A model generated the notes under the pieces. It saw only the letters and a program-made list of their open reading frames with translations. It had not been told where the DNA came from and searched no databases. A stretch of DNA of 64,000 nucleotides from Eledone cirrhosa (lineage: Eukaryota), in NCBI GenBank assembly GCA_964016885.1, contig OZ024740.1:406720001-406784000 (forward strand). The letters are read 5' to 3'. Of the stretch, positions 1 through 64,000 are shown one piece after another. A program made the translations under genes and the position numbers. The first letter of the stretch is position 1. Each line of letters begins with the position of its first letter.

Positions 1-3000
1 GTGGTTTCCGTTATTAGTTAGTAGTCATTGTAGATTCCGTTATTAGTTAGTAGTCATTGTGGATTCCGTTATCAGTTAGTAGTCATTGTGGATTTCATTA
101 TTAGTTAGTAGTCATTAGTTCGTAGTCATTGTGGATTCCGTCATTAGTTAGTAATCATTGTGCATTCCGTCATTAGTAGGTAGTCATTCGCTAGTAGTCA
201 TTGTGGATTCCGTTATTAGTTAGTAGTCATTGTGGATTCCGTTATTAGTTAGTAGCCATTGTGGATTCCGTTATTTGTTAGTAGTCATTAGCTAGTAGTC
301 ACTGTAGATTCCGTTATTAGTTAGTAGTCATTAGCTAGTAGTCATTTTGGATTCCGTCATTGGTTAGTAGTCATTGTGGATTCCGTTATTAGTTAGTAGT
401 CATTAACATGTAGTCATTGTAGATTCCGTCATTAGCTAGTAGTCACTGTAGATTCCGTTATTAGTTAGTAGTCATTACCTAGTAGTCATTGTGGATTCCG
501 TCATTAGCTAGTAGTCATTGTGGATTCCGTCATTAGCTAGTAGTCATTGTGTATTCAGTTATTACTTAGTAGTCATTAGCTAGTAGTCATTGTGGATTTC
601 ATTATTAGTTATTAGTCATTAGCTAGCAGTCATTGTGGATTCCCTCATTAGTTAATAGTCATTGTGGATTCCGTTATTAGTTAGTAGTCATTAGCTAGTA
701 GTAATTGTGGATTTCATTATTAGTTAGTAGTCATTGTGGATTCCGTCATTAGTTAGTAGTCATTAGCTAGTAGTCATTAGCTAGTAGTCATTAGCTAGTA
801 GTCATTAGCTAGTAGTCATTGTGGATTCCGTCGTTCGCTAGTAGACATTGTGGATTCCGTTATTAGTTAGTAGTCATTGTGGATTCCGTCATTAGCTAGT
901 AGTCATTGTCGATTCCGTTATGAGTTAGTAGTCATTAGCTAGTAGTCATTAGCTAATAGTCATTGTGGATTCCATCATTCGCAAGTAGTCATTATGGATT
1001 CCGTTATTTCTTAGTAGTCATTGTGGATTCCGTTATTAGTTAGTAGTCGTAGTGGATTCCGTCATTAACTAGTAGTCATTGTGGATTCCGTTATTAGTTA
1101 GTAGTCATTAGCTAGTAGTCATTATGGATTCCGTCATTAGTTAGTAGTCATTGTGGATTCCATCATTAGTCAGTAGTCATTAGCTAGTAGTCATTGTGGA
1201 TTCCGTCATTCGTTAAGTAGTCATTGTGGATTCCGTCATAAGCTAGTAGTCGTAGTGGATTCCGTCATTAGTTAGTAGTCATTGTGGATTCCGTCATTAG
1301 TTAGTAGTCACTAGCTAGTTGTCATTGTGGATTCCGTCATTAGTTAGTAGTCATTGTGTATTCCGTTATTAGTTAGTCCTCATTAACTACTAGTCATTGT
1401 GGATCCGTCATTAGTTAGTAGTCATTGTGGATTCCGTTATTAGTTAGTAGTCATTGTGGATTCCGCTATTAGTTAGTAGTCATTAGCTAGTTGTCATTGT
1501 GGATTCCGTCATTAGTTAGTCGTCACTGTGGATTCCGTCATTAGTTAGTAGTCATTGTGGATTCCCTCATTATTTAGTAGTCATTGTGGATTCCGTTATT
1601 AGTTAGTAGTCATTAGCAGTAGTCATTGTGGATTCCGTCATTAGCTGGTAGTCATTGTGGTTTCCGTTATTAGTTAGTAGTCATTAGCTAGTAGTCTTTG
1701 TGGATTCCGTCATTCGCTAGTAGTCATTGTGGATTCCGTTATTAGTTAGTAATCATTGTAGATTCCGTTATTAGTTAGTAGTCGTTGTGGATTCCGTTAT
1801 TAGTTAGTAATCATTGTGGATTCCGTTATTAGTTAGTAATCATTGTGGATTCCGTTATTAGTTAGTAGTCATTGTGGATTCCGTCATTAGCTAGTATTCA
1901 TTGTGGATTCCGTCATTAGCTAGTAGTCATTGTGGATTCCGTCATTAGCTAGTAGTCATTGTGCATTCCGTTATTAGTTAGTTGTCATTAGCTAGTAGTC
2001 ATCGTGCATTCCGTTATTAGCTAGTAGTCATTGTGGATTCCGTCATTAGTTAGTAGTCATTGTGGATTCCTTCACTAGTTAGTAGTCATTGTGGATTCCG
2101 TCATTAGCTAGTAGTCATTGTGGATTCCGTTATTAGTTATTAGTCATCAGCTAGTAGTCATTTTGGATTCCGTCATTAGCTAGTAGTCATTGTGGCGTCC
2201 GTTATTAGTTAGTCGTCATTGTGGATTCCGTCATTAGCTAGTAGTCATTGTGGATTCCGTCATTAGCTAGTAGTCATTGTGGCGTCCGTTATTAGTTAGT
2301 CGTCATTGTGGATTCCGTCATTAGTTAGTAGTCATTATGGATTCCATCATTAGTCAGTAGTCATTAGCTAGTAGTCATTGTGGATTCCGTCATTCGTTAT
2401 TAGTCATTGTGGATTCCGTTATTAGTTAGTAGCCATTGTGGATTCCGTCATTAGCTAGTACTCATTGTGGATTCCGTTATTAGTTAGTAGTCATTGTGGA
2501 TTTCGTTATTAGTAAGTAGGCATTAGCTAGTAGTCATTGTGGATTCCGTCATTAGTTAGTAGTCATTGTGGATTCCATCATTAGTCAGTAGTCATTAGCT
2601 AGTAGTCATTGTGGATTCCGTCATTCGTTATTAGTCATTGTGGATTCCGTTATTAGTTAGTAGCCATTGTGGATTCCGTCATTAGCTAGTAGTCATTGTG
2701 GATTCCGTCATTAGCTAGTAGTCATTGTGGATTCCGTTATTAGTTAGTAGTCATTGTGGATTCCGTTATTAGTTAGTAGCCATTGTGTATTCCGTCATTA
2801 GTTAGTAGTCGTTGTGGATTCCGTTATTAGTTAGTTGTCATTAGCTAGTAGTCATTGTGGATTCCGTTATTAGTTAGTAGACATTGTGCATTCCGTTGTT
2901 AGTTAGTAGTCATTGTGGATTCCTTCATTAGCTAGTAGTCGTTGTGGATTCTGTTAATAGTTAGTAGTCATTGTGGATTCCGTCATTAGCTAGTAGTCAT

Positions 3001-4005
3001 TGTGGATTCCGGTATTCGCTAGTAGTCATTGTGGATTCCGTCATTAGTTAGTAGTCATTGTGGTTTCCGTTATTAGACATTAGCTAGTAGTCATTCTGGA
3101 TTCCGGCATTAGCTAGTAGTCATTGTGGATTCCGTTATTAGTTAGTAGTCATTAGCTAGTAGTCATTGTGGATTCCGGCATTAGCTAGTAGTCATTGTGG
3201 ATTCCGTTATTAGTTAGTAGCCATTAGCTAGAAATCATTGTGGATTCCGTTATTAGTTAGTAGTCATTGTGGATTCCGTCATAAGTTAGTAGTCATTCTG
3301 GATTCCGTTATTAGTTAGTAGCCATTAGCTAGAAATCATTGTGGATTCCGTTATTAGTTAGTAGTCATTGTGGATTCTGTTATTAGCTAGTAGTCATTGT
3401 GGATTCCGTCATTAGTTAGTAGTCATTGTGGATTCTGTTATTAGCTAGTAGTCATTGTGGATTCCGTCATTAGCTAGTAGTCATTGTGGATTCCGTTATT
3501 AGCTAGTAGTCATTGTGGATTCCGTCATAAGTTAGTAGTCATTCTGGATTCCGTTATTAGTTAGTAGCCATTAGCTAGAAATCATTGTGGATTCCGTTAT
3601 TAGTTAGTAGTCATTGTGGATTCCGTCATTAGTTAGTAGTCATTGTGGATTCTGTTATTAGCTAGTAGTCATTGTGGATTCCGTCATTAGCTAGTAGTCA
3701 TTGTGGATTCCGTAATTAGCTAGTAGTCATTGTGGATTCCGTTATTAGCTAGTAGTCATTGTGGATTCCGTCATTAGTTAGTAGTCATTGTGGATTCCGT
3801 TATTAGCTAGTAGTCATTGTGGATTCCGTTATTAGCTAGTAGTCATTGTGGATTCCGTTATTAGTTAGTAGTCATTAGCTAGTAGTCATTGTGGATTCCG
3901 TCATTAGCTAGTAGTCATTGTGGATTCCGTCATTAGCTAGTAGTCATTGTGGATTCCGTCATTAGCTAGTAGTCATTATGGATTCCGTCATTAGTTAGTA
4001 GTCAT
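1..4005. repeat. Satellite array, 29-bp unit GTGGATTCCGT(C/T)ATT-AG(C/T)TAGTAGTCATT with a variable number of extra 14-bp modules; runs off the window start
   Basis: Continuous tandem repetition visible from base 1 to ...gtagtcat at 4005. Confidence 0.98.
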
Positions 4006-4149
4006 ATAAGAAGACTTGAAGTTGCAAACAAAATGTCTGTTACTTTGCCATCTCTCTAACAATGGCTATCTATATTGGAACATCATTTGACCACAAAGTA
4101 CATGTCATCTTCAGAAATGTACAATGCTGATGTTAAATGGAAAGAATTT

Positions 4150-4470
4150 TTAATTTAATTGATCGATATGGAGATTACGATATTAGCAGTTTTGAAGAAC
4201 TACAAATTAAACCCATGTGGAACAGCGTACCAAATGTTTGTTCATCGCTCTGGATTTTTTCTCCCTCTGCCTGCAGTGACAGCATCGGTAGAGCGTCCAT
4301 TCAGTAAGTTTAAACTGGTAAAGTACTGCAGTATTATGATAGAAATTTATTGTGCCACACTGTCGCCTGGAGCCCTTAGCTCGATTCAGCATCGAATCGA
4401 AACTCATTTGAAATATTAATTTCAGAGACATCATACGAATCTTTACACACAAGAAGCATTTCTGAAAAAG
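4150..4470 (+). pseudogene. Degraded hAT transposase C-terminal dimerisation domain remnant
   Basis: ORF 4159-4419 contains FLPLPAVTASVERPFSKFKLVK, resembling the hAT motif LTxPVTxASxERSFSKLKLIK. An adjacent frame continues SIESKLI*NINFRDIIRIFTHKK, like typical hAT C-termini. Confidence 0.6.
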
Positions 4471-4720
4471 AGAAAAGGTAGTTGGACATTCTAAATAATT
4501 AAAACCATTCTATTTTCTGTTTTAATAATTGATGAGCGGCGACCTGAAAACAGCTTTGCTCTTTCTCTTGGCGACTCTGGTTGAAGTCACGCAGACTAAT
4601 TTCTTATCCTTTATAACACTGAGGTATGTAACCTATGGTGAAGCTTTTCTGAATTACAAAGATCCTTCATATTGATGTTTAGTTATTCCAGAACGTTAAT
4701 CAAATGAGATAAATCCCCAC

Positions 4721-4942
4721 AGCCGCAGGTGTGAGCCTCGCGAGTTGGAATGGCTCTTCCAGCGCATCTCCCTTACCATCCTCCGTGGAAATGCCTTCTC
4801 CATCCTGTCCGCCGGAGCTGTGGGGGAGGCCAGCACGTGGGACCCCATTTTCTCACCATACGGATTAATAGACAAAGTTATAAACTATTGTAAATAAATG
4901 CTTGAACTCTTTCATTACAATATTTCTACTTAAAAAAAAAAA
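4721..4942 (+). mobile_element. 5'-truncated 3' end of a CRE-clade (restriction-like endonuclease) non-LTR retrotransposon
   Basis: GC-rich island translating as RRCEPRELEWLFQRISLTILRGNAFSIL (cf. CRE C-terminal FQRxSxAIQRGNA). It is followed by a stop overlapping AATAAA (~4893) and an A11 tail at 4932-4942. Confidence 0.65.
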
Positions 4943-5217
4943 GACATTAGTTTATTGCATTTTATCTACTTAGTATCACAATATTAAAGATTAAGTATTT
5001 TAAGTATTTTTTTAAATGAAGACATGTTTGATAAATCTTGCTTCATAGGGGCACCCGTGAAATACTTGCACTTCCTATCAAATTCTGGACCTGTCAAAAA
5101 CCTAAGTACATTCATGAGGGTATTTGATTTCAGCATTGCATGCTGTGACTACTGGCAAGGCTGTTTCTTTAAGAAGCTCACTTCATATCTATGTTTCGTG
5201 TTCCATCCCACATCTTA

Positions 5218-5290
5218 AACAAGTGTCTTCTGCCATAGCTTTGGGTCAACCAAATCTTTGTGGGTGAAATTTGGCTGACGGAAACTATGT
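5218..5290 (+). mobile_element. SINE 3' fragment
   Basis: aagtgtcttctgccatagc...gaaatttggctgacggaaact is homologous to 24381-24464 and to minus-strand fragments near 54855. Confidence 0.55.
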
Positions 5291-5429
5291 AAATGTTAGT
5301 ATAGGGAAATGAAGAGTCAAATAATTACTTATACCTTTTAATAACTACAAGTTGAAACACCCAAGGACCTTGTTGTCAAAACAATTATAAGAAAATACCT
5401 TGGTCAATGTGTTTGTTGCTTCGTACTTG

Positions 5430-5960
5430 CTGTGACAGGCTTCTGACATCCATGGTATACATAAATGTCCCTTTAACACTCAATTCTTTATAAATATAAA
5501 TTTATTGTTGAAAGCTGAAATTCTGTACAGACACTAGAATATCTTGTATAGCAGATAGGCCGTAGAAGAACAATTGACGACATGCAGAACATGGTTTGTT
5601 GATAACTGTTCTATTCTTCCTAACAGGATTATAAGAGGATTATACTAGGCGTTATCCTGTAGTAGGTTTTTTCATCTTCCTGGTCTGGGATCCTCTGTTA
5701 GTGTGTAGTGGTTTTCTCTAGGAGGCAACAATGTATTCATACGCGACTAACTATTGCTCTGTTTAGCCAAATTGCATATGAAATGTTGCTATTGCGAGGT
5801 ATAACGTAGTTCAACTACATCAGTAAAAGACAGCTGATGAGCTCACAGTAGTTCTTTTGTGAACTTGGTCATAGCTCTAGTTCTGCAAGTTATGTGTAAT
5901 GATGGTCACTGTTATATAATGGGATATGTGGATTGCCTGTAAACCCAATATCTGAATTGA
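5430..5960 (-). mobile_element. Possible highly degraded Penelope-like RT thumb region
   Basis: The minus strand near 5945 reads VYRQSTY...SDHH...RA, reminiscent of the PLE motif VYRKPTH...SxHP...RA. It is heavily disrupted. Confidence 0.25.
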
Positions 5961-6566
5961 TGATTTCACGGCTGGTTTTCTCTCCTCGTTTGTGTGTTTG
6001 TTGTCTACCACTTCTCTATTTTGATACTTCATAGCTTGTCTGTTGTCCATCACTAAGGTTGGATAAACTATTAAGCAAAATAAGCAGATGCATAGAGTAT
6101 CAAGGGAAGAAAAGCATCATTTTATTCAAATTAAATGTACTAGCAGAAAAACCACCCTTCGGTTGGTTTTCTGCTAGTATGTGTAGTGTGCATATTGACA
6201 TTATACGCAAATATATATGCATTTAGATATGATACGTCAAATAAAATCGTAATTGACAATATCCACAGAAATTGAAGAGAGACTGTGTTACACTCTCTTC
6301 TGTAATCAGTAAAGTAATCCATGATACATTTAAAACGATATTATATATAAACTGCTTTAGGAGAAAATTAGTGGCGGAAATATATGAACGTTTATATAAG
6401 TGATATAATAAGTGTTATAATATAACGGGCGCTAACCGGAAGTGTTGACATTTGAAAGTTTTAAAGAAGTGAATCTTGAAATAAGCAATAAAATTATTTA
6501 TATTTAATCAAGAGTTACGAAATTTAGTACATAAATTATGTAATATTCATTCATTATTTATTCAAA

Positions 6567-6750
6567 GGGCGATGGATTGGCAGTATCGGTAGAGGGTCGG
6601 ACGCCATGCTTTCCAGCATAGTTACGTCCCTTTACGATCTGAGTTCAAATCCCGCCGAGGTTGACTTTGCCTTTCATCCTTACGGGGTAGATAAAATAAA
6701 GTACCAGTAATGCACTGGGTAATTGCTGGCCTTGTGCCTAAAGTAGAAAC
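6567..6750 (+). mobile_element. tRNA-derived SINE
   Basis: A-box-like tggcagtatcgg and B-box gttcaaatcc, followed by the core gccgaggttgactttgcctttcatcct...gataaaataaagtaccag. The core recurs degraded at ~53305-53360 and ~57290-57356. Confidence 0.75.
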
Positions 6751-8340
6751 AATTATTTATTCAAAGTAATCCAACTTATTTTACAAACGGGATAAAAAAT
6801 AAAAATTCTGGATGCAGTCCCGCACTCCTCCCTTTATTGTATTATGATTTATCATTTTAAAATATTTTTTGAAGACTTTATATACGGGAGGGCTCCATAA
6901 TCTTTAAGTGCTTAGGGCTCTAAAAGGACTTAATCTGACCTGGCTATAACTGTTATATCTACCATGAGAACACTGAATATTCAAACTTTACTGTCTCAAC
7001 CAGTACATATCAGCTTCGTATTTCTTTGATTGGTCCTGCTTCTCTGGATTGAGTTTCATTCCTGATAACCACTACCAGTAGTACCAATTGGTAAGCTCTT
7101 AACAATTTAGCGTCAGTCTGATTAGCTAGGAAAGTAATCACGTGGACTTATCCCTTCACACCAGTTCGTTGGAGTAGAGGAACTAGATGGTACACTAGCT
7201 GATTGGTTTAAAAAAATGGTCAATTGAGCCACTGATGCTTCTGCTTCTGTTGTTAACGGATTAGACGCACTATCAATTGGTTGAGAAAGTGATGATGCTG
7301 GGTTTGTATCCTTGTCAGTCAGTTTGAGAGAAGACTCGGCCATCAACACAATCAAACTACAAATCTGTGGATTTATGTTCACCTCATTTTCTCAGACTCG
7401 TTGCCAGACTTTGGTGCTCAAGAGAAAGGGAAGATGACCTCAGTACATTCTGGGTAGGTACTCTAATTCTCGATAACTCTAAGTCAGAGTTTCCGTATAA
7501 TCACATCACCATAAATTTTTGAAATCTGAGGGGGGAATACCAACCAGTACTCTCTCCTTGGTGACAGTCCTACCACGAATATAACAACATGAGGTATTCC
7601 CTACATCTTAATGCAACAAGGTGGATTTGGCAATTTGAAAGTTAGCCGTTTCAACCGTTTGAAGCCAGTGCAGCGCCAGTGTTGTGAATAGGAAACACTC
7701 GGTCACTTTATTGACTTGGTGGAAATATATTTCGAAATTCAATCTATATGTTCTGTATTTTTTCCTATTATAAAAATTATTCTTTAATCCTATTACTACG
7801 ATTATGTTTATTTTATTTATTTATTTTCACTTCATAATTATGAGACAGTGGAGCAACCCAAACGTGGATCGTTTATGTACCTTTTTCTAACTTCTGAATT
7901 GTTGAGAAGAAAAAATATCGAAAGATAGTATTTTACTTTGATCAACAGTTTCAACAATAAATAAACATTTAAAAATAATTTATTTATTTATCTACTTATT
8001 CATATGTATGATTGCTTCGTTTTCTTTATTTATCAAAGATAAGTTTTAATTCTATCAGTTAATTGCTTTTTTTTTTTGTTGTTGAAAATATTAGATATTA
8101 GCTAGAAACAACAGCATATACAAGAGAGAGGGAGAAGGGAGTGTGTTAAAGTGAGAGAGAGAGAGAGTGGGTGAAAGAAGAGTGTGTATATAAACACACC
8201 CAGCTGTCAAATCATTGCCTCCTTTCTTAACTAATCTGAAGGGAAACCATGATAAGGCCGGGACTTCCCCTGCAGGCAAATAGTTCGTGGTTCGTAGTTC
8301 GAATGAAGCAGTTCAAGAGAGAAAAATATAAACAGGTGGG

Positions 8341-11300
8341 CTCCCAGACAGGTCTACCTAGACCGGGTCAGTACTGAAGTGGGGCTACTGATCTCCCAGA
8401 CAGGCCTACCTAGACCAGGTCAGTACTGAAGTGGGGCTACTGATCTCCCAGACAGGCCTACCTAGACCAGGTCAGTACTGATCTCCCAGACAGGTCTACC
8501 TAGACAAGGTCAGTACTGAAGTGGGGCTACTGATCTCCCAGACAGGCCTACCTAGACCAGGTCAGTACTGAAGTGGGGCTACTGATCTCCCAGACAGGCC
8601 TACCTAGACCGGGTCAGTACTGAAGTGGGGCTACTGATCTCCCAGACAGGCCTACCTAGACCAGGTCAGTACTGAAGCGGGGCTACTGATCTCCCAGACA
8701 GGCCTACCTAGACCAGGTCAGTACTGAAGTGGGGCTACTGATCTCCCAGACAGGCCTACCTAGACCAGGTCAGTACTGATCTCCCAGACAGGTCTACCTA
8801 GACAAGGTCAGTACTGAAGTGGGGCTACTGATCTCCCAGACAGGCCTACCTAGACCAGGTCAGTACTGATCTCCCAGACAGGTCTACCTAGACAAGGTCA
8901 GTACTGAAGTGGGGCTACTGATCTCCCAGACAGGCCTAACTAGACAAGGTCAGTACTGATCTCCCAGACAGGTCTACCTAGACCAGGTCAGTACTGAAGT
9001 GGGGCTACTGATCTCCCAGACAGGCCTACCTAGACCAGGTCAGTACTGATCTCCCAGACAGGTCTACCTAGACAAGGTCAGTACTGAAGTGGGGCTACTG
9101 ATCTCCCAGACAGGCCTACCTAGACCAGGTCAGTACTGAAGTGGGGCTACTGATCTCCCAGACAGGCCTACCTAGACCGGGTCAGTACTGAAGTGGGGCT
9201 ACTGATCTCCCAGAAAGGCCTACCTAGACCAGGTCAGTACTGAAGTGGGGCTACTGATCTCCCAGACAGGCCTACCTAGACCAGGTCAGTACTGAAGCGG
9301 GCCTACTGATCTCCCAGACAGGCCTACCTAGACCAGGTCAGTACTGAAGTGGGGCTACTGATCTCCCAGACAGGTCTACCTAGACCAGGTCAGTACTGAA
9401 GCGGGGCTACTGATCTCCCAGACAGGCCTACCTAGACCAGGTTAGTACTGAAGTGGGGCTACTGATCTCTCAGACAGGCCTACCTAGACCAGGTCAGTAC
9501 TGAAGTGGGGCTACTGATCTCCCAGACAGGCCTACCTAGACCAGGTCAGTACTGAAGCGGGGCTACTGATCTCCCAGACAGGCCTACCTAGACCAGGTCA
9601 GTACTGAAGCGGGGCTACTGATCTCCCAGACAGGCCTACCTAGACCAGGTCAGTACTGAAGTGGGGCTACTGATCTCCCAGACAGGCCTACCTAGACCGG
9701 GTCAGTACTGAAGTGGGGCTACTGATCTCCCAGACAGGCCTACCTAGACCAGGTCAGTACTGAAGCGGGGCTACTGATCTCCCAGACAGGCCTACCTAGA
9801 CCAGGTCAGTACTGAAGTGGGGCTACTGATCTCCCAGACAGGCCTACCTAGACCAGGTCAGTACTGATCTCCCAGACAGGTCTACCTAGACAAGGTCAGT
9901 ACTGAAGTGGGGCTACTGATCTCCCAGACAGGCCTACCTAGACCAGGTCAGTACTGATCTCCCAGACAGGTCTACCTAGACAAGGTCAGTACTGAAGTGG
10001 GGCTACTGATCTCCCAGACAGGCCTAACTAGACCAGGTCAGTACTGATCTCCCAGACAGGTCTACCTAGACAAGGTCAGTACTGAAGTGGGGCTACTGAT
10101 CTCCCAGACAGGCCTACCTAGACCAGGTCAGTACTGAAGTGGGGCTACTGATCTCCCAGACAGGCCTACCTAGACCGGGTCAGTACTGAAGTGGGGCTAC
10201 TGATCTCCCAGACAGGCCTACCTAGACCAGGTCAGTACTGAAGCGGGGCTACTGATCTCCCAGACAGGCCTACCTAGACCAGGTCAGTACTGAAGTGGGG
10301 CTACTGATCTCCCAGACAGGTCTACCTAGACCAGGTCAGTACTGAAGCGGGGCTACTGATCTCCCAGACAGGCCTACCTAGACCAGGTTAGTACTGAAGT
10401 GGGGCTACTGATCTCTCAGACAGGCCTACCTAGACCAGGTCAGTACTGAAGTGGGGCTACTGATCTCCCAGACAGGCCTACCTAGACCAGGTCAGTACTG
10501 AAGCGGGGCTACTGATCTCCCAGACAGGTCTACCTAGACCAGGTCAGTACTGAAGCGGGGCTACTGATCTCCCAGACAGGCCTACCTAGACCAGGTCAGT
10601 ACTGAAGTGGGGCTACTGATCTCCCAGACAGGTCTACCTAGACCGGGTCAGTACTGAAGTAGGGCTACTGATCTCCCAGACAGGCCTACCTAGACCGGGT
10701 CAGTACTGAAGTGGGGCTACTGATCTCCCAGACAGGCCTACCTAGACCAGGTCAGTACTGAAGCGGGGCTACTGATCTCCCAGACAGGCCTACCTAGACA
10801 AGGTCAGTACTGAAGTGGGGCTACTGATCTCCCAGACAGGCCTACCTAGACCGGGTCAGTACTGAAGTGGGGCTACTGATCTCCCAGACAGGCCTACCTA
10901 GACCAGGTCAGTACTGAAGTGGGGCTACTGGTCTCCCAGACAGGCCTACCTAGACCAGGTCAGTACTGAAGCGGGGCTACTGATCTCCCAGACAGGTCTA
11001 CCTAGACAAGGTCAGTACTGAAGTGGGGCTACTGATCTCCCAGACAGGCCTACCTAGACCAGGTCAGTACTGAAGCGGGGCTACTGATCTCCCAGACAGG
11101 CCTACCTAGACCGGGTCAGTACTGAAGTGGGGCTACTGATCTCCCAGACAGGCCTACCTAGACCAGGTCAGTACTGAAGTGGGGCTACTGATCTCCCAGA
11201 CAGGCCTACCTAGACCAGGTCAGTACTGAAGCGGGGCTACTGGTCTCCCAGACAGGCCTACCTAGACCGGGTCAGTACTGAAGTGGGGCTACTGATCTCC

Positions 11301-14300
11301 CAGACAGGCCTACCTAGACCAGGTCAGTACTGAAATGGGGCTACTGATCTCCCAGACAGGTCTACCTAGACAAGGTCAGTACTGAAGTGGGGCTACTGAT
11401 CTCCCAGACAGGCCTACCTAGACCAGGTCAGTACTGAAGCGGGGCTACTGATCTCCCAGACAGGTCTACCTAGACAAGGTCAGTACTGAAGTGGGGCTAC
11501 TGATCTCCCAGACAGGCCTACCTAGACCAAGTCAGTACTGAAGTGGGGCTACTGATCTCCCAGACAGGCCTACCTAGACCAGGTCAGTACTGAAGCGGGG
11601 CTACTGATCTCCCAGACAGGCCTACCTAGACCAGGTCAGTACTGAAGTGGGGCTACTGATCTCCCAGACAGGCCTACCTAGACCAGGTCAGTACTGAAGT
11701 GGGGCTACTGATCTCCCAGACAGACCTACATAAACCAGGTCAGTATTGAAGCGGGGCTACTGATCTCCCAGAAAGGCCTACCTAGACCAGGTCAGTACTG
11801 AAGTGGGGCTACTGATCTCCCAGACAGGCCAACCTAGACTAGGTCAGTACTGAAGTGGGGCTACTGATCTCCCAGACAGGCCGACCTAGACCAGGTTAGT
11901 ACTGAAGTGGGGCTACTGATCTCCCAGACAGACCTACATAGACCAGGTCAGTACTGATCTCCCAGACAGGCCTACCTAGACCAGGTCAGTACTGAAGTGG
12001 GGCTACTGATCTCCCAGACAAACCTACCTAGACCAGGTCAGTACTGAAGTGGGGCTTTTTATCTCCCAGACAGGCCTACCTAGAGCAGGTCACGACTGAA
12101 GCGGGGCTACTGATCTCCCCAGACAGGCCTACCTAGACCAGGTCAGTACTGAAGTGGGGCTACTGATCTCCCAGACAGGCCTACCTAGACCAGGTCAGTA
12201 CTGAAGTGGGGCTACTGATCTCCCAGACAGGCCTACCTAGACCAGGTCAGTACTGAAGCGGGGCTACTGATCTCCCAGACAGGCCTACCTAGACCAGGTC
12301 AGTACTGAAGTGGGGCTACTGATCTCCCAGACAGGTCTACCTAGACCGGGTCAGTACTGAAGTAGGGCTACTGATCTCCCAGACAGGCCTACCTAGACCG
12401 GGTCAGTACTGAAGTGGGGCTACTGATCTCCCAGACAGGCCTACCTAGACCAGGTCAGTACTGAAGCGGGGCTACTGATCTCCCAGACAGGCCTACCTAG
12501 ACCAGGTCAGTACTGAAGCGGGGCTACTGATCTCCCAGACAGGCCTACCTAGACAAGGTCAGTACTGAAGTGGGGCTACTGATCTCCCAGACAGGCCTAC
12601 CTAGACCGGGTCAGTACTGAAGTGGGGCTACTGATCTCCCAGACAGGCCTACCTAGACCAGGTCAGTACTGAAGTGGGGCTACTGGTCTCCCAGACAGGC
12701 CTACATAGACCAGATCAGTACTGAAGCGGGGCTACTGATCTCCCAGACAGGTCTACCTAGACAAGGTCAGTACTGAAGTGGGGCTACTGATCTCTCAGAC
12801 AGGCCTACCTAGACCAGGTCAGTACTGAAGCGGGGCTACTGGTCTCCCAGACAGGCCTACCTAGACCGGGTCAGTACTGAAGTGGGGCTACTGATCTCCC
12901 AGACAGGCCTACCTAGACCAGGTCAGTACTGAAGTGGGGATACTGATCTCCCAGACAGGTCTACCTAGACAAGGTCAGTACTGAAGTGGGGCTACTGATC
13001 TCCCAGACAGGCCTACCTAGACCAGGTCAGTATTGAAGCGGGGCTACTGATCTCCCAGAAAGGCCTACCTAGACCAGGTCAGTACTGAAGTGGGGCTACT
13101 GATCTCCCAGACAGGCCAACCTAGACTAGGTCAGTACTGAAGTGGGGCTACTGATCTCCCAGACAGGCCGACCTAGACCAGGTTAGTACTGAAGTGGGGC
13201 TACTGATCTCCCAGACAGACCTACCTAGACCAGGTCAGTACTGATCTCCCAGACAGGCCTACCTAGACCAGGTCAGTACTGAAGTGGGGCTACTGATCTC
13301 CCAGACAAACCTACCTAGACCAGGTCAGTACTGAAGTGGGGCTATTGATCTCCCAGACAGGCCTGCCTAGAGCAGGTCACGACTGAAGCGGGGCTACTGA
13401 TCTCCCCAGACAGGCCTACCTAGACCAGGTCAGTACTGAAGTGGGGCTACTGATCTCCCAGACAGGCCTACCTAGACCAGGTCAGTACTGAAGTGGGGCT
13501 AATGATCTCCCAGACAGGCCTACCTAGACCAGGTCAGTACTGAAGTGAGGCTACTGATCTCCCAGACAGGCCTACATAGACCAGGTCAGTACTGATCTCC
13601 CAGACAGGCCAACCTAGACCAGGTCAGTACTGAAGTGGGGCTACTGATCTCCCAGACAGGCCTACATAGACCAGGTCAGTACTTATCTCCCAGACGGGCC
13701 CACCTAGACCAGGTCAGTACTGAAGCGGGGCTACTGATCTCCCAGACAGGCCTACATAGACCAGGTCAGTACTGATCTCCCAGACAGGCCAAACTAGACC
13801 AGGTCAGTACTGAAGTGGGGCTACTGATCTCCCAGACAGGCCTACATAGACCAGGTCAGTACTTATCTCCCAGACGGGCCCACCTAGACCAGGTCAGTAC
13901 TGAAGCGGGGCTACTGATCTCCCAGACAGGCCTACCTAGACCAGGTCAGTACTGATCTCCCAGACAGGCCTACCTAGACCAAGTCAGTACTGAAGTGGGG
14001 CTACTGATCTCCCAGACAGGCCTACCTAGACCAGGTCAGTACTGATCTCCCAAACAGGCCTACCTAGACCGAGTCAGTACTGAAGTGGAGCTACTGATCT
14101 CCCAGACAGACCTACCTAGACCAGGTCAGTACTGAAGTGGGGCTACTGATCTCCCAGACAGGCCTACCTAGACCAGGTCAGTACTGAAGTGGGGCTACTG
14201 ATCTCACAGACAGGCCTACCTAGACCAGGTTAGTACTGAAGTGGGGCTACTGATCTCCCAGACAGGCCTACATAGACCAGGTCACGACTGAAGCGGGGCT

Positions 14301-17300
14301 ACTGATCTCCCAGACAGGCCTACCTAGACCAGGTCAGTACTGAAGTGGGGCTACTGATCTCCCAGACAGGCCTACCTAGACCAGGTTAGTACTGAAGTGG
14401 GGCTACTGATCTCCCAGACAGGCCTACCTAGACCAGGTCAGTACTGAAGTGGGGCTACTGATCTCCCAGACAGGCCTACCTAGACCAGGTCAGTACTGAA
14501 GTGGGGCTACTGATCTCCCAGACAGGCCTACCTAGACCAAGTCAGTACTGAAGTGGGGCTACTGATCTCCCAGACAGGCCTACATAGACCAGGTCAGTAC
14601 TGATCTCCCAGAAAGGCCTACCTAGACCAGGTCAGTACTGAAGTGGGGCTACTGATCTCCCAGACAAACCTACCTAGACCAGGTCAGTACTGAAGTGGGT
14701 CTACTCATCTCCCAGACAGGTCTACCTAGACCAAGTCAGTACTGAAGTGGGGCTACTGATCTCCCAGACAGGCCTACCTAGACCAGGTCAGTACAGAAGT
14801 GGTGCTATTTATCTCCCAGACAGGCCTACCTAGACCAGGTCACGACTGAAGCGGGGCTACTGATCTCCCAGACAGGCCTACCTAGACCAGGTCAGTACTG
14901 AAGTGGGGCTACTGATCTCCCAGACAGGCCTACCTAGACCAGGTCAGTACTGAAGTGGGGCTATTGATCTCCCAGACAGGCCTACCTAGAACAGGTCAGT
15001 ACTGAAATGGGGCTACTGATCTCCCAGACAGGCCTACCTAGACCAGGTCAGTACTGAAGCGGGGCTACTGATCTCCCAGACAGGCCTATATAGACCAGGT
15101 CAGTACTTATCTCCCAGACGGGCCCACCTAGACCTGGTCAGTACTGAAGTGGGGCTAGTTATCCCCCAGACAGGCCTACCTAGACCAGGTCAGTACTGAA
15201 GTGGGGCTACTGATCTCCCAGACAGGCCTACATAGACCAGGTCAGTACTTATCTCCCAGACGGGCCCACCTAGACCAGGTCAGTACTGAAGCGGGGCTAC
15301 TGATCTCCCAGACAGGCCTACCTAGACCAGGTCAGTACTGATCTCCCAGACAGGCCTACCTAGACCAGGTCAGTACTGAAGTGGGGCTACTGATCTCCCA
15401 GACAGGCCTACATAGACCAGGTCAGTACTGATCTCCCAGACAGGCCTACCCAGACCAGGTCAGTACTGAAGTGGGGCTACTGATCTCCCAGACAGGCCTA
15501 CCTAGTCCAAGTCAGTACTGAAGTGGGGCTACTGATCTCCCAGACAGGCCTACCTACACCAGGTCAGTACTGAAGTGGGGCTACTGAACTCCCAGACAGG
15601 CCTACCTAGACCAAGTCAGTACTGAAGTGGGGCTACTGATCTCCCAGACTGGCCTACCTAGACCAGGTCAGTACTGAAGCGGGGCTACTGATCTCCCAGA
15701 CAGGCCTACCTAGACCAGGTCAGTACTGAAGTGGGGCTACTGATCTCCGAGACAGGCCTACCTAGACAAGGTCAGTACTGAAGCGTGGCTAATGATCTCC
15801 CAGACAGGTCTACCTAGACCAGGTCAGTACTGATCTCCCAGACAGGCCTACCTAGACCAGGTCAGTACTGAAGCGGGGCTACTGATCTCCCAGACAGGCC
15901 TACATAGACCAGGTCAGTACTGATCTCCCAGACAGGCCTACCTAGACCAGGTCACGACTGAAGCGGGGCTACTGATCTCCCAGACAGGCCTACCTAGACC
16001 AGGTCAGTACTGAAGTGGGGCTACTGATCTCCCAGACAGGCCTACCTAGACCAGGTTAGTACTGAAGTGGGGCTACTGATCTCCCAGACAGACCTACCTA
16101 GACCAGGTCAGTACTGATCTCCCAGACAGGCCTACCTAGACCAGGTCAGTACTGAAGTGGGGCTACTGATCTCCCAGACAAACCTACCTAGACCAGGTCA
16201 GTACTGAAGTGGGGCTATTGATCTCCCAGACAGGCCTACCTAGAGCAGGTCACGACTGAAGCGGGGCTACTGATCTCCCCAGACAGGCCTACCTAGACCA
16301 GGTCAGTATTGAAGTGGGGCTACTGATCTCCCAGACAGGCCTACCTAGACCAGGTCTGTACTGAAGTGGCGCTAGTGATCTCCCAGACAGGCCTACCTAG
16401 ACCAGGTCAGTACTGAAGTGAGGCTACTGATCTCCCAGACAGGCCTACATAGACCAGGTCAGTACTGATCTCCCAGACAGGCCAACCTAGACCAGGTCAG
16501 TACTGAAGTGGGGCTATTGATCTCCCAGACAGGCCTACATAGACCAGGTCAGTACTTATCTCCCAGACGGGCCCACCTAGACCAGGTCAGTACTGAAGCG
16601 GGGCTACTGATCTCCCAGACAGGCCTACATAGACCAGGTCAGTACTGATCTCCCAGACAGGCCTACCTAGACCAGGTCACGACTGAAGCGGGGCTACTGA
16701 TCTCCCAGACAGGCCTACCTAGACCAGGTCAGTACTGAAGTGGGGCTACTGATCTCCCAGACTGGCCTACCTAGACAAGGTCAGTACTGAAGCGGGGCTA
16801 CTGATCTCCCAGACAGGCCTACCTAGACCAGGTCAATACTGAAGTGGGGCTACTGATCTCCCAGACAGGCCTACCTAGACAAGGTCAGTACTGAAGCGTG
16901 GCTAATGATCTCCCAGACAGGTCTACCTAGACCAGGTCAGTACTGATCTCCCAGACAGGCCTACCTAGACCAGGTCAGTACTGAAGCGGGGCTACTGATC
17001 TCCCAGACAGGCCTACATAGACCAGGTCAGTACTGATCTCCCAGACAGGCCTACCTAGACCAGGTCACGACTGAAGCGGGGCTACTGATCTCCCAGACAG
17101 GCCTACCTAGACCAGGTCAGTACTGAAGTGGGGCTACTGATCTCCCAGACAGGCCTACATAGACCAGGTCAGTACTTATCTCCCAGACGGGCCCACCTAG
17201 ACCAGGTCAGTACTGAAGCGGGGCTACTGATCTCCCAGACAGGCCTACCTAGACCAGGTCAGTACTGATCTCCCAGACAGGCCTACCTAGACCAGGTCAG

Positions 17301-20300
17301 TACTGAAGTGGGGCTACTGATCTCCCAGACAGGCCTACATAGACCAGGTCAGTACTGATCTCCCAGACAGGCCTACCCAGACCAGGTCAGTACTGAAGTG
17401 GGGCTACTGATCTCCCAGACAGGCCTACCTAGTCCAAGTCAGTACTGAAGTGGGGCTACTGATCTCCCAGACAGGCCTACCTACACCAGGTCAGTACTGA
17501 AGTGGGGCTACTGAACTCCCAGACAGGCCTACCTACACCAAGTCAGTACTGAAGTGGGGCTACTGATCTCCCAGACTGGCCTACCTAGACCAGGTCAGTA
17601 CTGAAGCGGGGCTACTGATCTCCCAGACAGGCCTACCTAGACCAGGTCAGTACTGAAGTGGGGCTACTGATCTCCCAGACAGGCCTACCTAGACAAGGTC
17701 AGTACTGAAGCGTGGCTAATGATCTCCCAGACAGGTCTACCTAGACCAGGTCAGTACTGATCTCCCAGACAGGCCTACCTAGACCAGGTCAGTACTGAAG
17801 CGGGGCTACTGATCTCCCAGACAGGCCTACATAGACCAGGTCAGTACTGATCTCCCAGACAGGCCTACCTAGACCAGGTCACGACTGAAGCGGGGCTACT
17901 GATCTCCCAGACAGGCCTACCTAGACCAGGTCAGTACTGAAGTGGGGCTACTGATCTCCCAGACAGGCCTACCTAGACCAGGTTAGTACTGAAGTGGGGC
18001 TACTGATCTCCCAGACAGACCTACCTAGACCAGGTCAGTACTGATCTCCCAGACAGGCCTACCTAGACCAGGTCAGTACTGAAGTGGGGCTGCTGATCTC
18101 CCAGACAAACCTACCTAGACCAGGTCAGTACTGAAGTGGGGCTATTGATCTCCCAGACAGGCCTACCTAGAGCAGGTCACGACTGAAGCGGGGCTACTGA
18201 TCTCCCCAGACAGGCCTACCTAGACCAGGTCAGTATTGAAGTGGGGCTACTGATCTCCCAGACAGGCCTACCTAGACCAGGTCTGTACTGAAGTGGGGCT
18301 AGTGATCTCCCAGACAGGCCTACCTAGACCAGGTCAGTACTGAAGTGAGGCTACTGATCTCCCAGACAGGCCTACATAGACCAGGTCAGTACTGATCTCC
18401 CAGACAGGCCAACCTAGACCAGGTCAGTACTGAAGTGGGGCTATTGATCTCCCAGACAGGCCTACATAGACCAGGTCAGTACTTATCTCCCAGACGGGCC
18501 CACCTAGACCAGGTCAGTACTGAAGCGGGGCTACTGATCTCCCAGACAGGCCTACATAGACCAGGTCAGTACTGATCTCCCAGACAGGCCTACCTAGACC
18601 AGGTCACGACTGAAGCGGGGCTACTGATCTCCCAGACAGGCCTACCTAGACCAGGTCAGTACTGAAGTGGGGCTACTGATCTCCCAGACTGGGCTACCTA
18701 GACAAGGTCAGTACTGAAGCGGGGCTACTGATCTCCCAGACAGGCCTACCTAGACCAGGTCAGTACTGAAGTGGGGCTACTGATCTCCCAGACAGGCCTA
18801 CCTAGACAAGGTCAGTACTGAAGCGTGGCTAATGATCTCCCAGACAGGTCTACCTAGACCAGGTCAGTACTGATCTCCCAGACAGGCCTACCTAGACCAG
18901 GTCAGTACTGAAGCGGGGCTACTGATCTCCCAGACAGGCCTACATAGACCAGGTCAGTACTGATCTCCCAGACAGGCCTACCTAGACCAGGTCACGACTG
19001 AAGCGGGGCTACTGATCTCCCAGACAGGCCTACCTAGACCAGGTCAGTACTGAAGTGGGGCTACTGATCTCCCAGACAGGCCTACCTAGACCAGGTTAGT
19101 ACTGAAGTGGGGCTACTGATCTCCCAGACAGACCTACCTAGACCAGGTCAGTACTGATCTCCCAGACAGGCCTACCTAGACCAGGTCAGTACTGAAGTGG
19201 GGCTACTGATCTCCCAGACAAACCTACCTAGACCAGGTCAGTACTGAAGTGGGGCTATTGATCTCCCAGACAGGCCTACCTAGAGCAGGTCACGACTGAA
19301 GCGGGGCTACTGATCTCCCCAGACAGGCCTACCTAGACCAGGTCAGTACTGGTCTCCCAGACAGGCCTACATAGACCAGGTCAGTACTGAAGCGAGGCTA
19401 CTTATCTCCCAGACAGGCCTACCTAGACCAGGTCAGTACTGAAGTGGGGCTATTGATCTCCCAGACAGGCCTACCTAGACCAGGTCAGTACTGAAGCGGG
19501 GCTACTGATCTCCCAGACAGGCCTATTTAGACCAGGTCAGTACTGAAGCGGGGCTACTGATCTCCCAGACAGGCCTAGCTAGACCAGGTCAGTACTGAAG
19601 CGGGGCTACTGATCTCCCAGACAGGCCTACCGAGACCAGGTTAGTACTGAAGTGGCGCGACTGATCTCCCAGACAGGCCTACCTAGACCAGGTCAGTACT
19701 GAAGCGGGGCTACTGATCTCCCAGACAGGCCTACCTAGACCAGGTCAGTACTGAAGTGGGGCTACTGATCTCCCTGACAGGCCTATCTAGACCAAGTCAG
19801 TACTGAAGTGGGGCTACTGATCTCCAAGACAGGCCTACCTACACCAGGTCAGTACTAAAGTGGGGCTACTGATCTCCCAGACAGGCCTACCTAGACCAGG
19901 TCAGTACTGATCTCCCAGACAGGCCTACCTAGCCCAGTTCAGTACTGAAGTGGGGCTACTGATCTCCCAGACAGACCTACCTAGACCAGGTCAGTACTGA
20001 AGTGGGGCTACTGATCTACCTGACAGGCCTACCTAGACCAAGTCAGTACTGAAGTGGGGCTACTGATCTCCAAGACAGGCCTACCTAGACCAGGTGAGTA
20101 CTGATCTCCCAGACAGGCCTACCTAGCCCAGTTCAGTACTGAAGTGGGGCTACTGATCTCCCAGACAGACCTACCTAGACCAGGTCAGTACTGAAGTGGG
20201 GCTACTGATCTCCCAGACAGACCTACCTAGACCAAGTCAGTACTGAAGTGGGGCTACTGATCTCCCAGACAGACCTACCTAGCCCAGTTCAGTACTGAAG

Positions 20301-23300
20301 TGGGGCTACTGATCTCCCAGACAGACCTACCTAGACCAAGTCAGTACTGAAGTGGGGCTACTGATCTCCAAGACAGGCCTACCTAGACCAGGTCAGTACT
20401 GATCTCCCAGACAGGCCTACCTACACCAGGTCAGTACTGATCTCCCAGACAGGCCTACCTAGACCAGGTCAGTACTGAATTGGGGCTACTGATCTCCCAG
20501 ACAGGCTTCCCTAGACCAAGTCAGTACTGAAGCGGGGCTACTGATCTCCCAGACAGGCCTACCTAGACCAGGTCAGTACTGAAGTGGGGCTACTGATCTC
20601 CCAGACAGGCTTCCCTAGACCAAGTCAGTACTGAAGCGGGGCTACTGATCTCCCAGACAGGCCTACCTAGACCAGGTCAGTACTGAAGTGGGGCTACTGA
20701 TCTCCCAGACAGGCTTCCCTAGACCAAGTCAGTACTGAAGCGGGGCTACTGATCTCCCAGACAGGCTTCCCTAGACCAAGTCAGTACTGAAGCGGGGCTA
20801 CTGATCTCCCAGACAGGCTTCCCTAGACCAAGTCAGTACTGAAGCGGGGCTACTGATCTCCCAGACAGGCCTACCTAGACCAGGTCAGTACTGATCTCCC
20901 AGACAGGCCTACCTAGACCAGGTCAGTACTGAAGCGGGGCTACTGATCTCCCAGAGAGGCCTACCTAGACCAGGTCAGTACTGAAGTGGGGCTACTGATC
21001 TACCAGACAGGCCTACCTAGACCAGGTCAGTACTGAAGTGGGGCTACTGATCTCCCAGACAGGCCTACCTAGACCAGGTCAGTACTGAAGCGGGGCTACT
21101 GATCTCCCAGAGAGGCCTACCTAGACCAGGTCAGTACTGAAGTGGGGCTACTGATCTACCAGACAGGCCTACCTAGACCAGGTCAGTACTGAAGTGGGGC
21201 TACTGATCTCCCAGACAGGCCTACCTAGACCAGGTCAGTACTGAAGCGGTGCTTCTGATATCACAGACAGGCCTACCTAGACCAGGTCAGTACTGAAGTG
21301 GGGCTACTGATCTTCCAGACAGGCCTACCTAGACCAGGTCAGTACTGAAGTGGGGCTACTGATCTCCCAGACAGGCCTACCTAGACCAAGTCAGTACTGA
21401 AGTGGGGCTACTGATCTCCCAGACAGGCCTACATAGACCAGGTCAGTGCTGAAGTGGGGCTACTGATCTCCCAGACAGGCCTACCTAGACCAGGTCAGTA
21501 CTGAAGTGGGGCTACTGATTTCCCTGACAGGCCTACCTAGAGCAAGTCAGTACTGAAGTGGGGCTAGCGATCTCCCAGACAGACCTACCTAGACCAGGTC
21601 AGTACTGAATGGGGCTACTGATCTCCCAGACAGGCCTACCTAGACCAGGTCAGTACTGAAGTGGGGCTACTGATCTCCCAGACAGGCCTACCTAGACCAG
21701 GTCAGTACTGAAGTGGGGCTACTGATCTCCCAGACAGGCCTACCTAGACCAGGTCAGTACTGAAGTGGGGCTACTGATCTCCCAGACAGGCCTACCTAGA
21801 CCAAGTCAGTACTGAAGCGGGGCTACTGATCTCCCAGACAGGCCTACCTAGACCAGGTCAGTACTGAAGTGGGGCTACTGATCTCCCAGACAGGCCTACC
21901 TAGACAAGGTCAGTACTGAAGCGGGGCCACTTATCTCCCAGACAGGCCTTCCTAGACCAGGTCAGTACTGAAGTGGGGCTACTGATCTCCCAGACTGGCC
22001 TACCTAGACCAAGTCAGTCCTGAAGTGGGGCTACTGATCTCCCAGACAGGCCTACCTAGACCAGGTCAGTACTGAAGTGGGGCTACTGATCTCCCAGACA
22101 GGCCTACCTAGACCAGGTCAGTACTGAAGCGGGGCTACTGATCTCCCAGAGAGGCCTACCTAGACCAGGTCAGTACTGAAGTGGGGCTACTGATCTACCA
22201 GACAGGCCTACCTAGACCAGGTCAGTACTGAAGTGGGGCTACTGATCTCCCAGACAGGCCTACCTAGACCAGGTCAGTACTGAAGCGGGGCTACTGATCT
22301 CCCAGACAGGCCTACCTAGACCAGGTCAGTACTGAAGCGGGGCTACTGATCTCCCAGAGAGGCCTACCTAGACCAGGTCAGTACTGAAGTGCGGCTACTG
22401 ATCTACCAGACAGGCCTACCTAGACCAGGTCAGTACTGAAGTGGGGCTACTGATCTCCCAGACAGGCCTACCTAGACCAGGTCAGTACTGAAGCGGGGCT
22501 ACTGATCTCCCAGAGAGGCCTACCTAGACCAGGTCAGTACTGAAGTGGGGCTACTGATCTACCAGACAGGCCTACCTAGACCAGGTCAGTACTGAAGTGG
22601 GGCTACTGATCTCCCAGACAGGCCTACCTAGACCAGGTCAGTACTGAAGCGGGGCTTCTGATATCACAGACAGGCCTACCTAGACCAGGTCAGTACTGAA
22701 GTGGGGCTACTGATCTTCCAGACAGGCCTACCTAGACCAGGTCAGTACTGAAGTGGGGCTACTGATCTCCCAGACAGGCCTACCTAGACCAAGTCAGTAC
22801 TGAAGTGGGGCTACTGATCTCCAAGACAGGCCTACATAGACCAGGTCAGTGCTGAAGTGGGGCTACTGATCTCCCAGACAGGCCTACATAGACCAGGTCA
22901 GTACTGAAGTGGGGCTACTGATCTTCCAGACAGGCCTACCTAGACCAAGTCAGTACTGAAGTGGGGCTACTGATCTCCCAGACAGGCCTACATAGACCAG
23001 GTCAGTGCTGAAGTGGGGCTACTGATCTCCCAGACAGGCCTACATAGACCAGGTCAGTACTGAAGTGGGGCTACTGATCTCCCAGACAGGCCTACCTAGA
23101 CCAAGTCAGTACTGAAGTGGGGCTACTGATCTCCCAGACAGGCCTACATAGACCAGGTCAGTACTGAAGTGGGGCTACTGATCTTCCAGACAGGCCTACC
23201 TAGACCAAGTCAGTACTGAAGTGGGGCTACTGATCTCCCAGACAGGCCTACCTAGACCAAGTCAGTACTGAAGTGGGGCTACCGATCTCCCAGACAGGCC

Positions 23301-23922
23301 CACATAGACCAGGTCAGTACTGAATGGGGCTACTGATCTCCCAGACAGGCCTACCTAGACCAGGTCAGTACTGAAGTGGGGCTACTGATTTCCCTGACAG
23401 GCCTACCTAGAGCAAGTCAGTACTGAAGTGGGGCTAGCGATCTCCCAGACAGACCTACCTAGACCAGGTCAGTACTGAATGGGGCTACTGATCTCCCAGA
23501 CAGGCCTACCTAGACCAGGTCAGTACTGAAGTGGGGCTACTGATCTCCCAGACAGGCCTACCTAGACCAGGTCAGTACTGAAGTGGGGCTACTGATCTCC
23601 CAGACAGGCCTACCTAGACCAGGTCAGTACTGAAGTGGGGCTACTGATCTCCCAGACTGGCCTACCTAGACCAAGTCAGTCCTGAAGTGGGGCTACTGAT
23701 CTCCCAGACAGGCCTACCTAGACCAGGTCAGTACTGAAGTGGGGCTACTGATCTCCCAGACAGGCCTACCTAGACCAGGTCAGTACTGAAGTGGGGCTAC
23801 TGATCTACCAGACAGGCCTACCTACACCAGGTCAGTACTGAAGCGGGGCTACTGATCTCCCAGACAGGCCTACCTAGACCAGGTCAGTACTGAAGTGGGG
23901 CTACTGATCTCCCAGACAGGCC
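8341..23922. repeat. 15.6-kb satellite array, 52-bp unit CTCCCAGACAGGCCTACCTAGACCAGGTCAGTACTGAAGTGGGGCTACTGAT with a 38-bp deletion variant
   Basis: Unit starts at 8341 and 8393 give a period of 52. The short variant lacks the 14 bp between the two TACTGA hexamers. Confidence 0.99.
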
Positions 23923-24380
23923 AGTCATCTACATCTCACTTATGTATGGTTTCACGTTTTACTGATTGCACATGAAAGGTTGTCATGCTTTTGATACTAC
24001 TGAAGCGTCTTTCAAACCCTTTGTTTGGCAACATATCTATGGTTGGATGTACTGGGTACGTTTATTGTGTAGGTCACTAACACTAGGAGAGGTTGACTTA
24101 CCATGACACGCCTCAAGGGTTCTCTGTCTCTCTCTCTCATGGAGATGAGAACACTCAGTGCCAGAAACAGTAGTGGAAAGAATAGCTGAGGGATGATAGT
24201 GGGGGGGAATGGGTTGTGTGCAGGGAATAGCTACAAACATGAAATAGGGTGATATGGGTGGGTGTGTGGTGTAGTGTTGCTGAGAATAGCTGTTAGTGAG
24301 TGCAAGTGGAAGTAGGGGACACAGGGTTAAATCAGGCCACATTGTATGCTTTAGGTCAGGTTTCTTCAGCATAGTACCAG

Positions 24381-24464
24381 AAAGTGTCTAGTCCTATAGT
24401 CTTAATTGACCAATACCTTGTAAGTGAAATTTGGTAAATGGAATCTGTTGAAGCCCATCGTATA
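24381..24464 (+). mobile_element. SINE 3' fragment whose TA tail received the maT insertion
   Basis: Homologous to 5218-5290; ends in gaagcccatcgtata. Confidence 0.55.
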
Positions 24465-25350
24465 CAGGGTGCGGACGATATTTGTTCGCAAGATTACTGT
24501 CTAGGAAAAAATAACACAGTAGTTTTATTTTTTAAGATATATTTATCAAACTTGGGTCAGTTTGTCTTCATGACTTGTTCTTTCGATCTCACTCGATAAA
24601 CCCGCCATTGGCTTTGATGACGGCCTCAAGGCAGCCTCGGAACCAGCTACAGGCCTTCGTCACTGTCCCCCGACTTAGGCTCCTAAAGGCACTTGTGATC
24701 CTGGCCTTCAGATCGTCTTTCGTATTGCAGCTAGATCTGTTGGTGTCTCGTTCCACTGCGTCCCACACAAAGAAGTCGAGGGGGTTGCAGTCAGGTGAGC
24801 TGGGAGGCCAGATGTCAGGTGAAGTGTGGTCGACGAAGTTCTATGACAGCCAGGCTTGGGTCTTTCGGCTGGTATGGCAGGGCGCTGAGTCTTGCTGCCA
24901 CACGAACGGCCTACCTGCAGCTACCTGGTCAATTCAAGGCTTTACTACCTCGCTCAGAACGCGGATGTAGCCATCGGTGTTCAGCTTGAGGCCCTCAGGA
25001 AAGAAGTGAGATGGCAGGACGTCACCTTGATTGCTGACGACACCTAAGACCAATGTTGTCGCTGGAAACTTTGTCTGCATGACTCTGGGCACATCTTTGG
25101 ATGAGACACCATTCTCCTGCTGACGCTGAGAAAGTCGAAATTTCCTTATTTGTCCCCCCGGCACGGATTCCAAGAAGAACTCTGTGTCTCTTCCACAAAT
25201 TTGGAGGTTCAAAATTATTCATAATTATTCTGAAAATAAATAATGGAAATATAGTCACTGTTTTTATGAAGACAAGAGTGACAACGGAAGTAAAAAAAAT
25301 TTGCATAAAATTAGCAGTTGAAAATTGCGAACAAATATCGTCCTCACCTG
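24465..25350 (-). mobile_element. Tc1/mariner DD37D (maT-type) DNA transposon, internally deleted and non-autonomous
   Basis: TIRs cagggtgcggacgatatttgttcgcaa / ttgcgaacaaatatcgtcctcacctg with TA on both sides. The minus strand reads WQQDSAPCH...WPPSSPDCNPLDFFVW, with 37 residues between the last two catalytic Asp, and has in-frame stops. Confidence 0.92.
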
Positions 25351-25446
25351 TATATATATATATTATATGGAGTCGGGATCCGGCGGCTGAGCTCTTGCCA
25401 TTTCAACAGCTCGTTCCATACTCTACTACCCCAGTTTCAAACTGAG

Positions 25447-25503
25447 TCTGTCTGTCTGCCTGCCTGCCTGCCTGCCTGCCTGTCTGCCTGCCTGCCTGCC
25501 TGT

Positions 25504-25568
<65 letters not shown>

Positions 25569-25583
25569 TGTCTGTCTGTCTGT
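25447..25583. repeat. Compound (TCTG)n/(CCTG)n microsatellite
   Basis: Directly visible; abuts the 5' end of Tx1 copy A. Confidence 0.97.
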
Positions 25584-25785
25584 TAGTCTTTGATAGTAGA
25601 CGTCTTTCATATCGGCTCTTCGATTTGGAATTTTTACCTGGAATAATTGTGAGTGCATTATTTAAATTGTTTTTTATTATTGACTCTAACCCCTAGTCTG
25701 GGACTGTAGATGTAGGGTAAATATATTTTCACCCCTTTTGGGGTGAAAAATATTTATCGATATCGTTGAAAACGATATCGCCATA

Positions 25786-27472
25786 TTGGAAGCTAACGCC
25801 ACGCCTACCAAAAAAATAAGCGAGAAAGAGGGAACAACAATTCAAACTGTTGAACAGCCCCTCCTCTCCAATGAAAAAAAAAAGAATATTAATTCGAATG
25901 AAAACCTAAATTTTGAAGAAAAAAATAACACCAACAACATTACAACAACAAGCAACAAAGACAACAAAATTTCTTTTGCCCAAACGGTCAGGAAAGCTAT
26001 CGAATACAAGCCCATAGATATTACTAACGCTAAGCAAAACTTGCTAGATGCCAGAAAATACGTATCTTTTGGGGAGGATGGTTCTTTTACGATCAACTCC
26101 CCAGACGAAGTTCATCAACAGGTATATAGGAATACCATAACCTACAGGACTATATCCAACGCAACAAGAAAGCCAGCTCAATTGACAGAAAGTCAAATTG
26201 AGCTGGTTCTGAAAGACATTAAAAATGACATACTCTTTATTCAAAGAGGAAAGCTGTATGCCAGCATTATGGTCCGAATGAAGGACGAAATGCTGGCTCA
26301 AAAATGTTCGGTGGCACCTATAGTGTCACCACAATACACCTTCTTCCCCACATATAAAGGAAGAAGAACACAAAGAATAAGAATGTGGAGCCCAACGCCA
26401 GAAGTAAACATCTGGTCCGTCCTAACAGGATTTACGGACCTAGAAAAGGACATCCTTATTTCAGCAGGGGAGTCCACCAGTGGACTGTTCGGGGGGAAAA
26501 GTCTGGAGGTTCTCTTACAGATGACACCTGAGAGAATCGCCGGAATACCCGACCGAGTTCTACTGGATGGGCGAACCTTCATAAATATTACGGTGGAAGG
26601 CAGGAGACCCTCATGTTACCACTGCGCTGGCAGAGGTCACCTGAGGACGGCCTGCCCTCTACTAACAACAAAAAAACCACTGCTACAAACACCACAACAA
26701 CAACAAAAACAACCAGCACCACCACCACAAAAACAACAAAATACACTACCATTACCACCACAACGACAACAAAAACCAACAACACCATCTCCACCACCAC
26801 AACAACAACAGCTCAAGAAAACAACCCAAAACACGGTCCCACCCAGCCCCTCCCCACGGAACACAAATACAAAAACACACACAGTTCATACACAACCCGG
26901 AAATATACCCCTCCCCTCCAATATGGAAGAGGAGCTCATATCGTCGGAAGACGAGGGGGCTCCCTTCCAAAAAGTGAAAAGAAAAAAACGTACACACACC
27001 ACACAAACAAAAATAACCCCACCTGACAACACAACACAAACAACAAAACGCAAACTCACGCAAGAACAACAAGCAAAAACAAACACAAAAACTCTACACA
27101 TACATAAACAAAAACAATAAAAACTTAACGGAAAAAATAGAAAACAACACTTCGGTACAAACCGAAGGGCCGAATTTTGCAATGGCAATGGGACTCCCTA
27201 ACCTGAAAATGGTGAAAGTACCACTTGACATTTTCAAAACTTTGAAAAACATTTACCCTGAGGACGTGGGGCCACCCTGCACCAGGCCACTCAACCGCGT
27301 TCTCCTGAAAGGTTTTCCCCTCCCCTCCTCAAACACACACACAACTCCAAACACCCCAACCCCTCCACACACTAATACCCCCACACCACCACAAACCACC
27401 ACCCCACCCAACAACCCTTCCACCAGCCCCATGGAAACTGAACGGCCTGAACCCCGGGACGCAGAGAGGTAA
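25786..27472 (+). pseudogene. Tx1 ORF1 (gag-like, CCHC zinc knuckle), frameshifted and lacking the start ATG present in copy B
   Basis: Contains CYHCAGRGHLRTAC. Split into 25786-27120 and 27182-27472 relative to the intact 584-aa ORF of copy B. Confidence 0.88.
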
Positions 27473-27495
27473 GTGCCTCTTTCTTTGCCACCAAC

Positions 27496-30400
27496 ATGGC
27501 TGTGTTAAGAGTGGGTTGTCTAAATGCGCGTGGCCTGGGCTCACCTTGGAAGCAAGCTAAACTTCTAAATGACCTCAGGTCACAATGTATAAATGTGATG
27601 GTTATTTGCGAGGCCCGGATCAGCAGCGTGTGACAGCTAGCCCCCACCTTTGATGACTTTGAGATGCACGCATACTTCTGTCAGCCCGGAGGTGGGGGTG
27701 GGGTTGTCGTTCTGCTGCAAAAACATCTGGGTCTCGCTACACAGACGGTACACTTGGACCCGGAGGGTCGACTCGTGGTTCTGGACCTTGGCAATGGTGA
27801 AGGCAAAGCTTTTAGGCTTGTCGCCGTATACGCCCCTTTTGGGGCAATGCGGTCGGACTTCTTCCATCGTCTGGAGACTTTTCTAGGGACGTCCCGCTCC
27901 TTGCTTTTAGTGGGGGACTGGAATGGTATCCTAGATGCACGTTGGGACTATGTAGGGGCATGTCCCGATAGAGGGGGGTGTAACAGCCTCAAGGGGTTAA
28001 TCGGCCGATTTGACCTGGCCGATAGATACCGACTAGATTTTCCGACTGTGCCAACCTGGACTTGGTCAAATAACAATGGTCAATCTAGATCGTACCTAGA
28101 TAGGTTCTTAGTTAGAATTAAGGATAGAGACTTTTTAAGTTGTCCAGAAATGTTCATGGTGGGCTATTCAGACCACAAGTTAGTGACCTGCGTAGTCCAC
28201 CTTGATAGAACGCATAGGCAGGGACCCGGTTACTGGAAGCTCAACTTGTCCTTACCGGCAAGTAGAGCTTACAGGGACCGGATTAGAACCTTAGTTAAGG
28301 AGCGGTTGACGGGCGCCATCGTCAACAGCAGGTGGTGGGGCTCTCTAAAAAGAGAGATTAGAGTAGTTTCAATAGGAGTTAGTAAGGAGTTAGCCTCAGA
28401 TAGAAATAGGAAGGAAAGGGAGTTGGTAGTTAATGTTGAAGAGGCAATGAGAAGCGGCAACGTGGCCAGAGTGCAAGCGTCGAGAACGGTCTTGAACCAG
28501 TTCTTCGACGCGAAACATGAAGGCTGCGTTTTCCGAAGCAAAATACGTGCTCTGGGAAACGAGGGGACCAAAGCTGTTAGCTGGGCCCGCGTGACAGAAG
28601 TGAAAAGTGGGATTAAATCCACTATCCGGTCTTTGCGAGACCAGGATGGACGGGTGATCCTTGAATCTAAGCAAATGTGCGAGGCCTTTCAAAGGCACTT
28701 TGCCCGATTGTTCGGGAGGGGCGGGGGGGCCGGTTGGAGATGTGGATTTCGGTCCATACCTCGACGGCCTGCTGCGTCTTTCGGACAAGGAGGCGAGGTC
28801 CTGCGACGGGCCGATCTCAGCTGCTGAAATAGGGGGCGTGCTGAGCCTATGCAGCAAACGCAAATCTCCAGGGCTCGATGGTCTGCCCTACGAACTATAT
28901 ATTAATATGCCGGACTTGTTCCCCGATCTCCTCGAGGCGGTCTACTGCAACTGGCAACAGAACGGGAGAATTCCCTGTTCTGTGACCAAGGGCGTAGTCT
29001 CGCTAGTGAGGAAGGATGAGAACAAGGGGGATGACATTAGTAATTTTAGGCCCATAACTCTGCTAAATGCAGAGTTAAAGATTTTGGCCAAGGTGTTAGC
29101 GAAGAGGTTGGCGCTTGTCGTGGGGAGCCTGGTGGGAGATGCGCAGACATGCGCTATCCCGTCCAGGTCCATCCACGACAACCTCCACCTCATGCGATAC
29201 ATCATAGAGAGGGTTGGGAACGAACCCGGCTTTGGTGGGGCCCTGATAAATTTAGATCAGTCTAAAACGTTCGATAGGGTGGACCATGGTTACCTGGATG
29301 CGGTGCTAGCGGCGGCTGGGTTCGGACCCGTTTTCAGGGGCTGGATCACTGCCATGCACAGCAGCCGCATCTGCTCTAGAGTTAAGGTGAACGGCTACAT
29401 TTCGGAGCCGTTCGAAATCACCCGCTCCATCCGACAGGCGCGCCCTCTCTCCTCCCTTCTGTATGTATTGGCTCTCGAGCCATTACTGCGGAAGTTGGAG
29501 TTGTTGCAGGGCATCCCTTTGGAACCGGGATTGCGCAAAGCAGTGTCGGCCTACGCCGATGACGTAACAGTAATGGTGTCGACTACCTCGGAAATCGAGG
29601 CAATCGGCACCTTACTAGAGGAGTACGAAAGGTTGACAGGGGCTAAGCTGAACCGGGACAAGTCAGTCGCTTTGCAACTTGGCGAGTGGAGGGGCAAAGC
29701 GATGTCGTGCGACGGTGACGGTGGACGGAGAGCCCGGTGAAGTTGCTTGGGGTCTGGTTCGGACCGGACCTCCAGGTGGAGAAAAACTGGGGTGAGGTGA
29801 CGAATAGGGTGTTTGCACTGACCCAGAAGTGGGCCGAGTGCAAACTATCCCTGAAAGGTCGGGCGGAGGTGGCGAATGCTTACATAGCATCCGTCATCTA
29901 TTACCGCTTGACTGTCGTGCCTTGCCCGGGTGAGATCCTCGCCAAAATGGAGCGCGCCCTCTTTTATTTCCTTTGGAAAAAGAGGTCTCCTCTGGTGAGG
30001 AGATCCATCTGCTGTCAACACCCTTTGAAAGGAGGGCTGGGGATGCCGTAGCTAAAAATGCGTAAACACGCATTGAGGCTAAGGCACCTCCAGGTATTCC
30101 TCACCGGTCAACCGGTGTGGGCCCCGTTTGTGAGGCGAGCCTTCCCGAGGCTCGTCTCGCTCACCGAGCTGCAGTCCTGGGTGAAGCAAAGACCGAGAAA
30201 ACTGGGCGACTGGCACACCGAGTGTGCCCAGGCGCTCACGGCTCTCTGGCAGGCGGACCCGGCTATCGACGGAGACTCCACCTCGTCATTCTATAGAGGG
30301 CTGGTGGTTAGCGGGTGCGACGATGCCCTCGGAGAAACCCTAGGCATGGAGGAGGACGAACTGGCCAGTCTATTCGGTAGGACTTTCGGCCCGGGACCTA

Positions 30401-30902
30401 TGGACAACTTCCAGAAGTCCTTGGCCTGGCAGTGCTACCGAGGGGCTCTGCCCGTTCGGGATAAGCTCTACAGACACGGGCGCCCGGGTAGGGACCCCTC
30501 GAAAAAGAAGAAACCGTCGCGCACGCATTGGTGCACTGCCCGGGCGTTGCCGATCTGTGGGGCTATATCGAACAACTGCTGTCACGGGTGGGACCAATTA
30601 GGTTGACCACCGAGTCCATTGTAACGATCAAGCCGCCTCCCCCCTTCAAAAATGAAGGAGAGGCGGTCTTCCTCTGTGTAATAGCCATGGTAAAAGAGGT
30701 TATATGGTGGACGCGTCTGAAAGGGCTGAGGTCGGACACCTTTCTCTCCGGCCAACAACTGGTCCTTTTCTTCCGATACCATTTCGGAAGAAGGATCAGG
30801 ATGGAGAGAGAGGTGCTCCACTCCAGCCAGTTTTATGAAAGGTGGGTGAAAGTTGCGAGAATCGCCCGTGTGAATGGACCTTCTCTCTACCTCAGCCTGT
30901 AG
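27496..30902 (+). pseudogene. Tx1 ORF2 (APE endonuclease + reverse transcriptase), multiply disrupted
   Basis: Motifs GDWN, YLDR, SDH, SPGLDG, FRPITLLN and YADD. Stops at 27631 and 30049, frameshifts near 28725, 29716 and 30500. Confidence 0.92.
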
Positions 30903-31080
30903 GTGGAAAAGGAAGAAGGGAGCACCCTCGCTTTGTGCTACCGTGGAGAAGGGTCGCACATTTTTTCGGGGGTGTGTGTGACCCCAAAACGATCCCTCCC
31001 TATTGAGGACCTTCTTGTTATTATTTTGTTTGTTATATTTTTCTTACTGTAACCTTGGTAACTATACTAACATAGCAATA

Positions 31081-34000
31081 CTGTAGTATCAGAGCTGTGA
31101 TATCTAAATTCAGAGATTCTTTCCTCAGACATTCTAACCACATGTCTGTAGTATCAGAGCTGTGATGTCTCAATTCAGAGATTCTTTCCTGAGACATTCT
31201 AACCACATGTCTGTAGTATCAGAACTGTGATCTCTCAGTTCAGAGATTCTTTCTTGAGATATTCTGACCATATATCTGTAGTAGCAGAGCTGTGATCTCT
31301 CAGTTCAGAGATTCTATCCTCAGACATTCTAACCACATGTCTGTAGTATCAGAGCTGTGATCTCTCAATTCAGAGATTCTTTCCTCAGACATTCTAACCA
31401 CATGTCTGTAGTATCAGAGCTGTGATCTCTCAATTCAGAGATTCTTTCCTCAGACATTCTAACCACATGTCTGTAGTATCAGAACTGTGATCTCTCAGTT
31501 CAGAGATTCTTTCTTGAGATATTCTGACCATATATCTGTAGTAGCAGAGCTGTGATCTCTCAGTTCAGAGATTCTATCCTCAGACATTCTAACCACATGT
31601 CTAGTATCAGAGCTGTGATCTCTCAATTCAGAGATTCTTTCCTGAGACATTCTAACCACATGTCTGTAGTATCAGAGCTGTGATCTCTCAATTCAGAGAT
31701 TCTTTCCTGAGACATTCTAACCACATGTCTGTAGTATCAGAGCTGTGATCTCTCAGTTCAGAGATTCTATCCTCAGACATTCTAACCACATGTCTGTAGT
31801 ATCAGAACTGTGATCTCTCAATTCAGAGATTCTTTCCTGAGACATTCTAACCACATGTCTGTAGTATCAGAGCTGTGATCTCTCAGTTCAGAGATTCTTT
31901 CCTGTGACATTCTAACCACATCTCTGTAGTATCAGAGCTGTGGTCTCTCAATTCAGAGATTCTTTCCTCAGACATTCTAACCACATGTCTGTAGTATCAG
32001 AGCTGTGATCTCTCAATTTAGAGATTCTTTCCTGAGACATTCTAACCACATGTCTGTAGTATCAGAGCTGTGATCTCTCAATTCAGAGATTCTTTCCTGT
32101 GACATTCTAACCACATGTCTTTAGTATCAGAACTGTGATCTCTCAATTCAGAGATTCTTTCCTGAGACATTCTAACCACATGTCTGTAGTATCAGAGCTG
32201 TGATCTCTCAGTTCAGAGATTCTTTCCTGTGACATTCTAACCACATGTCTGTAGTATCAGAGCTGTGATCTCTCAATTCAGAGATTCTTTCCTCGAACAT
32301 TCTAACCACATGTCTGTAGTATCAGAGCTGTGATCTCTCAATTCAGAGATTCTTTCCTGAGACATTCTAACCGTATGTCTGTAATATCAGAACTGTGATC
32401 TCTTAATTCAGAGATTCTTTCCTGAGATATTCTAACCACATGTCTGTAGTATCAGAGCTGTTATCTCTCAATTCAGAGATTATTTCCTGAGACATTCTAA
32501 CCACATGTCTGTAGTATCAGAGCTGTGATCCCTCAATTCAGAGATTCTTTTCTCAGACATTCTAACCACATGTCTATAGTATCAGAGCTGTGATCTCTCA
32601 ATTCAGAGATTCTTTCCTGAGACATTCTAACCACATGTCTGTAGTATCAGAGCTGTGATCTCTCAATTCAGAGATTCTTTCCTGTGACATTCTAACCACA
32701 TGTCTGTAGTATCAGAGCTGTGATCTCTCAATTCAGAGATTCTTTCCTGAGACATTCTAACCTAATGTCTGTAGTATCAGAGCTGTGATCTCTCAATTCA
32801 GAGATTCTTTCCTGTGACATTCTAACCACATGTCTGTAGTATCAGAGCTGTGATCTCTCAATTCAGAGATTCTTTCCTGTGACATTCTAACCACATGTCT
32901 GTAGTATCAGAGCTGTGATCTCTCAATTCAGAGATTCTTACCTGAGACATTCTAACCACATGTCTGTAGTATCAGAGCTGTGATCTCTCAATTCAGAGAT
33001 TCTTTCCTCAGACATTCTAACCACATGTCTGTAGTATCAGAGCTGTGATCTCTCAATTCAGAGATTCTATCCTCAGACATTCTAACCACATGTCTAGTAT
33101 CAGAGCTGTGATCTCTCAATTCAGAGATTCTTTCCTGAGACATTCTAACCACATGTCTGTAGTATCAGAGCTGTGATCTCTCAATTCAGAGATTCTTTCC
33201 TGAGACATTCTAACCACATGTCTGTAGTATCAGAGCTGTGATCTCTCAGTTCAGAGATTCTATCCTCAGACATTCTAACCACATGTCTGTAGTATCAGAA
33301 CTGTGATCTCTCAATTCAGAGATTCTTTCCTGAGACATTCTAACCATATGTCCGTAGTATCAGAGCTGTGATCTCTCAATTCAGAGATTCTTTCCTGAGA
33401 CATTCTAACCACATGTCTGTAGTATCAGACCTGTGATCTCTCAATTCAGAGATTCTTTCCTCAGGCATTCTAACCACATGTCTGTAGTATCAAAGCTGTG
33501 GTCTCTCAATTCAGAGATTCTTTCCTCAGACATTCTAACCACATGTCTGTAGTATCAGAGCTGTGATCTCTCAATACAGAGATTCTTTCCTAAGACATTC
33601 TAACCACATGTCTGTAGTATCAGAGCTGTGATCTCTCAATTCAGAGATTCTTTCCTGAGACATTCTAACCACATGTCTGTAGTATCAGAGCTGTGATCTC
33701 TCAATTCAGAGATTCTTACCTGAGACATTCTAACCACATGTCTGTAGTATCAGAGCTGTGATCTCTCAATTCAGAGATTCTTTCCTGTGACATTCTAACC
33801 ACATGTCTGTAGTAGCAGAGTTGTGATCTCTCAATTCAGAGATTCTTTCCTGATACATTCTAACCACATGTCTGTAGTATCAGAGCTGTGATCTCTCAAT
33901 TCAGAGATTCTTACCTGAGACATTCTAACCACATGTCTGTAGTATCAGAGCTGTGATCTCTCAGTTCAGAGATTCTTTCCTGTGACATTCTAACCACATC

Positions 34001-36765
34001 TCTGTAGTATCAGACCTGTGATCTCTCAATTCAGAGATTCTTTCCTGTGACATTCTAACCACATGTCTGTAGTATCAGAGCTGTGATCTCTCAATTCAGA
34101 GATTCTTTCCTGAGACATTCTAACCTAATGTCTGTAGTATCAGAGCTGTGATCTCTCAATTCAGAGATTCTTTCCTGTGACATTCTAACCACATGTCTGT
34201 AGTATCAGAGCTGTGATCTCTCAATTCAGAGATTCTTTCCTGTGACATTCTAACCACATGTCTGTAGTATCAGAGCTGTGATCTCTCAATTCAGAGATTC
34301 TTACCTGAGACATTCTAACCACATGTCTGTAGTATCAGAGCTGTGATCTCTCAATTCAGAGATTCTTTCCTCAGACATTCTAACCACATGTCTGTAGTAT
34401 CAGAGCTGTGATCTCTCAATTCAGAGATTCTATCCTCAGACATTCTAACCACATGTCTAGTATCAGAGCTGTGATCTCTCAATTCAGAGATTCTTTCCTG
34501 AGACATTCTAACCACATGTCTGTAGTATCAGAGCTGTGATCTCTCAATTCAGAGATTCTTTCCTGAGACATTCTAACCACATGTCTGTAGTATCAGAGCT
34601 GTGATCTCTCAGTTCAGAGATTCTATCCTCAGACATTCTAACCACATGTCTGTAGTATCAGAACTGTGATCTCTCAATTCAGAGATTCTTTCCTGAGACA
34701 TTCTAACCACATGTCTGTAGTATCAGAGCTGTGATCTCTCAGTTCAGAGATTCTTTCCTGTGACATTCTAACCACATCTCTGTAGTATCAGAGCTGTGGT
34801 CTCTCAATTCAGAGATTCTTTCCTCAGACATTCTAACCACATGTCTGTAGTATCAGAGCTGTGATCTCTCAATTTAGAGATTCTTTCCTGAGACATTCTA
34901 ACCACATGTCTGTAGTATCAGAGCTGTGATCTCTCAATTCAGAGATTCTTTCCTGTGACATTCTAACCACATGTCTTTAGTATCAGAACTGTGATCTCTC
35001 AATTCAGAGATTCTTTCCTGTGACATTCTAACCACATGTCTGTAGTATCAGAGCTGTGATCTCTCAATTCAGAGATTCTTTCCTCGAACATTCTAACCAC
35101 ATGTCTGTAGTATCAGAGCTGTGATCTCTCAATTCAGAGATTCTTTCCTGAGACATTCTAACCGTATGTCTGTAATATCAGAACTGTGATCTCTTAATTC
35201 AGAGATTCTTTCCTGAGATATTCTATCCACATGTCTGTAGTATCAGAGCTGTTATCTCTCAATTCAGAGATTATTTCCTGAGACATTCTAACCACATGTC
35301 TGTAGTATCAGAGCTGTGATCCCTCAATTCAGAGATTCTTTTCTCAGACATTCTAACCACATGTCTATAGTATCAGAGCTGTGATCTCTCAATTCAGAGA
35401 TTCTTTCCTGAGACATTCTAACCATATGTCCGTAGTATCAGAGCTGTGATCTCTCAATTCAGAGATTCTTTCCTGAGACATTCTAACCACATGTCTGTAG
35501 TATCAGACCTGTGATCTCTCAATTCAGAGATTCTTTCCTCAGGCATTCTAACCACATGTCTGTAGTATCAAAGCTGTGGTCTCTCAATTCAGAGATTCTT
35601 TCCTCAGACATTCTAACCACATGTCTGTAGTATCAGAGCTGTGATCTCTCAATTCAGAGATTCTTTCCTCAGACATTCTAACCACATGTCTGTAGTATCA
35701 GAGCTGTGATCTCTCAATTCAGAGATTCTTTCCTGAGACATTCTAACCACATGTCTGTAGTATCAGAGCTGTGATCTCTCAATTCAGAGATTCTTACCTG
35801 AGACATTCTAACCACATGTCTGTAGTATCAGAGCTGTGATCTCTCAATTCAGAGATTCTTTCCTGTGACATTCTAACCACATGTCTGTAGTAGCAGAGTT
35901 GTGATCTCTCAATTCAGAGATTCTTTCCTGATACATTCTAACCACATGTCTGTAGTATCAGAGCTGTGATCTCTCAATTCAGAGATTCTTACCTGAGACA
36001 TTCTAACCACATGTCTGTAGTATCAGAGCTGTGATCTCTCAATTCAGAGATTCTTTCCTGTGACATTCTAACCACATGTCTGTAGTATCAGAGCTGTGAT
36101 CTCTCAATTCAGAGATTCTTTCCTGAGACATTCTAACCTAATGTCTGTAGTATCAGAGCTGTGATCTCTCAATTCAGAGATTCTTTCCTGTGACATTCTA
36201 ACCACATGTCTGTAGTATCAGAGCTGTGATCTCTCAATTCAGAGATTCTTTCCTGTGACATTCTAACCACATGTCTGTAGTATCAGAGCTGTGATCTCTC
36301 AATTCAGAGATTCTTTCCTGTGACATTCTAACCACATGTCTGTAGTATCAGAGCTGTGATCTCTCAATTCAGAGGTTCTGTCCTGAGACATTCTAACCAC
36401 ATGTCTGTAGTATCAGAGCTGTGATCTCTCAATTCAGAGATTCTTTCCTGAGACATTCTAACCACATGTCTGTAGTATCAGAGCTGTGATCTCTCAATTC
36501 AGAGATTCTTTCCTGAGATATTCTAACCACATGTCTGTAGTATCAGAGCTGTGGTCTCTCAATTCAGAGATTCTTTCCTGCGACATTCTAACCACATGTC
36601 TGTAGTATCAGAGCTGTGATCTCTCAATTCAGAGATTCTTTCCTGTGACATTCTAACCACATGTCTGTAGTATCAGAGCTGTGATCTCTCAATTCAGAGG
36701 TTCTGTCCTGAGACATTCTAACCACATGTCTGTAGTATCAGAGCTGTGATCTCTCAATTCAGAGA
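31081..36765. repeat. 5.7-kb satellite array, 65-bp unit CTGTAGTATCAGAGCTGTGATCTCTCAATTCAGAGATTCTTTCCTGAGACATTCTAACCACATGT (~87 copies)
   Basis: Unit starts at 31081 and 31146 give a period of 65. Confidence 0.99.
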
Positions 36766-37002
36766 AGTAGTGACTCTCTGATCTCTACCCCTAACCCTAA
36801 TTTTAAATCTCACACAATTTTCTACGCTTCTACCCCCACCTAACCAAACAATATAACACAGTATAGATATTGTTTTAAACAAGTTTTATCTTGTTTATTG
36901 TATTTTAATATATTCTAACCTCTCCCTCTCAGCTCTCCATACCTTACACTTCTTACCTAACCCTGAACTACACGCAGTGTGGAAATACTACACAACCCAC
37001 TA

Positions 37003-37020
37003 TTTATATTTTTACATATG

Positions 37021-37051
<31 letters not shown>

Positions 37052-37457
37052 ATATTTATGTATTTATATATATATATTTATATTTATATATATATATTTA
37101 TGTATATGTATATTTATGTGTATTTATTTATATATATTATTATATATATTTATTTATATATATTTATGTATATATATATTTATTTATATATATTTATTTA
37201 TGTATTTATTTATATATATATTTATTTATGTATTTGTTTATATATGTATTTATTTATGTATATATTTATTTATGTATATATATATTTATATATATATGTA
37301 TATCTTTATATATATATCTTTATATATATATCTTTATATATATATATTTATATATATATATTTATATGTATATTTATATGTGTATATTTATATATATGTA
37401 TTTATATATATGTATGTATTTATATATATATATAAATATATATTATATTTATATATA
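37003..37457. repeat. Degenerate (TA)n microsatellite
   Basis: Directly visible; forms the 5' flank of the Penelope-like element. Confidence 0.97.
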
Positions 37458-37488
37458 AGTGTTTTTTAGCCTTCATATCATGTTCTCC

Positions 37489-37559
37489 TGTTTTATCTGA
37501 TGAAAACACAAATATTATTGCATGATGATGTTTGTTTTTGAAATGCGCATAATAAAATA
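37489..37559 (+). ncRNA. Minimal type I hammerhead ribozyme in the 5' pLTR (intact)
   Basis: Stem I UGUUUUAU/AUAAAAUA; CUGAUGA at 37497-37503; stem II hairpin at 37504-37539; GAAA at 37540-37543; palindromic stem III AUGCGCAU; cleavage triplet AUA at 37549-37551. Confidence 0.85.
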
Positions 37560-37763
37560 TATGGAACTCCTTTAACCATCTTTTGATCTTATATTATGCA
37601 TACTCCAGTCCCACAAACTGTAGAGTGCTTCTTATCCGATATCTGCATTGCTTTATTGTACTACAATAAAACTCACCTCCTACATTAACTTGCTCCTTAA
37701 CGGTTGAGCGCTTACTCTCATATTGGATACCTTTTGATGGTCCTTCACCTCTTCTTCTACAAC

Positions 37764-40138
37764 ATGGATTATTACAACATAACCAATTCAACTAAAGACA
37801 TTCCTATACCTGGTAAATCTGAATTCACCAAACTTCTTATTGAAAAAACTGACTCCTTCGTAAGAAGACTTAGATGGACAGCCTATTTCTATGACCAGCG
37901 CCTAAAAGGGAACTTTCATACCAAAGAACACAACTTCCTCGATCATCTTTTTAATTCTAGACGAAATCCTCCTTCCAACAAAAATCTAGTACAATTCGAG
38001 GAAGAATTAACTAAAATAATAAAAAATCTTAAATTCAAGAGATACCCTTACAAAGGACAAGAGCACCTTGTAAATCTCAAGAACACAATCTCTAACCTAA
38101 ATTCCTCAAAAAATGTTTTAGTCCACTCTGACAAAACCAATAACCTATATGGTATTTCCAAGGATAATTATAACAACCTTATCCTAAAGGAACTTAGGAA
38201 AAAGTATCGTAAAACCAACCATGAAAATTTAGAATGCATAAACCTTGAAGCCTATGAGATTATGTCAAAACTTGGCATTGAAAAAAAGACCGAACCATTC
38301 CTCCCAAGAACTCCGAGGATAAATCTCAAGGATCACAAAAACAATTTTCGCACTGAACTACCTGTTAGATTAATCGCCCCCTCTAAATCTGATCTGGGGG
38401 TTGTTAGTAAAGCCATCTTGGATAGGATTATCCCACAGGTTAGTTCTAATTGCTCGTCTTTGAACCTAAATTTATGGTTTGGTACTTCTGAAGTGATTGG
38501 CTGGTTCAACAAATTGGATAATAAAAACAAACTAAAATTTATTCAATTTGATATTGCCAGCTACTATTCCTCCATTTCGCCTTCACTTCTCAATAATGCT
38601 CTATCTTTCGCACTTAAATATTCTGACATTACCACAGATGAACTTCACATCATCCTCACCGCACGTAAAACCATCCTAGAGTTCAACAACGAATATTGGA
38701 CCAGAGCCGATACCTCTAACAACTTCGACATCACAATGGGAGCATCCGATTCATCCCAATTGACTGATTTAATTGGTATTTTCATTTTGAACTCTTTGAG
38801 TCGGAAAATTCCTCAACTTCGCGGTGGAATTTATCGTGACGATGGACTCTTTACTATCCTAAATTGCAATATAGTTAAACTTAATATTATTAAGAACATA
38901 ACGTAAAAATTGAATTTGATAATAGTATCAAACTAGCTAATTTCTTGGATGTATCTCTTAATCTTGACACTGGCCTATATTACCCTTACCATAAAAACAA
39001 TGAGAACCTTAATTATGTTAACTTTAAATCTAACCATCCTACCAATATCAAGAATGCTATAGTTAATAATATTGGAAATAGAATATCTAACATATCTACT
39101 AATAAAAACATCTTTGATGCTAACGCCAATTACTATAATAACGCACTTTCTAAAGCCGGCTATCCAGATAAAATCAAATATAATAAAGAAACAAATTCTA
39201 GAAAAACTTACAGTAGAATAATTAATCATGACCATTCCAATAATTTTAATAAAAGACCTAGATACAAAAACATAATCTGGTATAATGCTCCTTTCTCCAT
39301 CTCTATTAATAACAATATTCCTAAATTATTTTTTAGTGCCTTAAATAAATGCTTCCCTCCCTCACATATCTATAGTAAAATATTTAACAAACACACCATC
39401 AAATTTTCGTATTCTACATCCTCCAATATTTCCAACATCATCTCTAAACACAACAAAATACTAAATACTAATTCTCTTCCTTCCAATATTGAATTTCATA
39501 ATAACAGTAATAGTACTCCCGACGTCATTGTAAACCCTAGGCTAACTTCTGTAAACCCAAATACAACGTCAAACACAACTTCGCTAAATGTTCATAATCC
39601 AACTCTAAATCAAGAAACTATTATTCCTATTATTCCTATCGCAAACAACTTCTCCAATCCAATTCCTTCTATAGATAACACTAGATCACTCATTAATAAT
39701 CTCTCTAATTGCAACTGCCGCATTAAAAATAAATGTCCTCTCAACAACCATTGTCTCGATAAAAACTTAATTTATGAATGTAAAATTATAACTAGCACCA
39801 ATTCCTTCACCTATTTTGGCTCCACTTCCACCTCTTTTAAAGCTCGTCTCTATAATCATCATTCATCTTTCAAATACAAACTTAAAAGAACTAACACTGC
39901 TCTCTCAGAACTCATATGGTCCTTAAAAGACAAAAACATTAAATATACCATCTTTTGGAAGAAGATTTCTTCTGCATTCTCATACTTGAACAGCTCTCTA
40001 TCTAAAATCTGTAATCTCTGCCTAAATGAAAAATTTACCATTATCTCTAACCTAGATTCTATAATAAATAGACGCACAGATTTGTTTTCTATCTGCCTGC
40101 ATAAATTTCATAGAACTTTTCACAAAGTATACAGTTAA
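37764..40138 (+). pseudogene. PLE reverse transcriptase + C-terminal GIY-YIG endonuclease, with one frameshifting deletion near 38900
   Basis: RT motifs KDIPIP, FDIASYYSSI, ITMGASDS, GIYRDDGL and FLDV. CNCRIKNKCPLNNHC linker, then IYECKI...YFGST...FKARLYNH...CNLCLNEK (GIY-YIG). Confidence 0.9.
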
Positions 40139-40647
40139 TATTCAATTCTTTATCAATTTAGAATCTTTTCTCAAAGGCACATATACATACACCTCTTTAA
40201 AATATACCCATCTACCTTACTTTAAAGGGCATTATACACTCTATAATACTTGTTTACTCATTACCCTCATTCTATCTTCTTGTAAAATCATAACATTTGT
40301 TTTGACATTAGAATATTCATCCGCAATCATTATTATTTTTTCTCTCTATCATAAATCTTTTTAATCTCAATTTCATCCTTAATTTATTATTATTTTTTTT
40401 TTTTTTTTCTCCCCATCAACGAACTCATTATTAATACATATTAACTCTTTATTCGCATATATTATCAATTCAATCAATATACAAACTTTAACTTCACATT
40501 ATTTTTCTCAAATCCTTCTACACACAAACCTTAACAATTTTTCTCTTCGCTAATTTTGAAATTGCCACAATACATACATTTCTTTTTTTGACGTTAGAAT
40601 ATTCACCCACAATTATTATTTTTTTCTCTCTATCTTCATACATAATT

Positions 40648-41056
40648 TCCCTTCGTTAATTTTCAAATTCCTTTAATTTATACATTATCTTCCAACGGTT
40701 CCCAACCTCTCTATATTAAAACAATATATCTTTTTCTCAGTTATAAAAACTATCTCTTTCTCTCTATCACCCATCTCTCCCTCTCCACCTTCACTCTCAT
40801 CTCCTCCCCCTTTTTTTCATCCTTCCCCCCCCCTCCCTAAATAAAATATTTTTTCCTCGCACATATCCTCCCTTCGTTAATTTTCAAAATTTTTAATTTA
40901 TACAGTATCTTCCAACGGTTTTCAACCTCTCTATGTAAAAAATATATCTCCTCTCAGTTATAAAAACTATCTCTTTCTCTCTATCACCCATCTCTCCCTC
41001 TCATCTCCTTCCCTTTTCATCCTTTCCCCCCCCTCTCTAAATAAAATATTTTTCCC
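40648..41056 (+). repeat. Imperfect ~200-bp tandem duplication in the PLE 3' UTR
   Basis: cccttcgttaattttcaaa...taaataaaatatttt occurs at ~40648 and again at ~40870. Confidence 0.85.
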
Positions 41057-41148
41057 AATATCACACATCAATCTAAAACCACTTTTCATATGTTGATTTA
41101 AAACTGCACTATCCGCAGGTGTTTTTTGGCCTTCATATCGTGTTCTCC

Positions 41149-41220
41149 TGTTTTGTCTGATGAAAACACAAATATTATTGCATGATGATGTTTGTTTTTT
41201 GAGGTGCGCATGGTGAAATA
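41149..41220 (+). ncRNA. Hammerhead ribozyme copy in the 3' pLTR, inactivated by A>G changes
   Basis: Same sequence as 37489-37559, but GAAA>GAGG (41201-41204) and AUA>AUG (41210-41212). Confidence 0.8.
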
Positions 41221-41323
41221 TATGGAGCTCCTTTAACCATCTTTTGATCTTGTATTATATTTATATATATATATGTTTATATGTATATATTTTTATATAT
41301 ATATATTTTTATATATATATATT

Positions 41324-41354
<31 letters not shown>

Positions 41355-41437
41355 ATATATATATTTATATTTGTATAAACAGACTAAATAAAGATGGCGT
41401 AGAAAATACAATGTAACGGGAGGAAACAATAGCACCA

Positions 41438-41473
41438 CTGACGATGTTGCAGGTGTGCAACGAAAGAATTTTG
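41438..41473 (+). ncRNA. Second, unrelated hammerhead-like core (degenerate; probable pLTR fragment of another PLE)
   Basis: CUGACGA-u-GUUGCA-ggug-UGCAAC-GAAA-gaauuu. The stem I partner is not found and the cleavage triplet is non-canonical. Confidence 0.45.
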
Positions 41474-41574
41474 ATAAACTATATATATGTGTTTGTGTCT
41501 ATATTGTATCTGTATTATTTTTGACCGCCGGTCAGTCAATGGCAACATTGAGGACCGAATAAATTAGATTACCG

Positions 41575-41682
41575 ATATAAAGGACACAGAAGCGAAAAGC
41601 GAGAACCAACCAAACAGTGGGTGTGTTCTGTTGTTGATTCTGGCAATGTTACACAAATATGACCCTCCCCAAGTATAACAAT
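41575..41682 (+). repeat. Dispersed repeat with an inverted partner at 43056-43160
   Basis: aatatgaccctccccaagtataacaat is the exact reverse complement of attgttatacttggggagggtcatatt at 43056; homology extends ~105 bp. Confidence 0.85.
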
Positions 41683-41804
41683 ATTTGTTTCGACACACGA
41701 TTTCATATCAAAAACTTCGCAAAACTAATTCATCGCCGTTATATTTATATATATATATATATTTATATATACATATTTATATATATATTTATTTATATAT
41801 ATAT

Positions 41805-41920
41805 ATGAAGCTCACAGTGGAGATGACGAAGGACCGTGACGATTGGAGAGATGCTGTGCTGAATAAGACCCGTCCCACCCTTGCAAGCAGGGAAGAGCGG
41901 ACGTAAAATGATGATGATGA
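41805..41920 (+). mobile_element. RTE LINE 3' fragment (short-tail type) inside (TA)n
   Basis: [25 protein letters not shown] aligns to the RTE ORF C-terminus; ends in cggacgtaaaa(tga)n. Confidence 0.8.
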
Positions 41921-41976
41921 TATATATATATTTATTTATATATATATATATTTATATATATATATATTTATATATT

Positions 41977-42013
<37 letters not shown>

Positions 42014-42138
42014 ATATATTAATTTATATATATATATATTTATTTATATATATATATTTATTTATATATATATATTTATATATATATATATATATTAATT
42101 TATATATATATATATTTATTTATATATATATATATATA

Positions 42139-42486
42139 TCATCATTTCATCATTTCATTTCATTTTACGTCCGCTTTTTCCCTGCTTGCAAGGGTGGGAC
42201 GGGAACTGATTCTGGCTTGATTTCTATAGCTGGATGCCCTTCCTAACACCAACCTCATTTACAGTGAGTGCTTTGTGCTTTTTTCCCGTGGCACCTCCAC
42301 GACCACTTTGCAGTGGAATGATAGGGACCCCAGTCCCTATCATCTCATTTCTACAGCTGAGTAAACTGGATCAATGTGAAATAAAGTGTCTTGCTCAAGG
42401 AAACAACACATCACCCGGTCTGAGAATTGAACTCACAACTTTTCGATTGCAAGCCCAATGCTCTAACCACTAAGCCATGTGCTCCA
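42139..42486 (-). mobile_element. Full-length tRNA-derived SINE with RTE-related tail
   Basis: The minus strand has A box tggcttagtgg, B box gttcaattc, ccttgagcaagacact, ggtgttaggaagggcatccagc and the RTE tail cccgtcccacccttgcaagc...cggacgtaaaatga. Confidence 0.88.
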
Positions 42487-43055
42487 TTATAAAAACCAAA
42501 AGATATATTGACTTTAGGCAAAGAGTTTTATAATATTAGTCATATTGTTCATGCAATAGAATATATCGCCGATGGATAGAAAGCCTAGAAGCATTGTTCA
42601 GAACTGTAGAGTTCGAAAACATACAGTCAAAAGACATCATCATCATCTTTATCATCATTGTTTAACGTCTATCTTCCACGCTAGCATATTTAATCCAAAA
42701 ATATTTAGCTTAAGAAGTTTTTCCTTATGGTTATAATAACATATATATAGTTATTATATATATATATATATATATAGTTATTATATATATATAAATATAT
42801 ATATATAGAAATTACATGAATCAAAGTTCTGTTTAAATCATTTATTTGCTTACAATTGTTTCTTCCAAACCGAGGTAACTGCTCTGTAAAACAACTAATG
42901 TTGTTACATTGGGCTATTTATCTTACTGGTAATAAGATAGTAATAAATTACTGTCTTTCACTATTTAGGGTTTAAAATATATATAACTATAAAAGGTTTT
43001 AGTATATACATAACTATAAATAGTATCCTTAATACTATATATATATATATATATA

Positions 43056-43160
43056 TTGTTATACTTGGGGAGGGTCATATTGTTGTAATAATGTTGCCAG
43101 AAATAGTAGCGGAGCGCACTCGCTGTTTGGTTGGTTTTCACTTCTGCATCTTTTATATCT
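43056..43160 (-). repeat. Inverted partner of 41575-41682
   Basis: See 41575-41682. Confidence 0.85.
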
Positions 43161-43185
43161 CCACAGTTAATTCATTCGGTCCTCG

Positions 43186-43430
43186 GCAAAAAAGCACCCA
43201 GCCCACACTGTAAAGTGGACGTGGAGGTGCCACGGAAAAAAGCACCCAGCACTCACTGTAAATGAGGTTGGTGTTAGGAAGGGCATCCAGCTGTAGAAAT
43301 CAAGCCAGAACCAGTTCCTGTATGAGCAAGGCATGGTCAGCTGACCGGACACTGCCCACAACAGGACAACCCGTCTAACCCATGCTAGCGTGGAAGAACG
43401 GACGTAAAACGGTGATGATGATGATGATGA
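43186..43430 (+). mobile_element. RTE 3' UTR fragment
   Basis: Near-identical to the reverse complement of 59115-59365; has a (GAT)n tail. Confidence 0.88.
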
Positions 43431-43530
43431 TATATATATATATATATACACATATATATATATATACACATGCACATATATATATATCTACATATATATA
43501 TATACATACACATATACATATATATTTATT

Positions 43531-46500
43531 GAACGTAAGGAGGTCGATGTTTGTTGTATTCAAGAGACCAGGTGGAGGGGTGGGTCTGCTAGGTTCATTG
43601 AGGGTAAAAAACGATGTTATAAGGTTTTCTGGGTGGGAAACGACGATGGGCTGGGTGGAGTAGGAATCATGGTAGCAGAAAAGTGGGCAGATAAGATAAT
43701 AGACGTAAATAGAGTGAACGACAGAATAATTAAAATACGACTTGTCCTCAATAGAACTACGGTGACAGTAATATCTGCGTACGCACCCCAATCCGGTCTG
43801 CCCGGCACTATAAAAGACAGATTCTATGAGACACTGATGCTAACTACCTCCCAAATATCCGACAGTGACTATATAATTATCGCAGGCGACCTAAATGGTC
43901 ACGTTGGACAACATTGTGACGGCTACGACGAAATCCATGGAGGCTATGGGTTTGGTACTAGAAATGAGGAAGGCTCCAGAATCCTGGAATTCTGTGATGC
44001 AAATAACCTAACTATCTGTAACACTAACTTCAAAAAACGTGACAATCACCTGATCACCTATAGATCCGGGGAACACACAAGCCAGGTAGATTATATCCTT
44101 ACCAGAAGACGTGACAGAGTGTCTGTTGTAAACACTAAATCCCTCCCCCATGAAGAATGCACCTCCCAACATAGACTGATAATTAGCGACCTCATAGTCA
44201 GGACGAGACGTACTCGACAACAGAAGAGGACTATCCTCAGGAGGAAAATATGGAAGCTAAAGGACCCCACAGCCAGGAATAAATTTCAAAGCATATTACT
44301 TGATGCTTTCGACAGTAAGGAAGAACATTTAGAGTCGGACAATATAGAGGGAGAGTGGGAATTTCTGAAAGCAAACCTGCTGTTGGCGACAGATGAAGTC
44401 TGTGGCTGGAGCAGGCCTGTAGGCAGGAGGAGAGTAACATGGTGGTGGAACAGTAAGGTGGAGGGGTCAATTAAGGCCAAAAAGCAGGCTTGGAAAGTAT
44501 GGCGGGATGGGGGAAGTAGAGAGGACTATCAAGTGGCCAGGAGGGAAGCTAGGAGACAAGTGTACTTAGCAAGAAGGGAAGCTGAGGAAAGAAAGTTCAA
44601 GCATGTTCTACAACGCGATGACCAAAAACGTGAGGTGTTCAGGATTGCTAGGCAATGCGTCAAGGAAAACCGTGATATTGTCGGGGAGAAGTGTGTACTA
44701 AACGACGATGGCACACTTGCCATCACCGACGCTGATAAGAAGGTAGCTTGGAAGTGTCACTATGAAAGGCTACTAAATGAGGAGAATAATTGGGAGAAAG
44801 ACAGTCTCCCCCATATCGACCCAATAGAGGGACCAGCAGTGTTAGTCGAGGGGAGTATAATAAGTAAGGCAATCAAGGATATGAAGACGGGTAAGGCGGC
44901 TGGGCCTTCGGAAATAGTTGCTGAGATGCTGAAGGCATCTGGCACGGTGGGACACACCATGGTCACCCGCATAGTTAACCAAGTCGTACAGAATGGGGTT
45001 GTTCCGAAGGACTGGCATAGCAGCATCATCGTTAACTGTTATAAGGGTAAAGGAGACGCCCTAGATAGGAGTAACTATAGAGGCATTAAATTAATCGACC
45101 AGGTCATGAAGGTCACGGAAAAAGTAATAGCGCAACTAATCAGAGAGAGAATTGACCTAGATGAAATGCAGTTCGGGTTTGTGTCAGGCAAAAGTACCAC
45201 AGACGCTCTTTTCATAGTACGACAACTACAGGAGAAGTACCTAGCTAAAGGTAAACCCCTCTACTTAGCTTTTGTCGACTTGGAGAAAGCCTTCGACAGA
45301 GTCCCCCGCTCCATTATCTGGTGGGCTCTTAGAAAACTAGGCGTTGACGAATGGCTTGTGAGGGCTATACAAGCCATGTATAAAGAAACAGTCAGCAAGG
45401 TTAGAATTAACAACGAATATAGTGAAGAGTTTAGCGTAAAAGTTGGCGTCCATCAGGGCTCTGTTCTCAGCCCCCTACTATTTATTATTGCCCTTCAGGC
45501 TATAACAGAGGAGTTCAAGACAGGCTGCCCATGGGAACTCCTATACGCAGACGACCTGACACTCATAGCGGAATCAATGGCCGAGCTAGAGAAGAAATTC
45601 CAAACATGGAAGCACGGCCTAGAGTCAAAAGGACTTAAAATTAACCTGGCTAAGACCAAAGTACTAGTTTGTAGGAAAGAAAACAAGGCGGCGGTCCCTT
45701 CTGGGAAATGGTCGTGCTCGGTGTGTAGGAAAGGCGTAGGTAGAAACTCCATTTTATGTCCTAAATGCAAAGTATGGGTGCATAAAAGATGTAGTGGGAT
45801 CACAGGTAAGCTAACTAAGAACATAGATTTTACATGTGGCCGGTGCTCTGGTGCAATAAGTAGCAGCAAGTGCCCACAGGATACTAGCTCTTTCAATTGC
45901 GCAGAGGGTTCTATAGAAATAGTGGACAGCTTCCGTTAACTGGGCGATAAAATCAGCAGTGGGGGAGGGTGCTCTGAAAGTACTGTAGCTAGAGTCAGAA
46001 CTGGTTGGAAAAAGTTCAGAGAGCTTATACCACTATTAGCTGCTAAAGGGTTCTCACTAAAAATGAAAGGCAGGTTGTACGATGCCTGCATACGAACAGC
46101 AATGCTGCATGGCAGTGAGACCTGGGCATTGTGTGCAGAGGATATACGCAGACTAGAGAGGAACGAAGCTTGCATGCTCCGCTGGATGTGTAACAGTAAT
46201 ATACGTGAACGGCAAAGCATAAACGAACTAAGGAAAAAATTAGAGATAAGAGGGATCAGATGTTGTTTACTCGAGAGAAGGCTACGTTGGTATGGACACG
46301 TGATGCGCATGAAAGTCGATAGCTGTATAACAAAGTGCAGGGCAATAAAGATAGACGGTAGTCACGGAATAGGCAGACCTAGAAAAACCTGGGACGAGCT
46401 GATAAACTCCGACATCACACACTTACACCTCTCCAAGACAATGTCACTGGACCGAGACCTTTGGCGGTACTCAGTAATAGAGAAGACCCGCCTTACCTAA
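43531..46500 (+). pseudogene. RTE ORF (APE + RT + PHD finger) with a single premature stop at 45937-45939
   Basis: The frame is open from ERKEVDVCCIQETRW at 43531 and contains GDLNGHVG, YRGIKL, QFGF, DLEKAFD, HQGS and YADD. The TAA sits at the codon that is TAC (Tyr) in the minus-strand relative. Confidence 0.93.
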
Positions 46501-46896
46501 ATATATAGTAAAACCTACTCCAGCCAGTAGGCATCTCTAACAAAATACACCCCGTCCCACCACCACCACCCCCACCTGATCCACACCACCCCGTTCTATG
46601 TAAAGTTATGTTGGTGCCGCGCCATCGAGGCCGAAACAAATGAGATCGTGTAGGTGTCACGACAAAAAACACACAGTCCACGCTGTAATGTGGCCGTGTA
46701 GGCAACACGGTAAAAACCTCCCAGACCCACACTGTAAATGTGGTTGGTGTTAGGAAGGGCATCCAACTGTAGAAAACCTGCCAGACAGTCCTATGCGAGC
46801 AAGACAATCACTCTTGCCTCAAGTGGGACTACCCCCGTCCAAACCCATGCAAGCGTGGAACACGGACGTTAAACGTTGATGATGATGATGATGATG
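43531..46896 (+). mobile_element. RTE-clade LINE, slightly 5'-truncated, with (GAT)n tail
   Basis: Single APE-RT reading frame, ~390-bp 3' UTR and tandem-repeat tail. Confidence 0.95.
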
Positions 46897-46962
46897 TCCC
46901 TTTCTTTTGTGCCCTAGTGGCAAATAAACAGAAATTTGTCTGTCTGTCTGTCTGTCTGTCTG
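46894..46962 (+). mobile_element. Orphan Tx1 3' terminus + (TCTG)n directly upstream of copy B
   Basis: atgtccctttcttttgtgccctagtggcaaataaaca matches 52509-52545. Confidence 0.92.
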
Positions 46963-47137
46963 AGGATAGTAGACGTGTTTCATATCGCTCTGTGATTTGG
47001 ATTTTTACCTGCTATTTTTGTGAGTGAATTTTTTTGAATTCTTTTGTATTATTAACTCTAACTCCTAGTCTGGGACTCTAGACGTCGGGTAAATATATTT
47101 TCACCCCTTTTGGGGTGAAAAATTAAATATTTCAGAA

Positions 47138-48892
47138 ATGTTTATCGATATCGTTGATAACAATATCGTCGAAAACGATATCGCCATATTGGAAGCGAAC
47201 GCCACGCCGACCAAAAAAACAAGCGGGAAAGAGGGAACAACAGTTCAAACTGTTGAACAGCCCCTCCTCTCCAATGAAAAAAAAAAGAATTTCAATTCAA
47301 ATGAAAAAATTAATTTTCAAGAAAAAAATAACACCACAAATAAGGAAACCAACAACATTACAACAAACAAAGACAAAATTTCTTTTGCCCAAACACTCAG
47401 GAGAGCCACTGAATACAAAGCCATTGACATCACGAACGCCAAGGAAAATTTGTTAGAGGCGAGAAAATACGTATCTTTTGGGGAGGATGGTTCTTTTACG
47501 ATCAACTCCCCAGAAGAAGTGCGTCAACAGATTTACAAGAATACCGTAAGCTACAGAACCATAACCAACGAAACGAGAAAGCCAGCGCAATTGACCGAAA
47601 GTCAAATCGAGCTGGTTCTGAAAGAAATTAAAAATGACATACTCTTTATTCAAAGAGGAAAGCTGTATGCCAGCATTATGGTCCGAATGAAGGACGAAAT
47701 GCTGGCTCAGAAATATTCGGTGGCACCTATAGTGTCACCACAATACACCTTCTTCCCCACATATAAAGGAAGAAGAACACAAAGGATAAGAATGTGGAGC
47801 CCTACGCCAGAAATTAACATCTGGTCCGTCCTAACAGGATTTACCGACCTAGATAAGGACATACTAATTTCAGCAGGGGAGTCCACCAGTGGACTGTTCG
47901 GGGGGAAAAGTCTGGAGGTTCTCTTACAGATGACACCTGAGAGAATCTCCGGAATACCCGACCGAGTGCTACTGGATGGGCGAACCTACATAAATATCAC
48001 AGTGGAAGGCAGGAGACCCTCATGTTACCACTGCGCTGGCAGAGGTCACCTGAGGACGGCCTGCCCTCTACTAACAACAAAAAAACCACTGCTACAAACA
48101 CCACAACAACAACAAAAACAACCAGCACCACCATCACAAAAACAACAAAATACACTACCATTACCACCACAACGACAACAAAAACCAACAACACCATCTC
48201 CACCACCACCACAACAACAACAACAACATCAACAACAGCTCAAGAAAACAACCCAAAACACGGTCCCACCCAGCCCCACCCCACAAAACACAAATACAAA
48301 AACAGTTCATACACAACCCGGAGATATACCCCTCCCCTCCAATACGGAAGTGGAGCTCATATCGTCGGAAGACGAGGGGGCTCCCTTCCAAAAAGTGAAA
48401 AGAAAAAAACGTACACACACCACACAAACAAAAATAACCCCACCTGACAACACAACACAGACAATAAAACGCAAACTCACTCAACAACAACAAGCAAAAA
48501 CAAACACAACAACACAAAAACTCTACACATACATAAACAAAAACAATGAAAACCTAACTTTAAAAGTAGAAACCAACCCTTCGATACAAACCGAAGGGCC
48601 GAATTTCGTAACGGCAATGGGGCTCCCTAACTTGAAAATGGTGAAAGTACCACTTGACATTTTCAAAACTTTAAAAGACATTTACCCTGAGGACGTGGGC
48701 CCACCCTGCACCAGGCCACTCAACCGCGTCCTCCTGAAAGGTTTTCCCCTCCCCTCCTCAAACACCCACACAACTCCAAAGATCCCAACCCCTCCACACA
48801 CTAATACCCCCAGACCACCACAAACCACCACCCCACCCATCAACCCCTCCACCAGCCCCATGGAAACTGAACCCCGGGACGCAGAGAGGTAA
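47138..48892 (+). CDS. Tx1 ORF1 protein (584 aa; CCHC knuckle, Q/P/T-rich region)
   Basis: Uninterrupted ATG-initiated ORF containing CYHCAGRGHLRTAC. Confidence 0.88.
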   Translation: MFIDIVDNNIVENDIAILEANATPTKKTSGKEGTTVQTVEQPLLSNEKKKNFNSNEKINFQEKNNTTNKETNNITTNKDKISFAQTLRRATEYKAIDITNAKENLLEARKYVSFGEDGSFTINSPEEVRQQIYKNTVSYRTITNETRKPAQLTESQIELVLKEIKNDILFIQRGKLYASIMVRMKDEMLAQKYSVAPIVSPQYTFFPTYKGRRTQRIRMWSPTPEINIWSVLTGFTDLDKDILISAGESTSGLFGGKSLEVLLQMTPERISGIPDRVLLDGRTYINITVEGRRPSCYHCAGRGHLRTACPLLTTKKPLLQTPQQQQKQPAPPSQKQQNTLPLPPQRQQKPTTPSPPPPQQQQQHQQQLKKTTQNTVPPSPTPQNTNTKTVHTQPGDIPLPSNTEVELISSEDEGAPFQKVKRKKRTHTTQTKITPPDNTTQTIKRKLTQQQQAKTNTTTQKLYTYINKNNENLTLKVETNPSIQTEGPNFVTAMGLPNLKMVKVPLDIFKTLKDIYPEDVGPPCTRPLNRVLLKGFPLPSSNTHTTPKIPTPPHTNTPRPPQTTTPPINPSTSPMETEPRDAER

Positions 48893-48915
48893 GTGCCTCT
48901 TTCTTTGCCACCAAC

Positions 48916-51900
48916 ATGGCTGTCTTAAGAGTAGGTTGTCTAAATGCGCGTGGCCTGGGCTCACCTTGGAAGCAAGCTAAACTTCTAAGTGACCTCAGGT
49001 CACAATGTGTAAATGTGATGGTTATTTGCGAGGCCCGGATCAGCAGCATGCGACAGCTAACCCCCACCTTTGATGACTTTGAGATGCACGCATCTCTCTG
49101 TCAGCCCGGAGGTGGGGGTGGGGTTGTCGTTCTGCTGCAAAAACATCTGGGTCTCGCTACACAGATGGTACACTTGGACCCGGAGGGTCGACTCGTGGTT
49201 CTGGACCTTGGCAATGGTGAAGGCGAAGCTTTTAGGCTTGTCGCCGTATACGCCCCTTTTGGGGCAATGCGGTCGGACTTCTTCCATCGTCTGGAGACTT
49301 TTCTAGGGACGTCCCGCTCCTTGCTTTTAGTGGGGGACTGGAATGATATCCTAGATGCACGTTGGGACTATGTAGGGGCATGTCCCGATAGAGGGGGGTG
49401 TAACAGCCTTAAGGGGTTAATCGGCCGATTTGACCTGGCCGATAGATACCGACTAGATTTTCCGACTGTACCAACCTGGACCTGGTCAAATAACAGTGGT
49501 CAATCTAGATCGTACCTAGATAGGTTCTTAGTTAGAATTAAGGATAGGGACTTTTTAAGTTGTCCAGAAATGCTCATGGTGGGCTATTCAGACCACAAGT
49601 TAGTGACCTGCGTAGTCCACCTTGATAGAACGCATAGGCAGGGGCCCGGTTACTGGAAGCTCAACTTGTCCTTACCGGCAAGTAGAGCTTACAGGGACCG
49701 GATTAGAACCTTAGTTAAGGAGCGGTTGACGGGCGCCATCGTCAACAACAGGTGGTGGGGCTCTCTAAAAAGAGAGATTAGAGTAGTTTCGATAGGAGTT
49801 AGTAAGGAGTTAGCCTCAGATAGAAATAGGAAGAAAAGGGAGTTGGTAGTTAATGTTGAAGAGGCAATGAGAAGCGGCAACGTGGCCAGAGTGCAAGCGT
49901 CGAGAACGGTCTTGAACCAGTTCTTCGACGCGAAACACGAAGGCTGCGTTGTCCGAAGCAAAATACGTGCTCTGGGAAACGAGGGGACCAAAGCTGTTAG
50001 CTGGGCCCGCGTTACAGAAGCGAAAAGTGGGATTAAATCCACTATCCGGTCTTTGCGAGACCAGGATGGACGGCTGATCCTTGAACCTAAGCAAATGTGC
50101 GAGGCCTTTCAAAGGCACTTTGCCCAATTGTTCGGGAGGGGCGGGGAGCCGGTTGGAGATGTGGATTTCGGTCCATACCTCGACGGCCTGCCGCGTCTTT
50201 CGGACAGGGAGGCGAGGTCCTGCGACGGGCCGATCTCAGCTGCTGAAATAGGGGACGTGCTGAGCCTATGCGGCAAACGCAAATCTCCAGGACTCGATGG
50301 TCTGCCCTACGAACTATATATTAATATGCCGGACTTGTTCCCCGATCTCCTCGAGGCGGTCTACTGCAACTGGCAACAGAACGGGAGAATTCCCTGTTCT
50401 GTGACCAAGGGCGTAGTCTCGCTAGTGAGGAAGGACGAGAACAAGGGGGATGACATTAGTAATTTTAGGCCCATAACTCTGCTAAATGCAGAGTTAAAGA
50501 TTTTGGCCAAGGTGTTAGCGAAGAGGTTGGCGCTTGTCGTGGGGAGCCTGGTGGGAGATGCGCAGACATGCGCTATCCCGTCCAGGTCCATCCACGACAA
50601 CCTCCACCTCATGCGATACATCATAGAGAGGGTTGGGAACGAACCCGGCTTTGGTGGGGCCCTGATAAATTTAGATCAGTCTAAAGCGTTCGATAGGGTG
50701 GACCATGGTTACCTGGATGCGGTGCTAGCGGCGGCTGGGTTCGGACCCGTTTTCAGGGGCTGGATCACTGCCATGCACAGCAGCCGCATCTGCTCTAGAG
50801 TCAAGGTGAACAGCTACCTTTCGGAGCCGTTCGAAATCACCCGCTCCATCCGACAGGGGTGCCCTCTCTCCTCCCTTCTGTATGTATTGACTCTCGAGCC
50901 ATTACTGCGGAAGTTGGAGTTGTTGCAGGGCATCCCTTTGGAACCGGGATTGCGCAAAGCGGTGTCGGCCTACGCCGATGACGTAACAGTAATGGTGTCG
51001 ACCGCCTCGGAAATCGAGGCAATCGGCACCTTACTAGAGGAGTACGAAAGGTTGACAGGGGATAAGCTGAACCGGGACAAGTCAGTCGCTTTGCAACTCG
51101 GCGAGTGGAGGGGCAAAGCGATGTCGTGCGACGGTATCGTCGGACGGTGGACGGAGGGCCCGGTGAAGTTGCTTGGGGTCTGGTTCGGACCGGACCTCCA
51201 GGTGGAGAAAAACTGGGGTGAGGTGACGAATAGGGTGTTTGCACTGACCCAGAAGTGGGCCGAGTGCAAACTATCCCTAAAAGGTCGGGCGGAGGTGGCG
51301 AACGCTTACATAGCGTCCGTCATCTATTACCACTTGACTGTCGTGCCTTGCCCGGGTGAGATCCTCGCCAAAATGGAGCGCGCCCTCTTTTATTTCCTTT
51401 GGAAGAAGAGGTCTCCTCTGGTGAGGAGATCCATTTGCTGTCAACACCCTCTGAAAGGAGGGCTGGGGATGCCGTGACTAAAAATGCGTAAACACGCATT
51501 GAGGCTAAGGCACCTCTACGTATTCCTCACCGGTCAACCGGTGTGGGCCCCGTTTGTGAGGCGAGCCTTCCCGAGGCTCGTCTCGCTCACCGAGCTGCAG
51601 TCCTGGGTGAAGCAAAGACCGAGAAAACTGGGCGACTGGCACACCGAGTGTGCCCAGGCGCTCATGGCTCTCTGGCAGGCGGACCCGGCTATCGACGGAG
51701 ACTCCACCTCGTCATTCTATAGAGGGCTGGTGGTTAGCGGGTGCGACGACGCCCTCGGAGAAGCCCTAGGCATGGAGGAGGACGAACTGGCCAGTCTATT
51801 CGGTAGGACTTTCGGCCCGGGACCTATGGACAACTTCCAGAAGTCCTTGGCCTGGCAGTGCTACCGAGTGGCTCTGCCCGTTCGGGATAAGCTCTACAGA

Positions 51901-52328
51901 CACGGGCGCCCGGGTAGGGACCCCTCGAAAAAGAAGAAACCGTCGCGCACGCATTGGTGCACTGCCCGGGCGTTGCCGATCTGTGGGGCTATATCGAACA
52001 ACTGCTGTCACGGGTGGGACCAATTAGGTTGACCACCGAGTCCATTGTAACGATCAAGCCGCCTCCCCCCTTCAAAAATGAAGGAGAGGCGGTCTTCCTC
52101 TGTGTAATAGCCATGGTAAAAGAGGTTATATGGTGGACGCGTCTGAAAGGGCTGAGGTCGGACACCTTTCTCTCCGGCCAACAACTGGTCCTTTTCTTCC
52201 GATACCATTTCGGAAGAAGGATCAGGATGGAGAGAGAGGTGCTCCACTCCAGCCAGTTTTATGAAAGGTGGGTGAAAGTTGCGAGAATGGCCCGTGTGAA
52301 TGGGCCTTCTCTCTACCTCAGCTTGTAG
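48916..52328 (+). pseudogene. Tx1 ORF2: intact APE + RT (853 aa to TGA at 51475), then in-frame continuation and a frameshifted C-terminus
   Basis: Motifs LNARG, GDWN, SDH, KAFDRV, RQGCPLS, YADD and GGLGMP*. The C-terminal ETVAHALVHCP lies in another frame. Confidence 0.92.
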
Positions 52329-52629
52329 GTGGAACAGAAAGGAGGGAGCACCCTCTCTTTGTGCTCCCGTGGAGAAGGGTCGCACACTTTTTTCGGGGGT
52401 GTGTGTGACCCCAAAACGATCCCTCCCTATTGAGGACCTTCTTGTTATTATTTTGTTTGTTATATTTTTCTTACTCGATTTTTATGTAAACTCCCCCCAC
52501 CCATGTACATGTCCCTTTCTTTTGTGCCCTAGTGGCAAATAAACAAAAATCTGTCTGTCTGTCTGTCTGTCTGTAATATTTATGTCGGTGTTTATGCCCT
52601 GCAGCTTAGCAGGCCAACAAAAAATGTAT

Positions 52630-52715
52630 GAATTGATTGACTAAATTCCTTGAAAGCAGTGCTCCAGCATGGTCTCTGTCTAATGACTGAAACCAGTACA
52701 AGAATAAAAGAATAC
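52630..52715 (+). mobile_element. SINE 3' fragment
   Basis: gtgctccagcatgg...tgactgaaaccagt is homologous to minus-strand 54725-54800. Confidence 0.5.
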
Positions 52716-54332
52716 TTAACAGCATTTTTGTCATACTTGCATAGGTTAGATAGATCTGCAGTATAATATATTACCATTCTTCATAATACTGCAACATCGT
52801 ATTTTTGTAACAAAATATCCTCTAATCTGATCTACCATATCTTCGTATTGCTTCATTTGTTACTGGCATCATTTATTATTTAGTATACTGCACTTTTCTA
52901 TCAAACAGTTGACATCTATATAATGTCATCTATTTATTATAAAAAGTAGTACACAGCTATTTGACCATACTAAACTTTTCTGTACATTTTGGCTAATGCC
53001 TTTATTGTTTTGCTGCTTTCTTATCTAACTTGCTTGTTGCCTTTCATATAAGTTAATGTTGCACATTCAGTGGAACATACTTATCTCTTTTCTCTCCATC
53101 ATCTGCAAATTTTCTGCATTCAGTGCCAAGATCTGACGACCATGCAACATCATGCTTCTTATAGCATGCCTCCCACAGCCAGCCTTTATGAATCTTAAAT
53201 ATTTTTTATGATAGAAAAAAATTATCTCAGAGTTATAATTATTAGGTGCCAGACTAAATGCAATACAGTATTTACTTTCTTCTCTTTTGCTTTTGAGATT
53301 AATTCTAGGTAGAGTTGACTTTGCTTTTCATCATTTGAAAGTGAAGGTCAATAAAATGTCATACAATGAGGTTGATACAGCACACTGCACTGTCTTTTTG
53401 TTAGCAGGTGTCATTTATTCCTAACACCTCCTTAGAGGTGTTAGATTTCATCACAAAAGGCTTTAATAATGAGGTGTTTGAGTTGCTATAGAAACTACCA
53501 TAGTAACTTACAGTAGAGCTATAAAAGTGATTATGCTGTCTATAAAAGTGGCCTACATTACTGAGCTGACATAAATATAACAATTCACACATTTCTAGTA
53601 TAACAGCTCTAGAAACAATAAGTGAAAAATTGACAAATCCAATAATTTTCCATTTAACTATTTCAGCTTAGAAAAAGTTTGTATGTGGGTAGATAGATAA
53701 CTTGAATTATTTAAGTTATACCTGTCAAATATTTTACTGCTAGGTAAAACCTACCTCCAAAGCAAAATTTGATAGGTAGCCTATCAAGTTATTACAGTTC
53801 AGTCACATGGCCAAGGGATTAATAATTTGTTTCTAGTCACTACTGTTAAAGTCTTTACATGACAGTATTTTCAATGATCCACTCCACCTAGCTGTAAATA
53901 GGTTCCTGGTCAAGGAACAGCTCACAACTATAAGCAACAATAGATGGAGGCACTCCATATTTTGTGAGGTTGAAATTTTTTTGTGTAAAATTGCAACATT
54001 AACAAGACAATAAAGGAACCATAGCTTTAATTTGAAATGTTAGAAATAGCAGCCAAATCACATGATTGTTTTAAAAGAAAAGGAACGATACAGAATAATG
54101 TGGTCCTTATAGATAATGCCTGGAAAAGGCTGGAAGGTTTTTTATCATAAGTCTGCTAGATCAGAGCTTACCAAGATTAAGTAACAGCCTCACAGTCAAA
54201 GGTGTTGCAGTGATACAAACAGCACTGGAAAATGTACCATTATCAACACTACTAACTCCAGCACACTCCCCTGTTGAATCTCACAAAAGAATAAATAAAC
54301 TTGCAATTTGATGGTGTACTAAATAAAATGGA

Positions 54333-54620
54333 TCTCCGTCAGTTTCAACGATGAGTGTTCCAATGTTTGATCAACAGAACAGCCTACTCCTGAAATTAAT
54401 GTGTATGTATAAGTAGCTGAGCATTTCACAGACATGCTTACCTTTAATATAATTCTCAGATCTGGCATGTCAGTGTGTGACAAGGCTGGTCCTTTGAATT
54501 ACAGGTACAGTCCATCAAGATTCAAGCACAAGGCTATGGTAAATAACACTTACTCAAGATGTCACAGTGAGATTGAACTCGGGACCTAATGATTGTGCCA
54601 TTTGACCATGCTGTATTCAC
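54333..54620 (-). mobile_element. Old SINE (tRNA-like head at the right end)
   Basis: acacttactcaag...gattgaactc resembles the reverse-complement SINE heads at 42390-42486 and 56765-56848. Confidence 0.5.
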
Positions 54621-54714
54621 ATGTACTAAAATAAAACACTTTTTAAAGGAAGCCTATTTTACTTGATCAATCACTACTGACTAATTTGATGATATATATG
54701 TTTGTGTGTATGTT

Positions 54715-54982
54715 CTTCTATCCTCCTACTGGTTCCAGTCATTACACTATGGTGGCCATCCTGGGGTGCCACCTTCAGGGAATTAAGTCAATCATATTCA
54801 CCCCAGTACTTATTTTATTGATTTCTTTTTGTTAAGTTATCACACACACACACTGGGTTTCCACAGTTTCCATCTATTAAATTCTACTCTGACATTTGTC
54901 CAAGGTGCCATACAGTGAGACTGAGCATGAGAACATATGGTTATGAAACAAACTGTTTAACCACCCAACAGTACCTGTGCCT
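54715..54982 (-). mobile_element. Degraded SINE fragments
   Basis: Homologous to 52630-52715, 5218-5290 and 56765-56848. Confidence 0.45.
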
Positions 54983-55559
54983 ATATTATTGTAGTTATGT
55001 TGCCTTAATAGCTATGGCTTAATCATGGCTTATAGTTTAAAGAATTTTTGAAAGAAATTTAGCTCTAACAGGTTCATATAACTGTTCTGCTAGAGAACAG
55101 GTGGTAGATGATGGCTAACAATGCAGTCACCAGATATGATGGTTAGTTGTGATATCAGCGAGCTCCTTCCAGATGAATACACAACCCCAGACCAACAGCA
55201 GTCAACTACTAAAGGATATGGAGCTATGGGTGACACAATCAGCTCCCAAGAAAACTCTCACAACCCAATATTATAGCAATGATGAGGCAGGTAAAGGCCA
55301 CCTCTAAATAAGTCTAGACTTCACAGGTCTGAGAAAAGTACCAGATTGATAACTGGTACAAAGAAGACCACCAAAACTGCAATATGGTGAGAGGTAACAA
55401 AAAGAACCATACTGCATTGTCCTTCATGTGGGTATACAAGGGACATGTTGAGACCTTAAGTAGTGGAGCTTGTTCAATAAATATATTGCAGACATGGGAT
55501 GGATGCACAAAGATTGAGTTATATCGAGACCCCAAAAAGGATTCAGAAGGGAGCAAACC

Positions 55560-56740
55560 ATAACAAATGGAACCTGGAACATCACAACCCTTACAGGTGG
55601 TAAGGAGCAGGAACTAGTGGAGGAGGCTAGATATAGTCAGGGTTTCCTCAACAAAGTTCTGACTCTAATACTGTAGATTTGGATTGAGACTAAAACCTCC
55701 ACTATTGAGGCGTAGCACCAGAAATGACTGCACAGGCGGGAGTGGGGATACTCAAAAGCCCCCAGAATATGTTATTGACTGGATCTCATTAGGTGGGAGC
55801 ATTTGCCTCTTGAGGCTGAAAGATAGGTCTCTGTGGGTGGTGCAAGTTTATCCACCAAACAAGGAGTCCAAATACAGGTCCTTCTATGATGAAGTTACTG
55901 TAGCGTTAGATGTAGTTAAGATTGAGTCATATATCCTGATGGGAGACTTCAATGAACATGTGGGCACTGATCACCTGTCATGGAAAGGAGTGATTGGAAG
56001 AAACGGCAATCCCAATCTAAATATGAATGGAGAGGCCTTATTAGACTTCTGTTCTAGCAATGGACTCTCTATTATGAACACCTTCTTCCAGCACAGAGAC
56101 ATCCATAAATATATATAGTATAAGGGGAATCAGGGACAGAGATCAATAATTGATTTTGCTATTGTCTCTGATCACTTCAATTCTGTGCTGGATGTTTGTG
56201 TTAAGTGAGAGGCTGAGCTGCCAACCGATCATCATCTAGGTATCTGCAACTTGAGACTACTTAAAGTCCACAAAACTGGCAGGTTCAGGGTGACCTACAG
56301 GGTAAAGTGGGAATCATTGGTGGATAAGGAAGTCAGGACCAGGTATGCAGATACTATTGCATCCAAACTCAGAGAACTCCCGGAGCAAACTGAAGACATT
56401 GAGACAAAGTGGAGATTGTTCAGCACAACAGTTTCTGCTTCGGCTGTTAAATGCTGCAGGTGAAAGAGGCTTGGTGTGGTACCGGATGGCATGAGGACCC
56501 CTTGGTTAAATCAAGATGCCATCCGAGCAAAGAAGGAGTCCTACAAAGCTTAGTTTGGAAATAAGTCCTCCTCCTGGCACTTGCAGTACAAGGCATCCAA
56601 AGGTAAGACATGGGAGGACGGTGTTAAGCTGGAATATGACTTCAGATCAGCAGATAAAGTGTTCTGGCAGACCATCCAGTGACTTCCAAATAAGAATTCC
56701 TCTGCCATATATGCCATCAGGAACGCATCTGGAGTTCTCA
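55560..56740 (+). pseudogene. Old degraded RTE-clade LINE (different family): endonuclease and linker
   Basis: GTWNITTL at ~55569, then VQVYPPN, LMGDFNEHVG, LLDFCSSNGLSIMNTFFQH, RSIIDF and TDHHL, with many stops and frameshifts. Confidence 0.85.
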
Positions 56741-56754
56741 CATGCATCTCAGAT

Positions 56755-56848
56755 TATAAAAAAAGACACTTGCCCAAGGTACTGCAGTGGAACTGAACCC
56801 AGAACCACTTGGTTGCAAAGCAATTGCCCTAACCACATAGCCATGCCT
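56755..56848 (-). mobile_element. SINE 5' (tRNA-like) fragment
   Basis: The minus strand reads aggcatggctatgtggttaggg...ggttcagttcc...ccttgggcaagtgtct. Confidence 0.65.
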
Positions 56849-59114
56849 ACAAACTAAAATGTAATAAACTCTTGGGTGATCATCTGGCATATCAATTATA
56901 TAGGAGTGAAATGTTGAGTATCTCTGTACTTCTAAACCCCATGTCATCTTTACTGTACTGACTAACAGTTTTAGATCTAGCATAACTACTAATTCTTTTC
57001 ACTACTAACATTGGTATCTACCACTATATCACCCACATCACCCACAACAATGCTTCTCCTAAACTGCACAATCCATTTGCAATACAAGTGTGTATGAGTG
57101 CATAGTTGTTTTTCACCTTGTAACACAATATATAAACACATTTCTAGTAAATGGAAAATGTGATACATAAACAATTTAAAGATCTGTTTTTTTGATAACT
57201 AAACAAATAGATTTGCAATACATAAACTATTAGTACAAGATTAACCCTTTTGTTACTGTATTTCTAATGAAATAGGCTGCCAATACATTTCAAATCTCAC
57301 CGAGGTCAACTTTACCATTCATCCTTTTGAGGTCGTGAAAAATGTACCAGTCCAGTAATAATGTTGATTCTTCCTCTCTATTACACTCTTTCCTTCATTG
57401 GAAGAAATTGGCTATTTTCAAACCTGGTGAAGAGATGGGTTCCATGAGGTTTAAAATAGAAATGTTGTAGGTCACTATGGCACCCATACAACACCACCAG
57501 GAGTTGCAGGTTCACACATCATTTGAAAGTGTCATATTGGGAACTTATCCCAATTCTCAAAGTGTTAGAGACATTCCCCTTTCTAGATATGATCCTAATC
57601 TCCCATAAGTTTGTGCACAGGAGAGAACTTCAATTCAGCATTGCAAAGTTAATGAATCACTCATGAGTTACACAATACTTCTGCACTATGAAGTAGTTAG
57701 TTGTGCCTTATGACAGAACCTATTTATAACTAGATCAACTGACCTATTGAAGGTTTAAGTATCACTGTTGCCAGGGACAGAGCAATACTGATGAGATATT
57801 CACCATCAACACTTCAGCTGACACCCTATTAACTAAATCAGCTTTAGGATAAAATAAGTTTTAGTTGTGGAGAAGAGAATAAGAATAATATGCTAATTTC
57901 ACGGCTAATAGAAAAAATGTAGGAAATGGCAATTAAGCATATTGTTCAGGAAATTGCTGCTTTTGTTGAACGCTTGTTACAAACTGACTTTAAATGCTAC
58001 TTCTATAAATTTAGGCTATCTAATATAATTTGATATTTCCAAAACTACTTGACTTTATAAGGAAGTGTGAATATTTCATTGGCCTCTATTACCCTACTTC
58101 AAATAGTCACAATTTTTACGAAATTTGTCACATTTGTATTAAAAAAAAAAATCTCTTAATGTGTATAAGTACTTAAGACAATTAAATGAGATATTTTAAG
58201 TTATGTTATCTACATTTATGACATTGTCTACATATTTCATCATTTCTCACAGATCTCGTATAAATGCACAAAATAACTTCATATAATCAAAACATTTCTT
58301 TCCATATTTGTTAATTCAATAGAACAAATGAACATTTGCAGCACTGATGTCTCAAGGAAGGAAATAACAACACTGAGTTAAAGACATAGAAGAGAATTCT
58401 TCATTAAATCATACTGTAACCCATTACTCTATATTTACTATTGTATTTTCACATAAAAGGCTTTACCTCACATAATACTGAATCTATGGATTTTAATATT
58501 ATTTATTTTGAGAACAATACCTTAACATCAGTATGAGCGGCTAGTTACAACCGGTTTGAACAGAAGGTGAGAGAATTCTGGCCAGATACAGCTGGTTTAA
58601 ATGTTAAAGGTTGTTTTTAAATTGTTTTTTTTAATCAACATCATCATTAATGGTCCATCTTCCACACTAGTATGGGTTAAATATCCTCGTTTAATGTTTT
58701 TTCCCTGCTAGTAAGACAGATCTTTTTCTTTATACAAAATATGAGTTATTCTATTCCCTTAGCAACTATACATGGAAGGATATAAGGTGTTTTAGATGGA
58801 AATGCGTAAGAAGGGCACTAGCCATGCTTGAATGTTTGAGCTTTCTTATCCGAAAAAAGGTGGTATGTAAAATTTGTTTAAATAATTTGTAGTGTTTTTT
58901 GATAAACAGAAGTTCTAAAATGTGTAGTTTTCAGAAATAAAGATTACACATAGCATTGATTGAAGATTGTGGCACAGAGCATGGATGGCAATAATCACAA
59001 GGCTGAGTCTAATAAACATATTACAGTAAAGACAAAATGAAATTAGTTCTGAAGAGCAAAGTGCCAATATTGGGAGTAGATGTAGAGAAGAAAATACATT
59101 ACAATATCAGGTGA

Positions 59115-60677
59115 ATCATCATCATCATCATCATCACCGTTTTACGTCCGTTCTTCCACGCTAGCATGGGTTAGACGGGTTGTCCTGTTGTGGGCAGTGT
59201 CTGGTCGGCTGACCATGCCTTGCTCATACAGGAACTGATCTGGCTTGATTTCTACAGCTGGATGCCCTTCCTAACACCAACCTCATTTACAGTGAATGCT
59301 GGGTGCTTTTTCGTGGCGCCTACACGTCCACTTTACAGTGTGGGCTGGGTGCTTTTTTGCCGTGGCACCTCCACGACCACCTTGCGGTGGGGGGGGGGGG
59401 CATATTGTTTATAAGCTTCAGCATGTACCCATGGGAGGTCGGGTACCCTGTATTACTGCGTGACGCCAGAAGTCACGGTCGTGTGTCATTGACTTTGAGA
59501 GGTGTAGTTGGGTAAGGTCGGCTTTTATCACCTCATCCCAAGTCATCTTGGGTCTCCCCACTCCGCGGTTTCCATCAACTTCTAGTGCTCTGCACCTTTT
59601 TATGCAGCTGTCATCCTTCATACGCATCACATGTCCATACCAGCGTAACCGCCTCTCCTGCACGCAGCATTTGATTCCTCTTATGCTCAGTCTCTCTCTC
59701 AATTCATTTATGCTTTGTCGTTCACGTATATTACTGTTACACATCCATCGGAGCATGCAGGCTTCGTTTCTCTCTAATCTACGTAAGTCTTCCACCTTCA
59801 GCGCCCAGGTCTCACTACCATGCAACATCGCTGTTCGGATACACGCATCATACAGTCTGCCTTTCATTCTGAGGGAGAAGCCTTTTGCAGCTAGCAGTGG
59901 TAGTAGTTCCCTAAACTTCTTCCATCCCGTTCTTACCCTAGTTATTGTACTTTCTGAGCACCCACCTCCGTTGCTAATTCGGTCACCTAGGTAGCAGAAG
60001 CTGTCTACTGTTTCTACAGGGCCCTCCCAGAGATTGGTGGTACTTGTTTCCTGTGGCTGTTTGCTTGCTGTTTCAGCACAGCTGCTGCATGTGAATCCTA
60101 CATTCTTAATTAAGCTTCCTGAGATCCCGCTACATCTCTTGTGTACCCATTGTTTGCATTTGGGGCAAAGAATGGAGTTCCTACCTACACCTTTCCTACA
60201 TACTGAGCAAGGCCATTTCCCTGAGGGGATCTGGGTTCTGTTTTCTCGTCTACTTATAAGGACCTTAGTCTTTGTCATGTTGACTTTGAGGCCCTTTCTC
60301 TCTAGTCCCTGCTTCCAGGTTTGGAATTTATTCTCTAGTTCTACCATAGATTCAGCTATGAGTGCGAGGTCATCAGCATACAGGAGTTCCCATGGGCATC
60401 CGGTCTTAAACTCCTCCGTTATTGCCTGCAGGACTATGATGAACAGGAGAGGGCTAAGAACAGAGCCCTGGTGGACCCCAACCTGTACGCTAAATTCCTC
60501 GCTATACTCATTGCCAATCCTAACTTTGCTGACTGCTCCCCTATACATGGCTTGTACCGCTTTCACAAGCCATTCATCTACTCCTAGTTTTCTAAGAGCC
60601 CACCAGATTACTGCACGTGGAACTCTGTCAAAGGCTTTCTCAAGGTCGACAAATGCCAAGTAGAGTGGCTTACTTTT
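59115..60677 (-). mobile_element. Young 5'-truncated RTE LINE
   Basis: Uninterrupted RT + PHD + C-terminal frame (59418-60659), 3' UTR and (GAT)n tail. Confidence 0.95.
59418..60659 (-). pseudogene. RTE ORF C-terminal 413 aa (open, but 5'-truncated)
   Basis: Motifs DLEKAFD, HQGS, YADD, CSVC...CPKC..WVHKRC...CSSC, YLG, RWYGHV and GRP. Confidence 0.92.
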
Positions 60678-61275
60678 AATATATATATTATATATATATA
60701 TTATATATATATATTAATATATATTATATATATATTAATATACATATTATATATATATATTAATATATATATTATATATATATATTATATATATATTATA
60801 TATATATATATATTAATATATATATTATATATATATTATATATATATATATTAATATATATATTATATATATATATTATATATATATATATATATTATAT
60901 ATATATATGTTATATATATATATGTTATATATATATATGTTATATATATATTATATATATATATATTATATATATATATGTATATATATATATTATATAT
61001 ATATATATATTATATATATGTATATATATATATGTAATATATATAATTATTATATATATATATATTATATATATATATATATTATATATATATATATTAT
61101 ATATATATATATTATATATATATATATTATATATATATATATATTATATATATATATATATATATAATATATATATAATATATATGTATATATATTATAT
61201 ATATATATATTATATATATATAATATATATGTATATATATTATATATATATATATTATATATAATATATATATAT

Positions 61276-61307
<32 letters not shown>

Positions 61308-61328
61308 ATATATATTATATATATATAT

Positions 61329-61383
<55 letters not shown>

Positions 61384-61570
61384 TATATATATATATATTA
61401 TATATATATATATATTATATATATATATATATTATATATTATATATATATATATATTATATATATATATTATATATATATATATATTATATATTATATAT
61501 ATTATATATATATATTATATATATATATATATATTATATATATATATATATTATATATATATATTATACA

Positions 61571-61617
<47 letters not shown>

Positions 61618-61627
61618 ATATATATAT

Positions 61628-61678
<51 letters not shown>

Positions 61679-61680
61679 TA
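60678..61680. repeat. ~1-kb (TA)n-type microsatellite
   Basis: Directly visible. Confidence 0.99.
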
Positions 61681-62504
61681 TCATCATCATCATCATCACC
61701 GTTTTACGTCCGTTCTTCCACGCTAGCATGGGTTAGACGGGTTGTCCTGTTGTGGGCAGTGTCTGGTCGGCTGACCATGCCTTGCTCATACAGGAACTGA
61801 TCTGGCTTGATTTCTACAGCTGGATGCCCTTCCTAACACCAACCTCATTTACAGTGAGTGCTGGGTGCTTTTTCGTGGCGCCTACACGTCCACTTTACAG
61901 TGTGGACTGGGTGCTTTTTTGCCGTGGCACCTCCACGACCACCTTGCGGTGGGGGGGGGGGGGGCATATTGTTTATATGCTTCAGCATGTACCCATGGGA
62001 GGTCGGGTACCCTGTATTACTGCGTGACGCCAGAAGTCACGGTCGTGTGTCATTGACTTTGAGAGGTGTAGTTGGGTAAGGTCGGCTTTTATCACCTCAT
62101 CCCAAGTCATCTTGGGTCTCCCCACTCCGCGGTTTCCATCAACTTCTAGTGCTCTGCACCTTTTTATGCAGCTGTCATCCTTCATACGCATCACATGTCC
62201 ATACCAGCGTAACCGCCTCTCCTGCACGCAGCATTTGATTCCTCTTATGCTCAGTCTCTCTCTCAATTCATTTATGCTTTGTCGTTCACGTATATTACTG
62301 TTACACATCCATCGGAGCATGCAGGCTTCGTTTCTCTCTAATCTACGTAAGTCTTCCACCTTCAGCGCCCAGGTCTCACTACCATGCAACATCGCTGTTC
62401 GGATACACGCATCATACAGTCTGCCTTTCATTCTGAGGGAGAAGCCTTTTGCAGCTAGCAGTGGTAGTAGTTCCCTAAACTTCTTCCATCCCGTTCTTAC
62501 CCTA
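61681..62504 (-). mobile_element. Second, shorter, near-identical copy of the young RTE
   Basis: Matches 59115-59940 with only a few differences, in the 3' UTR. Confidence 0.95.
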
Positions 62505-62842
62505 TTATTGAAGGATTAATTGACCGAATGGATAGTTTTGTTTGCTGTTAGTGTGTCATACAAGATAGAGGAAAGGCACCCTAGAGTGAGACAAATATGT
62601 TTTAAATACTGTTGAATACCAACAGTTGCTCAAGGCAATGTGGCTTGAAAGATTAAATCTGTCATGTGACTTTAGTAGTGTTCTGCATACAAGGTTACTA
62701 AGAGATGTAACTGGAAATAGGTGGGAGGGGAGTTCTAGTATATATAATTCTAAAATTGGCACAAGGCCAACAATTTTGGGAAAAGGTAAAATCAATAATA
62801 TTGATACCACTACTTAACTGGTACTTCAAATCCTTAAATCGC

Positions 62843-62958
62843 TGAGACTCACAGAGATGACAAAGAAATGTGGTGAGTGGAGAGATGCTGTGCCAAGAAG
62901 GACCCATCTAATTCAAGTAAGTATGGAAAAATGGTCATAAAAGTGATGATGATGATGA
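62843..62958 (+). mobile_element. Old RTE 3' fragment (short-tail type)
   Basis: gagatgac...tggagagatgctgtg...(gat)n is homologous to 41805-41920. Confidence 0.65.
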
Positions 62959-62970
62959 TATATATATACT

Positions 62971-63700
62971 TAAAGTCCCTCTTTGGTGAAGGATGCGCCT
63001 CCAAACATAACCTAGTAGTTAGCAACCTTATAGATAGGGCTAGATGAGCTCGGTGACAGAGGACAATGTGGAGGAGAATATGAAAGTTAAAGAATCCATC
63101 AGCCAGTAACAAATTTAGAGGTATGTTGCTTGATGCTTAGACAGTAATGAAGAGACATACAATATAGAGGAGCAGTGGAAGTTCCTGCAAAATAACCTAC
63201 TGAAGACAACAAACGAAGTCTGTGGTTGGAGCAGGTATCTAGAGAGGAGAGAGACTTAGAGGTGGAATAGTAGGGTGGAGGAGATAATTAGGCCAAAAGA
63301 CAGGCAAGGAAAGAATGGGGGAAGTAGAGAACACTACCAAGAGGCTAGGAAAGAAGCTCGGTGACAAGTATACTTTGTAAGCAATAAAAAGTGTCCTGTC
63401 CATAATGTAAGGTGGTCGTGTGGGTGACATGACAAAAATCGCCCCATCTTCACTGTTGGTGTCATGACAAAAAGTGTCCAGTCCACACTGTAAAATGGTT
63501 GTTTTGGTGCCACGATAAAAAGCACCCAGTCCACACTGTAAATGTGGTTAGTGTTACGAAAGGCATCCCGCCATAGAAACCAAGCCAGAAACATTTCTGT
63601 ATGAGCAAGACATGGTCATCTGATCTGGCTTGTCTCAAATGAGACAACTCATCTAACCCAAGCTAGTGTGGAAAAATGGATGTAAAACAATGTTGAATGA
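62971..63700 (+). mobile_element. Old internally deleted RTE derivative
   Basis: 62971-63378 aligns to RTE 44137-44570, then jumps directly to 3' UTR-like sequence homologous to 43186-43410. Confidence 0.7.
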
Positions 63701-64000
63701 AAATGTGAGTAGCCTAAATACAAAAAAAATGACTGTAATAACAGGCGATCACTACAAATAATACCCGAGATTTTCTATTAATTATAGTCAGCAACTTATT
63801 AGTCTTTTTTGGCGTTTGGGACATCCACATTTTCAAATTCTCTCAGTGCTTCGTAAATCATTAGAATTTGTTTACATTCTAGCTATAAAGCTATATAGCA
63901 CCTTAATGAAGTGGTTAACAGATTATTCGAGAGATGTGGGGTTTAATTCCTTGCCGGCACTTCTGTCCACCTTTTTTTTCCATCTCTAAGTGTTTTTCAA

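Follow-up and report, generated by a model that had tools for sequence, protein, structure and literature searches.

Clustered A>G Changes in Penelope-Bearing Repeat Copies of Eledone cirrhosa Point to Recurrent Write-Back of RNA Edits into the Genome

Introduction

The write-back of RNA edits into inherited DNA has often been proposed and is hard to demonstrate. DNA and RNA editing of retrotransposons were reportedly reviewed by Knisbacher and Levanon in 2015. Hyper-editing of double-stranded RNA formed by repeats produces dense A>G clusters in inverted repeats, with depletion of G upstream of the edited base and, in invertebrates, a weak preference for G downstream (PMC5625713). The same source describes hyper-editing in octopus as exceptionally frequent and reports heavy editing of Penelope in lizard RNA. 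A>G hypermutation has been reported for avian retroviruses (Hajjar and Linial 1995; Felder 1994; as summarised in PMC12925331), and a 2016 review regarded the role of ADAR in the evolution of Alu as still undetermined (PMC4982230). Our literature search, thin on subscription journals, returned no report of genomic fossils of such editing in endogenous non-LTR retrocopies together with their source loci.

Here we analysed a 64,000-nucleotide stretch of Eledone cirrhosa DNA (the window; C1:406.72-406.78 Mb of the assembly) that contains a Penelope-like element (PLE) with two pLTRs. The original prediction held that the 3' pLTR carries fossilised ADAR-like edits from a retrotransposed transcript.

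Results

The 3' pLTR in the window carries twelve A>G changes

The ORF of the PLE (37704..40138, + strand) is predicted to encode a reverse transcriptase (RT) followed by a C-terminal GIY-YIG-like domain, and it has a frameshift caused by a 25-bp deletion at 38894. A Pfam search of the PLE ORFs found neither the RT nor the GIY-YIG domain; a language-model search assigned the ORF to an RT-named cluster (score 0.94) and to a GIY-YIG cluster (0.95; 59% PF01541), and a homolog search gave a single match, an unnamed 788-aa protein. Between RT and endonuclease, at 39400-39700, there is an N-rich stretch like that in Adineta Penelope ORFs (PMC3846280). A 29-base pLTR stretch has 8,482 exact occurrences in the 3.0-Gb assembly, which sets the family size at no fewer than 8,482 pLTRs; these occur in direct and inverted orientation, with an optional tail. 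In the genome-wide list, many pLTRs are also found paired head to head over short distances (100-300 bp). This non-autonomous hairpin form, located in (TA)n, is abundant and constitutes a large supply of double-stranded RNA.

Pairwise comparison of the pLTRs (37459-37597 and 41119-41258) exactly reproduced the ten A/G substitutions and the T-run indel described in the original prediction. Each of the ten sites is occupied by A in 30 of 30 unselected pLTR loci of the family, as it is at the source locus on C25 (see below); the proposed A>G polarity is thereby upheld, and a G>A change in the 5' copy is excluded. The ten sites were correct as an account of the editing but incomplete. Relative to the family, the 3' pLTR (41088..41258, + strand) has additional A>G changes at 41115 and 41118, giving 12 among its 52 A (41115, 41118, 41128, 41140, 41155, 41203, 41204, 41212, 41213, 41215, 41227 and 41252), and 28 more lie in the flanks. 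The element body shows mixed changes relative to the family, and in the 5'-truncated 5' pLTR (37458..37597, + strand) none of 41 A was changed.

The family background was taken from 92 alignments at 60 unselected loci, some of them overlapping. It amounts to 12 A>G changes at 7,031 fixed A sites, with never more than one per arm, so chance is excluded as the origin of the cluster (p ~4e-23 for 12 A>G in ~48 A at this rate). The 5' neighbour of an edited A in the window is never G, as the original prediction stated; taken alone, the window copy gives this no significance (0 of 7 A after G were edited, compared with 12 of 45 others; p=0.18), which came only from other loci (see the survey below).

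The window holds an edited copy of an 8.8-kb segment of C25

Window 31047-43528 was found to be a copy of G000:C25:~4147173-4155974, which is ~8.8 kb long at the source. A variant of this lineage has seven matches in the genome; all seven were checked, and only the window and C25:4.15 Mb share both flanks in addition to the PLE. C2:356.24M, picked up via the variant at 40108, was rejected as the source, and the shared C>T at 37560/41221, tried as a source marker, instead tags a 2,522-copy subfamily.

Outside the satellite, source and copy could be aligned over 6,372 bases and differ there by 40 A>G and one G>A; the other substitutions comprise 4 T>C and 9 C>T transitions plus 13 transversions. 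The A>G changes fall almost entirely in self-pairing zones (39 of 330 A, compared with 1 of 1,867 elsewhere), namely the TA tracts, the 3' pLTR and both arms of an inverted repeat; these zones were drawn after the edits were known, and the left arm was stretched by ~10 bases to take in 41692. The (TA)n tract upstream of the PLE (37016..37457, + strand) has 12 A>G among 132 aligned A and one other change, and also contains extra length with G relative to the source. Twelve are in the 3' pLTR, two in the TA-rich tail (41259..41377, + strand; at 41283 and 41373), and six (41603-41692; 61 A) and seven (43093-43122; 36 A) in the left (41550..41700) and right (43061..43190) arms of the inverted repeat, both annotated on the + strand. 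These arms lie 1.5 kb apart, and in both the changes are A>G on the same strand. Neither the 5' pLTR nor the PLE body, with 1,129 As, has any A>G.

A candidate partner for the 3' pLTR is present at the source, where an antisense pLTR with a TA tail sits 25 kb upstream, a distance that exceeds the usual; no antisense pLTR was found in the 41 kb upstream of the window 3' pLTR or in the 43 kb downstream of it. The predicted pairing of the antisense pLTR extends over 228 bases with the 3' pLTR and 149 with the truncated 5' pLTR, and the shorter duplex is suggested as a reason why the 5' pLTR escaped editing. The antisense pLTR also has a 7-base insertion within stem II, near the unedited stretch of the window copy; a relationship between the two is suggestive.

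The low level of other substitutions (0.42%) indicates that the copy is young. The copied segment includes a 65-bp satellite (31081..36765, + strand) with 87.6 units in the window and 35.6 at the source, and a second array of the same unit is located ~57 kb further along C25. In the PLE 3' UTR (40640-41056), a ~220-bp tandem repeat has one unit more than the source. A tRNA-like Rfam match at 42420-42477 (- strand; 30.4 bits) is probably a SINE head within the copied segment.

The copy and a truncated LINE together interrupt an older LINE

The copied segment (31047..43528, + strand) is followed directly by a 5'-truncated LINE, presumably RTE-like (43529..46896, + strand), with endonuclease, RT and PHD domains and a GAT-repeat tail; the PHD finger of its ORF (43633-45939) lies after the RT domain (PF00628, E 1.3e-5). 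Together the copy and this 3.4-kb LINE form a 15.85-kb insertion in the 3' UTR of an older host LINE, which we take to be of L1/Tx1 type. The ORFs and left 3' UTR part of the host LINE are at 25747..31046 (+ strand; PF00078, PF03372) and the right part of the 3' UTR is at 46894..46959 (+ strand). The same 3' UTR is uninterrupted at 52127-52574, and 30701-31046 is 97% identical to the intact copy at 52127-52473. Since the insertion splits a LINE that is contiguous there, C1 holds the derived copy.

The insertion lacks a target-site duplication, poly(A) and intron loss, so that its RNA origin is read from the editing. Instead of a target-site duplication, there are a ~36-bp deletion at the site and microhomologies of 2 bases at the left junction and of 3 bases, shared with the LINE tail, at the right junction. 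The copied segment ends exactly at the 5' junction of the RTE-like LINE. Similarity between this LINE and its counterpart next to the C25 source is only 96%, so a template switch from it is deduced from the junctions alone.

A second source/copy pair follows a partner present only at the source

A junction pattern gave two matches in the genome, which have 2.07 kb in common; the match at C1:284.01 Mb is edited, the other, at C3:318.63 Mb, is not. Outside the tail, the two differ by 94 A>G and 3 other substitutions. Edits were found at 57 of 93 A in a PLE hairpin, at 35 of 95 in three LINE pieces and at 2 of 233 elsewhere; in the TA tail, the number of G rose from 23 to 81 in ~440 bases (L066+L067 compared with L123+L124). 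At the 5' junction of the L066+L067 copy, the first 17 inserted bases are repeated just upstream, with ~150 bases of flanking array.

The three LINE pieces match an inverted partner located 3 kb past the copied segment at the C3 source. This partner is absent at the C1:284.01 Mb copy locus, which has only ~80%-identical partners more than 10 kb off and one 35-base match. A partner found only at the source indicates that editing occurred on a source transcript running beyond the part later copied. Contrary to this pattern, the LINE body has an 89%-identical partner 7 kb away, yet is unedited (1 of 106), which is unexplained unless the RNA ended earlier.

These two pairs bear on the best of the alternatives, a DNA duplication followed by in-place rewriting of the copy, either by cDNA of an edited transcript or by ADAR acting on R-loop DNA. 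In its favour, the copied segment is long, lacks a target-site duplication and itself contains the TA tracts and the inverted repeat, so that these could pair at the source or at the copy, and action of ADAR on DNA:RNA hybrids is known biochemically (PMC12925331). Against it, no antisense pLTR occurs in the 84 kb around the copy, whereas one is present at the source; the edits of the second pair follow a source-only partner; the edits track RNA-RNA duplexes rather than transcribed DNA in general; and the segment stops precisely at the LINE 5' junction. We consider in-place rewriting unlikely.

Edited pLTR copies recur across the genome

We surveyed the family with four degenerate patterns that returned complete genome-wide lists, with counts made by eye. 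Four or more further A>G were found in 6 of 36 copies with G at hammerhead position H17 but in none of 41 with C or T (p=0.008); in two further lists, the hyper-edited copies numbered 7/22 vs 0/5 and 4/48 vs 0/24. The distributions of edit number in these lists were bimodal, with no other A>G within the pattern in 26 of the 36 G-at-H17 copies.

Twenty-five candidate regions were retrieved for comparison arm by arm. Twelve loci, the window included, have an arm with at least 7 changes of one type, and six more have 2-5; this count is a lower bound and corresponds to roughly a few loci in every thousand. The edit sets differ from locus to locus (highest Jaccard index 0.61), so the edited copies are not a subfamily. 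Sixteen arms were counted; mirrored pairs contributed one arm each, at least 8 edits were required per arm, and neither diverged copies showing mixed changes nor the complex L117 arm entered the count. Of 829 editable A within the pairable zone of the pLTR, 285 were changed, compared with 0 of 77 upstream of it and 1 of 117 in an 85-base unpaired extension; changes other than A>G numbered 13 in 2,351 sites. In the 15 arms other than the window, the edit rate was.48 after U,.44 after A,.16 after C and.16 after G (17/104 after G vs 256/673 otherwise, p=8e-6). Depletion of 5' G, though partial, is thus significant in these arms.

The edited loci show three patterns. In pattern I (five hairpin loci), A>G changes are found in both arms of one strand, the other arm appearing as T>C in pLTR sense, which is what copying of an entire edited RNA hairpin should give. 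L117:1634-2666 (C10:50.89 Mb) is a four-arm pLTR array in which two arms are unedited, one has T>C, and the fourth has mirrored T>C plus A>G of its own. In pattern II (nine inverted loci: L101, L103, L104, L106, L108, L110, L112, L118 and L120), both arms carry identical edits on the sense strand. In the overlaps, 42 edits are shared and 2 unshared, which indicates that one edited RNA molecule supplied both arms; alternatively, one arm may have been converted by the other at a later time, or an edited source may have been lost. Pattern III comprises four loci with a single edited arm, including the window.

At L104, L106, L110 and L112, the short arm of the pattern II pair extends further upstream than the tailed arm. 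Two separately primed cDNAs would fit this better than fold-back from the tailed arm, in agreement with the two start sites and the priming on both target strands described for a PLE (PMC11167929). For head-to-head repeats, self-priming on an antisense template has been suggested (PMC3846280); the edits common to both arms at the present loci lie on the sense strand and would disagree with it.

Several edited loci have a further element downstream of them, which was tried as the mobiliser and rejected, being present in 6 of 60 unselected loci and wrongly oriented at L105. G-rich TA arrays over whole regions were excluded as evidence, because one ancestral array accounts for their strand bias; only source/copy differences were used. 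At L139:4972-5168 (C4:12.78 Mb), a LINE 3' fragment has ~6 A>G in 60 bases with no pLTR nearby, and is possibly a write-back event independent of the PLE family.

Loss of the 3' hammerhead is probably a by-product

The pLTRs contain hammerhead boxes (CUGAUGA and GAAA), a palindromic stem III and a triplet AUA. These boxes are intact in the 5' pLTR, with the core starting at 37497 and a predicted cut after 37551. The fold of the A version contains stems I and II, with a z-score of only -1.2. The minimal hammerhead proposed originally is thus borne out in its boxes, stems I and II, palindromic stem III and NUH triplet, but not in two other respects: an Rfam search gave no hammerhead match, and the G10.1-C11.1 pair (a criterion in PMC4209133) is absent, stem II opening with A-U pairs.

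In the 3' pLTR, the changed hammerhead positions are A14, A15.1 and H17, and G at these positions should inactivate the motif. Local folding of the pLTR by itself was rejected as the cause of the edits (z-scores -1.2 to 0.3; 6 of 12 edits outside the hammerhead). The original prediction further proposed that the PLE had retrotransposed its own transcript and that cleavage by the hammerhead may be switched by editing. Besides the three catalytic positions changed in the window, at least one of five core sites is changed in 9 of 11 edited sense arms, 6 of the 11 having been selected on such a change, and the short inverted copies were probably mobilised by PLE machinery. Against such a switch, 2 of the 11 arms have all five checked core sites intact, and the core sites are not preferred: each was edited in 4-7 of 11 arms, vs 8/10 and 8/11 at two non-core sites.

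At the window locus this explanation is largely refuted. The RNA would have spanned from the satellite 6 kb upstream of the element to 2.3 kb downstream of it, and the nearest of these copied flanks are edited; the PLE junctions do not differ between source and copy, and a different LINE adjoins the copy. The source ORF is also broken (664 aa), and copying of the RNA continued across the unedited 5' hammerhead, which had been left uncut. An RNA paired along the whole pLTR would be unable to fold the ribozyme, and such events are rare (~12-18 loci vs at least 8,482 arms). With the one purified PLE, ribozyme mutants had no effect on insertion (PMC11167929). Self-mobilisation with an editing switch is therefore very unlikely; loss of the 3' hammerhead is probably a by-product of editing, and the PLE a passenger on a host transcript.

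Read support and uniqueness of the G haplotype

Clustered mismatches of one type can be technical, although the documented case was G-to-A in Sanger traces (PMC2873906), and cDNA reads or RNA-based polishing might be imagined as their origin here. Read support consists of one short-read contig over 41088-41170, at a depth of 15, which matches single-copy depth; the type of the run is unrecorded, it may come from the assembly's own sample, and its contigs do not span 41250-41369. This contig carries the Gs, as the original prediction called for, with 1 mismatch to the window where the A form would give 5. The copy has its own junctions within a chromosome-scale contig, with 27 other substitutions, indels and an expanded satellite, and mirrored edits in inverted arms are impossible by polishing with one RNA strand. 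An artefact is hardly credible. Least tenable of all is an origin of the Gs by ordinary mutation, by CpG decay or from a G-rich subfamily that has diverged: the family does contain single A>G changes at these sites, but the direct source has A, which already refutes it, the G haplotype of the window was found at no second locus in the genome-wide pattern lists, and diverged copies such as L089 and L116 carry mixed changes.

Discussion

The source, the copy, its insertion site, the spectrum and strand of the changes, their confinement to duplexes and their recurrence were obtained directly from the comparisons. On this sequence evidence, ADAR-type editing followed by reverse transcription into the genome is well supported, and the C25 pair bears out the proposal that an edited transcript was reverse-transcribed and its RNA edits made heritable. 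The full account, in which an edited read-through RNA from C25 was written back into C1 with the PLE as a passenger, is only slightly less secure and in our judgement very probable.

According to this account, a long read-through + strand RNA from the C25 locus would have folded back at the TA tracts, the inverted repeat and the 3' pLTR, the last probably pairing with the antisense pLTR 25 kb upstream. ADAR, the enzyme suggested by the pattern, would have deaminated A to I in those duplexes only, and reverse transcription would have read I as G. The cDNA entered the 3' UTR of the older LINE on C1; the copy and the site are observed, and the enzymes are deduced. The RT of the RTE-like LINE would have primed at the target on the GAT tail, copied 3.4 kb of itself and then, at an AT-rich point, changed over to the edited RNA. 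In chimeric retrocopies made by template switching, and in LINE transductions, cellular RNA is fused 5' of a truncated LINE through microhomology junctions. Mobilisation of the copy by such a switch from the RTE-like LINE is the reading we favour, with fair confidence; a source allele already bearing the RTE-like LINE is the alternative. A length of 8.8 kb is long for a retrocopy. The timing of editing and insertion is presumed to be germline. The same write-back would have occurred at roughly a dozen pLTR-bearing loci, in several of them probably by Penelope machinery.

A wider and more tentative proposal, which may well not hold in full, is that ADAR editing is a recurring germline mutational process, in which nuclear RNAs of many kilobases are written back by LINE and Penelope RTs. 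It could turn (TA)n into TG-interspersed arrays, and in principle recoding edits could be fixed in gene copies. Edits would barcode RNA molecules, and head-to-head pLTRs would be one sense RNA copied twice from two starts rather than products of antisense self-priming. The edited (TA)n tracts (the tail of the second pair and window 37016-37457) are a possible origin of some compound microsatellites.

Two events with an edited copy and an unedited source in one assembly, one of them with an edit map that follows source-only partners, make the write-back route countable genome-wide. They record in fossil form how germline RNAs were structured and edited and how far the transcripts extended, and the edits are natural barcodes of molecules for the unsolved mechanism of Penelope insertion.

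The process seen here is real and recurrent, and it resembles hyper-editing of repeats by ADAR with subsequent fixation by RT. Compared with described template-switch retrocopies, the passenger here is an 8.8-kb repeat-rich transcript bearing RNA edits. ADAR hyper-editing as described in PMC5625713 shows the same clusters and G depletion, but there as differences between RNA and genome, whereas in the present case it is genomic DNA that is changed, and the same assembly contains the source in unedited form. The avian retroviral case is alike in that an edited inverted repeat was fixed by RT, with up to ~half of the As changed (PMC12925331); it concerns exogenous retroviruses, whereas endogenous non-LTR/PLE machinery, long host read-through RNAs and many independent insertions are involved here. 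APOBEC editing of retroelements likewise left fossil footprints of a deaminase that were found via source/copy comparison (PMC4866542, PMC2873906), but those are G>A on cDNA, mostly in LTR elements, while the present changes are A>G on RNA, limited to duplexes and inclusive of passengers. The elements themselves resemble known PLEs in having pLTRs both direct and inverted, 3' ends at two points, AT-rich targets and a type I hammerhead with a palindromic stem III (PMC4209133, PMC11167929, PMC3846280). They differ from the PLEs described in these sources in the tail, of 85 nt vs 30-40, and in stem II, which is ~16 bp and starts with A-U, whereas the PLE hammerheads of PMC4209133 start with G-C.
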